Positions 1 to 64,000 of a stretch of 64,000 nucleotides of DNA are shown piece after piece. Numbering within the stretch: the stretch's first letter is position 1; each line of letters begins with the position of its first letter. The stretch comes from a bacterium (GTDB lineage Bacteria; SAR324; JACQKK01). The notes beneath the pieces are model-generated. The model did not search any database. It saw only the letters and a list, made by a program, of their open reading frames with translations, and was not told the DNA's origin. The stretch covers positions 502,681 through 566,680 of the forward strand of contig OZ251219.1 of NCBI GenBank assembly GCA_965240465.1, written 5' to 3'. Made by a program: the position numbers and the translations under genes.

Positions 1-46
1 CTATTATTCAAGCAATTTTGGAGCAAATCTAAGAAATCCCATCTAA

Positions 47-247
47 AGTGAATTACCGTTTCCTTTAGAAGATAAGCTTGTTAGAGAGAGGTTTTTACTA
101 CATAGGGTAAGAGAAGGTTGTAAGCAAAGGGCATCCCTACTATTCAGTACAAAGCACTTACAACTTCACGTGAATGAGTTTGCTTTTAGGCTTAATGATG
201 GCAATGTGAAAAGACACACAATGGAGCTGGATCAACAGCTTACTTGA
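47..247 (+). pseudogene. Degraded C-terminal remnant of an IS1595/ISXO2-like transposase
   Basis: One frame reads ...STKHLQLHVNEFAFRLNDGNVKRHTMELDQQLT*, which resembles the conserved KHLQ.Y..EF.FR.N tail of IS1595-family transposases. The upstream part is broken by a stop at 44-46 and an apparent frameshift (GHPYYSVQS lies in another frame). No intact ORF remains. Confidence 0.4.
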
Positions 248-343
248 CGATGTTCCAGGTAGACAGTTAACCTATGAACAACTTGTGCGAGGGTAGTTCT
301 TGCATTAAATATTAAATTAACATAAGAAACAGGAATTTAATTA

Positions 344-2146
344 ATGGCTAATGAACGCAAGACTGAAAATATAGTTAGAAAACATTTCTATCAATTTTCA
401 GATTCCATATCAATAGAAGAACAAAGTTCTGATAACCCTAAAATTGATAAATTGCTTAGAAATGCGTCTAAAAAGGGGTTGGGTAAAGGTTATCCTGAAT
501 TTATTATTACTCATAATACTAATTCTGATTTACTAATTGTTATTGAATGTAAGGCAAATATTTTAAAGCATGAAAGTAATGATAAAGATAAATATTCTGA
601 GTTTGCAGTTGATGGAGTTTTACTTTACGCTTCTTATTTGTCAAAAAGCTATGATGTGTTAGCTGTTGCAGTAAGTGGAGAAGAAGAATCATCATTAAGG
701 ATTTCTCATTTCCTACATCTAAAAAATGATAAAAAATCCACTAAAATTTTTGGAGGCAAACTGCTATCTGTTGATAATTATTTAAATGGATATTTGGAAA
801 AACCAGAAAAAATAAATCAAGATTATAATACGCTTTTATACTTTACAAAAAAATTAAACAAAAAGTTACATGGTTATAAAATTCCTGAAGACAAAAGAAG
901 CTTATTAATTAGTTCAATTTTAATCGCACTAGAAGCCAATAGTTTTAAAGAATCTTATTCTTCAGATAAGAGACCTAAAGATTTAGCTGGTAGACTTGTT
1001 CAAACTGCTACTAATGAATTAGAAAATGCTAATATCACAGGGAGGAAACTTCAATACATAAATACTGCATTTGGTTTTATAAAAGAAGATACTTCTTTAT
1101 CTGAAACAGAAAATGTCTTAAAAGAAATTATTTATGACATTGATGAAAATATAAATAATTTTACCAAAAATAACAAATATACTGATGTTTTAGGACAATT
1201 CTATATTGAATTTTTAAGATACTCAAACAGTGATAAGGGTCTCGGGATCGTTTTAACCCCTCCACATATTACAGAATTTTTTGCAGATTTAGCACAAGTC
1301 GATAAAGATTCAATTGCTTATGATAACTGTACAGGAACAGGCGGATTTTTAATTAGTGCTATGAAAAAAATGATTGAAGATGCAAAAGATGATGAAGAAA
1401 AAATCAAAGAAATAAAATTAAAACAACTTATTGGAACAGAATATCAACCACATATTTTTGCTTTGGCAGTTTCAAATATGTGTATCCACCAAGACGGAAA
1501 AACAAATATTACAAAGGGTAGTTGTTTTGATAAAAAAGTTATTGATGCAATAAAAAGTGAAAAGCCCACAGTCGGATTTTTAAATCCTCCTTATAAATCA
1601 AATAAAAAAGACGATACAGACGAATTAAAATTTATTTTAAATAATTTAGATTGTTTAGTTCATGATGGAACCTGTGTTGCTATTGTGCCAATGCAAAGTG
1701 CCTTAGCGACCAGCGGTAAAGTTTTAGGATTTAAAAAGATGCTTCTTGAAAAACACACATTAGAAGCGGTTTTATCGATGCCTAATGAATTGTTTCATAA
1801 TTCAAAGGTAAACGTTGTTTCTTGTGTTATGGTTTTTAGGGCCCATAAACCACATTTAGAAAACAAAAAAACATTTTTTGGTTATTTTAAAGATGATGGA
1901 TTTGTTAAAACAAAAAATAGAGGTAGAGTAGATGCTGACAATAAATGGAAAGTAATAAGAGACAGATGGTTATCTGCTTACAGCAATAAAGAAAACATTA
2001 CAGGTTTTAGCGTTATGCAAAAAGTAACATCACATGATGAATGGTGTGCTGAGGCTTATATGGAAACTGATTATTCAAATTTAACAGAAAAAGATTTCAT
2101 TAATACAGTTAAAGAATATATTGCTTTTAGGGTAAAGTATGGATAA
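344..2146 (+). CDS. Type IIB (BcgI-like) restriction-modification subunit A: N-terminal PD-(D/E)XK nuclease fused to a gamma-class N6-adenine DNA methyltransferase
   Basis: The N-terminus has PEFIITH...SDLLIVIECK (D...ExK nuclease core, HsdR_N-like). SAM motif I is DNCTGTGGFLISA and catalytic motif IV is GFLNPPYKSN. At 600 aa it sits in an AT-rich island and overlaps the downstream specificity gene by 8 nt. Confidence 0.75.
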   Translation: MANERKTENIVRKHFYQFSDSISIEEQSSDNPKIDKLLRNASKKGLGKGYPEFIITHNTNSDLLIVIECKANILKHESNDKDKYSEFAVDGVLLYASYLSKSYDVLAVAVSGEEESSLRISHFLHLKNDKKSTKIFGGKLLSVDNYLNGYLEKPEKINQDYNTLLYFTKKLNKKLHGYKIPEDKRSLLISSILIALEANSFKESYSSDKRPKDLAGRLVQTATNELENANITGRKLQYINTAFGFIKEDTSLSETENVLKEIIYDIDENINNFTKNNKYTDVLGQFYIEFLRYSNSDKGLGIVLTPPHITEFFADLAQVDKDSIAYDNCTGTGGFLISAMKKMIEDAKDDEEKIKEIKLKQLIGTEYQPHIFALAVSNMCIHQDGKTNITKGSCFDKKVIDAIKSEKPTVGFLNPPYKSNKKDDTDELKFILNNLDCLVHDGTCVAIVPMQSALATSGKVLGFKKMLLEKHTLEAVLSMPNELFHNSKVNVVSCVMVFRAHKPHLENKKTFFGYFKDDGFVKTKNRGRVDADNKWKVIRDRWLSAYSNKENITGFSVMQKVTSHDEWCAEAYMETDYSNLTEKDFINTVKEYIAFRVKYG

Positions 2147-3119
2147 AAACATACCTATTAGAGAAATTTTTAGTATTCAATATGGTAATCAATTAGATTT
2201 AAACAAGCAAGTTGAGTGTAAATCTGGAATTAATTTTGTCAATCGTTCTAATAAAAATTTAGGCATATCTACCAAGATTAAAAAGATTGAGGGTATTGAG
2301 CCTTTTGAAAAAGGCTTGATTACTGTTGCACTAGGTGGGAGCATATTGTCTGCTTTTGTGCAACCATGTCAGTTTTATACAGGACAAAATGTAAAAATTT
2401 TAAAACCAAGAGAACCAATAGATGAAAGTATTAAAATATTTTACTGTATGTGTATATCTCAAAATGCCTATAGATATAGTGCTTTCGGCAGAGAAGCAAA
2501 TAAAACATTTGATAATTTATTAGTCCCACATTCTGATGAATGTAAAAAAATAATTGCTAATTATTCAACACCTAAACAACCATCAGAAAAACCATGTTTA
2601 GAAAATAAAGGTCTTAGTCTATGGGATAGAGAATGGAGATATTTTAATTTATGTGAATTATTTAATATAAGTGGGTCAAGGAGTTTTACAAAAAAAGAAA
2701 TTCAAGAATATGGAATAGGGAATTACCCTTATGTAGTCACTTCGTCAGAAAATAATGGGACAGAAGGCTTTTATAATAAATGTACTGAAAAAGGGAATGT
2801 TCTTACTATAGATAGTGCTACTGTAGGTAGTTGTTTTTACCAACCTATAGATTTCTCAGCTTCAGATCATGTAGAAAAATTGATACCTAAATTTAGTATG
2901 AATGTATTTATTGCACTATTTTTGCGAACGACTATAAATCTAGAAAGAATCAGATATGGATATGGGAGGAAATTTGCACAAATGAGGATAAAAAATACAA
3001 GGATCAAACTTCCAGTCAAAGAAAGAAAAAAAGAAGCTTACGACCCCGATTGGCAATTTATGGAAGATTATATAAAAGCATTACCTTACAGTAGCAATCT
3101 GCAAATTGATGAGTTTTGA
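2139..3119 (+). CDS. R-M specificity (S / BcgIB-like) subunit with two target-recognition halves
   Basis: 326 aa, translationally coupled to the upstream gene. Two similar halves (residues ~1-150 and ~165-326) each end in a ...VG/GS....Q......VxKLxPK-type S-subunit pattern. Size and position match BcgI B subunits and HsdS. Confidence 0.6.
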   Translation: MDKNIPIREIFSIQYGNQLDLNKQVECKSGINFVNRSNKNLGISTKIKKIEGIEPFEKGLITVALGGSILSAFVQPCQFYTGQNVKILKPREPIDESIKIFYCMCISQNAYRYSAFGREANKTFDNLLVPHSDECKKIIANYSTPKQPSEKPCLENKGLSLWDREWRYFNLCELFNISGSRSFTKKEIQEYGIGNYPYVVTSSENNGTEGFYNKCTEKGNVLTIDSATVGSCFYQPIDFSASDHVEKLIPKFSMNVFIALFLRTTINLERIRYGYGRKFAQMRIKNTRIKLPVKERKKEAYDPDWQFMEDYIKALPYSSNLQIDEF

Positions 3120-3223
3120 GGCGTTAGTTCAAGAAAATATTTTTGGAATAAGCGACTGATATCTATGATATTTGTCTTTGTTTTGTATATTTATTTTGGT
3201 GTCAAGTATATAGTTCCCTTTTT

Positions 3224-4108
3224 TTATTGTTGCCAGATTCGTTTCCAGAAGGCGGAGATGGCTGGGCGGTGTTGTGTGGCTTGTTTGGGGTATTGCTGGT
3301 GGATATTATGGGCGATTTGTTGAATATGCAGGCTAGCGGCTGAATGAGGGAATAGTTTAAGTAGGGGTTGTCTATTACGTACTGCGGTAGGGATGGCGGT
3401 ATCTTGGGGGATATGCCCTAGCAGGGGGAGAGGTATGTTGAGGAATTGGAAGCAGGCTTGTTGCATTTTTTGGTGTACGTGTTTAGTTTCTTGAGGAGAG
3501 CGGGATTGGTTGATGATGAGTGAGAATTGGGTTTTGTGATGTTGGAGTCGGAGGAGTTTAATAAGGGCATAGGCATCTGTAAAAGAAGTTGGTTCTGGTG
3601 TAGTCACCACGATGATTTGGTCGGCGGCGGCGTTGAATTGGAGTACCTGAGGAGAGATACCGGCGGCGGTATCTAGTATCCAGTCATCGGTGTTCCAGGG
3701 TATTTGGGCGAGGTTTTGGAGCAAGCGAGTTTGTCCTTCAGTTTCTAGTTGTACGAGTTGATTAATTCCTGAGGCTGAGGGCAGGATTTTAATACCACTG
3801 GGTCCATTGAGGGCAATATCTGCGAGGGACAATTTACCATTGAAGGTATCTTCTAGGGTATATTTTGGTTGTATTCCGAGCAGGATGGGTATATTGGCGA
3901 GTCCGATATCAAGATCTATCAGGGTGATTTGTCTTTTAAGTTTAGCTAGTGCGATTGCTAGATTAAGGGCGAGGTTGCTTTTACCGACTCCTCCTTTGCC
4001 GCTGGCGATGGAAATAACTCTTCCTTTTATGGCTGGGCTGGGTGCTAGCGATGCGTGAATACGCCTAAGACTGGTGGCTTGGTCTGCAGACATCAGGGAT
4101 TGGTGCAT
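3224..4108 (-). CDS. flhG: Flagellar number regulator FlhG/FleN (MinD/ParA-family ATPase)
   Basis: Deviant Walker A SGKGGVGKSNLALNLA. The N-terminal DQATSLR matches the FlhF-activating DQAxxLR motif. It lies downstream of flhF on the same strand. Confidence 0.85.
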   Translation of the reverse strand: MHQSLMSADQATSLRRIHASLAPSPAIKGRVISIASGKGGVGKSNLALNLAIALAKLKRQITLIDLDIGLANIPILLGIQPKYTLEDTFNGKLSLADIALNGPSGIKILPSASGINQLVQLETEGQTRLLQNLAQIPWNTDDWILDTAAGISPQVLQFNAAADQIIVVTTPEPTSFTDAYALIKLLRLQHHKTQFSLIINQSRSPQETKHVHQKMQQACFQFLNIPLPLLGHIPQDTAIPTAVRNRQPLLKLFPHSAASLHIQQIAHNIHQQYPKQATQHRPAISAFWKRIWQQ

Positions 4109-4185
4109 TTGATCAGAGGTGACGACAAGTTTTATGGATGATATTTATGCTTAGCATCCTCTAGTCCGCGTGGGGGTATTTTAGC

Positions 4186-4446
4186 GGTGTTTTTTGGCAG
4201 TGTCCTCTTGGCAGCGTTCTTTTGATGGTGTTCTCTCGGCAGTGTTCCCTCGGCAGTGTCCTCTTGGCAGTGTTTTTTTGATGGTGTTCTCTCAGCAGTG
4301 TTCTTTTGGCAGTGTTCTTTTGGCAGTGTTCTTTTGGCAGTGTCCTCTTGACAGCGTTATCTCGGCAGCGTTCTCTCAGCAGTGTCCTCTCGGCAGCGTT
4401 CTCTTGACAGCGTTCGCAGTGTCCTCTTGGCAGCGTTTTCTCGGAT
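4186..4446. repeat. 14-bp tandem repeat array (about 18 imperfect copies, consensus GGCAGTGTTCTTTT) filling the flhF-flhG spacer
   Basis: Direct reading shows ggcagtgttctttt repeated with variants such as ggcagtgtcctctt and ggcagcgttctctc. The 84-aa ORF at 4194..4448 is a repeat artefact. Confidence 0.9.
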
Positions 4447-4486
4447 AGGGCGTGGTCGGAAACTCAGAGTAGTAGCTTTATCAATT

Positions 4487-5980
4487 TCAAGCTTCGCTGG
4501 AGATTTGAAGTAGTAAGTCAATCAATCTTTCTGGGGTAGCTATTTCCATATCTTCGGGTACTCGCTGACCGGTGGTCAGGTAGTTAATGGGCAGTTTGAA
4601 ACGAATAAAGTGATTAAACAGTGAGCCGCAATGCATACATTCATCCAATTTGGTGAACAAGACCGATTTTAGAGGCAGGCAACCAAATTTGCGGGTAGTA
4701 TCAATGAGTTCGGCATCTTTGGTGGTAGCACTGAGTACCAGACAGATGTCCAGCTGGGGATTATTTTGGAACATTCCCTTTAGTTCTTTCATCTGGGGGA
4801 GATCACTTTGCGAGCGACCTGCGGTATCAACCAGTACCACATCGTAGCTTTGGAACTCTTCCAGAGCTCGGTGTAAATCAGTGCGATCTCTCACCACCGA
4901 TAATGGCAGATTCATTATCTTGGCATAGGCTTTTAACTGCTCTAAGGCTCCTATCCTGAAGGTGTCCACCGTTATCAAAGCCGTCTTACGCTTATAGCGT
5001 AGCACTTGCTCGCTCGCTAGCTTAGCCACCGTGGTCGTTTTTCCCACCCCCGTACAACCCACCAACACCAACACCTTCTCACCCGATAAACCACCAGTGG
5101 TCTTCACTAAACTAGTTAACATCCGTGCCAAAAAAATCTTTACATAAGTGAAATCTTCTCGCTTTTCAGGCGGTAATCGTTTGGCAGCCTGCTCTACCAA
5201 ACGCTTAGCAAATTTCTCCTCCAAACCATGAACCACCAAATGCTGCTGCAAACCCATTAAGGTCTCTGGTAAATCCAAACCCACCTTCAAACCCCCTCCC
5301 TGCAACGCTTGCACTGCCTGCCGCATATCTGTTAACTCATGGTGCAACTGACGCATTGCATGACCTCCCAGTCCCTCCTCCTCCTTCACCACTTTTAGCA
5401 ACTGCTTCAACTGATGAACTTCACTACATAAACCTCGCAAAACCGAATCCCGCTCCGCCATGCCTGACCGAACAACTTGATCACTAACTTCTACCACCCT
5501 CGCTGACCCCCCTCCATCTCCCCTTCCTCCAAACGAAGTACCCCCACTTGACCCCTCCTGACCTGCCCCCTCCTGACCTGCCCCCTCCTGACCTGCCCCC
5601 TCCTGACCTGCCCCCTCCTGACCTGACCCCTCGCCAGACGCTCCCCCACCTGCTCTCCCATTTGCTCCCTCGCCAGATGCTCCCCCACCTGCTCTCCCAT
5701 TTGCCCCCTCAACCACTCCCTCCTTTTCCTTCGCCGCACTCCCCTCTGCCAATCCTACTGCCTCCCTCTCCATATCAAAACGACCAACCCCCCTCGACTC
5801 ACCAACACCCCCTTCTTCAGGCCTCACCGCAGCTACCTCCCATAACTGACGCCTCAAAAACGGAATCCCCACTCTCCGCAACTGACGAGTAGATAAAATC
5901 AGGGCATCCCCACCCAAATCCTGACGGGTTTTTTGCAGGGCTTCCCGCATGTCAGCCCCTCGATAGTGCTTCACACCCAT
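4487..5980 (-). CDS. flhF: Flagellar biosynthesis SRP-type GTPase FlhF with a repeat-encoded low-complexity insert
   Basis: G1 is GCTGVGKTTTVAKLA, G3 is DTAGR and G4 is TKLDE. The N-terminal half carries (GQEGA)x5 and a duplicated GANGRAGGGASGE segment, encoded by 15-nt and 39-nt tandem repeats at about 5550-5712. Confidence 0.85.
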   Translation of the reverse strand: MGVKHYRGADMREALQKTRQDLGGDALILSTRQLRRVGIPFLRRQLWEVAAVRPEEGGVGESRGVGRFDMEREAVGLAEGSAAKEKEGVVEGANGRAGGGASGEGANGRAGGGASGEGSGQEGAGQEGAGQEGAGQEGAGQEGSSGGTSFGGRGDGGGSARVVEVSDQVVRSGMAERDSVLRGLCSEVHQLKQLLKVVKEEEGLGGHAMRQLHHELTDMRQAVQALQGGGLKVGLDLPETLMGLQQHLVVHGLEEKFAKRLVEQAAKRLPPEKREDFTYVKIFLARMLTSLVKTTGGLSGEKVLVLVGCTGVGKTTTVAKLASEQVLRYKRKTALITVDTFRIGALEQLKAYAKIMNLPLSVVRDRTDLHRALEEFQSYDVVLVDTAGRSQSDLPQMKELKGMFQNNPQLDICLVLSATTKDAELIDTTRKFGCLPLKSVLFTKLDECMHCGSLFNHFIRFKLPINYLTTGQRVPEDMEIATPERLIDLLLQISSEA

Positions 5981-6110
5981 ATCTCATACCTTCCTTAGCA
6001 TTGACACATCCACACACCTAGTAATGACTACCAATGCCTCCTTGACATTGTCTGGATACCAGATCGTCATCGTATAACATAAGTGCCTGCTATCACAAAT
6101 TAATCCTTCC

Positions 6111-6959
6111 TTAATTCCATCGGGAAAAGATCGGTGGCTGGTCGTTGGATATCTTGCCGATTTGTTGTTCTTCCAGCCAAGGGGGAGCTAAATGGAGGGT
6201 GCTATGCTGGTGGTGGAAGGTCTTCGCCCGATGGAAGTGTCCGATGACGAAATGGGAGATATGAGCAGGTATCCACTCGGTGAAGGTTTGGATTTCTGAC
6301 TGGGGAAAATTAGACTCGGAGGAAAAATTAGGGGAAACAATATATTTTTTCATTCTGTCGGTGATTGCCTTGGCCATCCATGCTGGAGTGCGATTAAAAA
6401 TTGCTTGGACTAAGCGGGAATTGCTCAGGTAACGGGTGATGAGATGAGGATGATCATGGTGCCTGATGAGGTCTCCATGGGTAAATCCGTAGGTAGTATT
6501 CTGCCAGCGGATGATCATCATGCCAGTGGTGAGGGCTTCAAAGGGAAGCCAGAGAGTAGGCTGATTAGGCATGAGGTGGTCTCTATTACCACTTACACAC
6601 CAGATTCGGACTCCCTGCCTTTTAAGTTGCCAAAGAGCCTTGATTACTTGGTGATTTTCTGGAGTCCAAAAGCGTGGATTGGCGATCCAAAGATGGAATA
6701 GATCTCCCAGTAGTAAAAGGGCATCGGGTTGTTTAAGTTGAGAGAGCATGCGGATGAAGGGCTGGATTGGTGCTTTGGGGCAGCCTAAGTGAGAGTCGGT
6801 GACTAAATATAAATTGCCCCGACCTTCTAGGAACAAGGCTTTATTGAGCATTTCTTGCCAGTTAGGTTGCCAAGGTAACCAGTTTGATAAAGGTCTGATG
6901 TTTATCAAGGGTGTTTTATCAGGAATGAATGGGAGATTAGGGTTGATATTGGTTATCAC
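6111..6959 (-). CDS. lpxH: UDP-2,3-diacylglucosamine hydrolase-like metallophosphoesterase (LpxH-like)
   Basis: Calcineurin-like motifs appear in LpxH order: VTDSHLG, LLLLGDLFHLW, SGNRDHL, THGD, IGHFH. The likely true start is the internal Met at 6851 (MLNKALF...). Confidence 0.6.
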   Translation of the reverse strand: MITNINPNLPFIPDKTPLINIRPLSNWLPWQPNWQEMLNKALFLEGRGNLYLVTDSHLGCPKAPIQPFIRMLSQLKQPDALLLLGDLFHLWIANPRFWTPENHQVIKALWQLKRQGVRIWCVSGNRDHLMPNQPTLWLPFEALTTGMMIIRWQNTTYGFTHGDLIRHHDHPHLITRYLSNSRLVQAIFNRTPAWMAKAITDRMKKYIVSPNFSSESNFPQSEIQTFTEWIPAHISHFVIGHFHRAKTFHHQHSTLHLAPPWLEEQQIGKISNDQPPIFSRWN

Positions 6960-6984
6960 AAATTAATGATAGACAGAAAGATTA

Positions 6985-7218
6985 TAAATGGCATTGCTTA
7001 CGACACTGCTTATGCGACAAATGGCATTGCTTACGACACTGCTTATGCGACAAATGACATTGCTTACGACACTGCTTATGCGACAAATGGCACTGCTTAC
7101 GACACTGCCTATGCGACAAATGACATTGCTTACGACACTGCCTATGCGACAAATGACATTGCTTACGACACTGCCTATGCGACAAATGGCATTGCTTACG
7201 ACACTGCCTATGCGATGA
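6985..7218. repeat. 33-bp tandem repeat, about 7 copies (AATGGCATTGCTTACGACACTGCTTATGCGACA)
   Basis: The period was verified from coordinates. Four overlapping ORFs on both strands (6963..7289 region) are generated purely by the repeat. Confidence 0.9.
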
Positions 7219-7375
7219 CATTGCTTATGGCACTGCTTATGCATAAAAGATTGACAGAGTTTCTCATAACGTCCTTAGTTTTGGATTGATTAGATGCTCT
7301 TCTTTTATCAGCGGGAGGTTGTTTGTCTTCCGTCGCATGCAGCGAACATGTGGCACGAAGCCATAAGGAGATAAC

Positions 7376-7606
7376 ATGATTGAAGCAACGGTTCGAAAGA
7401 TATGTCATCAGTTAGAACAGCAGGTCGGTCAAAACATGACTTTTGCCCAGGTATTTAGCTCTTTGGAGAAGCAAGTTGTATCTCCGAGGGAAATGGTGGT
7501 GTTGGAGGTCGTGCGGGAAGCCTGTAAGGAACTCGCAGAGGAACGAGCACAGAATGAATTGTCCCTCCAGCGGCAGACTACCCCTCTCACTGCGGTGGGC
7601 ATGTAA
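7376..7606 (+). CDS. Hypothetical small protein (76 aa)
   Basis: Strong Shine-Dalgarno sequence (AAGGAG) 7 nt upstream of the ATG. Amino-acid composition is balanced and non-repetitive. No family recognised. Confidence 0.45.
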   Translation: MIEATVRKICHQLEQQVGQNMTFAQVFSSLEKQVVSPREMVVLEVVREACKELAEERAQNELSLQRQTTPLTAVGM

Positions 7607-7644
7607 TTCTGCGGGCATGTTCCGGGTACTTAACGATGGGCTGC

Positions 7645-8751
7645 TCAAGAATAACTTCGCTGGAGGACTTGCTTTTGTTGATGATGTTCCTTGGCTAGCT
7701 GAATGAGGATATGGAGGATTTTTGAGTACGAGATTCCTCCTGCTTGGAGCAATTTGGGATACATGCTGATGGGAGTAAAGCCGGGGATGGTATTAACTTC
7801 ATTGATCAACCATTGATTGCTGGGGGTAAGAAAGAAATCAACCCGAGCCATGGCCCGAATGTCCAGGGTTTGACAAACTTGCAGGGCCAATTCTTGGGCT
7901 TGTTTTTGTAGTGTAGCTGGTAGTTGAACAGGGATTTCCAATATAGCTGCTTTGGGGTTTATGTATTTGGCATGGTAGGAATAAAAATCTTGTTGAGGTT
8001 TAATTTCTCCTAGCACCGAAGCCATGGGTTTTTGTATGGAACTGCCTGGGCTACCGAGTACGGAGCATTCTAGTTCTCGTGCGGGGATGGTTTTTTCAAT
8101 GAGAATTTTGTGGTCGTATTTAAGGGCGTCTTGGAGGGCTTGTTGATAGTCTTGGTTGTTTTGGGTTCTTTGTACTGCCACTGATGAGCCTAATCGGGCT
8201 GGTTTGATGAACACATCTGCCCCTAGTTGCCGTGAAACGACATCCCAGCTGGGTGGTGGCTGGGGATGCTCAAAGACCATCCAAGGAGCACAGGGCAAGT
8301 TTGCTTGAGTAAGGAGCTTTTTGGTAAGATCCTTATCTATGCAGATAGCTGATGAGGCAACTTCTGTCCCTACAAAGGGGACATTAGCCATATTGAGCCA
8401 GCCTTGCAATGTGCCGTCCTCGCCATCTGTGCCGTGGATAAGGGGGAAGAAGGTGGTAATATCGGCTAGGGGGGCGAGACTTTGAGGATCTACCCAGCGG
8501 ATGCAATTTGTCTGGTTCACTGGAATACAGGGCTTGGCTCGGGGCGAAATGTGAATGGTTTTGGTTTCTTGTACTTCGCTGAGGAGAGCCAAGGAATTTC
8601 CCAGTTGCCATTGTCCTTGTTGATTGATAGCTAGTAGCAATGGTTCATAAAGTTGAGGATCCAGAGCCTGACTGACTACCAGGGCCGACATGAGGGAAAC
8701 CCTATGTTCACCACTACGTCCTCCACAGATGATGCCTATTTTTTCGGTCAT
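7645..8751 (-). CDS. ddl: D-alanine--D-alanine ligase
   Basis: N-terminus is KIGIICGGRSGEHRVSLMSA. The ATP-grasp body includes FIKPARLGSSVAV and ECSVLG, with C-terminal EVNTIPGFT. Confidence 0.9.
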   Translation of the reverse strand: MTEKIGIICGGRSGEHRVSLMSALVVSQALDPQLYEPLLLAINQQGQWQLGNSLALLSEVQETKTIHISPRAKPCIPVNQTNCIRWVDPQSLAPLADITTFFPLIHGTDGEDGTLQGWLNMANVPFVGTEVASSAICIDKDLTKKLLTQANLPCAPWMVFEHPQPPPSWDVVSRQLGADVFIKPARLGSSVAVQRTQNNQDYQQALQDALKYDHKILIEKTIPARELECSVLGSPGSSIQKPMASVLGEIKPQQDFYSYHAKYINPKAAILEIPVQLPATLQKQAQELALQVCQTLDIRAMARVDFFLTPSNQWLINEVNTIPGFTPISMYPKLLQAGGISYSKILHILIQLAKEHHQQKQVLQRSYS

Positions 8752-8780
8752 GCTTAGCTACTTAAAGGTGGAAAACGCAC

Positions 8781-8889
8781 GGGGGGCTAAAAAGCAGGTG
8801 ACCAAAAGTCAGGGGCTAAAAAGCGGGTGACCAAAAAGCAGGTGACCAAAAAGCAGGGGACTAAAAAGCAGGGGGCTAAAAAGCAGGTC
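8781..8889. repeat. About 15-16-bp tandem repeat (AAAAAGCAGGTGACC-like), about 7 copies, between ddl and the PBP gene
   Basis: Read directly from the sequence. Confidence 0.85.
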
Positions 8890-10998
8890 TTACTTGGATA
8901 AAGAATCTGGCAGTGGGTCTGAAGGTCTAAAGTAGTAGACATTGCTAGCGGGGCAATTGGAATAGATTTTTTTGGTATCTAGGTCGCAGAGTATTTTGGA
9001 GTGAAAGGCTTGGTTAGGGGATGAGAAGGCTTTTGGTGGTTCTCTGTTAACGACTGCTTGCATGAATTCCTTCCAGATGATGGCTGGATCTTGGCCGCCG
9101 GATTTGTATATTAAGGGGTAGTTGTTATCATTACCCATCCAGATGCCGGCGGCTATTTGGGAAGTGAAGCCGATGAACCATACATCTCGGGCGTTGTCGC
9201 TGGTGCCAGTTTTGCCGGCGGCGGGGGTGCCTTTGAGACGAGCTCTCCAGCCGGTGCCGTGGGTAAGAACTCCTTGGAGGATGTGCCTAATTTGAAAGGC
9301 AGTCCAAGTGGAGATTACTCTTTTGGGTGCTTTGGGGGTGTATTTATAGAGTTCATCGCCCTGATTGTTGACAATTCGCTGGATATAGCGAGTGGGCTGG
9401 TAGCGTCCTTGATTAGCAAATACGGCAAAAGCTGGGATGATATTTTCCAGAGTAGTTTCACTGCAGCCCAGTGCTACACATAGTCCTTTGCCGTGCCGTA
9501 GTTCCATGCCAAAGCGGCGGGACATTCTTTCCAGCGGTCTATTGCCGATCTGGCTGAGTAATTGTACTGCGATCACATTGCTGGAAATCTGCAATGCCCG
9601 TGAGAGTGTCATGTTCAGGTTAAGTTTTTTTTCCTTTTTCTTTTCTTTTTCTGAAAATCGTAGCAACCCATAACGATGTTGATTATTACGCGGGGTGTAT
9701 GCCCGAAGATTTTCTTTTTGGTCTTTAGGATCAGGATAATCTTCAGAAGGCTCATAAGGATTGATGGAAACGGGCTGTTTGATTCTGGCTTTAACATTTT
9801 TATTCCAGTAATACGCGAATGGACGGTCTTCAAACAGCGAGTGAGGATAGAGTCCTTCTGTGAATGCGGTAGCATATAAGAAGGGTTTGAATACCGAACC
9901 TGTTTGGCGTCTGGCTTGGGTAGTTCGGTTGAACTGAGATTTGGCATAATCGCGCCCGCCGATCATGGCTCTAACAAATCCACTTTGAACATCCATGGCT
10001 AAGAGTCCTAGTTGAATTTGATTGGGATTCTTGACCGCCCAGTTTTCCACTGCTCGTTCAGCTGCATATTGCATTCTCAGATCCAGCCCAGTGTAGATTT
10101 TCCAGCCCCGACCCGAAATACGCTGCTCTTTCAGCAAGCGGCGAGCTTCTTTTTTAATCTCATCCACAAAGTAAGAAGCTTGGGAACTCTTGGTGTACGG
10201 ACGATAAACTTGGGGAGTATTATTAAATGCCTCCTCATAAGAAGCCTCATCTATCCAATTCAAATCAAACATCGCCTGTAAGGTGTTTTGATAACGCTTC
10301 TTTAGATCTGTTAGCTGCTCAAAATCCAGCGTTGAGGCAGTATCATGTTGCAAAGAACGCAAATACCCCTCTGGCTTTTTTACCAAAGCTGCCAAAAATA
10401 CCGCTTGCTGCAAATCCAGCTCCTCTGCCGTCCTGTGAAAATATACCCGAGACGCTTGCTCTATACCATACAACCCATTCCCAAAATACACCCGATTAAG
10501 ATAAAAACCCAATAACTCAGTCTTGGAATAAGTCCGCTCCACCGCCAAAGCCATCCATATCTCCTTCAACTTGCGTGATAACTTCCTCTCAGATGAAAGC
10601 AAGGTCAACTTCACCAACTGCTGAGTAATCGTACTAGCACCCTGACCATAACTAACCGTCCTTAAATTAGAAAATAAAGCCCCAAAAACCCGCCTCGGAT
10701 CTATACCATAATGATAAAAAAATCGCTGGTCCTCAATCGCTACCACCGCTTTTTGAACCCAAGGACTTACCCGCGACAAGGGCACCCACTGCCGATCCTC
10801 CAAACCCTCCACCACCGCAACCGAATTACCATGCACATCCAACACCACCGTGTTCCCCGCAGATTCATTCACCGCTAACTGAAATTGCCGCACCACCCTC
10901 GGCGAAAATAAAAAAAACGCCACCACAAATCCCAATACCCCCATCAACAACAGCCACAACAACTTCTTAAACTGCACTTTCCTTAACTTCCAACCCAT
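8890..10998 (-). CDS. mrcA: Class A penicillin-binding protein (glycosyltransferase GT51 + transpeptidase)
   Basis: GT51 motifs are AIEDQRFFYHYGIDP and GASTITQQLVK. Transpeptidase motifs are SxxK (GSVFKP) and KTG (AGKTGTS). An N-terminal membrane anchor is present. Confidence 0.85.
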   Translation of the reverse strand: MGWKLRKVQFKKLLWLLLMGVLGFVVAFFLFSPRVVRQFQLAVNESAGNTVVLDVHGNSVAVVEGLEDRQWVPLSRVSPWVQKAVVAIEDQRFFYHYGIDPRRVFGALFSNLRTVSYGQGASTITQQLVKLTLLSSERKLSRKLKEIWMALAVERTYSKTELLGFYLNRVYFGNGLYGIEQASRVYFHRTAEELDLQQAVFLAALVKKPEGYLRSLQHDTASTLDFEQLTDLKKRYQNTLQAMFDLNWIDEASYEEAFNNTPQVYRPYTKSSQASYFVDEIKKEARRLLKEQRISGRGWKIYTGLDLRMQYAAERAVENWAVKNPNQIQLGLLAMDVQSGFVRAMIGGRDYAKSQFNRTTQARRQTGSVFKPFLYATAFTEGLYPHSLFEDRPFAYYWNKNVKARIKQPVSINPYEPSEDYPDPKDQKENLRAYTPRNNQHRYGLLRFSEKEKKKEKKLNLNMTLSRALQISSNVIAVQLLSQIGNRPLERMSRRFGMELRHGKGLCVALGCSETTLENIIPAFAVFANQGRYQPTRYIQRIVNNQGDELYKYTPKAPKRVISTWTAFQIRHILQGVLTHGTGWRARLKGTPAAGKTGTSDNARDVWFIGFTSQIAAGIWMGNDNNYPLIYKSGGQDPAIIWKEFMQAVVNREPPKAFSSPNQAFHSKILCDLDTKKIYSNCPASNVYYFRPSDPLPDSLSK

Positions 10999-11025
10999 CC
11001 GCTCTCCCTATCTCCAACCCTAATG

Positions 11026-11148
11026 CCTTCATAACTACCAATACCCTCATAACTACCAACGCCCTCATAACTACCAACGCCCTCATAACTACCAACGCCC
11101 TCATAACTACCAACGCCCTCATAACTACCAACGCCCTCATCAATTAAT
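11026..11148. repeat. 18-bp tandem repeat (CCTCATAACTACCAACGC), about 6.5 copies, immediately upstream of the PBP start
   Basis: Read directly. It generates the spurious 60-aa ORF 10983..11165 ((EGVGSY)n). Confidence 0.9.
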
Positions 11149-11228
11149 GCCTTCACCAGTCTCACCTTTAATGGTAAAACAGTATTAGCTATATTACCAT
11201 TTCTAATGTGTCTTTACCCTAGCCAAAT

Positions 11229-11292
11229 TCACCCCCTCACCCCTCACCCCCTCACCCCTCACCCCCTCACCCCTCACCCCCCGCCCCCCCCC
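11229..11292. repeat. C-rich 15-bp repeat (CTCACCCCTCACCCC)n followed by poly-C; G-quadruplex-type motif on the minus strand
   Basis: Read directly. The minus strand carries more than 6 consecutive G3-5 tracts separated by TGA. Confidence 0.8.
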
Positions 11293-11521
11293 ATAAAATC
11301 ATCGCCTCACAAACCTCTTGCCTTAAACAAAAGCTATAATGCTATGCTGTACCAACTCGCAAATGAAACTTCCACCAACTCGCAAATGAAACCTAGCTCC
11401 CCCACTTTTGAAAACAGCTAGGCAAACATCACTGAGAACACCGCTGAGAATGCTGCTGAGAACACCGCTGAGAACACGAGAACATCACCGAGAACATCAC
11501 CCAACCCTCCACCCGAATAGC

Positions 11522-12346
11522 ATGAAACACTCATCCCTTTCAAACCGATCGCCACACCAGCTCCGTTCTGAAAACCAGCTGCTGATATTTGAACGACCAA
11601 AGCTGAGGAATCCGATCCTCATCATGATCTCAGAAGGCTGGAACGATGGCGGATTTGCGGCTTCAGCTGCCGCGATCTGGTTGCAGGAACTCTGGGATGC
11701 CCAGCGACTGGCTAGCATAGAAGCCGAGGAATTCTATGTACTAACCGATACCCGCCCTAACATAATAGAATCCAAGGCCAGGGCTCCTAAGATAATTTGG
11801 CCTCACAACGAATTCTGGTACATTTGTCTTCCTCAGCTTGAGCATGACATCGTGCTATTTTTGGGGGTAGAACCCAATTTACGCTGGAAAGATTATGCTC
11901 AACTGATTGTAAAAACTGCCCGCTCTTTGGGAATAGAAATGGTTTTCACCTTGGGGAGCTATTTTGCGGATGTACTTCACAATACCCCAGTCAAGATAAG
12001 TGGCTACAGCAATGACATCAACCTGTCTGCCGACTACGGAATAAAACGTGCCGAATACGAAGGCCCTACTGGGATATTGAGTGTTTGTGCCGAAAGGTTT
12101 AGAAAAGAGCATCATACTACGGTCAATCTTTGGGCTGCGGTACCACATTACATATCCATGCCGAATCCCAAGGGGTCATATTCTTTGTTGCAGGCTTTGT
12201 CTCGGATTCTCAACTTGGAGCTTGATCTGAGTGAGTGGAAACAACAAATTGATGAATTTGATAGCGAAATAGAAAAAATTATTGCCAAAAATCCCAATGT
12301 GAATGATTTCGTCCGTGAAATGCGTAAACGAGCCCTGTTGAGTTAA
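11522..12346 (+). CDS. PAC2-family (proteasome-assembly-chaperone-like) protein
   Basis: LIMISEGWNDGGFAASAAAIWL matches the GWNDAG.AA signature I recall for bacterial PAC2-family proteins. ORF 11408.. begins inside a 12-nt repeat, so the Met at 11522 is a more plausible start. Confidence 0.5.
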   Translation: MKHSSLSNRSPHQLRSENQLLIFERPKLRNPILIMISEGWNDGGFAASAAAIWLQELWDAQRLASIEAEEFYVLTDTRPNIIESKARAPKIIWPHNEFWYICLPQLEHDIVLFLGVEPNLRWKDYAQLIVKTARSLGIEMVFTLGSYFADVLHNTPVKISGYSNDINLSADYGIKRAEYEGPTGILSVCAERFRKEHHTTVNLWAAVPHYISMPNPKGSYSLLQALSRILNLELDLSEWKQQIDEFDSEIEKIIAKNPNVNDFVREMRKRALLS

Positions 12347-12357
12347 GCGGGATAGCC

Positions 12358-12561
12358 ATGCTACGCTTTCTGTTGTTTGTTGCTCTAGTAGCAATTGTGA
12401 TCGGTCAAATACAGCACTGGCTAAGGAAAAAATCCTCCCGCACCGAACGAACCTTGGTTTCTTGCTCACGCTGCCAGCTTTTTATTCCTCCTCATCGGGC
12501 GGTATCCAAGAAAAAAGGTGGCAAAACAATTTATTTCTGTAGCCAAGATTGTGCCAAATAG
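12358..12561 (+). CDS. Small membrane-anchored zinc-ribbon protein (PP0621-like)
   Basis: An N-terminal hydrophobic helix is followed by CSRCQLFIPPHRA....YFCSQDC, a 4-Cys pattern. Confidence 0.45.
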   Translation: MLRFLLFVALVAIVIGQIQHWLRKKSSRTERTLVSCSRCQLFIPPHRAVSKKKGGKTIYFCSQDCAK

Positions 12562-12583
12562 CTGGGTATTCGGATTCCTACCC

Positions 12584-12680
12584 ATTCACTTACCAATTCA
12601 TCCTCTCAGTTCATTCTCGCAATTCATCCTCTCAGTTCATCCTCTCAGTTCATCCTATCAATTCATTCTCGCAATTCACT
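12584..12680. repeat. 13-bp tandem repeat (TCATCCTCTCAGT / TCATTCTCGCAAT), about 7 copies
   Basis: Read directly. It is intergenic, upstream of rodA. Confidence 0.85.
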
Positions 12681-12717
12681 AAGCAGACAAATTCATTAAA
12701 GCGGAATTCGGAGTACC

Positions 12718-14019
12718 ATGGGTAGACGCATTTGGGGATATTTGGACTGGAGGTTATTGGGGTTGACCTTATTTATCAGTTTTGCGGGGATTATCGCTAT
12801 TCATTCGGCATCTCGGGGGTATCCTGGGGGTGATGATTTTTGGATACGTCAGACGTATTGGATGTTGAATGGATTGTTGGTAGCGGGATTGATGTTATTT
12901 TTTTCACCTCGCTTGATAGGTCGTTTTTCTTATTTAATACATTTGGTGGGAGTGATGATTTTAGCTGGTTTATTGCTGAAAACGGGCAGTGTTAATCGTT
13001 GGTACAATTTTGGGGGGATTTCCATTCAGCCTTCTGAGTTTGTAAAGCTGACGATGGTATTGGCATTAGCGTATCATTTTCGGGATGGGGATCGCCGTGG
13101 TTTGGGGTGGTTGATCATACCCTTGCTGATATTTTTTCCTCCCTTTTTGTTGGTGTTGCAGCAACCAGATTTAGGAACCGCCTTGGTGTTGCTGATGATA
13201 TTCTTGTTAATTTTGGTAGCCGCAGGATTAACGGGTAATTGGATGCTTACCTTAGCTGGGGTTGGGATAGTGGGTTTGATAGTTTTGGTGATGTCTTTTT
13301 ACTGGGGTGATTATCGGGTTAGGGAAGGGGCGGGGAAGAATTGGAAGGATGCTGGTGCTAATCAGGAATTAGTTCAGCGATTAGAGCAATTGGAAGGGCA
13401 GCGTTTTTATTTTGGAGCTTCACTGCGCGATAAGTTGGGATCTTCTGATTTGGATAATGAGGAGCCCGAGTTATGGGAAATATTGAAGCAGGATTCTTAT
13501 CGTACTTATATTTCTTATGCCCTGTTGCCTTATCAGCAGCGAAGACTGGCTGCTTTTGCCCACCCTGAGTCGGATCCGCTTGGGGCTGGCTATCACGTGA
13601 GGCAATCTAAGGTAGCCGTAGGTAGCGGCGGTTTTTTCGGCAAGGGACTAGGAAATAGCACCCAGGGTTCCCTGAATTTTCTCCCTGCCCGCCATACCGA
13701 CTTCATCTTCGCCATTTTTGCCGAAGAATGGGGGTTCATGGGAGCAATGATATTCTTGATCGCCTATATGATGGTGTTAACACGAGGCTTTAACATTGCT
13801 CTTCAAGTGCCAGACCGCTTTGGGGCTTTCACCGTGCTGGGAATAATGGGGATGATCACCTTGCAGATGTTCATAAACACTGGAATGTCCATGGGCTTGG
13901 TACCTGTGGTAGGTATCCCCCTTCCCTTGGTGAGCTATGGAGGCTCTTCCATGCTTACCTCCTTAGCAGGATTAGGGCTGGTACTTAACATCGGAAAACA
14001 CCGATTCGCTTGGAATTAA
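12718..14019 (+). CDS. rodA: SEDS-family peptidoglycan polymerase RodA (FtsW/RodA family) with an extra loop segment
   Basis: Multi-TM protein with IQPSEFVKL, QPDLGTA, PESDPLGAGYHVRQSKVAVGSGG, HTDFIFA and VSYGGSS. At 433 aa it has an additional charged segment before YQQRRL. Confidence 0.85.
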   Translation: MGRRIWGYLDWRLLGLTLFISFAGIIAIHSASRGYPGGDDFWIRQTYWMLNGLLVAGLMLFFSPRLIGRFSYLIHLVGVMILAGLLLKTGSVNRWYNFGGISIQPSEFVKLTMVLALAYHFRDGDRRGLGWLIIPLLIFFPPFLLVLQQPDLGTALVLLMIFLLILVAAGLTGNWMLTLAGVGIVGLIVLVMSFYWGDYRVREGAGKNWKDAGANQELVQRLEQLEGQRFYFGASLRDKLGSSDLDNEEPELWEILKQDSYRTYISYALLPYQQRRLAAFAHPESDPLGAGYHVRQSKVAVGSGGFFGKGLGNSTQGSLNFLPARHTDFIFAIFAEEWGFMGAMIFLIAYMMVLTRGFNIALQVPDRFGAFTVLGIMGMITLQMFINTGMSMGLVPVVGIPLPLVSYGGSSMLTSLAGLGLVLNIGKHRFAWN

Positions 14020-14235
14020 AACTGAGGTTAAAGGGCTCAGTTTGACAAAATATCATGTAAATGCTGGCATGATAATGTGTATAATAATTTGAGTGATAGA
14101 CATTGTCGCAAGGTATGTTGATGAATGTTATTTTATATTGAATGACCGTAATTATTAGATAAATACTTAATATAGATTAGATAGTCTGTTTAACAAAAGA
14201 TCAGCTAAGATTATTACTCATAAAAAGTTGATATA

Positions 14236-15216
14236 ATGAAACTGAAGACCAACACTATTATTTGTGGAGATTGTTTGATTGTATTGCAAAAATTTCCCAG
14301 TAACAGTATAGATTGTGTAATAACTTCCCCTCCTTATTACCAACAAAGAGGATATAACGGAATAGGTATAGGCAGAGAAAATGGATTAAATAATTACATT
14401 GAATCTCTACACGAAACATTTGATGAAGTGATAAGAGTTACAAAGAAAACAGGAAATATATTCTACAATATAGGAGATAAAATAAACAAGACTAAAGGTG
14501 CATTACTTATACCCTATAGGTTTGCTTTGCAAATGTTAGATCAATATAGGGAATTACAACTAATTAATAATATTACTTGGACAAAAAAAAACCCCACCCC
14601 ACGACAGTATAATAGACGATTAGTAAGTGCAACAGAACCGTTTTTTCATTTTGTAAAAAGTGGTGAATACTATTATGCAATAGATGAATATCTTGCCAGT
14701 AAATCCACAAAGAATCATAAACATACTCCTAAATTGGGATTGAGGTATCTTGAATTAATCAAGAAATCTAACCTAAGTGAGCAAGAAAAAGAAAAAGCCA
14801 ATATAGCTGTTAAAGAAGTTATTGATGAAGTTAAAGCAGGAGAAATACATGGTTTTAGAGTAAAGATAAAGGGTATTCATGCTCCAGCATTTGGCGGTCA
14901 GGAAGGGGGAAGACAAACTCAAATAAAAAAGCAAGGATTTACTATTATTAAGTTAAAAGGAAACCAATTAAAGAAAGATTATGTTGAAACGGCTGTAGAA
15001 AGTCCCCGTCACAAAATTAAACACCCAGCAGTATACCCTCTAAAACTTATAGAAGAGCTAATAAAACTTGGTTGCCCTCCCAATGGTATTGTACTTGATC
15101 ATTATTGTGGAAGTGGCACAACATTGGTAGCAGCTAAAAATCAAAATAGAAATTACATAGGGATTGAAATAAGCCCTGAATACTGCCAGTTATCACAACA
15201 GAGAATAGAGCAATGA
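14236..15216 (+). CDS. Beta-class N4/N6 DNA methyltransferase, probably N4-cytosine (SPPY)
   Basis: Motif IV (VITSPPYYQQ) is near the N-terminus and motif I (VLDHYCGSGTTLVAA) near the C-terminus, which is the beta permutation. It lies in an AT-rich island and shares an ATGA overlap with the next gene. Confidence 0.8.
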   Translation: MKLKTNTIICGDCLIVLQKFPSNSIDCVITSPPYYQQRGYNGIGIGRENGLNNYIESLHETFDEVIRVTKKTGNIFYNIGDKINKTKGALLIPYRFALQMLDQYRELQLINNITWTKKNPTPRQYNRRLVSATEPFFHFVKSGEYYYAIDEYLASKSTKNHKHTPKLGLRYLELIKKSNLSEQEKEKANIAVKEVIDEVKAGEIHGFRVKIKGIHAPAFGGQEGGRQTQIKKQGFTIIKLKGNQLKKDYVETAVESPRHKIKHPAVYPLKLIEELIKLGCPPNGIVLDHYCGSGTTLVAAKNQNRNYIGIEISPEYCQLSQQRIEQ

Positions 15217-16283
15217 CACCAAATGATATACTAAAATCACTGCTTTTAAGGAAAGTCACAGTAGAAATTAACCAAGAATTAATTGACTATCTAGATATGA
15301 TAATAAAGGAAAGAGAAAACAGAATAGCAGTTATGACGATGACTATATGTCTTTTGCTGAAGAAGCATACTGATCCCTCGCAGAACATTACCCTACATCA
15401 GGCAAAAATGACAGGTGGGTTTAGTGCAAGGGGTTTTGATGAGAGATTTGTTACTCCTTTTTTGAAAGACAACAAATTCCCATACATGAAAAGCGGTAGT
15501 GGCGCTCTAACACGATCATTGGAGCATTCTATACCTTTCAATTTAGGTTATACTGGAGGAATAACACCAAAAGAATTAAAAAAGGCATTCCTAGAAATAG
15601 TGGATAGTGTACAAAATCGTGGAGCAATCTCTGAAGAGCTACTAATATATATCCTGAATAAATTAGTTATCTACAGAGACAGAGATACTAGTATTAAGTT
15701 GATAATACCTTCTAATCTATCAATTAAAGATATGGTAGCAAAATTACATCAACATTTTAATGCATGCAAACACGGAGCAAGACTACCACAATTAGCAATT
15801 TATGCAGTTTATACAATACTTACCAAAGAAATGGATAGATACAAACAACATACTTTATGTAAATTACAATCACATCAATCAGCAGACAGAAAGACACATT
15901 TTTTGGGCGACATACAAGTCAATGATGAAAACGGAATACCTTTTGAAGTAGTAGAGATAAAACATAAAATACAACTAACTGCCAATTTAGTAGAAGAGTG
16001 TTATGATAAATTCAAAACCTCAAAGATAAACACATTTTATCTGCTAAGCACTAATGAAGAGTTGAAAGAACCAGAAGAGATAAGCAATAAAATTATGTAC
16101 ATATATAAAACACACGGTTGCCAAATGATTGTGAATGGCGTATTCATTACATTAAAATACTATCTTAGATTACTTAGTGACCCCTATCTATTTCTTAACA
16201 AATATCTTGAATTAGTGGAACAAGATAGTAAGTATGAGGTAAAAGTTAATTGGCAAAATATGTGGGATTCTGTTAACGAATAA
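15213..16283 (+). CDS. Putative Type II restriction endonuclease partner (PD-(D/E)XK-like)
   Basis: Translationally coupled to the methyltransferase. GDIQVNDENGIPFEVVEIKHK fits a D...ExK core. No known family recognised. Confidence 0.45.
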   Translation: MTPNDILKSLLLRKVTVEINQELIDYLDMIIKERENRIAVMTMTICLLLKKHTDPSQNITLHQAKMTGGFSARGFDERFVTPFLKDNKFPYMKSGSGALTRSLEHSIPFNLGYTGGITPKELKKAFLEIVDSVQNRGAISEELLIYILNKLVIYRDRDTSIKLIIPSNLSIKDMVAKLHQHFNACKHGARLPQLAIYAVYTILTKEMDRYKQHTLCKLQSHQSADRKTHFLGDIQVNDENGIPFEVVEIKHKIQLTANLVEECYDKFKTSKINTFYLLSTNEELKEPEEISNKIMYIYKTHGCQMIVNGVFITLKYYLRLLSDPYLFLNKYLELVEQDSKYEVKVNWQNMWDSVNE

Positions 16284-16369
16284 GAAAGCAGAGCGACTTG
16301 TGAAAATATCAACTTGAAACTAACTAGGCTTAGAGACAGCAGTGATAGAACTACTGCTACATGTGGAAT

Positions 16370-17956
16370 TTATGTCCGAGCCAGCAAGCGGGCCGCTTCC
16401 ACCAGCAGACGAACCCCCTGGGCGGAACCGCCCGAGGGATAAAGGGGGTTTTTGCCATCGCTCCAAGCAAAGCAGTCAAAATGAGCCCAGTAGGTACTAC
16501 CGATGAAGTGCTGTAAAAAGAGGGCCGCACTGATTGCTCCTCCAAAGCCTTGGGAAGAATCACTAGCAATATCCGCACATGAGCTATCCAACATTTGGCG
16601 ATATGGCGAGTAAAGAGGCAATTGCCAGCAATGCTCACCACTGAGAACAGCCGCTTTTTTAAGTGCCTCGGCTAAGGGCTCGTGATTGCAAAACAACCCC
16701 ATGACTTCTTTGCCCAGTGCTACCCTGCAAGCACCCGTTAGGGTAGCAAAATCTACCAAATAGTCTGGCTGACTTTCCAATGCCAAGCTGAAGGCATCAG
16801 CCAACACTAGCCTACCTTCGGCATCGGTATCTTCCACTTCCACACTGGTACCAGACTTGGTCTCTAAAATGTCCCCAGGGCGATAAGACAAAGGCCCAAT
16901 GGCATTCTCTGCCAAACCCACCACCACGCTCACTCGCAAAGGAAGATCAAGACCCGCCAAAACCCAAAAGGCTCCCAACACAATTGATGCCCCTCCTACA
17001 TCTTTCTTCATCAACCGCATACCCTGACGAGGTTTAATATCCAACCCACCGCTGTCAAAGCAAATCCCCTTCCCTACCAAACATAACTCAGGTGCTTCTG
17101 CAGGCCCTATCTCCATATGAATCAACCAAGGAGGATGCTCTGCTCCACGCCCTACCGCATAAATAGCCCCATAACCCGCTCTTTTCAAGGCCTCACCTGT
17201 TATACTCCTTATCCGTGCCTTACATGCCTTACCCAAGGCCATCACCTGAGCCGCAACTGCCTCAGGATGTGCATGTGAAGCTGGATGATTAATCAAATCA
17301 CGAGAAAAAAATACTCCCTCTGCCAAGCGTACCCCCTGACGACAACCCGACTCACTAGCCTCCCTGACAGAAGAATATTCCCCCGCTACCGCATCAGCTG
17401 GAAGAAACAACCGAAGTTGTTTCAATTTCTTTTTTCGCTCTGTTAAATACTCCTCAAACCGATAGCCCGCTAGCAATACCGCTTCTGTAACCAAGCGTAC
17501 CAATACCTCCACCGATAATCCCGAACCCCGAGGCAACACCACCGATAACGAACTCAAATCCTCTTCTTGCTGCAGTGCTTTTACTCCAGCTGCCAAGTGG
17601 TTAACCAAGGAGGCCAGTCCCTCTTCTTGGGCTCCCCGAGCTTGGTTATTCAAAACCGAACCATCGCTATTATTCACGAATCTCTTCCGCTCCCCTAATC
17701 CGCAACATGACAATCTTAACCCTCCCCCAGACAACAATAGCCGCCTACCAGCCTGACCCTGAAAATCCCGCTTTCTTATGCTCTCTGCCATCCAAGCTTG
17801 AACTTGTGAGCTCCATAATCCCAGCGGAAGTTCGGTCTCTCCCTCCCACATGAGAAGTAAAAACTCACCCTCTAAAACCTCAGCGGTAGCTTGATCTTCG
17901 GCTGTTAAAATATGTACTTGCGGCAGTCTATTGTTTAGTGAATCAAGGATTTTCAT
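16370..17956 (-). CDS. pepA: Leucyl aminopeptidase (M17)
   Basis: VGKGICFDSGGLDIKP is present, and VEDTDAEGRLVLADA matches the NTDAEGRL signature. Confidence 0.9.
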   Translation of the reverse strand: MKILDSLNNRLPQVHILTAEDQATAEVLEGEFLLLMWEGETELPLGLWSSQVQAWMAESIRKRDFQGQAGRRLLLSGGGLRLSCCGLGERKRFVNNSDGSVLNNQARGAQEEGLASLVNHLAAGVKALQQEEDLSSLSVVLPRGSGLSVEVLVRLVTEAVLLAGYRFEEYLTERKKKLKQLRLFLPADAVAGEYSSVREASESGCRQGVRLAEGVFFSRDLINHPASHAHPEAVAAQVMALGKACKARIRSITGEALKRAGYGAIYAVGRGAEHPPWLIHMEIGPAEAPELCLVGKGICFDSGGLDIKPRQGMRLMKKDVGGASIVLGAFWVLAGLDLPLRVSVVVGLAENAIGPLSYRPGDILETKSGTSVEVEDTDAEGRLVLADAFSLALESQPDYLVDFATLTGACRVALGKEVMGLFCNHEPLAEALKKAAVLSGEHCWQLPLYSPYRQMLDSSCADIASDSSQGFGGAISAALFLQHFIGSTYWAHFDCFAWSDGKNPLYPSGGSAQGVRLLVEAARLLART

Positions 17957-18051
17957 TGCTTATCAGTATTATGAGGCTTAGTGAGGGTTGATAAGGGTTA
18001 ATCGCCAGAATTAGTCGCCAAGGATTAGTCATGCTTTAACGAGGTTGATTG

Positions 18052-19572
18052 TCAGCTGGGTGGTTCTTCCACTATTGCCTCTGCGGAGCTGATGGAACGA
18101 GTAAAGAGGGGAGAAATTAGATAAATAAAGCCATAAGCCATCAAGATGAAGCCGAAATAGGGGGTCCACATCCCTATTACAATTCCAAGTCCTGATATCC
18201 AACTTAGGGAGGTTTTTCGTCCTAGTAGTCGTCCGATATGAAGGTATCGTACTCGGCAGGCACTCATCATCACTGCCCCGACCAAAAGCGACCCTATACA
18301 GACCAGCACCCAGTTTTGGGTTCCAAAGCTCCAGCGACCAGAGACCATATACTCTAAGACCACTAAGGGAGCTACCACCATACCTGCTCCGCCTGGGGTT
18401 GGCATACCTCTGAAGAATCCCGGTTCAGCCGATGGACCTATGGCAAACATTATCAATCGCCAGACTCCTGCCAAGGCGTATAACGCGGCTAACATGGGTA
18501 TCCAGATTCCTAGTGCTTGCCCTTCAGGAATGGCAGACAGGGTGATATAAAATATCAAGGCGGGAGCAATACAAAAGCTGATGGTATCGGAGAGAATATC
18601 CAGCCACACGCCTAATTGTCGGGGGCCGGAATCATTTGTCAAACCCAAACGGCGAGCAACAAAGCCATCTAGTCTATCAAACATCCCCGCCCCCAGTAAT
18701 AATAGCATGGCCTCCCGTAGCAACCCAAAATTAGCAAATACCACCGCCAAGATTCCCAAGACCGCGTTCAATAAGGTAAAGCTATTGGGCACCACCGACA
18801 AAATCCGTAGCCGCAGATCCTCATCATCTCCAGTGATACGCTCCAGAGCGTTGGCGGTGTACTTGCGTAAATGGAGGGTAACTGAGGCTACACACAGGAT
18901 TAAGAAGCTAATTTCCAAGAAAAACCAAAATCGTACTGGGATTTTTCCCACCCAAGTCCACCAGCTCAAGCTTGTTTCCCACACCGGCGACCAAAATGCA
19001 TTAGCATAAATCAAGACCGCAATTGGATAAAATGCCAACATCCGCCAACGACCAACAGCCCTAAGCTCGCCTTCTTCCTGAGCCTGCTGAGACATCTTAA
19101 GCAAAAATAAAACCAGCTGATCCCTAACCAAAACCAGCACGCTCAAACCCAACACAAAAACCATATGCAAACGCTCTATGGCACTAGCCTGACCCAGACG
19201 CTCCAATAACGCATATCGCCAGACCATCCCAGCTCCTAGTAATGGAAAAACAATGGAGATCACCAGCCTGTCCATCATGCGATTCACCACTGGCACTAAC
19301 TTAGAATCTGGAATGTACTTGTTAGACAATATCCAGTGGAGCCAATCAAAAACCATGGCTCCCATGAGTGTTCCTAGTCCTAGTACATATCCCCACCACA
19401 GTCCCGATATCATAACCCACAAGGTTCCCCCAAAGGTCGCCAACACCAACAAAGGACGACCAAAGCACAGCAATAGGGTGAAATTCACCCACAACGCATT
19501 CAATACTGCCATACTCCTGCTTTCCTCATAATACAAACTCACTCCCAAATGCGATGCTACCAAAAAACTCAC
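18052..19572 (-). CDS. Polytopic membrane protein with a C-terminal CDP-alcohol phosphatidyltransferase domain (PssA/PgsA-like)
   Basis: FDRLDGFVARRLGL...G.WLDILSDTISF matches D(x)2DG(x)2AR...G(x)3D(x)3D. It is preceded by an N-terminal extension of about 270 aa with multiple TM segments. Confidence 0.65.
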   Translation of the reverse strand: MSFLVASHLGVSLYYEESRSMAVLNALWVNFTLLLCFGRPLLVLATFGGTLWVMISGLWWGYVLGLGTLMGAMVFDWLHWILSNKYIPDSKLVPVVNRMMDRLVISIVFPLLGAGMVWRYALLERLGQASAIERLHMVFVLGLSVLVLVRDQLVLFLLKMSQQAQEEGELRAVGRWRMLAFYPIAVLIYANAFWSPVWETSLSWWTWVGKIPVRFWFFLEISFLILCVASVTLHLRKYTANALERITGDDEDLRLRILSVVPNSFTLLNAVLGILAVVFANFGLLREAMLLLLGAGMFDRLDGFVARRLGLTNDSGPRQLGVWLDILSDTISFCIAPALIFYITLSAIPEGQALGIWIPMLAALYALAGVWRLIMFAIGPSAEPGFFRGMPTPGGAGMVVAPLVVLEYMVSGRWSFGTQNWVLVCIGSLLVGAVMMSACRVRYLHIGRLLGRKTSLSWISGLGIVIGMWTPYFGFILMAYGFIYLISPLFTRSISSAEAIVEEPPS

Positions 19573-19683
19573 CCTTTTTCATGCTCTTGTCAAAAAGCCG
19601 AAGCTCATTAACTACACCCCCCTCCCACCCTGAGTAAAAAGCCAAATCCTTTGACTTACTTTGCTACTAAAAAATTATGGAAG

Positions 19684-19721
19684 AAAAAAATCAGCTACCT
19701 CCCCCGAAAGGGAAGTAGCCG
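19684..19721 (-). terminator. Rho-independent terminator (minus strand)
   Basis: The minus strand reads GGCTACTTCCC-TTTC-GGGGGAGGTAGC followed by a T7 run. Confidence 0.6.
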
Positions 19722-19818
19722 AATACATAAGTATCTGAAACGCATGGCGATGGACAAATACTTACATCGCCTAGTTGAATTTTTCTGGCAACTAGTCAGA
19801 TGACTACCAGTCAGATGA

Positions 19819-19998
19819 TTACGCCAAGGAGGAAAAGGCGTGGAGAGGCTCATAGTGATTGTGGCGTTCTTCACCTACCATGTGCCTGGCACGATACTTC
19901 TGGGCTGGCAACTGACTAATAATCCCACCATGGTTCTCAAAAAAATCCAGTGCCTGAGCAACGGTTTGACGATCTATTTTTTTGGCTCTTTTTTTCAT
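19819..19998 (-). CDS. Unlisted 59-aa ORF (below the 60-aa cutoff of the track): MKKRAKKIDRQTVAQALDFFENHGGIISQLPAQKYRARHMVGEERHNHYEPLHAFSSLA
   Basis: Hand translation. AGGTGA Shine-Dalgarno 5 nt upstream of the ATG, and an intrinsic terminator about 100 nt downstream. The plus-strand ORF 19840..20061 overlapping it looks spurious. Confidence 0.45.
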   Translation of the reverse strand: MKKRAKKIDRQTVAQALDFFENHGGIISQLPAQKYRARHMVGEERHNHYEPLHAFSSLA

Positions 19999-20322
19999 TA
20001 TTCACCTTTACAAAAAATTAATCCTCATAAACTTATTGCCACTCTCTCACCTATCTTTTAATCACTTCTTAAAACGGCTCTCTAACGCAATCATATAGTG
20101 CAATCATCTAACGCAAACTTGCATCCCATTAAGGAAAGCCTGTTCTACAAACCAATACCTCTCTTCATTTTACGTGCCAAGTTAAAATTAACTTGACTAA
20201 GTTATTGATATATCAAAGTAAAATGACTATTTTTTAGACCGCCATGACCCCCCCCAAGCAGGATAGCACTGAGGAAAAATAACCCCACTTTTGCACCTTA
20301 ACTGTGGCAATTTTACCTCATA

Positions 20323-20919
20323 TTAAAGAGTAGCATCCCTCGGGCGAGCGATTTCTTGCATCAGGTTTTTGATTTGCAGATCACTCAGGTCATTCAATCC
20401 CGATAACATGGCAATCAGTTCCACCCCGCTATCGGCTACTGGAATAACATTTTCGGGCTGGATTCCCCCGATGGCTACCACTGGGCAGGATGCTAACTTG
20501 AGAAATTTTCTCAGACCAGCTATGCCACACAGAGCATAAGGTACACGCTTGCTAAGCGAATGAAATATTGGTCCAAAGCCTACCAAAGCGGGCTTGAACC
20601 TCTGAGCTTGTTTCCATTCTGATGCATTGTGTACCGAGATTCCCAACCGCAACTTCACCGAACACAGCTCTTGAGATTGATATCGTTGCAGATCTGCCTG
20701 CCCCAAGTGTACTCCCCAAGCTTCAACGGCCATACCTTGGGCAATGCTATCGTTTATCACCAACCGCACTCCCTTTTTAGCAGCCTCCCAGCCGTGTATC
20801 CGTTGAATATCGGCTCCTCTCAAGCCCGATTTTATGCGTAGCTGGACGTAGGGTACTCCCAAATTAACCAATCGTTCTCCCTTGGATACCGAACTTGCTA
20901 TACCGTATAATAACGCCAT
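20323..20919 (-). CDS. thiE: Thiamine-phosphate synthase
   Basis: YVQLRIK, LVINDSIA, GVHLGQADL and VVAIGGI are typical ThiE blocks. Confidence 0.8.
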   Translation of the reverse strand: MALLYGIASSVSKGERLVNLGVPYVQLRIKSGLRGADIQRIHGWEAAKKGVRLVINDSIAQGMAVEAWGVHLGQADLQRYQSQELCSVKLRLGISVHNASEWKQAQRFKPALVGFGPIFHSLSKRVPYALCGIAGLRKFLKLASCPVVAIGGIQPENVIPVADSGVELIAMLSGLNDLSDLQIKNLMQEIARPRDATL

Positions 20920-21334
20920 CTTTGCTTAGGGTTTCTGAGTCATTAAAAAACTCCTTAAATCATAAACATTAAGATGATCAAGGCTACTAACTTGGGTCAC
21001 TGCATCACGGATGATCTCTAAATGGTAGCTACCGATAAATCTAAGCTTCTAGCAGTCCCGCGTACAAGTATCCTCAGAAAGATTTGCACAAAAGATTTGC
21101 ACAAAAGATTTGCACAGCTGAATTAATTCTTGTATAATTTGGAGCTAAGGTTTTTTACAGGTTCTTAATCAATTTGCCCACTTCTTGCTTATTCTTGCTT
21201 ATTCTTGCTTAGGTATTAAACGAGAATATTTGACGATTATTTGGGTATGCAGACTTGTTGATGTGTTCTAAAGCTAGCTGGTATTGCGGGGGGGTTAATT
21301 TTCAGGGTGGGGGGAGCATATGATAGGTAGGCGT

Positions 21335-21440
21335 ATGGCGAGGGAGGAATTGCGGCATATGGCAGGGGAGGCATTGCGGCATATGACAGGGGAGGCATTG
21401 CGGCATATGACAGGGAAGCTTATGGCAAGGAAGCTTGTAG
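21335..21440. repeat. 24-bp tandem repeat (GAGGCATTGCGGCATATGACAGGG) x3 plus degenerate copies, upstream of rpoD
   Basis: Read directly. It generates ORFs 21302..21634(-) and 21320..21535(+). Confidence 0.85.
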
Positions 21441-21464
21441 CAAGGGGAAGAGTGAGAAAGCGAA

Positions 21465-23393
21465 TTGGGGGAATGGTCGGGGGAGAAGATTTTTTTAGCG
21501 ATGGCGATGGTGCCGTTTTTTCTTGTAGGAGATAATTTAGCTATGGTTGGAAAAGTACCTGTTGATAGGCATGAGCCCAAGTTTTCACGTGAGCGAGTGG
21601 GTAGTTTGAATGAGGGGGAGAGGGAGGAAGCCATTTCAGAGTTGATGGGAGCTGAGACGGAATCCCATGGGGATGTCGTGCGTCAGATGGTAGCAGAGGG
21701 GAAGCAGCGGGGTTCTATCACTTTGGAAGAAATAAATGAGTGTCTGACTTATGAAAAAGATACTGATAAGAAGGCCTCTGCAGAGCTATTGGAAGATTTA
21801 TTGGTATTTTTTCAAGATATGAAGATAGAGGTGCTAGATAATGGTAAAGCCTTGGACTTAGCACAGCATCGCGGAGAACAATCATCCAAAAATAGCTACA
21901 ATATGGAGCCCTCGGTTGATATTCGTACTGATGACCCCGTACGCATGTATTTGCGTGAGATGGGACACATCAAGTTATTATCTCGTGCCGAGGAGGTGGA
22001 GATATCCAAACGGATAGAAGATGGGCAACGCAAGATGATAGAGGTTTTGGCTCGTTCTCCCTTAGTGGCAGAGCATTTATTGGAATTGCGTGAAAAACTT
22101 TATGATAAGCGGATCAAATCTCAAGAGCTTATTTCTGGGATGGATGAAGATGATAATGTGATTGAAGAAGATGGGATCTTCGCCGAAAAACTGCTGATAG
22201 TCCTAGATTCCATATATAAAAAACGCCGAGAGATCGCCAAGCTTCTGGCTAAAGATTTAACCAAGAATACCGAATCCAAGATCATCAAGACTCGTCAGAC
22301 TTTGTCTTTTATCATAGAAGGCATTAATTTCAACTCTCGGCAGGTGGGTACCATGTGCGAAGTGATGCTCCAACATCGCAATAAAATATACCGAGCCTCT
22401 AGCCAACTTGAATCTCTCCAGCAAAATCTGGGCAAACTAACAGATAAACAAAAAAACCTCCTTAATAAATGGCAGAGTGATTCTCTTAAATACGCCAAAC
22501 TAGAAACAGAAATTGAAAAACTCTGTGGCAAAAGCCCACGAATCATCAGACGACTGATGGAAAAAATGTTCATCACCGATACCAGAATCAAACGCCTTAT
22601 AACTCAAGCCGAAGCCACTAGAGAAGAATTCCAAACGGAAATCGGACTCCTAGTAGCATCTGAACGCAAGGTTAAAAAAGCCAAAACTCAACTCACTCAA
22701 GCCAACCTCAGATTGGTTATCAGCATTGCCAAAAAATACGCCAACCGAGGACTACAATTCCTAGACCTAATCCAAGAAGGTAATATCGGGCTCATGAAAG
22801 CCGTAGATAAATTTGAATACCGACGCGGCTATAAATTCTCTACCTATGCTACTTGGTGGATCCGACAAGCAATCACTCGGGCCATCGCCGACCAAGGACG
22901 AACCATTCGGGTGCCAGTCCACATGATCGAAACCATGAATAAATTATTACGCACTTCACGACAACTAGTACAAGAACTCGGCAGAGAACCCTACCCTGAG
23001 GAAATCGCTAAAGAAGTGAACCTGCCCTTGGAAAAAGTACGCAAAGTATTCCAAATCGCCAAAGAACCAACCTCGCTGGAAACACCCATCGGCGAAGAAG
23101 AAGACTCCCACTTAGGCGACTTCATCCCCGATCCCAACGCTCAAATGCCCGAAGACCTCGCCCTTACCCAAAACCTCCGTGAAAATACACGCGAAGCACT
23201 GGATAAACTAACCGAACGAGAAGGTAAAGTCCTCGCAATGCGTTTCGGAATCGGAAAACAACGCGATCACACCCTAGAAGAAATCGGACAAGATTTTGAC
23301 GTCACCAGAGAGCGTATCCGACAAATTGAAGCCAAAGCACTACGCAAACTGCGTCATCCCGTACGCTCTAAGCACTTGCGTACCTTCTTTTAG
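21465..23393 (+). CDS. rpoD: RNA polymerase sigma-70 factor RpoD
   Basis: Region 1.2 is [11 protein letters not shown]. Region 2 is [12 protein letters not shown]...[44 protein letters not shown]. Region 4 is [30 protein letters not shown]. The true start is probably the internal Met at 21645 (MGAETESH..). Confidence 0.9.
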
Positions 23394-23648
23394 CTCGCTC
23401 AATCGGATCACTCATAGCTCGCTCAATCGGATCACTCAATTAGCTCGCTCAATTAGCTCGCTCAATCGGATCACTCATAGCTCGCTCAATCGGATCACTC
23501 AATTAGCTCGCTCAATTAGCTCGCTCAATCGGATCACTCATAGCTCGCTCAATCGGATCACTCAATTAGCTCGCTCAATTAGCTCGCTCAATTAGCTCGC
23601 TCAATTAGCTCGCTCAATTAGCTCGCTCAATCGGATCACTCAATTAGA
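23391..23648. repeat. Composite tandem array: a 63-bp higher-order unit x3 built from TAGCTCGCTCAAT(CGGATCACTCA), then a 13-bp unit x5
   Basis: Read directly. The rpoD TAG stop codon (23391-23393) is the first triplet of the array. Confidence 0.9.
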
Positions 23649-23743
23649 TAACTTCCTCCACATAACTCCTTAGAGATAGCTCCATAGCTTCCTTTTTTAT
23701 AAATTCTGGTTGATGATGCCTAAGCTATCTTTCCTATTTAGCC

Positions 23744-24466
23744 ATGCAAGTGACCGTACATCTCTTCGGCTTGTTAAGGGAATCCTTGGGTGAGGTTATT
23801 ATCCTCAGCTTAGCTGCTCCCTACACAGCCGAGCAATTACTTACGGCTTTTATAACCGAGCATCCCAAGTTTCGGGCATTGCGGGAATCTTTGCTGGTGG
23901 CTGCCGATGAGCAATATGTCAAACCGCGACAATCTCTAAAAAACGCAAAAAAATTGGCTTTATTTCCTCCTTTGGGCGGGGGTTCGGATGTTCCTGAGGC
24001 AGAGCAAGATTTTAGCCCGTCTTTTTATCTTAGCGAAGAACCTCTGGAGCTTGGGCGATTATTGGCTGAATTACAATCTCTGCCAGCTAGTCGGTGTTCC
24101 CAAGACAAGCCTTATTCGGTGGGAGGATTAAGTATATTTTTGGGAGTGGTGCGTGAGTTCAATCAGGGGAAGAAGGTGCGTTATTTGGAGTATCAGGCGG
24201 AGCGGGCGATGGTTTTGATTCAATTGCGAGAATTGGCGACTCAGTTACGTCAACGCTGGGGGGTGGAAAGATTGATGATTGCACATCGTTTGGGGAGGGT
24301 AAAAGTAGGTGAAACGAGCTTGGCAGTGCTAGTGGGTACCGAGCATCGTCAAGAAGCTATGTCTGCCTGCCAATACGCGGTGGAATGGATAAAAACTCGG
24401 CTTCCGATCTGGAAAAAGGAGATAAGCACCTCGGGACAACAATGGATTGCTAATTCTAGCACTTAG
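23744..24466 (+). CDS. moaDE: Molybdopterin synthase MoaD-MoaE fusion
   Basis: The N-terminal ~80 aa have a ubiquitin-like MoaD pattern ending in ...LFPPLGGG. The C-terminal part carries MoaE blocks GGLSIFLGVVREFNQGKKVRYLEYQAERAM and IWKKE. Confidence 0.7.
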   Translation: MQVTVHLFGLLRESLGEVIILSLAAPYTAEQLLTAFITEHPKFRALRESLLVAADEQYVKPRQSLKNAKKLALFPPLGGGSDVPEAEQDFSPSFYLSEEPLELGRLLAELQSLPASRCSQDKPYSVGGLSIFLGVVREFNQGKKVRYLEYQAERAMVLIQLRELATQLRQRWGVERLMIAHRLGRVKVGETSLAVLVGTEHRQEAMSACQYAVEWIKTRLPIWKKEISTSGQQWIANSST

Positions 24467-24616
24467 GCATTGCTTATCCTTAGCTTATCCTTGCTTATCC
24501 TTGCTTATCCTTAGTTAGCATTGGATTTTTATCTATCTATTGGGGTATCATGCTCTGAGGGTTGTGATTTGGTAGGGGGGCGGGGGGTGGTTTAAGGCAG
24601 TAGAAGGACTATTTTA

Positions 24617-25909
24617 GTGAGTATCCTAGGAATCTCCAAAGCATCTAGTTTATTGGTAATTATTTCAGCGATGATGATTATCTCACCAGCAGAGGCAGAG
24701 GCAGTACCAAAGGCAGTGCCGAAGGCAGAAGTGCTTCACTGGTGGACTTCAGGGGAAGCAGGAAAGTCCATTCAGTTACTCAAGGATAGTTTTATCAAGC
24801 ATGGTGGTAAGTGGATAGATTCTGATATTAGGGGTCCCGATGCTATTTCTGGGTTGCAGCCGTTGAAGGCGAGGGTATTATCGGGGAGTGCTCCCACGGC
24901 AGTGCAGTTGAAGGGGCCTTTTATTCAGGGATGGCATAAGAGTGGAGCTTTGGCATTCATAGATGAGGTAGCTACTAAGGGAGGATGGAATAGATTATTA
25001 TTACCTCAGGTGCGTCAACAGGTGCTTTGTGATGGTCGTTATTGTGCGGTGCCTGTTAACATTCATCGCGTTGACTGGATCTGGGGTAGTGCCAGGGTAT
25101 TGAAAGCTGCTGGGGTTCGTAGGATGCCTCGTAGCTGGAAGGAGTTCAATAGTGCTGCCCGCAAGGTCCAAGCGATTAAGAAAATAGCTCTAGCTCATAG
25201 CGGACAAGCTTGGCAAAACGCCACCTTGTTTGAAACCGTTGTCTTAGGAGTAGGGGGCAATCAATTCTACCAGCGTGCCTTAATAGACCTAGAACCAGCC
25301 GCATTAAACAGCGACACTATGGTTAAGGTCTTTGACCAAATGCGTATCCTAAGCGGCTTTGTAGATAAAGACTTCTCAGGACGTGATTGGAATTTAGCTA
25401 CTTCACTCATCATTAACGATAAAGCAGCTTTTCAAATCACTGGGGACTGGGCAAAAGTGAAATTCCTCACCGCTGGCAAAAAACCAGGTAAGGATTTCTA
25501 TTGCTCGCCCACCCCCAGCAAAGGATACCTCTACAGTATAGACAACTTTGCTATGTTCAAGGTCAAAGGACCAGAAAAAAAACAAGGACAACTCCTACTA
25601 GCTAAACTCATCATGGATAAAAAATTCCAAAAAGAATTTAACCTGAAAAAAGGCTCCATCCCCGCACGCTTAGATGTCTCCCTCATACAATTTGACCAAT
25701 GTGCCAAAAAATCTAGCAAAGATATCCTATCAAAATCCAAAAAAGGGGCGGTACTACCCAGCCTACTCCATAGGACAATCAACCTCGGACCCGCTAAGGG
25801 AAAAATCCTAAACACCGTCGCCCAACACTTTAACTCCAATCTATCCTCAAAAAAAGCAACTCAAAAATTGGCTGAATCCCTCGCTCTCCCAATCCCTCAC
25901 CAACAATAA
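24617..25909 (+). CDS. ABC-transporter extracellular solute-binding protein (sugar-type, family 1), orphan
   Basis: It has a signal peptide, and its size (430 aa) and W/K/G-rich periplasmic-binding-protein pattern fit. GTG start. No permease or ATPase gene lies adjacent. Confidence 0.55.
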   Translation: MSILGISKASSLLVIISAMMIISPAEAEAVPKAVPKAEVLHWWTSGEAGKSIQLLKDSFIKHGGKWIDSDIRGPDAISGLQPLKARVLSGSAPTAVQLKGPFIQGWHKSGALAFIDEVATKGGWNRLLLPQVRQQVLCDGRYCAVPVNIHRVDWIWGSARVLKAAGVRRMPRSWKEFNSAARKVQAIKKIALAHSGQAWQNATLFETVVLGVGGNQFYQRALIDLEPAALNSDTMVKVFDQMRILSGFVDKDFSGRDWNLATSLIINDKAAFQITGDWAKVKFLTAGKKPGKDFYCSPTPSKGYLYSIDNFAMFKVKGPEKKQGQLLLAKLIMDKKFQKEFNLKKGSIPARLDVSLIQFDQCAKKSSKDILSKSKKGAVLPSLLHRTINLGPAKGKILNTVAQHFNSNLSSKKATQKLAESLALPIPHQQ

Positions 25910-25962
25910 ATCACTGACGCTTAACCCCTCTGGGATTAACATTACTCAATCTGGAGATACCC

Positions 25963-27906
25963 ATGAAATCATCACTGCAGAAATCACTGCAGAAATCACT
26001 GCAAAAGTCACTGCAAAAATCATCACTGCAAAAATTATCGCTCCTCTCAGCTTGCATCTTCGCTCTTTTCTTAGCCAGCTGTGGCGGGAACGGTGGAGGT
26101 GGTGGCGGGAACGGTGGAGGTGGTGGCGGGAACGGTGGTGGCGGGAACGGCGGAGGAGGCGGAGGTGTCAAACCTCTCGATACCGATTCTGATGGCATCC
26201 CTGACGATGTAGACCCCGATGACGACAATGACGGTAAAAACGACCCTGATGATCTCTGTGCCAAAGGCGACCTAAACTGGCTCAGCTCCCCCTCCACCGA
26301 TTACGATGACGACGGCTGCCAAGATTCAAGCGAAGACCCCGATGACGACAATGACAACAAAATCGACCCTTATGATCAATGTGCCAAAGGCGAGAAAGGC
26401 TGGCTCAGCTCCGTCAACACCGATGAGGATGGAGACGGCTGCCAAGATTCAGGCGAAGATGTTGATGATGATAACGACGGTCTAATAGAAATTGCCAATG
26501 CTGACCAACTAAACAACATCCGCCATGAGCTGGACGGCTCCCGCTATGATGATGAAATGGCTGACACCGATACTGGTGATAGAGGCTCCTACATAGGCTG
26601 TTTTGGTGACATCACCACCATAGGCTGCAGTGGCTATGAACTGGTTAATGACATTGTATTAAACGACCCAGACCCTGCTGACACTGGTAACTTTCAACCC
26701 ATTACAGGAGATTTTACCGCTATCTTAGATGGTAATAACTTTGCCATCCATAACTTAATCATTATCACCGACGCTAGCACCAAACACACAGCCTTCTTTA
26801 CATCCTTAGCCGCTGGTAGCCAAGTCAAAAACTTGTCCTTTACCAAAAGTGCAACCGACACAGGCTCAGTTACCAATAACTTCACTGGCACTAAGAGCAA
26901 TGTAGGGATTCTAGCAGGCTCTAATAGTGGAACAATATCCAATGTTTCTGTGGATCTATTATCGGTTTCTTCTACTGCTGCTAATTCTAGGGTCGGTGGC
27001 TTGGTAGGTCTTAATGCTAGTGGGGGGATTATCCAAAATAGCTCTGCCACTGGCAATGTTGCTGTCAGTGTTACTGCCATTGCTGGTACTAATAGAAATT
27101 TGGGTGGCTTGGTAGGTCTTAATGCTCAGGCGATTATCCAAAATAGCTCTGCCACTGGTGATGTTGACGGCGGGACTAGAGCTGACTTTATAGGTGGCTT
27201 GGTAGGTCGGAATTATGGGACGGTCCGAAATAGCTATGCCACTGGTGATGTTGACGGCGGGACTGGTGGTGACATTGTGGGCGGCTTGGTAGGTCGGAAT
27301 CGTGGGGTGGTCCAAAATAGCTATGCCACTGGTAATGTTGAAGACAGGGCTGGTACTAACCATATGGGCGGCTTGGTAGGTCAGAATTATGAGATGATCC
27401 AAAATAGCTATTCCTTAGGCAATGTTACGGGGCATGTAACAAGCAGTAATTTTGGTGGCTGGTACACAAGTAGTATTGGCCACTTGGTTGGGTACAGAAC
27501 TACCGGAACACCCTTGTTTAGGTCCAAAACTAGCGAAACAATTACCAGCAGCTATTATAATAATGAGAGTACTGCTACTAATGGTATTCTATTAGATGTT
27601 GGAATAGGCTTAAGCAAATCCCAGCTGCAAGCTATCAACCATACTCTCCCCACTCTGGAGAGTGATTGCTCTATGGCTGGGGGAACTTGGGCTCCCCCTG
27701 GCGATGCCAACGGTACATGCACTGGCGGATATTTAGCTGGTTGGAATCCCCTTAACTGGCAGTTCACCGCTGGTTTCTACCCCACTCTCAAATCCTATAA
27801 AGAAGGCACTGATACTAGCGGCAACCTAATCCAAATTGAAGACGATCTGCTCTGTGGGCAACTCAGCCAATTTCAACAAGCAGACGCTTTCGTTCAGTGT
27901 CCGTAG
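25963..27906 (+). CDS. Secreted lipoprotein with thrombospondin-type-3-like Ca-binding repeats and GLUG-motif repeats
   Basis: Lipobox LFLASCGG. D.D.DG..D..D repeats (DTDSDGIPDDVDPDDDNDG, three times). Then about 6 repeats of GGLVG.N...I.NS.ATG.V (GLUG). The N-terminus has (KSLQ)n and (GGNGGGG)n from 12- and 21-nt repeats. Confidence 0.7.
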   Translation: MKSSLQKSLQKSLQKSLQKSSLQKLSLLSACIFALFLASCGGNGGGGGGNGGGGGGNGGGGNGGGGGGVKPLDTDSDGIPDDVDPDDDNDGKNDPDDLCAKGDLNWLSSPSTDYDDDGCQDSSEDPDDDNDNKIDPYDQCAKGEKGWLSSVNTDEDGDGCQDSGEDVDDDNDGLIEIANADQLNNIRHELDGSRYDDEMADTDTGDRGSYIGCFGDITTIGCSGYELVNDIVLNDPDPADTGNFQPITGDFTAILDGNNFAIHNLIIITDASTKHTAFFTSLAAGSQVKNLSFTKSATDTGSVTNNFTGTKSNVGILAGSNSGTISNVSVDLLSVSSTAANSRVGGLVGLNASGGIIQNSSATGNVAVSVTAIAGTNRNLGGLVGLNAQAIIQNSSATGDVDGGTRADFIGGLVGRNYGTVRNSYATGDVDGGTGGDIVGGLVGRNRGVVQNSYATGNVEDRAGTNHMGGLVGQNYEMIQNSYSLGNVTGHVTSSNFGGWYTSSIGHLVGYRTTGTPLFRSKTSETITSSYYNNESTATNGILLDVGIGLSKSQLQAINHTLPTLESDCSMAGGTWAPPGDANGTCTGGYLAGWNPLNWQFTAGFYPTLKSYKEGTDTSGNLIQIEDDLLCGQLSQFQQADAFVQCP

Positions 27907-27975
27907 GCAGCGTAGACAGCTATAAAAAGGGGAGTGATTTCTTCCTTTTTGATGCATGAGTAGATGCATGAGTAC

Positions 27976-28004
27976 TTGACAAACTGATCGCCACTCCCTA
28001 TACT
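27976..28004 (+). promoter_or_regulatory. Near-consensus sigma70 promoter
   Basis: TTGACA, a 17-nt spacer, then TATACT. It lies in a gene-free gap with no annotated ORF immediately downstream. Confidence 0.5.
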
Positions 28005-28010
28005 CAACTC

Positions 28011-28397
28011 ATCGTAACATTTTTAGTGGTTGAATAAACTGCAGCTATGCTGAATCTAGGTCAGCAGATAATAATTTCATAAACTAAAGTGTTAGATGAT
28101 GAAGGGGGATCGGTGGAAAGTGACCGCCTGAGGTTCCGTCATACCGCAAGGTGGATCATGTGTGTCCTTTGTTTGCCTTTTGGCATATGCTTGCCTTTAT
28201 GTTTTGACACCCGCAAATGACGAGGAAGATGAGGAGGTGGACTGCACCGTAATCTCTTTTCCCTCTCCGCGAGATGAGCGTAGCTTAGTTTTAGGCTTTG
28301 CGATTAAGGGATTAAAACGCGGATCAAGCAGTCGGCAGAAACAAAGGGCGGGAGTCTAGCAGCTCTGAAGGTCGTGAAACGCCGTTTCTGTTTTTTG
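28011..28397 (+). ncRNA. Candidate independent transcription unit: unidentified structured RNA and/or small membrane protein (65-aa ORF 28162..28359)
   Basis: Bounded by the consensus promoter and a 3' stem (CAGAAAC...GGCG...CGCC-GTTTCTG) followed by T6. It contains local hairpins (GGTGG-AAAGTGA-CCGCC and TGCC-TTTT-GGCA). I could not assign it to tmRNA, RNase P, SRP or 6S. Confidence 0.25.
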
Positions 28398-28782
28398 ATA
28401 AGTATTTTTCTGGTAAGTATTTATCTTAGTATATTTTTCACGCTTAGAGATCAAGTCGGGACTGAGTTTTTCAGCTCAAAGAGCCAGTTCGCATTTCCAG
28501 AGCGAAAGCAAATGCTCGCGTAAGTCTTGGTCGGTAGTGGCGATTTTTGGTAGCCGCTAGCGAAGCGGAGGTTGTCGTTGCACCGTAGAGCTTCGCGGGA
28601 AGGGAGTGCCATCATCTTTGTGAGCAGAGAATAATGGAGCAAGCAATGACATTCATTCTTCACCGAGCCCCTTTCATTTTAAGTTATCATTCCAAGTTAT
28701 CATCTTAAGTTATCATCTTAAGTTATTATTAAGTTCACTGGAGAAGTTAATGCTAGCCTTTTTTGCCATTCATTTTTGTAAT

Positions 28783-29388
28783 TTATTCTTTGCAATTTTT
28801 CAAGTAAATGAGGATTGCCCCACTACCTCCCATATTAGGAGGAGCTGAGGAGAATCTTTTGATCAGAGTTTTAGCAGTGGTGGTTTGTAGCCATTGAGAG
28901 ACGGTTTGAAAGAGTATTGGTCCTTGGCAGCCAGAATGCAGTCCCTTTCCAGTGATAACTAGGATTTTTTGATATTTTTTATGGGAGCTATCATAGAGGA
29001 ATGATTGGAGTTTGCTAAGAGCTTCTATTTGAGTGCATCCGTGGAGGTCAAGGGTAGGGTGGGTTTGGTGGGATGGGGAGTGGGGAGAGTAGGGGGTGTA
29101 GGGAGTTTTTGGGATAGATTGAAAGATTTTCTTTTTTTTATTTAGGTTATCAGGTTGGATTTGTTCATCGGTATTGGGTGGGGGGGTTTGAGTTTTAATG
29201 GCTAATTTTAGTAGTAGTTGGTCGTCATCTTGTTCTATGAATGAGATAGGTTTGGCGAGTTTTAGGATATCATTGGCAGGGTTTTCATCAGGTTTGGTTG
29301 GTTGGGTGGTATTGGGAAGAGTTAGAGTAGTTATGGGGGTATTTTTGTTGGTAGAGGAAGGGAAGAGATGGTGGCGGGATTTTTTCAT
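28783..29388 (-). CDS. Smr (MutS2-related small) domain protein
   Basis: The C-terminus has LDLHGCTQIEALSKL...VITGKGLHS...GPILFQTVSQWL. The start at 29388 forms an ATGA overlap with the nadC stop. Confidence 0.7.
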   Translation of the reverse strand: MKKSRHHLFPSSTNKNTPITTLTLPNTTQPTKPDENPANDILKLAKPISFIEQDDDQLLLKLAIKTQTPPPNTDEQIQPDNLNKKKKIFQSIPKTPYTPYSPHSPSHQTHPTLDLHGCTQIEALSKLQSFLYDSSHKKYQKILVITGKGLHSGCQGPILFQTVSQWLQTTTAKTLIKRFSSAPPNMGGSGAILIYLKNCKE

Positions 29389-30251
29389 TTTACTTCCTCC
29401 CAATCGGCGGCGATATCCACGGACGGAGCGGATTGAGTGAGTGCTCCTACTGACACGGCATTTACTCCACTGGCGGCGATATCGGGGAGGTTATGGAGTC
29501 GGATATTACCAGAGGCTTCGGTGAAGATTTTTTTATTGATGATTTGGAGGGCTATTTTGAGATTATTGATGGTCATATTATCTAGTAGGAGGGCATCGGC
29601 ACCTGATTTCAGGGCTATTTTGAGGTTTTGCAGGGTATCCACTTCTACTTGGATAAGCAATCCGTGTGGGATACGCTGTTTTAGTTTAGGGATTGCTTTT
29701 GCGAGGGGGATGCCTTGGTTTTCCAGTATTGCGAGGTGGTTATCTTTGACGAGGATGCCATCTGCGAGGGAGAAGCGGTTGTTATGTCCGCCGCCGGTGG
29801 AGACTGCATATTTTGCGAGGGTTCTGAGTCCTGGGATGGTTTTGCGGGTATCGCAGACTCGGAGGTGGGGATTTATTTGGTGGGCGATTTGGACGTATTT
29901 TTGGGTAAGGGTAGCGATTCCGCTCAAGTGTTGCAGGAAGTTAAGAGCTACTCGTTCGGCTGCGAGCAGTGCTAGTGCTGGTCCTGTGATTATGGCGAGG
30001 GTATCATTGGTTGCGAATGTTTGTCCATCGGAGTGATGTGTTTGCCATTGGATATTGGGATCGCACTGGAGGAAGGTTTCTCTGGCTAGTTCCAGCCCGC
30101 AGGCGATCCCAGCTTCGCGAGAGCGTAGTGCTAAGCGAGCTGGTTGGTTTTGCTCTAAGAGGGCTTGACTAGTCATGTCTCCCCAGCCCAGGTCTTCTTT
30201 CAGAGCGACATTCACCGAGCTTATCACCTGTTGAGCCTGCAATTTATTCAT
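29385..30251 (-). CDS. nadC: Nicotinate-nucleotide pyrophosphorylase (quinolinate phosphoribosyltransferase)
   Basis: ALKEDLGWGDMTS, RVALNFLQHLSGIAT, DTRKT.PGLR, GGGHNNRFSL.DGILVKDNH and EASGNI are present. The Met at 30251 avoids overlap with nadA. Confidence 0.9.
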   Translation of the reverse strand: MNKLQAQQVISSVNVALKEDLGWGDMTSQALLEQNQPARLALRSREAGIACGLELARETFLQCDPNIQWQTHHSDGQTFATNDTLAIITGPALALLAAERVALNFLQHLSGIATLTQKYVQIAHQINPHLRVCDTRKTIPGLRTLAKYAVSTGGGHNNRFSLADGILVKDNHLAILENQGIPLAKAIPKLKQRIPHGLLIQVEVDTLQNLKIALKSGADALLLDNMTINNLKIALQIINKKIFTEASGNIRLHNLPDIAASGVNAVSVGALTQSAPSVDIAADWEEVK

Positions 30252-30294
30252 GTTCCGTTTATAAAAAGCAGCTTTATTATCGTGCCTAACAGAG

Positions 30295-31296
30295 CTAATC
30301 ACGGGGTATTGCGAGCATTCTCTTTAGGGCTTGGCGAGCTCCGTGCAGGACATCGGGAGGTACATTCACTTCAAACACGTGTTCGGTGAGGGCTCTTTTT
30401 ACATCTTTGAGGCCGACCATTTTCATGTAGGGGCAGTGCAGTCGGCACCCGAGGCAGCCATCGGCGAGGATGAATTCTTTATCGGGATAGGCTTTTTTCA
30501 GTTGATGTAGCATGCCATTTTCGGTAGCGATCAAGAAGGTTTTCGCATGAGGATACCAACCTACTCGTTCAATCATAGCGGTGGTAGAGCAGACTTCATC
30601 AGCCATTTCAATAACATCTTGGCGGCATTCAGGGTGAGCGATTACTATTGCCTGTGGTCTTTCATCTTTTACCTTAGTAACGCTTGACCCCCTAAGTACA
30701 TCGTGAGTAGGACAGCAGCCATCATAGATGGCCATATCCACATCTGGCAGTTGAGCACTCACCCAATTGCCCAGGTTGCGATCTGGAGTAAACAGCACCT
30801 TTTTGCTTTTCAGGCTACGCACTACGGATACCGCATTGGCAGAAGTGCAACAAATATCGCTGAGAGCCTTCACTTCTGCACTGGAATTGATGTAGGTCAC
30901 CACCACATGTTGCGGGTACCTATCTTTCCAGTCTTGCAGGCTTTCCGGCGAAATGCTATCCGCCAACGAACAACCCGCTGCAACATGAGGTAAGAGTACG
31001 GTCTTTTCCTCATTGAGTACCTTGGCTGATTCTGCCATAAAGTGTACCCCGCAAAACACTACATAATGAGCATTCGTTTGCTGTGCCTGCAGAGCCAGCC
31101 CTAGCGAATCGCCGACAAAATCAGCTATATCTTGCACCGCGGTAGCCTGATAATTATGAGCCAAGATCAACGCTTGTTGCTCTTTAGCCAAAGTCCGAAT
31201 TTCGGTCTGCAATAAAGCCGTCTCTTCCACAGACAGCCTGCCGTTCACATATTGAGCCGCAGTAGGAAAGGAAACATTTGCAGTGACTTCTGTCAT
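30295..31296 (-). CDS. nadA: Quinolinate synthase
   Basis: ILAHNYQ, VGDSL, FCGVHFMAE, TYINSSAEVKA..D.CCTSANA, HPEC and TE.G blocks are present. Confidence 0.9.
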   Translation of the reverse strand: MTEVTANVSFPTAAQYVNGRLSVEETALLQTEIRTLAKEQQALILAHNYQATAVQDIADFVGDSLGLALQAQQTNAHYVVFCGVHFMAESAKVLNEEKTVLLPHVAAGCSLADSISPESLQDWKDRYPQHVVVTYINSSAEVKALSDICCTSANAVSVVRSLKSKKVLFTPDRNLGNWVSAQLPDVDMAIYDGCCPTHDVLRGSSVTKVKDERPQAIVIAHPECRQDVIEMADEVCSTTAMIERVGWYPHAKTFLIATENGMLHQLKKAYPDKEFILADGCLGCRLHCPYMKMVGLKDVKRALTEHVFEVNVPPDVLHGARQALKRMLAIPRD

Positions 31297-31544
31297 TTGC
31301 GATATTCCCGTCTGGCGACAAAAGCCTGCCCATCGGCAGGAATGCTACCCGTCCCCGAAGGAAATACCCGCCAAAACTCCTTTTTTACCAAACTGGTCAG
31401 TACCGCACTCTTGGAGAAACAATGATAAGTCGCCAAAGCATCCAACATCTGCTGTTCTAGATCACTAGCAGAAAAAGAACGTACCTTCTTTCTGAGGGAT
31501 AAAGATTTTAAGTTTTCCTTAGTCTTCATAAATGGGTTCCTCAA
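31293..31544 (-). CDS. Hypothetical 83-aa protein, translationally coupled (ATGA) to nadA
   Basis: The stop TGA overlaps the nadA ATG. No family recognised. It may be ribbon-helix-helix-like, which is speculative. Confidence 0.4.
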   Translation of the reverse strand: MRNPFMKTKENLKSLSLRKKVRSFSASDLEQQMLDALATYHCFSKSAVLTSLVKKEFWRVFPSGTGSIPADGQAFVARREYRK

Positions 31545-31779
31545 ATATTCCCTAAGATAGATTACAGCCTTAAGCTTAATTTATCTAAAACTTACCTAAA
31601 GAACATTCTAACCTTATATAAAGCTTATGTAAACATGAATTATCAATAGCCAAAATACCGAGTACATCGGCACAGGAGGAACTTTATTGCCGACCTTGAT
31701 TTTAACTAATGATTTTATCTCAGCGATGAAAAATGTTACCATGTTCGGTGAGGGCTGATATTATTAGTACTGTTCTGCG

Positions 31780-33804
31780 ATGACCTTTCTTCCTACTTCT
31801 CTTAATGTTTCTGCATCTCAGTTACGCAAGGCGGCGAATGCCTTGCGTTTTTTGGCTATGGATGCGGTACAAAAGGCTAATTCGGGTCATCCTGGGATGC
31901 CGATGGGCATGGCAGATATTGCCACCGTCTTATGGGGTGGATTTTTGCGACACAATCCTACTAATCCAGCTTGGTTTGATCGGGATCGTTTTGTCCTATC
32001 CAATGGGCATGGTTGTATGCTGCTTTATGGGCTTTTGCATTTGAGTGGTTATGATCTACCATTGGAGGCCCTACAGCAATTTCGTCAATGGGGCAGTCAA
32101 ACGCCCGGTCACCCTGAATACGGGCATACTCCGGGGGTGGAAGTGACTACCGGTCCCCTAGGGCAAGGGATTGCCAATGCAGTGGGTTTTGCGTTGGCAG
32201 AGCGATGGCTAGCACAACGTTTTAATCGTGATGCTCATGAGATAATAAACCACCGTACCTATGTGTTTTTGGGGGATGGCTGCCTGATGGAAGGTCTTAG
32301 TCATGAGGCTTGCAGTCTGGCAGGTCACCTAAAACTAGGACGTCTAATCGCCCTTTATGATGATAATCACATCAGCATTGATGGTCCCACTGAGCTATCC
32401 TTTAGCGAGAACGTTCCTCAGCGATTTAGCAGCTATGGCTGGAAAACCCAACAATTAGATGGTCATGACCCAGTTGCCATAAAAGCTGCTCTGGAGAATG
32501 CTCAGCGAGATCAATCTGCTCCTCATTTGCTGTGCTGCAAAACCACCATCGGCTGGGGAGCACCGAGCAAAGCTGGGCAAGCTTCCACCCATGGTTCACC
32601 GCTGGGTGATGAAGAAATTGCGGCTACCCGCCAAAAGCTGAATTGGCATCACCCCCCATTTGAACTGCCCCCTGAGGTAAAGGAATTCTGGCAGGTTTCC
32701 CTGAAAAAAGGTCAACAACTAGAAGCTGACTGGAACCAACAATTGAGTGCTTATCAACAACAATTTCCCTCAGAAGCAACCGAACTCAAACGTATTATTA
32801 AAGGGAAACCCTCTCAACAATGGCAACAACCCCTAGAAAACCTACTGCTGCAATGGAAAACTCAACCCCCAGCAGAAAATGCCACCCGAGCTCATTCAGG
32901 AGCAGTACTAAACACCATCGTCCCTTGCCATACCGACCTACTAGGAGGTTCTGCCGACCTCACTCCCTCCAATAACACCCGCACCAACCACCACACCGAC
33001 ATCTCCCCACTACAATGGCAGGGAAATTATATCCGCTATGGCGTAAGAGAACACGCCATGGGTGCCATAATGAACGGATTGGCTCGCCATGGAGGTTGTC
33101 TGCCCTATGGGGCTACCTTCCTTACCTTCTCCGACTACATGCGTCCCGCCATTAGAATGGCAGCTATAATGAAAATCCAAGTAATCTATGTCTTCACTCA
33201 TGACAGCATCGGACTAGGAGAAGACGGACCCACCCACCAACCTATAGAACATCTAGCCAGCTTGAGAGCTATCCCCAACCTTAGAGTACTCAGACCCGCA
33301 GATGCCCGCGAAACCGCCCAATGTTGGCAATTAGCCCTCCAATACCAAGGACCCTCACTACTGGCTCTCAGCAGACAAAAAATCCCTCACCTGCCCGGCT
33401 CCCAACAATATCTCTGTCATCAGGGTGCTTATATCATCTCCTCTAGCAAACAAACACCCAAAGCAATACTGATGGCTAGTGGAACAGAGGTGCAAATCGC
33501 CATCCAAGCCCAAACCCTCCTGGAACAACAAAACATCCCTACCAGAGTGATCAGCATGCCCTGCTGGGAACTCCTTACCACTCAGCATCATTCTTTGCTA
33601 TCACTTCCCGAGCCAGTCGTTAAACTAGCCATAGAAGCCGCCAGCCCATTTGGTTGGCATCAGTGGCTCGGAGAACAGGGCATCGCCCTGGGGATGCAAT
33701 CCTTTGGAGCTTCCGCCCCAGCCGATAAACTATATACCCAGTTTAATCTCACCCCCCAGGCAATCGTAAAAGAAGTCCAAACTCGCTGCAAACTAAACAC
33801 TTAA
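31780..33804 (+). CDS. tkt: Transketolase
   Basis: ANALRFLAMDAVQKANSGHPGMPMGMADIA, GHG.MLLY, GPLGQG, FLGDGCLMEG and THDSIGLGEDGPTHQP are present. Confidence 0.95.
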   Translation: MTFLPTSLNVSASQLRKAANALRFLAMDAVQKANSGHPGMPMGMADIATVLWGGFLRHNPTNPAWFDRDRFVLSNGHGCMLLYGLLHLSGYDLPLEALQQFRQWGSQTPGHPEYGHTPGVEVTTGPLGQGIANAVGFALAERWLAQRFNRDAHEIINHRTYVFLGDGCLMEGLSHEACSLAGHLKLGRLIALYDDNHISIDGPTELSFSENVPQRFSSYGWKTQQLDGHDPVAIKAALENAQRDQSAPHLLCCKTTIGWGAPSKAGQASTHGSPLGDEEIAATRQKLNWHHPPFELPPEVKEFWQVSLKKGQQLEADWNQQLSAYQQQFPSEATELKRIIKGKPSQQWQQPLENLLLQWKTQPPAENATRAHSGAVLNTIVPCHTDLLGGSADLTPSNNTRTNHHTDISPLQWQGNYIRYGVREHAMGAIMNGLARHGGCLPYGATFLTFSDYMRPAIRMAAIMKIQVIYVFTHDSIGLGEDGPTHQPIEHLASLRAIPNLRVLRPADARETAQCWQLALQYQGPSLLALSRQKIPHLPGSQQYLCHQGAYIISSSKQTPKAILMASGTEVQIAIQAQTLLEQQNIPTRVISMPCWELLTTQHHSLLSLPEPVVKLAIEAASPFGWHQWLGEQGIALGMQSFGASAPADKLYTQFNLTPQAIVKEVQTRCKLNT

Positions 33805-34477
33805 TGGCTAAATCTATCATGACTGTTATCATCGCCCCCTCCATTCTATCTGCCGATTTTGGTCGCCTCAATGAAGAGCTGGCTGCCCTGCAATCCTTTG
33901 GAGCTTCCGCCCCAGCCGATAAACTATATACCCAGTTTAATCTCACCCCCCAGGCAATCGTAAAAGAAGTCCAAACTCGCTGCAAACTAAACACTTAATG
34001 GCTAAATCTATCATGACTGTTATCATCGCCCCCTCCATTCTATCTGCCGATTTTGGTCGCCTCAATGAAGAGCTGGCTGCCCTGCAATCCTTTGGAGCTT
34101 CCGCCCCAGCCGATAAACTATATACCCAGTTTAATCTCACCCCCCAGGCAATCGTAAAAGAAGTCCAAACTCGCTGCAAACTAAACACTTAATGGCTAAA
34201 TCTATCATGACTGTTATCATCGCCCCCTCCATTCTATCTGCCGATTTTGGTCGCCTCAATGAAGAGCTGGCTGCCCTGCAATCCTTTGGAGCTTCCGCCC
34301 CAGCCGATAAACTATATACCCAGTTTAATCTCACCCCCCAGGCAATCGTAAAAGAAGTCCAAACTCGCTGCAAACTAAACACTTAATGGCTAAATCTATC
34401 ATGACTGTTATCATCGCCCCCTCCATTCTATCTGCCGATTTTGGTCGCCTCAATGAAGAGCTGGCTGCCCTGCAATC
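33695..34477. repeat. Perfect 194-bp tandem amplification (4 periods) spanning the tkt 3' end and rpe 5' end
   Basis: TGCAATC recurs at 33695, 33889, 34083, 34277 and 34471. Three identical 64-aa chimeric ORFs (33804, 33998, 34192) and identical antisense ORFs confirm that the copies are identical. Confidence 0.95.
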
Positions 34478-35078
34478 GGCTGGGGCAGATTGGCTACACT
34501 TGGATGTCATGGACGGGCATTTCGTCCCCAACCTAACCTTCGGACCTCCGCTGGTGCAAAAACTAAAAAAACCACCCCAGTCCTTCTTTGACGTCCACTT
34601 GATGGTCGCTGAACCCCAACTCTGGGTTGAAGCTTTCGCCCAAGCAGGAGCAGACCGCCTTACCATTCATGCCGAGGCTTCCGTTCATCTAGAAAAACAC
34701 CTGTCTTTGATCAATGAATATGGCATCTCCGCAGGCATTGCCCTCAACCCAGCCACTCCCATAGAAGTACTTAAGCACATCCTGCCAACAGTAGATCTGA
34801 TTCTTTTAATGACCGTTAACCCAGGCTTTGCAGGACAAAAATATCTGCCCTCAGTAACTCCAAAAATCAAGTCCTGTGCTGATTGGCTAACCCAAATAAA
34901 CCAAAAAAAATATCTTCAGGTGGATGGAGGAATCACCCCTGAAACCATCATCGCAGCCGCCCAAGCGGGTGCCAATTCCTTTGTAGCAGGAAGTGCCATC
35001 TTGGGAAACCAGAATTATCAGGAACAAATATCGGCTCTGAGAACACAAGCTCAAAAGGCAACCCTGCCTTCTTCTTAA
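34386..35078 (+). CDS. rpe: Ribulose-phosphate 3-epimerase
   Basis: IAPSILSADF, LHLDVMDGHFVPN, DVHLMV, MTVNPGFAGQ and VDGGI are present. Confidence 0.95.
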   Translation: MAKSIMTVIIAPSILSADFGRLNEELAALQSAGADWLHLDVMDGHFVPNLTFGPPLVQKLKKPPQSFFDVHLMVAEPQLWVEAFAQAGADRLTIHAEASVHLEKHLSLINEYGISAGIALNPATPIEVLKHILPTVDLILLMTVNPGFAGQKYLPSVTPKIKSCADWLTQINQKKYLQVDGGITPETIIAAAQAGANSFVAGSAILGNQNYQEQISALRTQAQKATLPSS

Positions 35079-35093
35079 GAATTATCCTATGAG

Positions 35094-35939
35094 TTACATC
35101 CGAAATTTTTCTCCCAGATAGATGTCTCTCACGTTGTCATTTTTCATCAATTCGCTGGGATTACCCTCAGCTAGCAGGCAACCATTATTGATGATGTAGG
35201 CTCTATCAATGATGCTCAGGGTCTCCCGTACATTATGGTCGGTAATCAGAACGCCGATCCCTTTGGCACGAATGTTTTCAATAATTTCTTGGGTACCCAT
35301 AACCGCAATCGGGTCTACCCCAGCAAATGGTTCATCCAGCAAGACATACTTGGGTTCAAGCACCAGCAACCGAGCTACCTCCACCCGCCGACTTTCTCCG
35401 CCTGATAGCTGATAACCCAACGATTCCCTAATGGCTTCCAGATTCATGCTCTGGATGACTTCCTCCATCCGTTCTTCTTGCACCGACTTGGAAAGATCAG
35501 TATATTCCAGCACGGCACGCATGTTTTCTTCCACGGTCATGTTCCGAAATACAGAACACTCTTGAGGCAGATATCCCAATCCCATACGAGCCCGCTTATG
35601 AATGGGTAATTGGGTGATGTCCTTTCCATCAAGTTGAACATTTCCTTCATCACAACTGATCAGCCCAGCGATCATGAAGAAAGTGGTAGTTTTTCCAGCT
35701 CCATTGGGTCCCAGCAGTCCCACTATTTGGCCCTGTTTAACCATCACCGAGATGCCGTTCACCACCTTGTTCCGCCGATAGCTTTTCACCAGCCCTTCGG
35801 CACGCAGTCCAGCATCCGTTTTAGCGGGATGACCTTTGGGAGTGGCTGATTTTTTTTTGGTGATACTCACTAGAATTCTTTTAGAACATAAGGGGACTTT
35901 GTTTATAAGATACCAGTACCTTATGCGATTTAAGTCCAC
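35094..35939 (-). CDS. lptB: LPS export ABC transporter ATP-binding protein LptB
   Basis: Walker A GPNGAGKTTTF, the YLPQE.S.F..LTV.EN block, signature LSGGESRRVE and Walker B LLDEPFAG. A GTG at 35870 is a more typical start (about 258 aa). Confidence 0.85.
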   Translation of the reverse strand: MDLNRIRYWYLINKVPLCSKRILVSITKKKSATPKGHPAKTDAGLRAEGLVKSYRRNKVVNGISVMVKQGQIVGLLGPNGAGKTTTFFMIAGLISCDEGNVQLDGKDITQLPIHKRARMGLGYLPQECSVFRNMTVEENMRAVLEYTDLSKSVQEERMEEVIQSMNLEAIRESLGYQLSGGESRRVEVARLLVLEPKYVLLDEPFAGVDPIAVMGTQEIIENIRAKGIGVLITDHNVRETLSIIDRAYIINNGCLLAEGNPSELMKNDNVRDIYLGEKFRM

Positions 35940-35952
35940 AAAGAATGTTAGT

Positions 35953-36804
35953 TTATGAAGGTTTTCTGGCAGCTTGGGCTAAATAATCCATATATTGCAA
36001 GGCTTCATGGGGGGTGAGCAATTCTCTGGCAGCCTCGCTGAAGCTTTGCAGATTGGGATAGAGTATTCCTATCAGTGGCGATAGTTTAACTATCACTCTC
36101 AGGGGGAGTTTAGCAGGTACTAAGTTTCGTAGTATTTCGCTGGAAAGAAGATACTGCGATGAAGCAGCTCCCAGATGGATGCGAGCTGGGGTATCTGGCT
36201 GGTGGACACTGATTATGCCTTGTTTGCTAGTGTTGACCTCCAAGTGTTCTCCTTGCATAAGGATGTTACCCCCTGAGTACGTACGCACATTGCCCTGCAA
36301 GATGAAAACATTAAACTGTGGATCTGTAGTCCAAAGTTGGTCGGCATGCAAGGTTTTCCCTGGATGGTTGAGGACTACTCCGCCCTCAGCCAGAAGGCTT
36401 GCCAGATTGCCATTCTGTAGCTTAATTGTCAGCCATTGGGATTGTAGGTCAATCAGGGGGGTTTGGCGAGTTAGCTGAGCTTGTTCAAATCGCAGCCGTA
36501 ATCCCTTTTCTTTGTCTGTCTCTGGAGGACGAAATTCCAAACTGTCTGCTTTAATGCTTATTTGAGATTCTCTCAGCCAGCCTTGAACTTCACCCTGAAA
36601 CAACACCCCTATCTCTCCCCAGCCCAAGCTACTGGACTTGAGAGCCTTGATGCACACCTTACTCCGAGGCGGACAATCCCACCTCCCTGCTACCAAAGCC
36701 CCACCCCACAGTAGCACCATCACCAACGCTACCCCACCGCCAATCTTCTTAACCTTATTCAAACCAGGGAACCTGCTATTTCTTACTTCCCCTACCCCCC
36801 TCAC
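35953..36804 (-). CDS. Membrane-anchored OstA-like LPS transport protein (LptC/LptA-like)
   Basis: Sits immediately upstream of lptB. It has an N-terminal TM anchor and beta-rich segments (SIKADSLEF..., LHADQLW..., LQGNVR..., MQGEHLEV) resembling the OstA fold. The call rests mainly on context. Confidence 0.45.
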   Translation of the reverse strand: MRGVGEVRNSRFPGLNKVKKIGGGVALVMVLLWGGALVAGRWDCPPRSKVCIKALKSSSLGWGEIGVLFQGEVQGWLRESQISIKADSLEFRPPETDKEKGLRLRFEQAQLTRQTPLIDLQSQWLTIKLQNGNLASLLAEGGVVLNHPGKTLHADQLWTTDPQFNVFILQGNVRTYSGGNILMQGEHLEVNTSKQGIISVHQPDTPARIHLGAASSQYLLSSEILRNLVPAKLPLRVIVKLSPLIGILYPNLQSFSEAARELLTPHEALQYMDYLAQAARKPS

Positions 36805-36816
36805 AGATTAACCGAG

Positions 36817-38790
<1,974 letters not shown>

Positions 38791-39019
38791 TTATCACCGC
38801 CGCTTGTCAATTCTTATAAAACGAAGCTACTGCAAAGAATCTTTCCATCAAACCCTCTCCATAATTTTTATTAGGGGATACATGGTAATATTTGACAATC
38901 TAAGTAAAATGTTCTCCAATGGCAGTTCATTATTACGCTTGGTTATTTAGTGTACTTGGTTATTTAGTGTACTCGGTTGTTTTTGTGATTAGTGTTTTCC
39001 ATTTTTATGGGTAGTTGAA

Positions 39020-39370
39020 ATGTCAATGGTTGAAAGTCAGACTGATAAGGATTCTTATGCGGTGGTAGAGACTGGTGGTCGCCAATATGTGGTACGTCCT
39101 CAGGCGGTGATTGAAGTTAATCGCTTAGATCTGCAGGTGGGAGAACCTTTTGAGACCGAGAAAGTGTTGCTCACCCACGGAGTAGGCGGGGGCCCTAAGG
39201 TGGGAGATCCTTATGTTTCGGGAGCCAAAGTAAGGGGGGTGATATTGGAGCATGTGAGGGGGAATAAGATCTTGGTGTTCAAAAAGAAGCGTCGTAAGGG
39301 ATATGCTCGTACTCGGGGTCATCGGCAGGAGTTGACAAGGGTTAAGATTGAGTCTCTTGAGGGAGCTTGA
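39020..39370 (+). CDS. rplU: 50S ribosomal protein L21
   Basis: YAVVETGGRQYVV and ...KKRRKGY.R..GHRQ are present. Confidence 0.9.
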   Translation: MSMVESQTDKDSYAVVETGGRQYVVRPQAVIEVNRLDLQVGEPFETEKVLLTHGVGGGPKVGDPYVSGAKVRGVILEHVRGNKILVFKKKRRKGYARTRGHRQELTRVKIESLEGA

Positions 39371-39437
39371 TAGGCGTTTTTATTAAAATATACATTTTTA
39401 TTGAATGTAGGCATTTTTATTAAGGTAGGAGTCCATA

Positions 39438-39722
39438 ATGGCACATAAGAAGGCGGGCGGTAGTTCTCGGAATGGCAGGGATTCTGCGGGCAAGCATTTA
39501 GGGGTCAAACGTTTTGAGGGGCAGCATGTTTTAGCAGGGAATATTTTGGTTCGGCAACGCGGGAGTACCTATCATGCTGCTAAGCATGTGGGCGTAGGCA
39601 GGGACTACACCTTGTTTGCACTTAAAAGTGGGGTGGTGTTTTTTGAGCACAAGCGGGGTAATCGCCGTTATATTGGGATCAACCCCTCCCCTCTCCCCCC
39701 TCTCCCTTCTGCAGAGGCGTAG
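39438..39722 (+). CDS. rpmA: 50S ribosomal protein L27
   Basis: [35 protein letters not shown] is present. Confidence 0.95.
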
Positions 39723-39723
39723 A

Positions 39724-39930
39724 AGAGAGGGTGTGAGGGGAGGTAGGGTAGAGGTGTGAAAGGGGTAGGGTAGGAGGTGATGTAAGGGTGGAGGTGTGAA
39801 TAGGGGCAGGGACACGGGGTAGATGTCAGAAGGGCGAAGAGGTTGTGTCGGTGATTAAGGGCAGAGTATGAAAGGGTGGGTAGGAGGTGTGAAAGGGTGG
39901 GTAGGAGGTGATGCTAAGGGCAGGGGAGTG
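39724..39930. repeat. Degenerate purine/G-rich repeats (GTGAAAGGGTGGGTAGGAGGT-like) downstream of rpmA
   Basis: Read directly. Confidence 0.7.
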
Positions 39931-40015
39931 TTTAAGTTTTTGTGCCATGCGAGCTTGAGGTGGTGAAAGAATCAGTAGGGAGGCGGTAGAGGCAAGGTAT
40001 AGGGTCTAAGAAACG

Positions 40016-40576
40016 ATGTTGCGAATATCCTCTGGACAATGGAAAGGGCGTTCCTTGCGTGCCACTGCCGATGGGGTTCGTCCCACCAGTGCCCGAGTCC
40101 GAGCTGCCATATTTGATTCTCTTAGCACCCGTACCTGCCTTACTGGAGCAAGAGTGCTGGATTTGTTCGCTGGGAGCGGAGCCTTGGGTTTAGAAGCCTA
40201 CAGCCAAGGAGCTGCTTGGGTGGTCTTTGTAGAACCACACCGCCGCGTGATTGAAACCCTGAAGAAAAATATCGCTCAACTGAAACTGACCTCTTATCAA
40301 GTGATACATGCCAAAGCAGAAGATTGGCTTAAAAACCCGCCCCCGACCCAGCCATTTGATATCGCCCTTTTGGATGCTCCCTATCATTTCCCAGTTTTGC
40401 AAACCACCCTTGAATTGCTCGCCCAGCCCGGCTGGCTTAAAACAAAAGCCCTCATCGCTGCCGAAACTCACCACCATCACCAACTCAATTGCCCCCCCAG
40501 CTGGACACTCCAAAAAAACATCCGCCACGGAGATACCCTGCTACGGTTCTATCAAGTACAAGCACCCCCAAATTAA
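40016..40576 (+). CDS. rsmD: 16S rRNA (guanine966-N2)-methyltransferase RsmD
   Basis: RISSGQWKGRSL, RPTSARVRAAIFDSL, LDLFAGSGALGLEA and LDAPY are present. Confidence 0.85.
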   Translation: MLRISSGQWKGRSLRATADGVRPTSARVRAAIFDSLSTRTCLTGARVLDLFAGSGALGLEAYSQGAAWVVFVEPHRRVIETLKKNIAQLKLTSYQVIHAKAEDWLKNPPPTQPFDIALLDAPYHFPVLQTTLELLAQPGWLKTKALIAAETHHHHQLNCPPSWTLQKNIRHGDTLLRFYQVQAPPN

Positions 40577-40640
40577 TAGAGCACTGACTAATAGAGCACT
40601 GACTAATAGAGCACTGACTAATAAAATCCTGAGATCCCCC

Positions 40641-41426
40641 ATGAAACCCTATTCACCCTACTTTTGGCTGCTAGCCTTAGTGATTTACTCCTTTGGCAAT
40701 ATCCACCTAAGTGCGGCTCAAACTACCCACAAACCCTCACCGCTAGGCGTTATGTGGCTCACCAAAACCACCACCGCCTACACAGAAGGACCTACGGTTG
40801 GGCGTTCCTATCGCTTGTTGCGTAATCAATCGTATCCAGTCATCAATCTTACCATTGATGAACTAGGGCAAGCTTGGCGAAAATTAAAACTACCTCAGTA
40901 CTCCCAAACCAAGAGCGGAATAGGCTGGTCGCCACTGGAAGCCCATCAATTATCAGAAGGATATGAAACAGTGATCATCTACACCCAGCTACCTGAGGAT
41001 GTCCGTAGCCCCCTTAATTCTTTGCACCTGCTGGCGGATGATGTATTTTTGCTCAATGCCGAGCAGACCGTTCGTGGTTTTCCCCTCATTGTCTGGAATA
41101 AGGCTCGTTATCGCACCAAGGTGGTAGCCGAAGCTTGGGTTTTGGCTGAACATGGGATTTTTCGCGTAGGCATTACCGAAAAACACATGTTAGAAGCCTA
41201 TGAAGACATGGTGAGTCGTCAAATTTCCTTGCTCAAAAGAACTAGGTTGCTGAATGGAGTCGTACTACCCGGTGACAGTCAACAAGAAGTTCGTTGGGCC
41301 CTGGGCGAACCCTTACTAGTCAGATCAAAACGACAAGGCTATCTTAGAAAACAGGTCATTTGGGAATATCAGGGATTTGCGGTTTCATTTCAATCAGATG
41401 GTTTGATTGAAGTAACCATTCCCTAA
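40641..41426 (+). CDS. Hypothetical secreted protein (261 aa)
   Basis: The signal peptide MKPYSPYFWLLALVIYSFGNIHLSAAQ begins at the Met at 40641. The longer ORF from 40308 overlaps rsmD and a 15-nt repeat. Confidence 0.5.
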   Translation: MKPYSPYFWLLALVIYSFGNIHLSAAQTTHKPSPLGVMWLTKTTTAYTEGPTVGRSYRLLRNQSYPVINLTIDELGQAWRKLKLPQYSQTKSGIGWSPLEAHQLSEGYETVIIYTQLPEDVRSPLNSLHLLADDVFLLNAEQTVRGFPLIVWNKARYRTKVVAEAWVLAEHGIFRVGITEKHMLEAYEDMVSRQISLLKRTRLLNGVVLPGDSQQEVRWALGEPLLVRSKRQGYLRKQVIWEYQGFAVSFQSDGLIEVTIP

Positions 41427-41455
41427 TGCTTCCCCTTAGAATTGACTAGCTATTC

Positions 41456-42351
41456 TTGCCAGTCTCGCCCTACATGGCTTCTCCTCACGATACTCAACCC
41501 GTGGCTCTGGCGTCCCATCATTGGCGACTTTTGGCCCTATTGATAGATTATCTTTTCTGGTTGGGGATCATCAAGCTTGCTCAGCAATGGTTATTGCCCC
41601 CTGCTTGGGATGTCAGCAATGGTTATTGCCCCCTGCTTGGGATGTCGCTCTTATAAAAAACCCCCCGACTACTAATTTCAGCTGGTTACTGCTTTTGTGG
41701 CTCTTACTATCCTTGCGAGACTTTCCTAGGGGTTGTGGATTAGGCAAATGCCTAACAGGATTGGCAGTGGTTAGTGCCATCCATCCTCAACAACCCCCCT
41801 CGCTGAAACAATTAATACTCAGAAACCTCACTCTACCACTACTTCCCTTAGAAGCTTGGCTCGTCTTCAGGCATCGCTATGGCTTCCGTTGGGGAGATCG
41901 CCTAGCTAGCAGCGTGGTGGTCACTCCCGCTAAAACCCTCAAACCTCTCACCCGATTATGGGGCCTGCTGAGCCTCTTGTTTGCCTTCTCTTTAATGGCT
42001 TTATCAGTCAACGGGCGTACCCTCCAACGTAGCCAAGCCTTCCAAACCGCCATCGCTTTTGCTTCTAGTCATCCCACTACCAAAAAATGGAAAAAACCCA
42101 TCGCATTCTCCAAACGAGGACAACTTAACCTGAAAACCCATCCTAACCCCTCCGCCTGCCTCGTACTTTTAAGCAAAACACCCCCAAAAAAGGCTAAACT
42201 GGAAATCACCCTCCAGTGGCAAACAAAAACTAAACTGAAAAATATCAAACCTAAACAAACCCAACTACCACAGCAACCTCAACACTGGCAACCTAAAGAA
42301 CTTCACCTCCTCAGCAAAAATAAAAAACCCTGCCCCAATACTCAATCATAG
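41456..42351 (+). pseudogene. RDD-family membrane protein disrupted by a 32-bp tandem duplication (frameshift)
   Basis: ORF 41456 (..HHWRLLALLIDYLFWLGIIKLAQQWLLPPAWDV) and ORF 41521 (QQWLLPPAWDVALIKN...LRDFPRGCGLGKCLTGLAVV...RWGDRLASSVVV) join into one RDD protein if one copy of 41583-41614 / 41615-41646 is removed. Confidence 0.7.
41583..41646. repeat. Perfect 32-bp direct tandem duplication (AGCAATGGTTATTGCCCCCTGCTTGGGATGTC x2)
   Basis: Read directly. Confidence 0.95.
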
Positions 42352-42458
42352 ATTCCACCGTCATTTATTTTGCCACCGTCATTTATCTTGCCACCCCCCC
42401 CCCCCAGCCCCTCAGCCTCCCAGCCCCTCAGTCTCCCAGCCCCCTTCCCTCGCTAAAC

Positions 42459-45284
42459 ATGAATATCTTCCCCAACCAAACCCCGCCTGTTGACCCCATC
42501 AAGTCTGAGACCCTAGTACTCGCTCCACAAGAACTTGCTCCACAAGAGCTCGCTCCAAAAAACACTCCGCCAGAGACTGCGGCTCCCGTGATGTTCATCA
42601 TAGACACCATGGCGATTCTCTATCGTTCCCACTTTGCCATGCTAAAGAATCCCCTCATCAATTCCAGCGGAATGAACACCAGTGGCATTTTTGGTCTTAC
42701 CAAGATGCTGTTACGTATTATTCAGCACCAAAATCCCTCCTTTCTAGCCATCACCTCCGATGCCCCTCCGCCTACTTTTCGTCATCTTCGTTACCCCGAT
42801 TACAAAGCCACCCGAGAAAAAATCCCTACCGAACTGGCAGAACAACTACCCTATATCCCCCGCTTAGTAGAAGCCTTGGGATTGCCCTTTTTCATCCTAA
42901 AAGGCTGGGAAGCCGATGACCTGATTGGCACTCTGGCTAAGCGGGCTCAGAGCCAGAGCATCACCAGTGTTATTGTCAGCGGGGACAAAGACCTACTACA
43001 GCTGCTTAGTTCCCACACCCTATTATTCAATCCCAAGGACTCTCAAACCGAAGGCGAAGAAGCTGCTTTCCAGCGTTTTGGTTGTCCTCCTTGCCAAGTG
43101 ACCCAAGTGTTGGGCTTGATGGGAGACACATCTGATAATATCCCTGGAGTACCTGGCATCGGAGTCAAAACGGCTGCCAAGCTGATAAATCAATTTCAGA
43201 GCTTAGAAAACCTCTACCAAAACCTGAATGAACTGCCGACTAGCAAATTGAAAGAGCGTCTGATTGCCCATCAAGAGCAAGCTTTTTTGTCTAGAGAACT
43301 AGCCACCATTAAAACCGATGCCCCCCTGGAAATTGATTGGGAAGCCCTGCGTTTTAAGCCTCAGCGACTTAAGGAAAATCCTCAGTGGCTGGAATTATTG
43401 CAGGAACTAAACTTTAATTCCCTTCACAATCTATGGTCTCAGGCTGAAGGACTCGGTAAGAACCAAATCCCAGCTACTGAATCCACTGACAAGGAAAAAA
43501 TCCACCCCTACATTTTCAAATCTCTGGCAGCTTTTCAAGCCCAAGCTGAGCGTTGGAAGCAAGCTCCTCTATTAGCATTCAGCACCAAAACCACTTCTCC
43601 TGATTGGCAAACCAGCTCACTATCGGGGATCTCCTTTTGCGTTGATGACCAACACAGCTATTATTTGCCTTTTGACCAAGCTCGCATTAAGGCTCAGCAG
43701 CAACCAATCTGGATGGTGCTAAAAAACCTGCTGGAAGATGAAAAACTCCCCAAGGCAGCCCACGACCTTAAACACGAAATGCAGACACTCTTAGGCATTG
43801 AACTAAAAGGGGCCTGCTCGGATACCATGATCGCCTCCCATCTAAATTCCCCCACCGAACGAGATCACGACCTAGGACACCTCGCCCTGAGAGAACTAAA
43901 CCGAGTCCCATCCTCTAATAACCCCGAATTACCACTAGATGTACCCATTACTCAAGCAGCCTCAATGGCAGCTGAGAATGTCCAAGACATCTTTCAATTG
44001 GTTAAATGTTTTGCTCCTCGCTTGAAAAAAAGCGGTCAATTACCTCTGTTTGAAAAGCTGGAAGTTCCCTTGACCAAGGTGCTGATGAAAATGGAACGAG
44101 TAGGAATCCGCTTTGATAGTGAAGGATGCCAAAAATTACACGCTGAGATAACTCAAAAATTGGAGCAACTAAAGCAACGTATCTATGAACTGGCAAATCA
44201 AAAAGAATTTAATCTGAATTCGGTGTCCTCCTTGCAACAGGTACTTTATGAAAACCTACGCCTGCACGAAAAACTAGGCGTACGCCCGCGACGCATTAAA
44301 CTGGGTATGGGACTCTCCACCGATGAGGAAACTTTGGAAAGCATGCGTTCTCATCCGCTGCCTGAGGCACTCTTAAAATGGAGGGAATTTAATAAATTGA
44401 GATCTACCTATCTGGAACAACTAAGCTCATTTGTTAATCCTAAAACCAATCACATCCACACCCACTTCCGCCAAACAGTGGCTGCTACCGGTAGGCTGGC
44501 CTCGGATAAACCTAATCTGCAAAACATCCCCATCCGCAGCGAAGAAGGACGTAAACTGCGAACCCTATTTCTACCCTCTTCTCCTCAGCATGTCCTGTTC
44601 TCTGCCGACTACAGCCAAATAGAACTCCGAGTACTCGCACACTACTCCCAAGACCCAACCTTCATCAAAGCCTTTCAACAAGAAGAAGATATACACATGC
44701 TCACCGCTATGACCCTCTTTGATATTCCCAAAGAACAAATCACCAGAACTAAACGCTCCATTGCCAAAGAAGTTAACTTCGGACTCATCTACCGCATGGG
44801 ACCCGATAAACTCGCACAAGTCACCCAAACTAATCGCGAACAAGCTAAACAATTCATCCAACGCTTCTTTCAACGATACCAAACCATCCGACAACTTCAA
44901 GATGACCTCATCGCCAAAGCCCGAAAAGAAGGCTATGCCCAAACCCAGCTCGGTAGAAAAAGACCCCTCCCCGAACTCCAACAATCTCAAACCCTCGCTT
45001 CCCGAAATGCTGAAGGAGCTGCCATCAATACTCCCATCCAAGGCACCGCCGCAGAAATTATCAAATGTGCCATGCTTAAGGTCAGCCAACGCCTCCAAAA
45101 AGAAAACCTCCAAACCAATATGCTGCTTAGCATCCACGATGAACTCCTGTTTGATGCCCCCAAACAAGAACTAAATCACCTTAAAATACTGGTCAAAGAA
45201 GAAATGGAAAATGCCATGCAACTAAAAATACCCCTGAAAATAGAATCTGGACATGGCCCTAACTGGCTAGCCGCCCATCCCTAG
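42459..45284 (+). CDS. polA: DNA polymerase I
   Basis: The 5' nuclease is ...DGNSL-type (IIDTMAILYRSHFA, GWEADDLIGTLA, GDKDLLQL, GD.SDNIPGVPGIGVKTA). Pol motif A is DYSQIELRVLAH and motif B is RSIAKEVNFGLIYRMG. HDEL is also present. The likely start is the Met at 42591, because the upstream part is the (LAPQE)n repeat. Confidence 0.95.
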   Translation: MNIFPNQTPPVDPIKSETLVLAPQELAPQELAPKNTPPETAAPVMFIIDTMAILYRSHFAMLKNPLINSSGMNTSGIFGLTKMLLRIIQHQNPSFLAITSDAPPPTFRHLRYPDYKATREKIPTELAEQLPYIPRLVEALGLPFFILKGWEADDLIGTLAKRAQSQSITSVIVSGDKDLLQLLSSHTLLFNPKDSQTEGEEAAFQRFGCPPCQVTQVLGLMGDTSDNIPGVPGIGVKTAAKLINQFQSLENLYQNLNELPTSKLKERLIAHQEQAFLSRELATIKTDAPLEIDWEALRFKPQRLKENPQWLELLQELNFNSLHNLWSQAEGLGKNQIPATESTDKEKIHPYIFKSLAAFQAQAERWKQAPLLAFSTKTTSPDWQTSSLSGISFCVDDQHSYYLPFDQARIKAQQQPIWMVLKNLLEDEKLPKAAHDLKHEMQTLLGIELKGACSDTMIASHLNSPTERDHDLGHLALRELNRVPSSNNPELPLDVPITQAASMAAENVQDIFQLVKCFAPRLKKSGQLPLFEKLEVPLTKVLMKMERVGIRFDSEGCQKLHAEITQKLEQLKQRIYELANQKEFNLNSVSSLQQVLYENLRLHEKLGVRPRRIKLGMGLSTDEETLESMRSHPLPEALLKWREFNKLRSTYLEQLSSFVNPKTNHIHTHFRQTVAATGRLASDKPNLQNIPIRSEEGRKLRTLFLPSSPQHVLFSADYSQIELRVLAHYSQDPTFIKAFQQEEDIHMLTAMTLFDIPKEQITRTKRSIAKEVNFGLIYRMGPDKLAQVTQTNREQAKQFIQRFFQRYQTIRQLQDDLIAKARKEGYAQTQLGRKRPLPELQQSQTLASRNAEGAAINTPIQGTAAEIIKCAMLKVSQRLQKENLQTNMLLSIHDELLFDAPKQELNHLKILVKEEMENAMQLKIPLKIESGHGPNWLAAHP

Positions 45285-45331
45285 CCGCCCATCCCTAGCC
45301 GCCCATCCCTAGCCGCCCATCCCTAGCCGCC
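45267..45331. repeat. 14-bp tandem repeat (CTAGCCGCCCATCC) x4.6 between convergent polA and the lptE-like gene
   Basis: Both the polA TAG (45282-84) and the minus-strand TAG (45323-25) lie in the palindromic CTAG of the unit. Confidence 0.9.
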
Positions 45332-45868
45332 ATTGTTAAGCAGTTGGGTTTTTACTTGGGTTGCAAACCGAAGCAGGGTTTGATCTAGAGCTCGGTCGGT
45401 GAGTACGGGATCTTCCAGCCTCTCATCGGGAATGGTTATGGTGTATTGGGTTTTGATTATTTTTGGTCCCCAGAATGGTTTCCTATCGGTGGTTTTGTGA
45501 AGGGTGATTTGTCCTTGGAGGTCGTAGTTAAGCTGTCGGAAGGTTTTTGCTGAGGAGCTTTCTGCTGAGGAGCTTTCTGCTAAGAAGCTTTTTGCTAAGG
45601 AGTGTGAACGGGAGACGCTATTGAGGGTGATATAAAGTATCACCTGACTGTTGGAAGATTTTACCAGTTGGAGGGTATGGTGCTGTGCAAATTGATTTCT
45701 TAGGTGTTGGCGCAAACGGGTATCCAGTTCGGGGATGCTTGTTTGGTTTTGTACGGGGGCGATCCAGAGTCGGTTTGTGCCTTCGGGCAGGGACAAAGAG
45801 ACGGAACGGTAAGCACACCCAGTTGCAAGCAGGGCGAAGCAGAAACAAAGAGATAGACAGACCTTCAC
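45323..45868 (-). CDS. Outer-membrane lipoprotein, LptE-like
   Basis: A GTG start gives MKVCLSLCFCFALLATGC (lipobox LATGC). Size and the GC-AYR...P pattern are reminiscent of LptE/RlpB. There is an internal (AESSS)n repeat. The longer ORF to 45940 runs into the 83-bp repeat. Confidence 0.45.
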   Translation of the reverse strand: MKVCLSLCFCFALLATGCAYRSVSLSLPEGTNRLWIAPVQNQTSIPELDTRLRQHLRNQFAQHHTLQLVKSSNSQVILYITLNSVSRSHSLAKSFLAESSSAESSSAKTFRQLNYDLQGQITLHKTTDRKPFWGPKIIKTQYTITIPDERLEDPVLTDRALDQTLLRFATQVKTQLLNNGG

Positions 45869-45869
45869 A

Positions 45870-46175
45870 TGTACTGGGCTGTTTTCATTCAAAGAGATGG
45901 GCTGGGACAGAGCCTCAATTTGCAACCGTTCAAGCCTCACACGGATCCAACACGTACTGGGCTGTTTTCATTCAAAGAGATGGGCTGGGACAGAGCCTCA
46001 ATTTGCAACCGTTCAAGCCTCACACGGATCCAACACGTACTGGGCTGTTTTCATTCAAAGAGATGAGCTGGGACAGAGCCTCAATTTGCAACCGTTCAAG
46101 CCTCACACGGATCCAACACGTACTGGGCTGTTTTCATTCAAAGAGATGAGCTGGGACGGAGCCTCAACATGACTG
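45870..46175. repeat. 83-bp tandem repeat, about 3.7 copies, abutting the lptE-like start
   Basis: GTACTGG recurs at 45871, 45954, 46037 and 46120. Copies differ by 1-3 substitutions. Confidence 0.95.
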
Positions 46176-46178
46176 GTT

Positions 46179-47294
46179 TTATTCGTCGTCATTCAAGCCA
46201 GACATAGCTGGGACCACTGCTTCAGCTTCATTTAGTATCTTGGATTTGTATGATTCGGATGCTGCGGTAGGTGCATCGCCTACGATTTTTTCTCTGGGGA
46301 CATATTTTTGTGTTTCCAGTTTTAGTTGGGAGGTATCCAGGGATTCGTTGATCATTTCACTTGAGCGAATAAGTGAGGTAGCGAATAGGTCTCTGGAGCG
46401 GGCACTAGCTTCATCGAGCAGATCTATGCGATTAATTTTATCGTAGTAAAGGTCTGCCAGTTGAGTGGTATGAATGTTGGCTGGGTCATCAATCAGTACG
46501 GTTCGTACTTTTAGTCCATCAATGATTTTTCGTCTAGTGTTCACTTTTTTACGAGCTCTATCAAGGATGCCTTCTAGTTCACGGAACACCAGTTCTTCAC
46601 TAACGGGTAGGCAATGATCGTGGGTTTCATCATAGGCGACCAGGTTTTGGTGAATGATATGCTCTAAGTTGTAGTAGATGCGTTCCAGGGCATTTTTTCC
46701 GCCGTGGATGGGGAGGAACAGGTTTTGGCGATTGACCCCGTATCCGAAGGTGTACATTCGTACTCCGAGATGCATGGTTAACACTTTGGAGATACTTTCT
46801 TTCATGTAGCTATCCCTTTCAAAGGGAGTTGTTTCGTGTTCCATGCGGTAGTTTTTCATTACTCGGTGAGACAGGTCGGTGCGATGAGGGAGTAGGGCAA
46901 GGAATTTTTCAATTTCGCGACGTACCAGACTGGTTTCATTGCCATCAAAAACCAAGTGTGTAAGGCCATGGTGGGTGGTTCTGGGATTGACAGACACGTA
47001 GTAGCCCCATAGTTGATCAAAAACGATGCCTGCCATTTCATTATAGGCGACATCGTCAGTGCCTTCAAAAGGAACGCTGATAACGGTAATTTGCTTATTG
47101 GCTAGGGGGCCTTCCACTACCAAGCGGAGGGTGGTTTCCACTTGGAAGAAATTCCGGATGTTATTGGCAATACTGCTGATGATGGGCTCATGCTCTTCAT
47201 AGCGCGGAGTGTAATCTTCTGGACGAATATAAACACTGCCCGAAGGGCGTGGCTCAACCATAAACTGAGAGGAAGGCGTAGATTCAATAGCCAT
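46179..47294 (-). CDS. Hypothetical protein (371 aa), no recognisable family
   Basis: Long clean ORF with non-repetitive, balanced composition. It has no TM segment or signal peptide. About 570 bp of AT-rich DNA lies upstream. Confidence 0.6.
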   Translation of the reverse strand: MAIESTPSSQFMVEPRPSGSVYIRPEDYTPRYEEHEPIISSIANNIRNFFQVETTLRLVVEGPLANKQITVISVPFEGTDDVAYNEMAGIVFDQLWGYYVSVNPRTTHHGLTHLVFDGNETSLVRREIEKFLALLPHRTDLSHRVMKNYRMEHETTPFERDSYMKESISKVLTMHLGVRMYTFGYGVNRQNLFLPIHGGKNALERIYYNLEHIIHQNLVAYDETHDHCLPVSEELVFRELEGILDRARKKVNTRRKIIDGLKVRTVLIDDPANIHTTQLADLYYDKINRIDLLDEASARSRDLFATSLIRSSEMINESLDTSQLKLETQKYVPREKIVGDAPTAASESYKSKILNEAEAVVPAMSGLNDDE

Positions 47295-47862
47295 GGTAGG
47301 TAATTCTCCTATGTATTTTCTAAGGTATTAAAAATGAAACTCAAAACTGTTGGTAAATTAACTCACTAAAACAAGTACCCGTACTTCCTCAGTACCTCTT
47401 CTGGACATCCCCTGTCAATACTTCTGTACCAAATAACACTTAATAAAACAACCTTCAATAAAAAAATACCACCATACTTAATAAACATTACCTTTCACCT
47501 TATAATAATAGTGGCTGGGTGTCAATGTTTTCTTATGTTTTTGCCTGTTATTTACATCTACCAAATCTTCCTTTTTACCCTATGAATAGCAATGAGTTAA
47601 ATCTCGGTGTTTTCCTACAACCAGAACATTTAGCGAATGTTTTCAGTAAATCTTTTTGGCAAACTGGACGATATCCTGCTACTATATGTAGGACGGACTA
47701 TATTCAAGGCGAATACAGACATCAATTTCGTAGCGTAGATATAGGCTAGGGTTTGTTCAAGATGTATTTGGCACTATAATTTTTGTGGCATGTCAAATAA
47801 ATAAATCGCGGAATTTTATCGGTAACTTCTATAATTTACCTGAATTTTAAGGATCTAATCGC

Positions 47863-48591
47863 TTGTCAACACTCAGCCAACAAAATTTAACTCCCAGCAA
47901 AAAAAACCTGCTCAGCACCTTGCTTGATCATCAGGTACTAAAATTGGGCAATTTCACCCTTAAAAATGGTCGCCATTCGCCTTATTTTCTTGATTTTGGG
48001 ATGCTAAACAACGGAACCCTAATAAAACTAGGAGAATGCTTCGCAGAGACCATCAAAAAGCAAGTCCGTGCCGATGATCTTAAAAAGGAATTGATTATCT
48101 TCGGACCTGCCTATAAGGGAATTGCCCTGGCTATCTCCACTGCCAACGCCTTAGAAAAAAAATTGAAGAAACAAGTAAGCTGGTTGTTCAATCGTAAGGA
48201 AATCAAAAAGCACGGCGAAGGCGGTCGCTGGGTAGGAAAAATACCTGATGAAAGTACCACCATCATCATGGTTGATGATGTCATCACAGATGGCAAATCC
48301 AAACTGGATGCCTTGGAAATGATCCGAGAAGATTTTAACACCTCAGTCCAAGCAATAGTGGTAGGATTTAATCGCTCAGAAACCGAAGAGAAAAGTCTAG
48401 CCATAGACATCCCGCTCTACTCGCTACTCAGTCTGAGTGACCTGCCAGATAAAATTAAAGCCGATCTATACTCCGACCATACCCAGCTTTCTAATGAAAA
48501 AACCGACCGCCACAACCTTGATAAAATGCCCTGCCCCTCCAGCTCTGACGCTCAAACGAGCCCAAACACTCTGGCAGCAAAGCCGCGTTGA
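47863..48591 (+). CDS. pyrE: Orotate phosphoribosyltransferase
   Basis: LKLGNFTLKNGRHSPYFLDFG, GPAYKGI and the PRPP loop IIMVDDVITDGKS are present. TTG start. The C-terminal tail is about 45 aa longer than usual. Confidence 0.8.
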   Translation: MSTLSQQNLTPSKKNLLSTLLDHQVLKLGNFTLKNGRHSPYFLDFGMLNNGTLIKLGECFAETIKKQVRADDLKKELIIFGPAYKGIALAISTANALEKKLKKQVSWLFNRKEIKKHGEGGRWVGKIPDESTTIIMVDDVITDGKSKLDALEMIREDFNTSVQAIVVGFNRSETEEKSLAIDIPLYSLLSLSDLPDKIKADLYSDHTQLSNEKTDRHNLDKMPCPSSSDAQTSPNTLAAKPR

Positions 48592-48949
48592 TGCCAAACA
48601 AGCCCAGCGACTTTCTGGCTCGGATCCAGTTAAAAGTAGCTTCCTCAGCCTGCAAACAGGCATAAACACTCTCGCTACAGTAGCTGTCCTGCTAAGGCAA
48701 CACACCCCACCCATGCATAGCCTCACCCAACTGATAGCCTCAGCCGCCGATCAGCCATCCTTTCAACACCTCCTGCCACAACTACTGCCCGCCTGTGCTG
48801 AACTAGAAAAAGCTAGCCAACTCAACCCCTTCCAAAAACCACCCCCTAACTCCAAAAAACAAGCAAAACAATTCCTCCAACTAGCAAAACAAATTCGCTC
48901 CACCACCCAAGACTGGCTCCAAAAACAAGGCTTCTCCCATTTTTCATAA
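48494..48949 (+). CDS. Hypothetical helical protein (possibly HEPN-like; tentative)
   Basis: The ORF overlaps the pyrE tail in another frame. Its helical A/L/Q-rich pattern is the only clue, and the start is uncertain. Confidence 0.3.
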   Translation: MKKPTATTLIKCPAPPALTLKRAQTLWQQSRVDAKQAQRLSGSDPVKSSFLSLQTGINTLATVAVLLRQHTPPMHSLTQLIASAADQPSFQHLLPQLLPACAELEKASQLNPFQKPPPNSKKQAKQFLQLAKQIRSTTQDWLQKQGFSHFS

Positions 48950-49063
48950 AGATAAGCTCACCAGAAATTATCAGTCTGGCATCTCATATTCTTTCATGCC
49001 CCTAGCTCCTCGTTCTTTGTTCTCCGTTCTCCGTTCTTTGTTCTCCGTTCTTTGTTCTCCGTG

Positions 49064-51661
49064 CTAAAATACTTGATAGGGGTCCATATCCACCGTGATA
49101 CGGGAATTATGAGATAATTTTTGCGGAATAAACCGTAGCCATCGCTGGAGAATCTTAGGCTGAGGATGCTTGATGAGCATTAAAAAACGAAAGGAGCGTT
49201 TCAGCTTGGGGATATGAGCTGGTGCTGGTCCTAAGAGGATGGGAAAGGGCTGAACCCGAGGAATATTTTCCTTGAGAACCACGGATATCCGTTGTGCTAG
49301 TTGCTGAGCTAGCTGGGCTTGAGGATTTTCCACCCAAATAAGAGCTTGATGCGTGAAAGGAGGACTTTTGGCTATTTCCCTAAGTTGAAGTTCATGGGAG
49401 GCAAATTGCAAGAATTGATGCTTAAGAGCTCCCTGTAGACTGTAATGCTGAGGGTTATAGGTTTGAATAAGAGCTTTACCGGGTACTGAGCCTCTACCTG
49501 CCCGACCAGCCATTTGGGTAAGTAATTGAAAGGTTCTTTCTGGAGCCCGAAAATCAGGGAGATTAAGGGAAAGATCGGCAAGTAGCATGCCCACTAAGGT
49601 GACTTGAGGAAAATGATGCCCCTTAGCCAAAATTTGAGTACCAATGGCGATATCAAATTTATGCTGAGACATGGTTTGAAGTAATCGCTCCAATTCACCA
49701 CGACGGCGTAGTACATCGGAATCGATACGCAAGATACGGGCTTGGGGAAAAAGCATGGTCGCTTCTTCCTCAATGCGTTGGATGCCAATGCCAGTAAGCT
49801 GGATGTTCTCAGAGCCACAATGCTGACAATTAGAAGGCACCGCCCGCTTAAAACCACAACGATGACACAATAATATCGCCTCATTTTGATGCCAAGTTAA
49901 AGCTATCGTGCAATGATCACATAAGACCGAAGTCAGGCAGTCTTGGCAGAGACTCAAAGAAGCAAACCCGCGGCGATTGAGAAACAAAAGTACCTGCTGT
50001 TTCTTGGCTAAGGTGTGACGAATTTCTTCGGTCAGCTGGCGAGTAAAGCACCAGCTCCCAGGCTGGCGAGGAGCATGACGCAAATCCAATAGCTGTATGA
50101 AGGGCATTTGTTGTTGCTGAGCTCGTTCGGGCAAGATAAGCAATCGCCATTTTTTTTGCTGTACCGCATGCCAGCTCTCCATGCTAGGAGTAGCACTTCC
50201 CAATAACACCACTGCCCCATTATGACGAGCCCTTATCAGTACCGCATCCCGAGCATGATAACGAGGAGCTTCTTCCTGCTTGTAAGAACTATCATGCTCC
50301 TCATCCACCACCACCAACCCCAAATTGGCTAATGGCGCAAACACCGCACTACGAGCCCCTATCGCTACCAAAGCTTCACCTCTCCTCACCCTCAGCCAGC
50401 CCTCCAAACGCTCATTAGACCCCAAAGCACTATGAAGCAAAACTACCCGACCCCCAAAACGAGCCTGAAATCGCTTGACTAACTCCGTACTTAAGGCAAT
50501 CTCTGGTGCCAGCACCAAACAACTGCGTCGCTGCTCCAATGCCTCACGAACCGCATGCAAATAAACCTCCGTTTTGCCGCTTCCAGTCACTCCTTGTAAA
50601 AAAAAACACTGTGACTCCCCCTCCTTAAGTGCCTGCTGTACCTCACTAAAAGCTGCCTGCTGGGCTGGATTCAGAGTTAAAAACTCCTCTCTTCCGACAT
50701 CTTCATTATTCTCCCCAAATTGCCCCCCCTCCCCTGATTGCCCCCCCTCCCCTGATTGCCCCCCCTCCCCTGATTGCCCCCCCTCCCCTGATTGCCCCCC
50801 AAATTGCTTTGAGGCTTGCTGTTCAACCTGTTTGCTTTCCAGCAGCTTTTCTGCTTCCAACTGACGCAACACCAAAGCGGGATTTTTCACCACTGCCCGC
50901 ACTCGTGCCAAGGGGATTTCTCCCTCTTCCCGCAGCAAACGCAAGATGCGTTCTCGTTTGGTTTCCCGACGCGGATTGCGAGTACTAGCCGATTTCTGCT
51001 TATCCACCAAGTGTACCCAAGTTTCCAACTTAGGAGCACCTGCCCCTCCTGATACCCGATGGCATTTCTCCAAAATTTCCCCACGCACTAATCGTTGTAG
51101 CCAGCGATCGGCTTCTGCTCCTCCTTTTTGCTGCTGAAACCAACTAGCAGTAAATCTTTTTCCCGACCGCTGACGAACCCGTAACCGCTCTGCCAGCTCT
51201 TCATTCAATCCCGACATCAATTCTGTTCCCTGCCGAGCAGCCGAGCGGGAAAACCAATACTCCATTTCAAAACGCACCCCCAAACCCCCAGGAATGGCTG
51301 CCGTCAAGGCTTCTCCCCAGCTACAATGATAATACTTCGCCAGCCAGCCACAAAAATCCACCACCTCCTGAGGCAACAAAGCCTCCTTATCCACCACCCG
51401 ATGCAAATCACGCAAGCGTTCCCCAGAGATATCGCTAGCTTCTTTCAGCCGTACTACCACTCCCACCTTTAACCGAGGCCCAAAAGGCACTACCACCCGA
51501 GAACCTACCTCCACCGACTCGGTTAAGCGATAATCAAAGGTTTTTGGCAAGGGCAGATCAAATGCCACTTCCACCACTTGCTTATCGGTGGACTGTTTAT
51601 CTGTGGACTGTTTATCCGCGGGCTGTTTATCTGTGGACTGTTTATCGGTGGGTTGCATCAT
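49064..51661 (-). CDS. priA: Primosomal protein N' (replication restart helicase PriA) with repeat-encoded inserts
   Basis: Walker A is QGVTGSGKTEVYL and DEAH-type is VVDEEHDSSYKQ. The Cys4/Cys4 zinc region is CQDC..CDHC...CHRCG....CQHCGS. The N-terminus has (TDKQS)n and there is an internal (GGQSGE)4.5. Confidence 0.9.
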   Translation of the reverse strand: MMQPTDKQSTDKQPADKQSTDKQSTDKQVVEVAFDLPLPKTFDYRLTESVEVGSRVVVPFGPRLKVGVVVRLKEASDISGERLRDLHRVVDKEALLPQEVVDFCGWLAKYYHCSWGEALTAAIPGGLGVRFEMEYWFSRSAARQGTELMSGLNEELAERLRVRQRSGKRFTASWFQQQKGGAEADRWLQRLVRGEILEKCHRVSGGAGAPKLETWVHLVDKQKSASTRNPRRETKRERILRLLREEGEIPLARVRAVVKNPALVLRQLEAEKLLESKQVEQQASKQFGGQSGEGGQSGEGGQSGEGGQSGEGGQFGENNEDVGREEFLTLNPAQQAAFSEVQQALKEGESQCFFLQGVTGSGKTEVYLHAVREALEQRRSCLVLAPEIALSTELVKRFQARFGGRVVLLHSALGSNERLEGWLRVRRGEALVAIGARSAVFAPLANLGLVVVDEEHDSSYKQEEAPRYHARDAVLIRARHNGAVVLLGSATPSMESWHAVQQKKWRLLILPERAQQQQMPFIQLLDLRHAPRQPGSWCFTRQLTEEIRHTLAKKQQVLLFLNRRGFASLSLCQDCLTSVLCDHCTIALTWHQNEAILLCHRCGFKRAVPSNCQHCGSENIQLTGIGIQRIEEEATMLFPQARILRIDSDVLRRRGELERLLQTMSQHKFDIAIGTQILAKGHHFPQVTLVGMLLADLSLNLPDFRAPERTFQLLTQMAGRAGRGSVPGKALIQTYNPQHYSLQGALKHQFLQFASHELQLREIAKSPPFTHQALIWVENPQAQLAQQLAQRISVVLKENIPRVQPFPILLGPAPAHIPKLKRSFRFLMLIKHPQPKILQRWLRFIPQKLSHNSRITVDMDPYQVF

Positions 51662-51713
51662 TACCCACTGTATCTTAACTAGTACTAGATCTGGTGTTTA
51701 GGGATTGTTTAGC

Positions 51714-52310
51714 TTATTTTGCTTTTGCAGGAGGAGGTCGGGGGGAGGGTTTTTCCTCGGCTGGAGAACGCAACAATTTGTGTATCAGACCTTCCATTTT
51801 CTTAGCTTTTTTACTACCCTTATGTATCTCCCCTACCAAATTCAATTTCACCTGACCCTGTTTATCTATTAGATAGAAGCTAGGCCAATAATTATTATTC
51901 AAGGATTTCCAATAAGCATAATCATTATCTAGATAAACTGGCTGAGTTATCTTGAAGTGCTTGACTGCACTTTCCACATGTCCATACCTTTTTTCATAGG
52001 GAAACTCAGGAGTATGAACACTAATCACCCGCAAACCCTGCTTCTTATATCTATCTCTCACCTCGTGGACCCACGGGAAACTGCGAATACAATTAATTCA
52101 CACCGAAGTCCAAATCTCAACCAGAACTACCTGACCCCAAAAATTATCCCGTGATAAAGGCGGGCTATTAATCCAACTGGCCGCTTTCTGATGCTTAAAC
52201 TCGGGCATCTTCAGCTCCTTCTGCTCCTTTCGCTTACCCAGAGCATACCCAGTCACCAAAAAAATACCCAACAACAATGCTACCCCTGAACCCCATTGAA
52301 ATACTTTCAT
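51714..52310 (-). CDS. Periplasmic thioredoxin-like (DipZ C-terminal / redoxin-type) protein with in-frame TGA at the CxxC position: candidate selenoprotein (U-I-N-C), or else a pseudogene
   Basis: ORFs 52098..52310 and 51714..52061 are in the same frame, separated only by the TGA at 52098-52100. The joined sequence ...VVLVEIWTSV-U-INCIRSFPWVHEVRDRYKKQGLRVISVHTPEF...YWPSFYLID aligns with the FWTYSCINC...GVHTPEF...YWPA.YLID pattern of DipZ-like redoxins. Confidence 0.6.
52061..52077 (-). promoter_or_regulatory. SECIS-like hairpin downstream of the in-frame UGA
   Basis: The mRNA reads CCCGUG-GGUC-CACGAGG. This gives 6 bp with one bulged A and a GGUC apical loop, starting 21 nt 3' of the UGA. 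Confidence 0.35.
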
Positions 52311-52345
52311 TAATTACCTCATAATAACTAGTCCCGACCCAAAAC

Positions 52346-52460
52346 TCACCTGCCTACCTTCTCACCTGCCTCTGCTACTTACCTGCCTCTGCTACTTACC
52401 TGCCTCTGCTACTTACCTGCCTACCTTCTCACCTACCTACCTTCTCACCTGCTTGCCACC
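52346..52460. repeat. 17-bp tandem repeat (ACCTGCCTCTGCTACTT) x3 flanked by related CACCTGCCTACCTTCT units
   Basis: Read directly. It is intergenic. Confidence 0.85.
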
Positions 52461-52567
52461 CTCCTACCCTAACACACCCGCTCCCTAACACCCGCTCCCC
52501 CCCTTTGCTCCTCTAACACTCCCCCCCGCCCCCCGCCCCGCCAGACCCTCCTACACTCCTTATAATC

Positions 52568-53506
52568 ATGCATAAAATAAAACCCGAACACAAGATTCAA
52601 AGACCCAATCCCCACTCCAATCCCCACTCCACCCCCGCCTCTTCAACTGGCAGAAATGACCCATGCTGGTGCGGTAGTGGCAAAAAATACAAAAAATGCC
52701 ACCTAGTACCAAACCAAAACCCAGCTCCTTCCTTATCCTCTAATCTCCTAACACCCGCAAACCATCAGATCATCCTTAAAACACCCGCCCAAATCGCTAA
52801 CATTCGCAAATCCTGTCAACTGGTACATAACACCCTGAATATGCTCGAAAATCGCCTTGAAGCAGGAATCACTACCAACCAAATCAACCACTGGGTACAT
52901 CAATATACCCTTGATCATAACGCCCGTCCCGCCCCCCTTTATTATCGCGGTTATCCTAAATCGGTCTGTACTTCGGTCAATGAAGTAGTCTGCCACGGCA
53001 TCCCCAACGATGTACCCCTCCAGCCCGGTGATATAATCAATGTGGATGTAACTTCCATCCTTAATGACTACTATGGCGACTCCAGCCGCATGTTCTTCAT
53101 TGAACCCATCAGTAATCAAGCCCGCAATTTATGTGAAACTACCCTCCAATGCCTCAACCGAGCCATCGCAAAAGTCCAACCCAATGCCAAACTGGGCGAT
53201 ATCGGACACGCCATCCAATCCCATGCCGAAGCCCAAGGATATTCCGTAGTGAAAGATTTTGTCGGACACGGGGTAGGTATTTCCTTCCACGAAGAACCCA
53301 TGGTACCTCACTTCGGTCGCCCCAATACTGGAATGACCCTTAAAGCGGGCATGATCTTCACCATTGAACCCATGATCAACCTCGGCGACTGGGCAGTAGA
53401 AATCCTCTCCGACCAATGGACCGCGGTCACCAAAGATCGTTCCCTCTCAGCCCAATATGAACACACCATCTTAGTAACCCCAAAAGGACACGAAGTGCTA
53501 ACCTGA
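52568..53506 (+). CDS. map: Type I methionine aminopeptidase with an N-terminal SEC-C zinc motif
   Basis: NDPCWCGSGKKYKKCH is the SEC-C motif. The MAP blocks are VCHGIP, GDIINVDV...DSSRMF, GHG.G..FHE and FTIEPM. Confidence 0.9.
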   Translation: MHKIKPEHKIQRPNPHSNPHSTPASSTGRNDPCWCGSGKKYKKCHLVPNQNPAPSLSSNLLTPANHQIILKTPAQIANIRKSCQLVHNTLNMLENRLEAGITTNQINHWVHQYTLDHNARPAPLYYRGYPKSVCTSVNEVVCHGIPNDVPLQPGDIINVDVTSILNDYYGDSSRMFFIEPISNQARNLCETTLQCLNRAIAKVQPNAKLGDIGHAIQSHAEAQGYSVVKDFVGHGVGISFHEEPMVPHFGRPNTGMTLKAGMIFTIEPMINLGDWAVEILSDQWTAVTKDRSLSAQYEHTILVTPKGHEVLT

Positions 53507-53542
53507 GCCTTCGCAACAGATAGCAAAAAAGCCAAAAATTTA

Positions 53543-55914
<2,372 letters not shown>

Positions 55915-56012
55915 TGCTTACTGGATTATGTTAGACGCAGTACTAGCTCTGAAGCAAGATTTGGCTTAAATCAATAGTTCGTTCATTAGGAATTTATCCC
56001 CTATAAAAATTT

Positions 56013-57299
56013 ATGAAATACACCACTATTCCCCAAACCGATCCCCAAGTATTCGAAATCCTCCAAGCAGAAACTACCCGTCAGCGCGAAGGACTAGACC
56101 TTATCCCCTCTGAAAACTATGTCAGCCCAGCAGTTCTGGAGGTGATCGCCAATGTCTTCACCAATAAATACTCTGAAGGCTACCCTGGACATCGCTATTA
56201 TGGAGGGCAAACCTATTCCAACGAAATTGAAAGTCTCACCATTGAGCGGGCTAAAAACCTATTCTCGGCTGATCACGCCTCGGTTCAGCCCCTCTCTGGA
56301 GCCAATGCTAACTTGGCTGCCTACATAGCTTGGCTACAACCCGGCGATACAATCCTCGCTATGGATCTCTCCCACGGTGGACATCTGACCCATGGCTCTC
56401 CAGTTACTTTTTCCGCGGCTATCTATCGCTTCATCCACTACAAAATGAAAGATGTATCCACTGGCGAAATAGATTATGACGCTCTCAGAGACCAAGCCCT
56501 AAAAGAAAAACCCAAACTCATTCTCGCCGGGCTTTCCGCCTACCCCAGAACCCTGAACTATAAAAGAATTGCCGAAATTGCCCAAGAAGTAGGGGCCCTG
56601 GCTATGGCTGATATGGCTCATCTTTCTGGGCTCATCGCAGCTAAGGTACTTCCCAATCCCCTAAACTACGGCTTTAACTTGATGACTACCACTACCCACA
56701 AATCCCTACGCGGACCTAGAGGAGCCATCATCCTAACCAAGGGAATAGTATCCAATCCCCTTAAAAAACCAGAAAAAACCTTGGAAAATATCCCTACCCT
56801 GATTGATCGGGCTATTTTCCCAGGACTACAGGGAGGACCACACATGCATAAAATCGCGGCTATCTGCGTCGCCCTTAAAGAAGCTGCCAGCCCAGATTTT
56901 CAAAAATACGCCCAGCAAATACTCAAAAATGCCCAAGCCCTGTCTGCTGCCCTCCAAAAACTCGGTGCTAAACTCATCACCAATGGCACCGATAATCACC
57001 TCATGCTCATCAATACCATGGAAAGCTTCGGCAAAAATGGCGACCAAATACAAACCGAACTGGATGAAGTCAATATTACCCTCAACAAAAACTCCATCCC
57101 CGATGATCCCCTACCTCCTTTCAAATCCTCCGGAGCTCGCCTTGGAACTCCAGCCGCCACCACCAGAGGCATGAAAGAACCCGAAATGGCTAAAATCGCC
57201 AACTGGATCATACACATTGCCAAAAATGGCCTTCGCGAAGCTCCTCAGGTCAAAAAAGAAGTACGGGAACTCTGCCTTAAATTTCCTCCTCCTCAATAG
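56013..57299 (+). CDS. glyA: Serine hydroxymethyltransferase
   Basis: LIPSENY.SP.V, YSEGYPG.RYYGG and the PLP site TTTTHKSLRGPRG are present. Confidence 0.95.
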   Translation: MKYTTIPQTDPQVFEILQAETTRQREGLDLIPSENYVSPAVLEVIANVFTNKYSEGYPGHRYYGGQTYSNEIESLTIERAKNLFSADHASVQPLSGANANLAAYIAWLQPGDTILAMDLSHGGHLTHGSPVTFSAAIYRFIHYKMKDVSTGEIDYDALRDQALKEKPKLILAGLSAYPRTLNYKRIAEIAQEVGALAMADMAHLSGLIAAKVLPNPLNYGFNLMTTTTHKSLRGPRGAIILTKGIVSNPLKKPEKTLENIPTLIDRAIFPGLQGGPHMHKIAAICVALKEAASPDFQKYAQQILKNAQALSAALQKLGAKLITNGTDNHLMLINTMESFGKNGDQIQTELDEVNITLNKNSIPDDPLPPFKSSGARLGTPAATTRGMKEPEMAKIANWIIHIAKNGLREAPQVKKEVRELCLKFPPPQ

Positions 57300-57327
57300 C
57301 TCGGCAACGGTATGAAAGTCACCCCAC

Positions 57328-58503
57328 ATGCAACCCACCCTGCGACCTACCCTGCGACCTACCCTGCAATCCAACCGACCTACCCTGCGACCTACCCTGC
57401 AATCCAACCTGCGACCCAACACCGTGTTTTGTCGCGATAATTTAGACGTCCTAGGCGGCATTAACAGCAACTGCATTGACCTGATCTATCTTGATCCCCC
57501 TTTTAACAAAGGTAAGCAGTTTCACGCTCCTGCGGGCAGTGAAGCGGAGGGAGCTGATTTTAATGACATATGGAGGGAAGAATCCGTCAAGGATGAATGG
57601 CATGGGGAAATCAAATTCAAAAAACCTAAACTCTATAAGTACTTAGATGCCGTAGGAGAGATAGGCAACCGTTCTACTAAGTATTATCTCATTTACATGG
57701 CGGTGCGTTTGTTTGAAATATACCGCATCTTAAAAGAGACTGGGAATCTGTATCTGCACTGCGATACCACCATGTCGCATTATTTGAAGATACTGCTGGA
57801 CTGCATTTTTGGAATAAATAATTTCAAAAATGAAATTATCTGGAGACGAGATGCCGCTGGCAAAGGAGGCAAGCGAGTATCTCATCAATGGCCTCGTTCT
57901 AGCGATGTACTATTGCTCTTTTACAAAGGAGATTCCTCTTTTTTTCATCAACAATACACCCCATTGGGAGAAGCACAGCAAAAAGTCTATCGCTATCAAG
58001 ACGAGGATGGTCGTTTTTATAAGGCAGTCCAGTTAGGCAATTATTCCAAAACGTCCATTCAACAAATGACCAAAGAAGGCCTGATACATACTTCTGGCAC
58101 TGGAAAAATGTATAAAAAATACTACCTGGATAATGCCAAAAGTACCATTGATTGCATCTGGGATAATATCTACGGCTTTGGGGTAAGAACTGCCTCCAAA
58201 GAGCGTACGGGATATCCAACCCAAAAACCCTTGGCTCTTTTGGAACGCATTATTCAGGCGTCCTGTCCCGTAGGTGGTCTGGTGCTGGATCCTTTCTGCG
58301 GATGTGCTACCACTTGCATTGCAGCCTCACGTTTGGGGCGTAAATGGATCGGGATTGACATCGCCCCCAAAACCTTTGATTTGGTAAAAACCCGCCTGCA
58401 AAACGAAGTCCCTCCAGAACTATTAACAAGCAAAACCAGCTACCGAACGGACATCCCCGTACGCACGGATATGGATCATAAAAGAAATGCTACCAGAGGA
58501 TAA
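57328..58503 (+). CDS. Beta-class N4/N6 DNA methyltransferase (DPPF), C-terminal HNH tail lost by frameshift
   Basis: Motif IV is IYLDPPFNKG and motif I is VLDPFCGCATTCIAA. It ends ...YRTDIPVRTDMDHKRNATRG*. An in-frame GTG at 57424 (VFCRDNLDVL) is a plausible real start downstream of the repeat. Confidence 0.8.
   Translation: MQPTLRPTLRPTLQSNRPTLRPTLQSNLRPNTVFCRDNLDVLGGINSNCIDLIYLDPPFNKGKQFHAPAGSEAEGADFNDIWREESVKDEWHGEIKFKKPKLYKYLDAVGEIGNRSTKYYLIYMAVRLFEIYRILKETGNLYLHCDTTMSHYLKILLDCIFGINNFKNEIIWRRDAAGKGGKRVSHQWPRSSDVLLLFYKGDSSFFHQQYTPLGEAQQKVYRYQDEDGRFYKAVQLGNYSKTSIQQMTKEGLIHTSGTGKMYKKYYLDNAKSTIDCIWDNIYGFGVRTASKERTGYPTQKPLALLERIIQASCPVGGLVLDPFCGCATTCIAASRLGRKWIGIDIAPKTFDLVKTRLQNEVPPELLTSKTSYRTDIPVRTDMDHKRNATRG
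57334..57418. repeat. 12-nt-based tandem repeat (CCTGCGACCTAC / CCTGCAATCCAA) overlapping the annotated 5' end of the methyltransferase ORF
   Basis: Read directly. It encodes (PTLR)n(PTLQSN)n. Confidence 0.85.
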
Positions 58504-58603
58504 GGTTTTTCTTTATGGTAGACAGGATAATAGCTGCGATGAGTGTAAATTAAGATTAGATAGAGGTCATCTTGAAGTTGACCATATTTTAACCCTAATG
58601 TGA
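58499..58603 (+). pseudogene. Frameshifted and truncated HNH-nuclease tail of the upstream methyltransferase
   Basis: The +1 frame reads DKVFLYGRQDNSCDECKLRLDRGHLEVDHILTLM*. This is the K..LYG.Q.G.C..C.........VDHI start of the HNH tail seen on many such methyltransferases. It is cut off before the N..LLC..CN half, where AT-rich DNA begins. Confidence 0.55.
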
Positions 58604-58614
58604 CATGGTGCTAT

Positions 58615-59163
58615 ATGTTAATATCATATGTAAAGACATGTGAAAAAGTTGCTAATGTTGTACTAAATACAGGTACATCAAAAGCAAAAATAGTATTTGA
58701 TTTTATTATAGATAAAAAGAGAGGAGGAAAGCAGGGTGGTATTGTTTATTTATTTGTTGTTAATAAGGTAATATATAAAATAGGATACACAAGATCTAAG
58801 GATGGTATCAAGGGGGCATTAACTGCATATCAAGGGGGGATAGGGGGTAGTCCAAGTTTAAGAACATATGGTATACATATTCTACTTCATAAAGAGTTAA
58901 AGGAAAATAGTATCGTGGAAGTATATGCTATTTTTAGTAACACTATGCACGGAAAAGTAAAAGGATTATTCAAAACGTATGACAATATACAAATATCACC
59001 TTCACATGAAATGGAAGATATATGTAAAAAGGATTATATCGCGGTTGAAAAAAAATACCCTAAGTGGAATTTTAAGGAAAATGGAGAAGATTTTCCTAAT
59101 TACATACAAGTTATGCATGCCAAGCAGCTGGTTCATCAGAAATCAAAGAGAAATCGCAAGTAG
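58615..59163 (+). CDS. GIY-YIG nuclease-domain protein, putative Type II restriction endonuclease
   Basis: GGIVYLFVVNKVIYKIGYTR matches GIY-(x9-11)-YIG, with later acidic residues. It is about 183 aa, AT-rich, and convergent with the Dam-like methylase, overlapping its 3' end by 21 nt. Confidence 0.55.
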   Translation: MLISYVKTCEKVANVVLNTGTSKAKIVFDFIIDKKRGGKQGGIVYLFVVNKVIYKIGYTRSKDGIKGALTAYQGGIGGSPSLRTYGIHILLHKELKENSIVEVYAIFSNTMHGKVKGLFKTYDNIQISPSHEMEDICKKDYIAVEKKYPKWNFKENGEDFPNYIQVMHAKQLVHQKSKRNRK

Positions 59164-60078
59164 TTCATGCGATTTCTTTATATGAGAATCGGCATTATAT
59201 ACATCCCTATTGTTTAATACTTTTGATATTCTTGTTTCACCTTGTCCCATTGTATATTGCCAAGATGGATAAAATATGTCACATTTCTTATAGTACTCTT
59301 CGCTTTTTTTGCAATTGTTATACGATAATATAAAGCCGCTTTTGTGATCCATTAATAGGTCTCTCAATAGTTCATGGTTAAATTTAGTATGATGAATAGG
59401 TCTATTGCGTTCAGGATAAATACCATTAAACATCTTACTTGTTTCATCATCTGTTTTAAGAAAATAAGGTGGGTCGCAATAAAAGAAATCCTTGGGGTAT
59501 CTTTTAAATAATTCCTCAAATGATTCGCATGTAATTTTTATACTTGATTCAAAATCTCGTACTCGTTCAATCATTTTTCCGTATTTTCTATCATCTAGAT
59601 AAACACTTGATGCCCATCCAATAAAAGAAGGTCCATAAGATAAATTATGATTATAGAAAAAGTACACTGCTTGTTCTAATTTAGATAATTTTAATTCTCC
59701 TTTTCTCCATTTTTTGACTATTGCTTTTATTCTTAGATATTCCTCTTTTGTTGGTTTCAGTTTTTTTAATTCTTTATAAAGCACATGTGGTTCATTAATT
59801 TGGTATTGCCAATAATTAACTAATACAGGATTAATTTCACATGCAATAATTTCAATCCCTAATTTTTGCTCCATTGCAATTTCAATACTGCCACCCCCAA
59901 AAAAAGGAGATATTACTCGCTTGACAGCTGGTAGATGCTCAATTACATGCCCCACTGCCAAACTTTTACCACCCCCATATCTTATGGGGGATAGTGCCAG
60001 TCGTTTATATTTACGTTTTTCTGAGTGCAGGCTTCCTAGCAGGTCCTGTATACTCATTTTTGGTATTTCCTTAAACAT
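59143..60078 (-). CDS. Dam-family (alpha-class, D12) N6-adenine DNA methyltransferase
   Basis: PIRYGGGKS, motif I SPFFGGGSIE and motif IV FFYCDPPYFL are present. Confidence 0.8.
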   Translation of the reverse strand: MFKEIPKMSIQDLLGSLHSEKRKYKRLALSPIRYGGGKSLAVGHVIEHLPAVKRVISPFFGGGSIEIAMEQKLGIEIIACEINPVLVNYWQYQINEPHVLYKELKKLKPTKEEYLRIKAIVKKWRKGELKLSKLEQAVYFFYNHNLSYGPSFIGWASSVYLDDRKYGKMIERVRDFESSIKITCESFEELFKRYPKDFFYCDPPYFLKTDDETSKMFNGIYPERNRPIHHTKFNHELLRDLLMDHKSGFILSYNNCKKSEEYYKKCDIFYPSWQYTMGQGETRISKVLNNRDVYNADSHIKKSHELLAISL

Positions 60079-60202
60079 TAAACTAACAATTCCTTATGAT
60101 TTTTGCAAGAGTCAACATTTTTAACGAGAATTATAAACTAACCTAGCAAGAATGTTTGCATTATCATGTATATCATCAATTTGGTGGTGATTATCAGTAG
60201 CT

Positions 60203-63200
60203 CTAGAGCAAGGCTTTTAGGGCTTTTCCCGTATGGCTAGCTGGGTTTTGGCAGATTTCTTGGGGAGTTCCCATCGCCACGATTTCACCACCGAGTTCTC
60301 CCTCTTCGGGACCTAAATCTAGAATGAAATCCGCGGTTTTCAGAACCTCCAGATTGTGTTCTATCACCACCACCGAGTGTCCTTGGTCCACGATGCGGTG
60401 CAGAGCCGCCAGCAATTTGCAAACATCCTCTGAGTGTAAGCCAGTAGTGGGCTCATCAAATAGATAAAGAGTGGGTAGGGAGCGGAGCTTATTTAGCTCG
60501 GCGGCTAGTTTGAGTCGCTGAGCCTCCCCGCCAGAAAGAGTGTTGGCAGCTTGTCCTAGCTGGATGTACCCCAGTCCCACCTCAGCCAGAGTTTCCAACC
60601 CGCGTTTGATTTGGGGCTGATTGGCAAATAGCGAGCGAGCGGGCTGGACTTCCAGCTGCAATATATCGGCAATGCTGTATCCTTTGAAGGTTATTTGCAG
60701 GGTTTGTTGATTATAACGCTTTCCCTTGCATTGTGGGCATTTAGTCCAAACATCAGCCAGAAAATGCATCTCAATATGCAGGAAGCCGCGTCCCTCGCAA
60801 GTGGTACAGCGTCCTGAGGGCATATTGAAGCTAAACCGCCCTGCCGAGTAACCCCTCGCCCGAGCTTGGGGCATGGCGGCCATCAAGGTGCGTAGGTGGG
60901 ACATTAACCCCATATAAGTGGCTGGATTAGACCTCGGGGTTCTGCCGATGGGAGTTTGGTCAACCACCAGCAAGCGTTCAATGGATTGAAAACCACTCAG
61001 GCTACCCAGAACCGCAGGAAGACTAGCTTGGCTGGTTCCTAAATGATTCTCCAACAAGGGTCTTAGAACCTGATGAATGAGGGTACTTTTGCCACTCCCA
61101 GAAACACCGCTCACTGCCACTAAGGACTGCAAGGGTATTTTGGCTTGAACGTTCTTTAGATTATGCAAGGAGACATTTTTAAGCTGCAGGAAATTCCGAA
61201 CGGGTCGGATTTTGGCGGGTAGTGGAATCATTCGGCGACCACTGAGATATTGACCCGTAAGAGAACTCGCCTTAGCCGCAACCTGACGGGGAGTGCCTTG
61301 GGCAACTACTTGCCCTCCATAGCGACCGGCCGCGGGACCGATATCTATCAGGTGGTCGGCAAATTTAATCACTTGAGGATCATGTTCCACCACGCAGATG
61401 GTATTGCCACGCCGCTTGAGCTGATCCAAAGTATTCAGCAGCTGTTGGGTGTCTCTGGGATGAAGACCGATGGTGGGTTCATCCAGTACATAAAGTACTC
61501 CCACCAACTGAGCCCCCAATTGAGATGCCAAGCGAATACGCTGAGCCTCACCACCAGAAAGGGTGGAAGACCGACGATGAAGATGAAGATGCCCCAAACC
61601 TACATTTTCCAAAAAAATAAGCCGCGAATAGATCTCTTGGCGAGGCTGCTTAGCGATCAAGGCTTCGTTCTCAGATAGCTGCCATTGTTCAAGTTGCTGC
61701 TTGGCTTGGCTGACCGTTTGCTGGCAAAACTCAGCAATGGATGTTTTCTGCCAGCGTACATTGCGGGCTAGTGGCATTAATCGGGATCCTTGGCAGGCTG
61801 GACAAGCAACTAAGTTCAGCAATTCTGCTACATCCCGCTTATGAGACTCATCACTTTGGGCTAGCTTTTGACTAAGCAGGGTGTTAATCCCTGGTAGCTG
61901 CCCATCTCCTTCCATCAGCCAAAGGCGTTCCTGAGGGAGCAAATTTTTGGCAGCCTTGGAAATATAAATCCGATGGCGGCGGGCAATGCGTCTAGCTCCC
62001 CTTTGAATGTTGCTGTGAGGATTGTTGAACCAAGCCGTTATCGCACTGGGGCGTAATGCCCCCTTAAAGAGAGGTTTCTTAGGGTTGATAACCCAACGCT
62101 CCCAATCCAGCTGAGTAGTATTTCCCAGCCCCTCACAAGTGGGACAAGCCCCATGGGGCGAATTAAAACTGAATTGTCGTGGAGATAACTCGGGCCAAGT
62201 TATGCCATCTTTTAGACAAGTTGGATGCTCGCTAAATAAGAGTACCTCAGGGCTGGATTTTTGGATTGCATCAGGGGAGAAATCATCCCCCTTGACCAAG
62301 CTCACTAAGCCACCGTTTTGTTTATAGGCGGTGGTAATTGATTCATCCAAGCGTTGCCGTTGGGAAGCATCACACTTCAGGCGGTCAATAACGATGTGTA
62401 GCTGGGATAGCTGATTCGTTCTTTGGGGCTGATATTGCTCCAGTTCCCACATTTGAGGCTTAGGAGCTGATTGCCAAAGGCGAGTAAAGCCCTCTGCCTG
62501 ATAAGTATCCAAGCGTTTTTTGAGGGCTGCTTTACCGATAATCTCAGGTTGGGCTGGGATAGCCATGGGAGTACATACCAGTAGGTGTTTCTTTGAAACA
62601 CCGCTCCCAGAAACACCGCTCCCAGAAACACCGCTCCCAGAAACACCGCTTTCAGCAGATTGCAACAGTAGCAGCTGAGTGAGCTGTGCAGCTGGAAAAG
62701 CCTTGAGCGGAGCTTGACAGTGGGGGCAGTGAGGTTGTCCTAGGCGAGCATAGATGATACGCAGATAGTCATAAATTTCGGTAGCCGTAGCCACAGTAGA
62801 ACGCGGAGTACGAGTACTATGCTTTTGATCAATTGCAATGGCAGGGCTCAATCCCTCAATGGAGCGGACTCTGGGTTTATCCATTCTGCCGAGGAAACGA
62901 CGGGCATAAGTAGAAAGTGATTCCACATAACGAGCTTGACCTTCTGCAAATAGGGTATCCAACGCCAAGCTGCTTTTGCCACAGCCAGAAACTCCCGTGA
63001 GGACGGTCAGCTTATTTTTAGGGAGTCGTACATCAATGTTTTGGAGGTTGTTGTTTTCCGCGCCCCAGACTAGTATATCGCGGGAAGGCTGGAAGGCTTT
63101 CTTAGCTAACAGATTACCATCCGCTGGATGTTTGTCTGGTTTCCAGTTTCCTAAGGGAGATTTTAGTACTTCCTTGAGGGCCAGACCAGTCAACGAGTTT

Positions 63201-64000
63201 TTATGTTCGGCAATGACCTCAGGAGGACCTTCTGCCACCAATTTACCGCCTTGGTCTCCGCCATGGGGACCTAAATCAAGGATCCAATCGGCACTATTTA
63301 GTACGTCTAGATTGTGCTCAATCACCACCACGCTGTGTCCTGCCTCTACCAGACCATGCAGGCATGAGAGCAGGTTAAAGACATCCTTGCCATGCAAACC
63401 AGTAGTAGGCTCATCCAGTAGATATAGGGTGTGTAAGCCCGGCTTCTTGCGGAGCTCTGAGGCTAATTTAAGCCGTTGGGCTTCGCCTCCAGATAAGGTG
63501 GTACTGGGTTGTCCTAGTACCAGATATCCTAATCCTACTTCTACCAAAGAATTCAGGATCCGCTTGGCTTCGGGTACCGATGAAAAAAATTGCTGGGCTT
63601 CATCAACAGTCATGCCCAAGACAGATTGAATATGGTGCTGCTTATAGCGTACCTGTAGGGTTTCTTCATTAAAGCGACGCCCCTGACAAGCCTCACAAAC
63701 CACTTCTACATTGCTTAAAAACTGCATTTCAATCACCCGTACTCCCCCTCCTTTACAGATCTCGCAGCGACCGCCCTTTACATTAAAACTAAAGCGTCCC
63801 GCCTTATACCCTCGCATGCGTGCCAAGCGGGTACGAGTGAACAAATCCCTAATAACATCCATCAATTTGGTGTAGGTAGCCGCATTGCTACGGGGAGTGC
63901 GTCCGATCGGGGTTTGGCTGATTTCAATCACCTTATTAAGCTCTTGCAATCCCTTTATCTGCGACACCAATGATAAGGGTTGGCGATTCAAATAGGCTCG
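60203..64000 (-). CDS. uvrA: Tandem-fused (single-chain double) UvrA-like excinuclease ATPase; 5' end lies outside the window
   Basis: The ORF is open to the window edge. The visible part contains the C-terminal half of one UvrA unit (..IGRTPRSNAATYT.., CxxC...CxxC, LSGGEAQRLKLA, LLDEPTTGLH). A linker of about 30 aa follows, then a complete second unit starting NNLQNIDVRLP...GVSGCGKSSLALDTLFAEGQARYVESLSTYARRFLG and running to its own end. Confidence 0.85.
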   Translation of the reverse strand, partial: RAYLNRQPLSLVSQIKGLQELNKVIEISQTPIGRTPRSNAATYTKLMDVIRDLFTRTRLARMRGYKAGRFSFNVKGGRCEICKGGGVRVIEMQFLSNVEVVCEACQGRRFNEETLQVRYKQHHIQSVLGMTVDEAQQFFSSVPEAKRILNSLVEVGLGYLVLGQPSTTLSGGEAQRLKLASELRKKPGLHTLYLLDEPTTGLHGKDVFNLLSCLHGLVEAGHSVVVIEHNLDVLNSADWILDLGPHGGDQGGKLVAEGPPEVIAEHKNSLTGLALKEVLKSPLGNWKPDKHPADGNLLAKKAFQPSRDILVWGAENNNLQNIDVRLPKNKLTVLTGVSGCGKSSLALDTLFAEGQARYVESLSTYARRFLGRMDKPRVRSIEGLSPAIAIDQKHSTRTPRSTVATATEIYDYLRIIYARLGQPHCPHCQAPLKAFPAAQLTQLLLLQSAESGVSGSGVSGSGVSGSGVSKKHLLVCTPMAIPAQPEIIGKAALKKRLDTYQAEGFTRLWQSAPKPQMWELEQYQPQRTNQLSQLHIVIDRLKCDASQRQRLDESITTAYKQNGGLVSLVKGDDFSPDAIQKSSPEVLLFSEHPTCLKDGITWPELSPRQFSFNSPHGACPTCEGLGNTTQLDWERWVINPKKPLFKGALRPSAITAWFNNPHSNIQRGARRIARRHRIYISKAAKNLLPQERLWLMEGDGQLPGINTLLSQKLAQSDESHKRDVAELLNLVACPACQGSRLMPLARNVRWQKTSIAEFCQQTVSQAKQQLEQWQLSENEALIAKQPRQEIYSRLIFLENVGLGHLHLHRRSSTLSGGEAQRIRLASQLGAQLVGVLYVLDEPTIGLHPRDTQQLLNTLDQLKRRGNTICVVEHDPQVIKFADHLIDIGPAAGRYGGQVVAQGTPRQVAAKASSLTGQYLSGRRMIPLPAKIRPVRNFLQLKNVSLHNLKNVQAKIPLQSLVAVSGVSGSGKSTLIHQVLRPLLENHLGTSQASLPAVLGSLSGFQSIERLLVVDQTPIGRTPRSNPATYMGLMSHLRTLMAAMPQARARGYSAGRFSFNMPSGRCTTCEGRGFLHIEMHFLADVWTKCPQCKGKRYNQQTLQITFKGYSIADILQLEVQPARSLFANQPQIKRGLETLAEVGLGYIQLGQAANTLSGGEAQRLKLAAELNKLRSLPTLYLFDEPTTGLHSEDVCKLLAALHRIVDQGHSVVVIEHNLEVLKTADFILDLGPEEGELGGEIVAMGTPQEICQNPASHTGKALKALL

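Follow-up and report, generated by a model that had tools for sequence, protein, structure and literature searches.

How did a gene boundary come to stand in four identical copies between two intact genes, and do these copies serve any purpose there? The locus that raises this question lies between the transketolase gene (tkt) and the ribulose-phosphate 3-epimerase gene (rpe) of an uncultivated SAR324-related bacterium, within a 64,000-nucleotide stretch of contig OZ251219.1 that was analyzed as a whole and is referred to below as the window. We find that the array is real in the assembly, that it was rightly interpreted in the original prediction, and that it is mechanistically ordinary.

The array extends from 33695 to 34477 on the forward strand. 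TRF describes it as a head-to-tail array with a period of 194, 4.0 copies, 100% matches, 0 indels and a score of 1566. An exact test found the base at position i to equal the base at position i+194 at every i from 33695 to 34283, which amounts to 589 (3 x 194 + 7) positions. The 783 bp so occupied are made up of four 194-bp units and a terminal 7-nt partial copy, with no sequence between copies. Copy 1 (33695..33888) holds the native tkt end and the first rpe start. Copies 2 (33889..34082) and 3 (34083..34276) are identical to it, as is copy 4 (34277..34470), in which the rpe start runs on into the intact rpe gene. All four units are string-identical, with zero differences across 776 nt.

Each unit is bounded by the heptamer TGCAATC, which begins at 33695, 33889, 34083 and 34277 and occurs a fifth time at 34471..34477. 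The microhomology is therefore present in n+1 copies, five for four units. One heptamer site falls within the last 110 nt of tkt (GGGGA-TGCAATC-CTTTGG) and the other within codons 29-31 of rpe (GCCC-TGCAATC-GGCTGG), and the two are read in the same codon phase, xTG CAA TCx. The computed probability that a junction shows an identity of at least 7 nt by chance is about 6e-5; in the tkt-rpe region reconstructed as single-copy, 163 pairs of direct 7-mers are spaced 20-500 nt apart. Within the window, a 27-mer spanning the new junction from rpe into tkt is confined to three exact occurrences in the array, with 0 expected in shuffled sequences. The unit comprises 107 nt of tkt coding sequence with the stop codon (110 nt) and the first 92 nt of rpe, and alignments with orthologous loci show base-for-base homology to their tkt ends and rpe starts.

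These results bear on most of the original prediction. The claim of a perfect fourfold array of a 194-bp unit was borne out by sequence reading, TRF and the exact test, and the 7-nt microhomology was found in both of the flanking contexts that had been described. Alignment to single-copy orthologous junctions confirms the proposed origin of the unit from the 3' end of tkt and the 5' end of rpe. One count was corrected: the rpe portion had been given as 93 nt and is actually 92, as the third base of codon 31 differs (TCC versus TCG). The event had also been called recent, and we support this view because the copies show zero differences over their whole length.

Both flanking genes are intact. 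The tkt gene (31780..33804, forward strand) encodes 674 aa and has its last 107 coding nt and stop codon in copy 1. Its product is matched at full length by the Pfam domains Transketolase_N, Transket_pyr and Transketolase_C_1, and is 75% identical to its closest homologues over 99% of its length. The rpe gene (34386..35078, forward strand) encodes 230 aa and is matched over positions 2-197 of the 198 in Pfam Ribul_P_3_epim. Between them lie three identical chimeric ORFs of 64 aa on the same strand, at 33804..33998, 33998..34192 and 34192..34386, the last with a stop codon that overlaps the ATG of rpe. Protein and DNA alignments identify the product as an in-frame fusion of Rpe residues 1-31 with residues 642-674 of Tkt, the last 33 of that protein. 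The fusion is in frame because the codon phase of the heptamer matches in tkt and rpe, an outcome with a chance of 1 in 3. For the same reason, every mini-ORF ends at the same TAATG stop/start overlap as the tkt end and rpe start; this overlap stands at 33802-33806, where the tkt stop meets the start of ORF 1, and again at the end of every unit. Three identical chimeric ORFs between an intact tkt and an intact final rpe had been predicted, and the ORF list, the in-frame junction and the full-length Pfam matches confirm each part of this. The chimera has no Pfam match, and its 90%-identity cluster has a single member, with no close relative recorded. As a predicted protein it is present on one public contig only, the same contig that carries the tkt and rpe of this sequence.

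The rpe start keeps at least 110 nt of identical sequence upstream and 92 nt downstream. Two statements about its translation had been made. The first was that the mini-ORFs inherit the ribosome-binding context of rpe. Identical local sequence is indeed inherited, but no Shine-Dalgarno motif was found upstream of rpe. Few of 35 ORF starts in the window have a Shine-Dalgarno-like motif at -5 to -15, an approximate result for which longest-ORF starts were used, and the organism seems to rely little on initiation led by such motifs. Since they are rare in the window and absent before rpe, nothing specific is lost at the rpe start. The second statement was that tkt and rpe were ancestrally coupled in translation through TAATG. 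This is plausible, and the -1 nt TAATG spacing is among the motifs enriched in coupled gene pairs (PMC12548453); however, the two closest relatives have gaps of 20 and 63 nt between the genes, and the first residue of their Rpe proteins aligns with Met6 of the window protein. An alternative ATG at 34401 (Met6), 14 nt past the stop codon, matches the N-termini of the relatives. Because the relatives' Rpe begin at this aligned position, the true rpe start may be ATG 34401 rather than the ATG that overlaps the tkt stop.

The ancestral arrangement was judged from four related contigs (L081, L082, L086 and L093), each of which has one tkt-rpe junction. The two closest, L081 and L082, have the gap lengths just given and show the gene order of the window, in which nadC, nadA and a conserved 83-aa gene are encoded on the strand opposite to tkt and rpe. 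The Tkt of the window is 100% identical to one predicted protein on record. The Tkt proteins of L081 and L082 are 75% and 74% identical to it; MAG proteins from SAR324 and Lambdaproteobacteria come next, at about 60%. The more distant L086 and L093 were found via the 83-aa gene, and in both tkt and rpe are adjacent and single. Because all four related contigs with tkt-rpe carry a single junction, the array is judged to be derived and specific to this genome. When species-representative genomes were scanned with Rpe, a second genome of the species was not found among the matches listed, in which the rpe genes were at most 53% identical. Nor did the JGI metagenomes contain a match to a 33-mer taken from the unit.

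In L082, the 74%-identical relative, the tkt stop codon lies inside a tandem repeat of its own (5550-5580, 13 nt x 2.4). In this relative, too, the boundary of the two genes has a repeat, and an independent one.

Microhomology-mediated tandem duplication (MTD) is an established mutation class in which the homologies are 4-25 nt long and 3-500 nt apart; it has been characterized genome-wide in S. pombe and occurs at a lower rate in E. coli (PMC8639346). Like an MTD, the array consists of a head-to-tail segment bounded by a short direct repeat, here of 7 nt with a spacing of 194 nt. The copies follow one another without a gap, the bounding repeats number n+1, and the ancestral state is single-copy, so that the array agrees with MTD on every point that can be tested. 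It differs in that there are four copies instead of two, in the consensus of an environmental genome, and in that the segment spans a gene boundary rather than lying within one gene. Members of the class are expected to be reversible and subclonal. Amplification from microhomology junctions is also known in E. coli, for example lac amplification (PMC1428787). The array resembles such gene duplication-amplification in that a short homology would serve for an illegitimate first join, after which homology would drive expansion and contraction of the array. Classical amplicons, in contrast, are at least 7-40 kb long, contain whole genes and are selected for dosage, while the present unit measures 194 bp.

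We therefore consider that the array is probably a real and very young tandem duplication without a dedicated function, which arose by microhomology and was then expanded. The 7-nt repeat bounds the unit as expected of the route that had been predicted, namely microhomology-mediated duplication followed by expansion. In the first step, template switching, slipped misalignment or illegitimate exchange between the TGCAATC heptamers 194 nt apart would have duplicated the tkt/rpe gene boundary. The resulting 194-bp direct repeat could then have grown to four copies via slippage or unequal sister-chromosome recombination. The array is tolerated, with tkt intact in the first copy and rpe intact in the last; its persistence can be attributed to duplication endpoints that lie in two adjacent genes and so leave both intact. 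Each inserted unit forms a relay ORF of 64 aa with the native tkt stop / rpe start geometry at its end, and the local context in which rpe is translated would presumably still be the ancestral one. In E. coli, direct repeats about 200 bp long are quickly lost. For four copies to be fixed, the origin of the array must therefore be very recent, or a bottleneck, slow contraction in this organism or some selective benefit must be involved.

The strongest competing explanation, which we nevertheless regard as unlikely, is that assembly or consensus building produced an artefact, or that one copy number stands for a heterogeneous population. The junction could be real in some cells with the four perfect copies made by the assembler, or the majority genome could be single-copy. 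The consensus of a repeat does yield perfectly identical copies, and within a population one would expect arrays of this unit size to vary. A single public contig carries the chimeric ORF together with this tkt and rpe, and no second assembly was found in JGI metagenomes or among the species-representative matches listed. Against this, the junction from rpe into tkt must be present in the reads, since read collapse cannot create a junction. The contig is 1.6 Mb long (1,599,138 bp) and crosses dozens of arrays of up to 300 bp; continuity through many arrays of 250-300 bp implies long reads that were able to span 783 bp. None of 20 ORFs checked against Pfam was frameshifted, and all were full length, in line with an accurate assembly. 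The 7-nt microhomology and the many other perfect multi-copy arrays are what would be expected of real slippage products. An indel-rich assembly was considered and rejected, as three overlapping same-strand ORF pairs that had looked like frameshifts turned out to be distinct genes of full length whose N-termini were over-extended. Heterogeneity is a separate matter from artefact. A bacterial array of 194 bp x 4 should expand and contract readily, and copy-number heterogeneity at the array is likely for this reason.

It is far less probable that the array is a selected functional expansion, whether as a spacer of variable copy number that tunes the ratio of Tkt to Rpe through coupled relay ORFs or as a source of a 64-aa microprotein. 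Such a role would fit the in-frame junction, which remakes the same TAATG overlap at each unit, and the occurrence of the array as the consensus state despite its expected instability. The enrichment of TAATG spacing in coupled pairs would also fit, as would the mycobacterial MIRU units, which carry ORFs coupled to the downstream gene (PMC12548453). However, an in-frame junction arises by chance in one case out of three, and neither the array nor the overlap is present in the relatives, whose Rpe start at Met6. The chimera fuses two fragments of unrelated folds, has no family match and stands alone in its 90%-identity cluster. Zero divergence offers no signal of purifying selection, and many comparable arrays in the same genome occupy plainly non-coding positions.

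The MIRU/VNTR minisatellites of mycobacterial operons offer a structural comparison (summarized in PMC12548453). They also form tandem units between co-oriented genes, and the small ORF of each unit overlaps the stop and start codons of its neighbors, with little disturbance of downstream translation. MIRUs differ in being a dispersed and apparently mobile family of 40-100 bp units with a -4 nt spacing, whereas the 194-bp unit is unique to its locus, derives from the flanking genes and has a -1 nt spacing. The array thus shares the overlapping-ORF unit with MIRUs, and as a repeat confined to one locus it does not form a dispersed family.

Other candidate functions were rejected. A structured RNA, riboswitch, tRNA or attenuator is contradicted by the RNA fold of the unit, which shows no structure beyond that of shuffled sequences (z = +0.82), and by the lack of any Rfam or tRNA match in the window. 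No plus-strand promoter-like or terminator-like site was found in the unit; a lone weak minus-strand match (9/12), repeated with the unit, is at chance level. A dosage amplicon is dismissed because the tkt part of the unit (110 nt) and its rpe part (92 nt) include neither a complete gene nor a plus-strand promoter-like site, and a mobile or dispersed repeat family because the junction occurs at one locus and the units of the 44 arrays in the window are unrelated. These searches suggest that the array shows no sign of function.

We return to the preferred reading, a young duplication without a dedicated function, and to the setting in which it occurred. The window contains 44 merged tandem-repeat arrays, or 0.69 per kb, which cover 7.6% of its bases. 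The control consisted of 80 unrelated bacterial loci (903 kb) taken from the species-representative scan with Rpe, and gave 0.051 arrays per kb and 0.25% of bases. The density in the window is 13 times that of the control, and the 903 kb of control sequence held no near-perfect array with a period of at least 50. Most of the arrays (34 of 44) are intergenic or lie within 100 nt of an ORF end, as compared to 17 +/- 3.3 under random placement. In many of them the copies, 3 to 4.6 in number, are 100% identical; the periods are mostly 10-21 nt. Because the repeat units have no meaningful sequence in common, the arrays are best explained as having arisen locally and not from a mobile family. Among the relatives, L082 is repeat-rich too, and L081 is not. 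The 194-bp array is the largest and youngest of a class that is common in the lineage. This window-wide excess, which the original prediction had missed, makes the tkt-rpe event less singular, and the event would represent one extreme product of a lineage-wide tendency to make or retain repeats at gene ends.

Short-period arrays occupy almost every intergenic gap, for example 4187-4437, 6986-7242, 8782-8888, 11025-11140, 23390-23647, 42355-42444 and 52344-52452. Inclusion of the stop codon that ends the upstream gene is also seen in an array at polA (45267-45331) and in one at the ORF ending at 23393. The polA array is a perfect 14-nt x 4.6 repeat (CTAGCCGCCCATCC) that begins inside the last codons of the gene, and the polA stop codon is the TAG in its second copy. 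Between the stop of a 371-aa gene (46179, minus strand) and an LptE-like lipoprotein gene, which likely starts with a GTG at about 45866, the gap is filled by a longer array at 45867-46167 (83 nt x 3.6, 97-99% identity). Its 83-nt unit resembles the coding sequence at the 3' end of the 371-aa gene weakly, with a score of 24 versus 13.4 +/- 2.2 in shuffles.

Repeats are also found within coding sequence. The CTP synthase ORF (36817-38712, minus strand) encodes 631 aa, and its Pfam domain matches end at residue 527; the C-terminal extension carries degenerate 21-nt (7-codon) repeats at 36920-37120. As this example demonstrates, housekeeping proteins of this genome also grow repeat tails. A 647-aa ORF at 25963-27906 contains Gly-rich 21-nt repeats, a 123-nt x 2 repeat and an 87-nt x 3.2 repeat with a GGLVG-like motif, and is probably a repeat-containing surface protein. 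In a related metagenome locus (L104, Ga0315276_10001179), TRF assigned 1985 bases (16%) to tandem repeats.

A search of the literature on SAR324 and tandem repeats returned nothing useful. The nearest comparison is Portiera aleyrodidarum BT, which likewise has a lineage-specific and mainly intergenic excess of repeats that is absent from a close relative (PMC3673631). Portiera BT is an AT-rich endosymbiont with a 358-kb genome and a spike of 7-bp repeats; it has lost dnaQ, mutL and other genes, and its repeat proliferation has been linked to the loss of replication and repair genes (PMC3673631). The present genome differs in its GC content of 45%, its contig of at least 1.6 Mb and its periods of mostly 10-21 nt. 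A tentative and on balance doubtful hypothesis is that the lineage has slippage-prone or contraction-deficient replication and repair, which would make new intergenic DNA and small ORFs from gene ends. The tkt-rpe array would then be a first step, and the older, degraded arrays with shorter periods would mark later ones. A hint of an origin from a gene end comes from the array with the 83-nt unit (45867-46167), which is weakly similar to the 3' coding end of the neighboring gene.

The tkt-rpe array is a clean natural case of a gene-boundary duplication that added about 600 bp and three chimeric ORFs while sparing both genes. Annotators should be aware that the three 64-aa "genes" are by-products of duplication, and that the locus is likely to vary in copy number between cells. 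The lineage-wide excess of repeats at gene ends is a more unusual lead than the 194-bp array itself. At 13 times the density of the control, it suggests an unusual mutational regime in this uncultivated SAR324-related lineage. If the lineage is truly slippage-prone or contraction-deficient, it would be a free-living counterpart of Portiera BT and would let the birth of intergenic sequence and chimeric ORFs be watched in a natural system.

Follow-up and report, generated by a model that had tools for sequence, protein, structure and literature searches.

A probable selenocysteine-containing redoxin of the DipZ C-terminal type in a SAR324-like bacterium and the family-conserved hairpin behind its in-frame TGA

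The stretch of bacterial DNA analysed in this study (64 kb, hereafter the window) carries housekeeping and restriction-modification genes, including priA, map, tgt, glyA, uvrA, polA, tkt, rpe, pyrG, nadA, nadC, rpoD, ddl, ftsW and methyltransferase genes. Among named proteins, those closest to its transketolase come from SAR324 and Lambdaproteobacteria and share 62% identity with it. With priA and map as its direct neighbours lies a minus-strand reading frame (52310..51714) whose sole interruption is a TGA at 52100..52098, so that the frame consists of 70 codons, the TGA and 127 further codons (Table 1). In the program-made list of open reading frames (ORFs), this gene appears as a pair of ORFs, 70 and 115 aa long, in the same frame. 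The original prediction had described two collinear ORFs in one frame, split only by this TGA, and both position and frame proved right; its description needed correction in that the gene sits on the minus strand.

Table 1. Features of the candidate selenoprotein gene in the window
Feature	Positions	Strand	Remarks
GAGG Shine-Dalgarno-like motif	52317..52320	minus	6 nt 5' of ATG; read from sequence
Candidate selenoprotein gene, 198 codons	51714..52310	minus	ATG 52310, putative Sec-TGA 52100..52098, TAA 51716..51714
N-terminal hydrophobic segment, residues 10-24, VALLLGIFLVTGYAL	52239..52283	minus	putative export signal or membrane anchor
UGA as putative selenocysteine codon, residue 71	52098..52100	minus	column of the nucleophilic first Cys of CxxC; would give U-I-N-C
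TGT codon, Cys74, resolving Cys of U-x-x-C	52089..52091	minus	invariant C74 column
Possible proximal hairpin	52081..52092	minus	UUGU-AUUC-GCAG (window), CUGC-AUCC-GCAG (family); RNAalifold
Predicted SECIS upper stem-loop	52061..52078	minus	UCCCGUG 52078..52072, loop GGUC 52071..52068, CACGAGG 52067..52061

When the frame is read through, the Pfam content of the 198-aa product is restricted to redoxin-type domains, and the product has a single hydrophobic segment. It matched Redoxin (PF08534) at 39.8 bits (cut-off 26.6; E = 5e-10) and Thioredoxin_8 at 33.3 bits (cut-off 27), while AhpC-TSA (PF00578) reached 25.9 bits, just under its cut-off of 26. The best NCBIfam match was ResA, at 52.8 bits against a cut-off of 170, and no NCBIfam model was specific for the clade to which the window protein belongs. 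The closest solved structure was the C-terminal domain of Mycobacterium tuberculosis DipZ (PDB 2hyx; E = 1.4e-26, residues 44-180), the active site of which reads C-I-N-C, and the CxxC register also matched YkuV, ResA and the Trx domains of NHLRC2 and SOQ1. The predicted assignment to redoxins of the DipZ C-terminal/TlpA type is thus supported by both the structural and the PF08534 matches. Two other identities were rejected: a DipZ/DsbD fusion, because the 198 aa include no multi-pass CcdA/DsbD membrane domain, and a peroxiredoxin, because the AhpC-TSA score falls below the cut-off and the site, WTSV-U-INC, is of the CxxC and not the TxxC type.

The TGA falls on the catalytic centre of this domain. 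In an alignment with 16 Cys homologues from a large protein collection, its column was occupied by the first Cys of CxxC in 16/16, and N73, C74, R76, S77, F78, P79 and W80 were invariant; the active-site stretch is WTSV-[TGA]-INC-IRSFPW in the window and WTFx-C-WNC-YRSFPW in the homologues. Given also the CINC of DipZ, the TGA indeed replaces the nucleophilic Cys, as had been claimed. At the N-terminus, residues 10-24 gave the top Kyte-Doolittle 15-residue window of the read-through protein (2.37), and the other selenocysteine (Sec) forms described below have typical signal peptides with an AxA end. From this segment and the orthologue signal peptides, we infer an extracytoplasmic location of the window redoxin.

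Metagenomic DNA was scanned with the pattern TGG-N9-TGA-NNN-AAY-TGY-NNN-MGN-NNN-TTY-CCN-TGG, which demands TGA at the Cys column and fixes part of the 5' arm of the hairpin considered below, the loop and the 3' arm lying outside it. The scan returned 22 contigs, four of which were chance matches without an ORF. The other 18 (17 distinct sequences) were true orthologues, and when they were aligned at the TGA column, as the original prediction had proposed, all had TGA in the same column, with open and conserved frames on both sides of it. On either side of the TGA they were about 50% identical to the window protein (residues 35-70 before it, residues 72-180 after it), which argues that both halves are under purifying selection. 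The G+C content of the orthologue contigs ranged from 0.38 to 0.74, indicating that they come from very different organisms. The orthologues share a layout comprising a hydrophobic N-terminus or signal peptide, MPEF...WINS.PL, (I/V)WT(S/T)x-U-INCIRSFPWVHG and HTPEF...DNDYAYW...YWP.FYL, and many of the Sec-form genes themselves terminate in TGA. Profile and single-sequence searches of large protein databases returned Cys forms, fragments and one form translated with W, and no full-length Sec-annotated member. A scan of a genome collection (species representatives) with the read-through protein yielded one distant Thermoguttaceae locus only.

Immediately past the active site, the F-P-W-V-H-G codons of the Sec forms build a stem of 6-7 bp that starts 19-21 nt after the UGA and was found by RNAalifold without guidance. 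It is closed by a GGUC loop that lies 26 nt after the UGA in every Sec form and is invariant in 18/18 sequences. In the window, CCCGUG (52077..52072) begins 21 nt after the UGA, and the whole CCCGUG-GGUC-CACGAGG element at 52077..52061 lies where it had been predicted. Two pairs of the stem covary across the family, pair 33-48 (CG in 10 sequences, UA in 8) and pair 36-45 (GC in 12, AU in 6), with 0 of 36 cells broken; each state of one pair was seen together with each state of the other. Both pairs occupy synonymous sites, the third positions of Phe, Gly, Pro and His codons. Overall, 97% of the stem cells were paired, compared with 27-52% when the 3' partners were slid by 1-3 columns. Covariation of the paired sites gave Fisher p = 2e-5 and 5e-5, and p = 0.0014 and 0.013 when restricted to loci with G+C >= 0.55 (n = 13), all four values being uncorrected for phylogeny. 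Pseudo-covariation driven by G+C content was rejected, because the paired-site signal holds at G+C >= 0.55 and unpaired combinations of the same synonymous sites showed only a weak association (p = 0.043).

Codon choice in the hairpin region is narrow as well. The Val codon is GTC in 18/18 sequences, including those from genomes of 38-42% G+C, and Pro is encoded only by CCR, Gly only by GGR (or replaced by GAG) and Ser only by AGY. Since the loop and the 3' arm were outside the search pattern, the pattern did not impose them. Four Cys-form control genes (L024-L027) read PWL(H/K/N) at this place; the hairpin was found in 0/4 of them, with folding energies of 0 to -3.9 kcal/mol, whereas the Sec forms reach -5.0 to -11.9 kcal/mol. 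The published bSECIS model has a loop of 3-9 nt, an upper stem of 4-16 bp, a G in loop position 1 or 2 and a UGA-loop distance of 16-37 nt (PMC13188914). With its 4-nt GGUC loop, 6-7 bp stem and 26-nt spacing, the family hairpin falls within this geometry. A proximal hairpin between the UGA and the SECIS stem-loop is weakly indicated by RNAalifold; its variation comprises one-sided (G-U) changes only, with no compensatory change, and it lies partly within bases fixed by the pattern.

The window's own copy of the hairpin departs from the family in its 3' arm, which reads CACGAGG where the family has CACGGRR. This G-to-A change, which converts Gly to Glu, leaves one C-A mismatch (or a bulged A) in the family register, and the stem has a terminal U-G pair. 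The same variant occurs in an unrelated contig of 67% G+C (L020) and thus appears to be tolerated. Because of the mismatch or bulge, the window hairpin is weak: in isolation (22 nt) it folds at -6.1 kcal/mol, the second weakest of the set, only that of L020 being weaker (-5.0 kcal/mol). Relative to the bSECIS cut-off of <= -7.5 kcal/mol, the isolated hairpin falls short, and segments of 55 and 60 nt reach -8.4 and -9.9 kcal/mol, respectively. The 55-nt region folds no better than shuffled sequences (z = 0.14; 108/200 shuffles fold as well). Across the window, Rfam gave no match at gathering thresholds, and around the TGA site chance matches only (E <= 10). The presence of a SECIS in the window is therefore argued from comparison across the family and not from the single sequence. 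Of the SECIS-like hairpin originally claimed, conservation in the family, covariation and absence from Cys forms speak in favour, and the lack of distinctiveness in a single sequence speaks against. The single bulged base, which had been put forward as an fdhF-like feature, turned out to be the G-to-A change specific to the window and L020 and is not conserved in the family.

A neighbour-joining tree was built from 170 domain sequences, of which 17 were Sec forms (16 from metagenomes plus the window protein) and 153 were Cys forms, DipZ-like proteins of the CINC type among them. The Sec forms all fell into one 19-tip clade, and the 14 nearest neighbours of the window protein were all Sec forms. 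Of 35 residues that do not vary among 15 other Sec forms, the window protein keeps 34, 9/9 upstream and 25/26 downstream of the TGA. This retention, together with the placement in the Sec clade, speaks against both a newly arisen nonsense mutation and appreciable decay. We consider it highly likely that the minus-strand frame 52310..51714 constitutes a single intact gene encoding a small exported redoxin of the DipZ-C-terminal/TlpA type, in which Sec replaces the attacking Cys (U71-I-N-C74). On sequence grounds, the TGA at 52100..52098 is very probably a genuine selenocysteine codon.

The alternative that survives best, although we judge it unlikely, is that the gene descends from a true Sec ancestor in a lineage that has lost the Sec machinery, so that translation stops at the UGA and the gene is dying. 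Such a loss would agree with the content of the window, in which selA, selB and selD are absent from the ORFs and ARAGORN detected no tRNA-Sec or any other tRNA gene. It would likewise agree with the weakening of the hairpin by the G-to-A change and with the public gene calls, which end at the TGA: the N-terminal 70 aa (52098-52310) are deposited as a separate protein, P0391 (NCBI/ENA). However, sel genes are seldom expected in any 64-kb window, and the G-to-A variant recurs in the orthologue of L020. Moreover, the 127 codons past the TGA are open and retain clade-invariant residues nearly as completely as the upstream part. A scan of the 64-kb window for a second TGA-split ORF resembling a selenoprotein found no credible one. 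The only mention of this group that we found in the literature, two SAR324 single-cell genomes listed with an orphan SelD (PMC5029168), is uninformative on this point.

Considerably less likely still is an ordinary pseudogene, in which a recent TGY-to-TGA nonsense mutation has struck a Cys-type redoxin, an alternative raised in the original prediction itself. A single-base change from TGT or TGC would suffice to produce it, and the hairpin is statistically unremarkable when only one sequence is considered. Nevertheless, TGA stands in this column in all 17 distinct sampled members of the clade, and the window has the clade-specific hairpin codons GTC-CAC after TGG, whereas the Cys forms read PWL[HNK] and lack the hairpin. 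Scattered additional disruptions were seen neither in the window gene nor in the orthologues, the frames being intact on both sides of the TGA.

Least likely of all is that the TGA is a sense codon (Trp under code 4 or Gly under code 25) or a sequencing or assembly error: one ENA orthologue call, P0393, does render it as W (IEIWTSI-W-INCIRSFPWVHG, as under genetic code 4), but TGA terminates 8 of the 34 Pfam-supported ORFs of the window (TAA 17, TAG 9, TGA 8), so that a reassigned code is not the explanation, most orthologues also terminate in TGA, a CxxC redoxin with W or G in place of its catalytic Cys would lose its function, and the same TGA occurs in 18 independent contigs.

If the gene is intact and its TGA is decoded as Sec, a course of events can be proposed from established bacterial Sec insertion and from TlpA/ResA/DipZ-type proteins, from which we infer Sec insertion in this organism, export, the redox direction and the partner proteins. 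SelB carrying Sec-tRNA(Sec) and GTP would bind the GGUC hairpin (52078..52061) 26 nt downstream of the UGA, and the SelB-bound hairpin would recode the UGA at 52100..52098, giving Sec instead of a stop. The N-terminal hydrophobic segment would then send the redoxin across the inner membrane or anchor it there. The selenolate of Sec71 may attack a substrate disulfide (or sulfenate), Cys74 would resolve the mixed selenenylsulfide, and the oxidised redoxin would presumably be re-reduced by a DsbD/CcdA-type electron conduit. No CcdA/DsbD gene adjoins the redoxin gene, either in the window or in those orthologous loci that were examined, nor was a conserved partner gene found across the Sec-form loci examined, where GDH/PALP genes accompany one lineage and VWA or Rce1-like genes others. 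An Rce1-like CAAX protease gene lies just upstream of the Sec form in L007 (812-1495) and L014 (6722-7483), and a VWA-domain gene just downstream in L005 (1082-1996) and L007 (2399-3445); both are absent from the window.

Among Cys-containing relatives, the C-terminal domain of M. tuberculosis DipZ (PDB 2hyx, 5cyy) shares the C/U-I-N-C, HTPE(F/Y) and YWP motifs with the window protein. DipZ, a Cys protein, carries this domain in fusion with a membrane domain of the CcdA/DsbD type and with another C-terminal domain, whereas the window protein consists of one free-standing domain, has one hydrophobic segment, at its N-terminus, and is predicted to contain Sec. Another relative is a gammaproteobacterial Cys-type 'redoxin family protein' (for example from a Solemya symbiont and Thiotrichaceae), which matches the window protein in length and architecture, has a signal peptide and is 40-52% identical. 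It differs in having CWNC where the window has UINC, in reading PWL[HNK] where the Sec forms read PWVHG, and in lacking the hairpin.

With respect to the RNA element, the Escherichia coli fdhF SECIS has the apical loop GGUC. It shares with the window family a stem-loop within the coding region just after the UGA and a small apical loop containing G-U. E. coli SelB contacts G23 and U24 of the loop and a bulged U in the 5' arm, and the minimal element starts 11 nt after the UGA (PMC8659212). In the window family, by contrast, a bulged U in the 5' arm is absent from 18/18 sequences, the irregular A of the window lies in the 3' arm and is not conserved, and the loop is about 8 nt further from the UGA than in fdhF (26-nt spacing). 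Membership of the fdhF type was therefore rejected: the G-U of the loop is present, but the bulged U is absent from the 18 sequences and the stem starts 19-21 nt after the UGA.

Thioredoxin-fold proteins with UxxC are the commonest class of predicted bacterial selenoproteins, and for this reason the present gene leaves selenoprotein biology as known unchanged. UxxC redoxin selenoproteins are already catalogued, and the window gene adds one more member. One catalogued family, 'Redoxin family protein' (PF08534, UxxC), corresponds to what the GOS survey called 'Prx-like 3' (PMC2398784; Table 1 of PMC13188914). It has in common with the window protein PF08534, UxxC with Sec in first position and an origin mainly in environmental sequence. 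The GOS 'Prx-like 3' matched pfam08534 weakly (E > 0.001), compared with 5e-10 for the window protein, a comparison made by description only, and the window protein may represent a different, DipZ-like clade. Also catalogued among predicted bacterial selenoproteins is a 'Prx-like thiol:disulfide oxidoreductase'. The catalogued TlpA-like UxxC selenoproteins share with the window protein the TlpA-like thioredoxin fold, UxxC and a bSECIS directly after the UGA; compared by description only, the window protein may be set apart from these families by its AhpC-TSA (PF00578) score of 25.9, just under the cut-off of 26.

A bolder interpretation, which we put forward as a tentative and rather doubtful one, is that the window gene is the first member to be recognised, in a SAR324-like genome, of a separate clade of exported DipZ-type redoxin selenoproteins that spans a very wide phylogenetic range (host G+C 38-74%) and lies outside the catalogued UxxC families. 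In such a clade, the SECIS, with its invariant GGUC, fixed 26-nt spacing and GTC/CAY/GGR codons, would impose P-W-V-H-G on the protein, and the gene would be systematically split or mistranslated (TGA as W) in public databases. At the level of annotation, the analysis corrects an error that has produced a public 70-residue stub and an orthologue with Trp at the catalytic position. If the selenoprotein assignment is true, selenocysteine decoding, and the use of selenocysteine outside the cytoplasm, would occur in a SAR324-like bacterium whose genome is laden with repeats. The constraint exerted by the SECIS shows up in codons and a peptide motif that stay frozen across diverse genomes, which may be useful for training predictors of SECIS elements and selenoproteins.

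Several other features of the window were observed. Short-period tandem repeats are unusually abundant in it (60 TRF rows, periods of 7-63 nt) and are mostly intergenic or at gene ends; examples are found at 4187-4437, 6986-7242, 23390-23647 and 52344-52452, the last of these arrays lying just upstream of the candidate selenoprotein gene. In-frame tandem repeats also occur within housekeeping genes, at 51582-51651 and 50711-50800 (priA) and at 36920-37120 (CTP synthase). QSTDK-type repeats (15-nt unit, 4.7 copies) stand at the start of PriA, which also has an internal GGQSGE repeat (18-nt unit, 5 copies), and CTP synthase carries a repeat insert. At 45867-46167, an 83-bp unit is present in 3.6 copies with 98% identity and gives repeated identical peptides, IQHVLGCFHSKR*AGTEPQ, in one frame. 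At 33695-34477, four copies of a 194-bp unit follow one another head to tail with 100% identity. Each runs from the last 36 transketolase codons across the intergenic spacer into the ribulose-phosphate 3-epimerase gene, of which it covers the first ~29 codons. The tkt/rpe junction is thus quadruplicated, perhaps by a true duplication or perhaps through an assembly artefact.

The neighbouring map gene (52568-53506) encodes a methionine aminopeptidase that is extended at its N-terminus by a segment bearing a SEC-C/SWIM-type Cys-rich metal-binding motif and that gives a PRK12318-type MetAP match. Four methyltransferase or restriction-modification loci are present in the 64 kb (344-3119, 14236-15216, 57328-58503 and 59143-60078), comprising type I M and S subunits, an N6/N4 methylase and two adenine methylases. 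The G+C content of the first 4 kb is 0.33, compared with about 0.47 elsewhere in the window. The UvrA ORF at 60203-63991 encodes at least 1262 aa, with ~480 extra N-terminal residues ahead of the canonical UvrA match.

What the first reader, a model, noticed from the sequence alone, without database searches (positions are those of the whole stretch)
57328..60130. Nested restriction-modification locus: a methyltransferase-HNH fusion decayed by frameshift and truncation at the edge of an AT-rich Dam-like methylase / GIY-YIG nuclease cassette
The DPPF methyltransferase ends ...RTDMDHKRNATRG*. In the +1 frame the sequence continues DKVFLYGRQDNSCDECKLRLDRGHLEVDHILTLM*, which is the first half of the HNH tail commonly fused to this methyltransferase type. 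Removing one G in AGAGGATAAG restores a continuous reading frame.

The HNH stops after VDHI at about 58600. At that point composition switches to AT-rich DNA carrying a GIY-YIG protein (58615..59163) and a convergent Dam-family methylase (59143..60078), whose 3' ends overlap by 21 nt.

This looks like one mobile Type II R-M unit inserted into, and inactivating, the nuclease part of a resident methylase-nuclease fusion. A small GIY-YIG REase with an adenine methylase is reminiscent of Hpy188I-type systems, but the target is unknown.
Basis: partly seen in the sequence, partly recalled or inferred. Interest (0 to 1): 0.65.

Follow-up and report, generated by a model that had tools for sequence, protein, structure and literature searches.

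The report
Restriction-modification pair beside a broken methylase-nuclease
An apparently intact, horizontally acquired restriction enzyme and methylase gene pair of the known Hpy188I type sits where the nuclease tail of a neighbouring methylase has been frameshifted and cut off, which is an ordinary kind of rearrangement among bacterial defence genes.

Summary
MT1 (57328-58503) is an intact beta-class N6/N4 DNA methyltransferase. Its close homologues almost all carry a C-terminal HNH nuclease, including three intact copies that appear to be in the same genome. Here the HNH survives only as a 31-codon remnant in the +1 frame (58496-58588). The frame breaks at 58495/58496, about 50 codons are missing, and no trace of them lies downstream.

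Next comes 1.6 kb of 29-34% GC DNA (flanking genes 48-50%). It holds R (58615-59163) and a convergent D12-class adenine methylase, M2 (59143-60078), which overlap by 21 nt.

R belongs to the Hpy188I GIY-YIG restriction enzyme family. It fits the R.HpyAORF481P branch described in 2008, which pairs with alpha-class D12 methylases. All catalytic residues are present, and the predicted structure matches Hpy188I and T4 endonuclease II. The same R+M pair occurs in three other unrelated contexts, in all three gene orders.

The causal story is only partly supported. There is no target duplication and no 3' remnant. The GC break coincides with the frameshift, not with 58600. The whole 2.9-kb block is absent from the nearest relatives, where SHMT and UvrA are about 30 nt apart.

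Verdict: a new member of a known kind, of modest interest.

The parts
57328..58503 (+). MT1: beta-class N6/N4 DNA methyltransferase. Motif IV (DPPF) lies before motif I (LDPFCGCATT). The body is full length but the ORF stops early because of the frameshift. It probably still works as a solitary methylase.
   Evidence: PF01555 at E=1.3e-38. PADLOC MTase_II at 1.5e-49. It aligns without internal breaks to homologues that share its target-recognition domain (TRD).
57329..57420 (+). In-frame tandem repeats at the 5' end of MT1, including a perfect 33-nt duplication at 57343-57409. They add about 25 residues (PTLRPTLQSN...) that homologues lack.
   Evidence: TRF, the repeat finder D1 and alignment A1.
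58495..58496 (+). Frameshift point. T389 (ACC, 58492-58494) is followed by a single A, and then GAG GAT AAG (E-D-K) in the +1 frame.
   Evidence: The nearest homologues read T-K-E-D-K here.
58496..58588 (+). HNH remnant. It covers the linker and first part of the HNH domain, through the first CxxC pair and the DH of the catalytic motif. The GG..NLQLLC..CN..KG part is missing. After DHI it runs LTLM and then stops (58601-58603).
   Evidence: Alignment A1 and tblastn. Intact paralogues carry a complete Pfam HNH, 47 of 47 positions. The remnant itself has no Pfam hit and only a weak PHROG HNH hit at 0.027.
58615..59163 (+). R: a 182-aa GIY-YIG Type II restriction endonuclease candidate of the Hpy188I family, R.HpyAORF481P branch. 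It appears intact.
   Evidence: PDB Hpy188I at E=1.9e-4 with the single sequence and 1.1e-9 with the family profile; T4 EndoII at 3.2e-6. The AF2 model has pLDDT 97.6. Foldseek gives Hpy188I at 1e-7 and EndoII at TM 0.70. Y45, K55, Y72, R83, E134 and N152 are conserved. PADLOC REase_II at 2.8e-7. The start codon agrees with homologues P0122 and P0123.
59143..60078 (-). M2: a 311-aa alpha-class (D12) N6-adenine DNA methyltransferase. Motif I (FFGGGS) lies before motif IV (DPPY). It appears intact and is the presumed cognate methylase of R.
   Evidence: PF02086 at E=5e-29, covering 253 of 253 model positions. PADLOC MTase_II PDLC03281 at 1.5e-91, full length. PDB DpnM at 1.4e-4. Homologues at 69-71% identity sit next to R homologues in L001 and L002.
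59143..59163 (.). The 21-nt overlap of the convergent 3' ends of R and M2.
   Evidence: The same convergent layout, with a 14-nt overlap, is seen in L002.
60079..60202 (-). AT-rich spacer (29% GC) upstream of M2, reaching the stop codon of UvrA. This is the right edge of the acquired segment and presumably holds the M2 promoter.
   Evidence: No HNH remnant is found in any frame. No promoter-like site lies on the M2 strand in this spacer.
56013..57299 (+). Left flank: serine hydroxymethyltransferase (SHMT).
   Evidence: PF00464 at 1.5e-150. Synteny with L064 and L065.
60203..63991 (-). Right flank: 3' part of a giant UvrA-like gene that runs off the window. Its C-terminus is intact.

Best explanation
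The 2.9 kb between the convergent SHMT and UvrA genes is a small variable defence-gene islet built in at least two layers.

**Layer 1: the methylase (MT1).** MT1 is a beta-class, probably adenine-specific (DPPF) methylase. It comes from a family that normally ends in an HNH nuclease. The methylase body is intact and most likely still methylates DNA as a solitary enzyme. The HNH tail is dead. A frameshift at 58495/58496 disconnects it, and everything after the catalytic Asp-His (58588) is gone.

**Layer 2: the R-M pair.** Layer 2 is a roughly 1.6-kb AT-rich segment, running from about 58500-58600 to about 60200, acquired by horizontal transfer. It carries a complete Type II restriction-modification pair of the Hpy188I family, HpyAORF481P branch.

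- M2, an alpha-class D12 enzyme, would methylate the N6 of an adenine in a short, still unknown site.
- R would cut that site when it is unmethylated, probably as a dimer, using the one-metal GIY-YIG mechanism solved for Hpy188I.
- By alignment, the residue roles in R are:
  - Tyr45 is the general base.
  - Lys55 takes the place of the YIG tyrosine.
  - Tyr72 acts as the proton shuttle.
  - Arg83, at the 'alternative' position, binds phosphate.
  - Glu134 holds the metal.

**How the two layers met.** The arrival of layer 2, or a deletion associated with it, removed the 3' half of the HNH-coding sequence. One restriction function was in effect swapped for another.

**Shown:** gene anatomy, family memberships, conserved catalytic residues, fold, composition break, recurrence of the R+M pair elsewhere, and absence of the block from relatives.

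**Inferred:** enzymatic activity, the recognition site, that the cassette's arrival caused the truncation, and the order of events.
For: **HNH is the norm for this family**
- Most of the 120 best MT1 homologues carry PF01844/PF14279.
- Three intact copies (P0003, P0007, P0008) are recorded on a contig of the same length, 1,599,138 bp, as the window's own proteins.
- These copies have complete HNH domains.
- Alignment A1 places the window remnant in register up to DHI and shows about 50 residues missing.

**R is a GIY-YIG restriction enzyme**
- It matches Hpy188I and T4 EndoII by sequence profile.
- It matches them by predicted structure.
- Y45, K55, G57 and Y72 are invariant across 71 family members. 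E134 and N152 are 97-99% conserved. Arg occurs at position 83 in 31 of them and at 84 in 39.
- This reproduces the K-for-Y substitution and the migrated Arg described for the R.HpyAORF481P branch in PMC2630997.
- R hits the cyanophage S-PM2 protein listed in that branch at 2e-19.

**R and M2 travel together**
- L001 has them in M-then-R tandem order, at 58% and 71% identity.
- L002 has them convergent, at 59% and 69% identity.
- Cyanophage Syn30 has them in R-then-M tandem order, at 39% and 36% identity.
- The pair is also AT-rich relative to its flanks in L001.

**Composition and synteny**
- The cassette is 29-32% GC, MT1 is 44% and the flanking genes are 48-50%.
- In L065 (SHMT 75% identical), SHMT and UvrA are convergent and about 30 nt apart. 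In L064 (71%), an ammonium transporter fills the gap. Neither has MT1, R or M2.
- MT1's catalytic parts are 73-81% identical to the same-genome paralogues. This argues that MT1 has a history in this genome that is separate from the cassette's.
Against: - No target-site duplication, terminal inverted repeat or tRNA marks an insertion.
- No 3' HNH remnant lies beyond the cassette, so a clean insertion is excluded.
- The GC drop starts at the frameshift (about 58500), 90 nt before HNH homology ends.
- The remnant is more diverged from the paralogues (38-48% identity) than they are from each other (59-69%). The remnant may therefore have arrived with the cassette, or may have been dead long before it came.
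- No closer relative of the genome was available to show a pre-insertion allele.
- No promoter-like site lies upstream of R or M2 on their strands, and the scan found no more sites than shuffled sequence gives.
- Activity and specificity are untested. The specificity of the HpyAORF481P branch was not found in the accessible literature.
Confidence: 0.72

Rival explanations
1. Decay came first. The HNH tail was already dead, through frameshift and then drift or deletion, before the cassette landed in or next to the dead tail. A later deletion may have trimmed the junction. On this view the cassette did not inactivate anything.
For: - The remnant is unusually diverged: 38-48% identity to the paralogues, against 59-69% among them, while the methylase body is as conserved as theirs.
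- It has low GC (33.6%), which is consistent with AT-biased drift under relaxed selection.
- HNH-less homologues exist, so loss of the tail is tolerated.
Against: - The remnant is only 29-36 aligned residues, so the excess divergence is weakly significant at best.
- It still keeps every invariant residue of that stretch and has no internal stop.
- HNH homology ends 27 nt before R starts (58588 against 58615), which is what a single event would also give.
Confidence: 0.3
2. The HNH remnant came in with the cassette. The 'frameshift' at 58495/58496 is really a recombination junction between the resident methylase gene and a foreign methylase-HNH fragment attached to the R-M2 unit, formed by homology-assisted illegitimate recombination.
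For: - The GC break (about 47% to 33.6%) coincides with the frame break rather than with the end of HNH homology.
- No 107-nt window inside MT1 is as AT-rich as the remnant (minimum 34.6%).
- Identity to same-genome paralogues falls from 73-81% to 38-48% exactly there.
Against: - The homologous cassette in L002 has no HNH fragment upstream of R.
- L001 and Syn30 have other neighbours.
- In L063 the HNH part of an intact homologue is also lower in GC than its methylase part (37.5% against 42.2%). A GC step at this position is therefore partly native to the family.
Confidence: 0.15
3. The whole 2.9-kb block (MT1 with its broken tail, R and M2) entered the SHMT/UvrA spacer as one pre-assembled composite island.
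For: - The block is entirely absent from the two nearest relatives. In L065 the two flanking genes are about 30 nt apart.
- Methylase-HNH genes are themselves low-GC single-gene islands elsewhere (L063).
Against: - MT1 (44% GC) and the cassette (32%) differ clearly in composition.
- MT1's N- and C-terminal parts are 73-81% identical to three paralogues that appear to lie in the same genome, and much less similar to anything else in a search of 5.8 billion protein clusters. MT1 was therefore shaped within this lineage.
- The relatives are distant (SHMT 71-75% identity), so their empty site says little about timing.
Confidence: 0.12
4. The frameshift is an assembly or consensus error, and MT1 really reads through to ...DHILTLM*.
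For: - Related contigs carry long-read-assembler style names. One low-coverage relative (L065, '2x') has its UvrA broken into three ORFs.
- Read data cannot be checked here.
Against: - The site (ACCAGAGGAT) is not a homopolymer.
- Long neighbouring ORFs in the window, including more than 1262 aa of UvrA, are uninterrupted.
- Even if the frame is repaired, the HNH is truncated after its first third, so the conclusion of a dead nuclease does not change.
Confidence: 0.1
5. R is not a restriction enzyme. It could be a free-standing GIY-YIG homing or selfish nuclease, or an inactive relic, with M2 a solitary methylase.
For: - GIY-YIG domains also occur in homing endonucleases.
- More distant M2 homologues (47-55% identity) in L066-L070 have no R-family neighbour.
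- No activity data exist.
Against: - R's nearest solved relative is a bona fide Type II enzyme.
- R lacks the extra DNA-binding domain of GIY-YIG homing enzymes (182 aa, a single domain).
- R is paired with a co-diverging D12 methylase in four independent contexts.
- In the published family survey, 19 of 25 members had a methylase neighbour.
Confidence: 0.05

Closest known systems
R.HpyAORF481P branch of the R.Hpy188I family of GIY-YIG Type II restriction enzymes (Kaminska et al. 2008, PMC2630997). Members include H. pylori HpyAORF481P, Hpy99ORF433P, C. upsaliensis CupORF237P and the cyanophage S-PM2 protein.
   Same: - Size is about 180 aa.
- Lys replaces the YIG tyrosine.
- Arg sits at the alternative loop position rather than in the helix.
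- The Cys pair is absent.
- The partner is an alpha-class D12 (PF02086) methylase.
- R hits the S-PM2 member directly at 2e-19.
   Different: - Only 29-40% identical to the phage members.
- The nearest relatives anywhere are 58-60% identical.
- The host is an uncultivated, small-genome (1.6 Mb) bacterium.
- The gene order is convergent with overlapping 3' ends.
- The recognition sequence is unknown.
Hpy188I (TCN^GA) restriction enzyme, PDB 3OQG/3OR3 (Sokolowska et al. 2010, PMC3045582)
   Same: - GIY-YIG fold.
- By alignment, Tyr63, Lys73, Tyr88 and Glu149 of Hpy188I correspond to Y45, K55, Y72 and E134 of R.
- It is the best structural and sequence match in the PDB.
   Different: - About 28% identity.
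- The Arg84 position is Gly in R, with Arg83 in the loop instead.
- Hpy188I pairs with a gamma-class methylase, whereas R pairs with an alpha-class one.
- TCNGA specificity cannot be transferred to R.
Beta-class N6/N4 methyltransferases with a C-terminal HNH domain (PF01555 + PF01844/PF14279). This is a large, mostly uncharacterised family. Sister architectures carry Mrr_cat or T5orf172 tails instead.
   Same: - MT1's methylase body is 50-60% identical overall to family members, and 73-81% identical to the lineage's own paralogues in the catalytic parts.
- The linker and first third of the HNH are recognisable.
   Different: - The HNH is out of frame and lacks about 60% of the domain.
- MT1 has an N-terminal repeat extension.
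- I found no experimental description of what the HNH tail does in this family. Calling it the 'restriction half' is an inference.
Insertion of one R-M unit into another, and R-M-linked rearrangements. Examples are C. upsaliensis CupORF237P and H. pylori cases cited in PMC2630997, and the survey by Furuta, Abe and Kobayashi 2010 (PMC2853133).
   Same: One R-M gene set abuts and disrupts a gene of another, inside a variable spot between conserved genes.
   Different: - No long target duplication and no mobility gene are present.
- The missing 3' part shows replacement or deletion rather than a clean insertion.

Membership tests
R.Hpy188I family (GIY-YIG Type II REase), R.HpyAORF481P branch | Significant sequence similarity to Hpy188I or to family members | tested here: met
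   phmmer against the PDB gives Hpy188I at E=1.9e-4. A 71-member family profile gives 1.1e-9. tblastn to the S-PM2 branch member gives 2e-19. PADLOC REase_II gives 2.8e-7.
R.Hpy188I family (GIY-YIG Type II REase), R.HpyAORF481P branch | GIY-YIG fold | tested here: met
   The AF2 model has pLDDT 97.6 and pTM 0.91. Foldseek gives Hpy188I at E=1e-7 with probability 1.00. It gives T4 EndoII at TM 0.54 (query) and 0.70-0.72 (target), and UvrC GIY-YIG domains further down the list.
R.Hpy188I family (GIY-YIG Type II REase), R.HpyAORF481P branch | Active-site set: GIY Tyr, Lys in place of the YIG Tyr, second Tyr, metal-binding Glu, Asn/Gln | tested here: met
   Y45, K55 and Y72 are invariant. E134 is 99% and N152 97% conserved across 71 members, and all are present in the window protein. 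Correspondence to Y63/K73/Y88/E149/Q169 is by the HMMER alignment and the paper.
R.Hpy188I family (GIY-YIG Type II REase), R.HpyAORF481P branch | Branch markers: Arg at the alternative position (104/105 of Hpy188I) rather than at 84, and no Cys90/Cys101 pair | tested here: met
   The helix position is Gly67 in R. R83 lies in the loop (..GSPSLRTYG..). Across the family Arg occurs at position 83 in 31 members and at 84 in 39. There is no Cys in that segment.
R.Hpy188I family (GIY-YIG Type II REase), R.HpyAORF481P branch | Adjacent alpha-class (PF02086) methyltransferase | tested here: met
   M2 is at 59143-60078 and overlaps R by 21 nt. The same pairing is seen in L001, L002 and Syn30.
R.Hpy188I family (GIY-YIG Type II REase), R.HpyAORF481P branch | Site-specific cleavage blocked by cognate methylation | not testable with these tools
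   Needs enzyme assays or methylome data.
D12-class (alpha) N6-adenine DNA methyltransferase | Pfam MethyltransfD12 above the gathering score, with motif I (FxGxG) N-terminal to motif IV (DPPY) | tested here: met
   102.2 bits against a cut-off of 22, covering model positions 1-253 of 253. SPFFGGGS precedes YCDPPYF in the translation.
Dam (GATC) orthologue | Score above the NCBIfam Dam subfamily or equivalog cut-offs | tested here: not met
   TIGR00571 gives 68.9 bits against 114.85. PRK10904 gives 26.1 against 441. M2 is D12-class but not a Dam orthologue.
Beta-class N6/N4 methyltransferase fused to a C-terminal HNH nuclease | N6_N4_Mtase domain with motif IV before motif I | tested here: met
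   PF01555 at 133.6 bits. DPPFN at residues 56-60 and LDPFCGCATT at residues 320-329.
Beta-class N6/N4 methyltransferase fused to a C-terminal HNH nuclease | Complete in-frame HNH domain (both CxxC pairs and the H...N...N/H motif) | tested here: not met
   Only the first CxxC pair and the DH survive, in the +1 frame. About 50 residues are missing. The remnant has no Pfam HNH hit, whereas the paralogues match 47 of 47 positions.
Discrete mobile element (transposon, integrative island) | Target-site duplication, terminal repeats or tRNA at the borders | tested here: not met
   No convincing border repeats and no tRNA in the window. The ORFs in the block are accounted for by MT1, R and M2, plus short overlapping ORFs that were not examined.

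The most novel reading that the evidence does not exclude
The R-M2 unit may not have landed here by accident. It may spread preferentially into the HNH-coding tails of rival methylase-nuclease genes. It could carry a short HNH fragment as a homology arm, or its GIY-YIG nuclease could provoke breaks there. Its arrival would then disarm a competing restriction function while keeping that competitor's methylase. The coincidence of the frame break, the GC break and the identity drop at 58495-58500 would be the recombination scar.
Probability: 0.05. Interest if true: 0.7.

Novelty: new member of a known kind. Interest (0 to 1): 0.3.

Why it matters
This locus adds a divergent and apparently intact member to the small Hpy188I/HpyAORF481P family of GIY-YIG restriction enzymes. 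Its nearest relatives are 58-60% identical. I found no published recognition sequence for that branch.

It also shows how defence genes turn over in a small-genome, uncultivated bacterium. A short spacer between two convergent housekeeping genes has collected a methylase-nuclease fusion and then a second R-M system. The first system lost its nuclease in the process but kept its methylase, which is one route to 'orphan' methylases.

None of this changes current understanding. Its practical value is as a candidate for specificity determination and as one documented case of replacement of one R-M function by another.

Tried and rejected
- **Border repeats.** I searched 57200-60300 for direct and inverted repeats (seed 7) and found nothing convincing at the borders.
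- **Missing HNH half.** I searched all six frames of 58560-60320 with tblastn (word size 2, E up to 100) and by direct translation. Only noise came back.
- **DNA of the same-genome paralogues.** Look-ups of the window's own protein P0001 and of paralogues P0003 and P0007 returned 'not on record'. The paralogues' HNH composition therefore could not be compared at the DNA level.
- **GTDB genome scan with SHMT.** It returned 60 loci, the best 60-67% identical (Saccharibacteria and other MAGs). None had MT1, R or M2, or a comparable UvrA, next to SHMT.
- **Viral scans.** The scan with the R family alignment failed because no stretch was conserved enough. The scan with M2 found nothing.
- **Metagenome scan with M2.** It gave five loci at 47-55% identity. 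None had an R-family neighbour, even when searched with the R family HMM.
- **Guessing the recognition site from palindrome avoidance.** The genome strongly avoids TCGA, GCGC, GGCC and CCGG. Relatives without the cassette share the avoidance, so it cannot be assigned to R-M2.
- **Literature on HP0481/HpyAORF481P specificity.** No assignment was found.
- **Literature on the function of methylase-HNH fusions.** Nothing specific was found.
- **Promoter and terminator scan.** The counts were no higher than in shuffled sequence, and no site lies upstream of R or M2 on their strands.
- **tRNA scan.** No tRNA gene was found in the window.

Full report
**1. What is in the sequence**

ORF listing and translation confirm the four pieces.

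- **MT1** (57328-58503, + strand, 391 aa). It matches Pfam N6_N4_Mtase at E=1.3e-38. Motif IV (DPPF) comes before motif I (LDPFCGCATT), so it is a beta-class enzyme.
- **HNH remnant.** The +1 frame reads ...PEDKVFLYGRQDNSCDECKLRLDRGHLEVDHILTLM*, ending at 58603.
- **R** (58615-59163, + strand, 182 aa). The ATG at 58615 matches the start of its closest homologues.
- **M2** (59143-60078, - strand, 311 aa). It matches Pfam MethyltransfD12 at E=5e-29 over the whole model. R and M2 overlap by 21 nt at their 3' ends.

The flanks are SHMT (56013-57299, + strand) and the 3' part of a giant UvrA-like gene (60203-63991, - strand).

GC content by feature:

| Feature | GC |
|---|---|
| SHMT | 48% |
| MT1 core | 44% |
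| HNH remnant | 33.6% |
| R | 31.6% |
| M2 | 32.1% |
| Spacer 60079-60202 | 29% |
| UvrA | 50% |

**2. The methylase and its broken tail**

A search of 5.8 billion protein clusters found that most of the 120 best MT1 homologues (42-60% identity) carry HNH domains, PF01844 or PF14279. Three of them (P0003, P0007, P0008) are recorded on a contig of exactly the same length, 1,599,138 bp, as the window's own proteins. I take them to be paralogues in the same genome. Each has a complete HNH domain, 47 of 47 Pfam positions.

In the alignment, the window sequence follows the family through the linker, the first CxxC pair and the Asp-His of the catalytic motif. It keeps every residue that is invariant in that stretch. 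It then stops, and about 50 residues (GG..NLQLLC..CN..KG..) are absent.

The frame breaks between T389 (ACC, 58492-58494) and GAG GAT AAG (58496-58504). The four nearest homologues read T-K-E-D-K here, and the DNA of one of them (L063) reads ACG AAA GAA GAC AAA. The simplest repair is therefore to restore two bases of a Lys codon.

No trace of the missing HNH half exists between 58590 and 60320 in any frame.

The methylase body has no internal defects. It aligns without gaps to homologues that share its target-recognition domain. MT1 should therefore still work as a solitary methylase. A few homologues naturally lack any tail. Others carry Mrr-type or T5orf172-type tails instead. This supports, but does not prove, the idea that the tail is the nuclease partner of the methylase.

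**3. The nuclease R**

Pfam and NCBIfam give no hit for R. Other evidence identifies it:

- PHROGs gives an 'endonuclease' family at 1.6e-10.
- A direct search of PDB sequences gives Hpy188I at E=1.9e-4.
- An exhaustive HMMER search found 228 family representatives.
- A profile of 71 full-length members hits Hpy188I at 1.1e-9 and T4 endonuclease II at 3.2e-6.
- An AlphaFold2 model built with that alignment is very confident (pLDDT 97.6).
- Foldseek returns Hpy188I (E=1e-7) and T4 EndoII (target TM 0.70), followed by UvrC GIY-YIG domains.

Column statistics show that Y45, K55, G57 and Y72 are invariant. E134 and N152 are 97-99% conserved. Arg occurs at position 83 in 31 members and at 84 in 39.

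This is the pattern Kaminska et al. (PMC2630997) described for the R.HpyAORF481P branch of the Hpy188I family:

- Lys replaces the YIG tyrosine.
- The phosphate-binding Arg has moved from the helix (Arg84 of Hpy188I) to a loop (positions 104/105).
- The Cys pair is absent.
- The partner is an alpha-class D12 methylase.

The Hpy188I crystal structures give the roles of the equivalent residues (PMC3045582). R also matches the cyanophage S-PM2 protein that the paper lists in that branch, at 2e-19.

**4. The methylase M2 and the unit**

M2 has FFGGGS before DPPY, which makes it alpha-class. It matches a specific PADLOC Type II methylase model end to end at 1.5e-91. It falls below NCBI's Dam cut-offs, so GATC specificity cannot be assumed.

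The R+M2 pair recurs in other places:

| Context | Gene order | R identity | M2 identity |
|---|---|---|---|
| L001, a 1.88-Mb contig | M then R, tandem | 58% | 71% |
| L002 | Convergent, overlapping 3' ends | 59% | 69% |
| Cyanophage Syn30 | R then M, tandem | 39% | 36% |

The flanking genes differ in each case. In L001 the pair is again AT-rich relative to its surroundings. More distant M2 homologues (47-55% identity) have no R-family neighbour. This agrees with the partner exchange noted in the 2008 paper.

**5. Is it an insertion?**

The best available outgroups are two contigs whose SHMT is 75% (L065) and 71% (L064) identical. Both share the gene order TGT (L064 only) - glycosyltransferase - SHMT, followed by the convergent giant UvrA.

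- In L065 the two stop codons are about 30 nt apart.
- In L064 an ammonium transporter lies between them.
- Neither has MT1, R or M2.

The whole 2.9-kb block is therefore lineage-specific filling of a variable spacer.

Within the block there is evidence for two layers. MT1 and the cassette differ in GC (44% against 32%). MT1's N- and C-terminal catalytic parts are 73-81% identical to the same-genome paralogues, while its target-recognition domain is unrelated to theirs. MT1 therefore has a history in this lineage.

The junction is not clean:

- There is no duplication, inverted repeat or tRNA at or near the borders.
- The HNH 3' half is deleted rather than displaced.
- The GC drop starts at the frameshift (about 58500), not where HNH homology ends (58588).
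- The remnant is more diverged from the paralogues (38-48% identity) than they are from each other (59-69%).

Three scenarios remain open:

1. The cassette arrived with a deletion.
2. The tail decayed first and the cassette came later.
3. The remnant came in with the cassette and the 'frameshift' is a recombination scar.

Against the third scenario, L002 has no HNH fragment upstream of R. An intact homologue elsewhere (L063) also has a lower-GC HNH part, 37.5% against 42.2%.

**6. Comparison with what is known**

All parts belong to described families. Insertion of one R-M system into another is already documented, for example CupORF237P in C. upsaliensis and cases in H. pylori, and in the survey PMC2853133 listed.

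What is new is only the particular member. It is 58-60% identical to its nearest relatives, it is in an uncultivated small-genome bacterium, and its specificity is unknown. I rate it a new member of a known kind, with interest 0.3.

**7. Limits**

No enzymatic or methylome data are available. No close relative of the genome was found. The reads behind the frameshift cannot be inspected.

Noticed in passing
window 3200-14000, 16300-57300 and 60200-64000 (native DNA, 55.6 kb): Short palindromes are avoided to an extreme degree: TCGA 10 observed against 149 expected, GCGC 9 against 140, GGCC 47 against 205, CCGG 30 against 153, CCNGG 60 against 148, GATC 166 against 270, and TTTAAA 0 against 15. 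The nearest relatives share part of the pattern: L065 has TCGA 3 against 18.5, GGCC 6 against 43 and GCGC 5 against 25.5, and L064 has TCGA 11 against 33. This points to long-standing, heavy pressure from 4-bp-cutting restriction enzymes in this lineage.
   Followed up: partly
window 344-3119: A second AT-rich island (29-30% GC). It holds a 600-aa gamma-class N6_Mtase (PF02384, motif NPPY) followed by a 326-aa specificity-subunit-like protein (PF01420). This looks like part of a Type I or Type IIG-like R-M system.
   Followed up: partly
window 14236-16283: A third AT-rich island (31-34% GC). It holds a 326-aa N6_N4 methylase with an SPPY motif, which suggests N4-cytosine specificity. A 356-aa ORF overlaps it and has no hit in Pfam or PADLOC. 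It is a candidate for a novel cognate restriction enzyme.
   Followed up: partly
window 57328-58503 compared with P0003, P0007, P0008 (apparently the same genome): MT1 is a mosaic. Its N- and C-terminal catalytic parts are 73-81% identical to three paralogues. Its central target-recognition domain is only 16-21% identical to theirs, yet 54-62% identical to proteins from Chloroflexota and Bacteroidota MAGs and from unnamed metagenome contigs. This suggests swapping of recognition domains within a four-member methylase-HNH family in a 1.6-Mb genome.
   Followed up: partly
window 57329-57420: In-frame tandem repeats sit at the 5' end of MT1, including a perfect 33-nt duplication at 57343-57409. 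They lengthen the N-terminus by about 25 residues (PTLRPTLQSN...). The position of the homologues' start Met is CTG here. Similar short in-frame repeats occur in UvrA (62595-62650, SGVSG...) and at 50711-52631.
   Followed up: no
window 60203-63991; L064 12744-18566: The UvrA-like gene is about 1940 aa in the relative L064, roughly twice the length of a normal UvrA. It shows internal self-similarity, consistent with a tandem double UvrA.
   Followed up: no
L063 1480-2697: An intact methylase-HNH homologue (P0004) sits as a single-gene, low-GC island (38-45% GC) between genes of 51-60% GC in another organism. Methylase-HNH genes therefore seem to move as single-gene units.
   Followed up: partly
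whole window: The window's SHMT is at most 75% identical to anything in the 5.8-billion-cluster protein database. In the GTDB species-representative genome scan the best matches were 60-67% identical and mostly Saccharibacteria MAGs. The organism is therefore from a poorly sampled lineage. No tRNA gene lies in the 64 kb.
   Followed up: no
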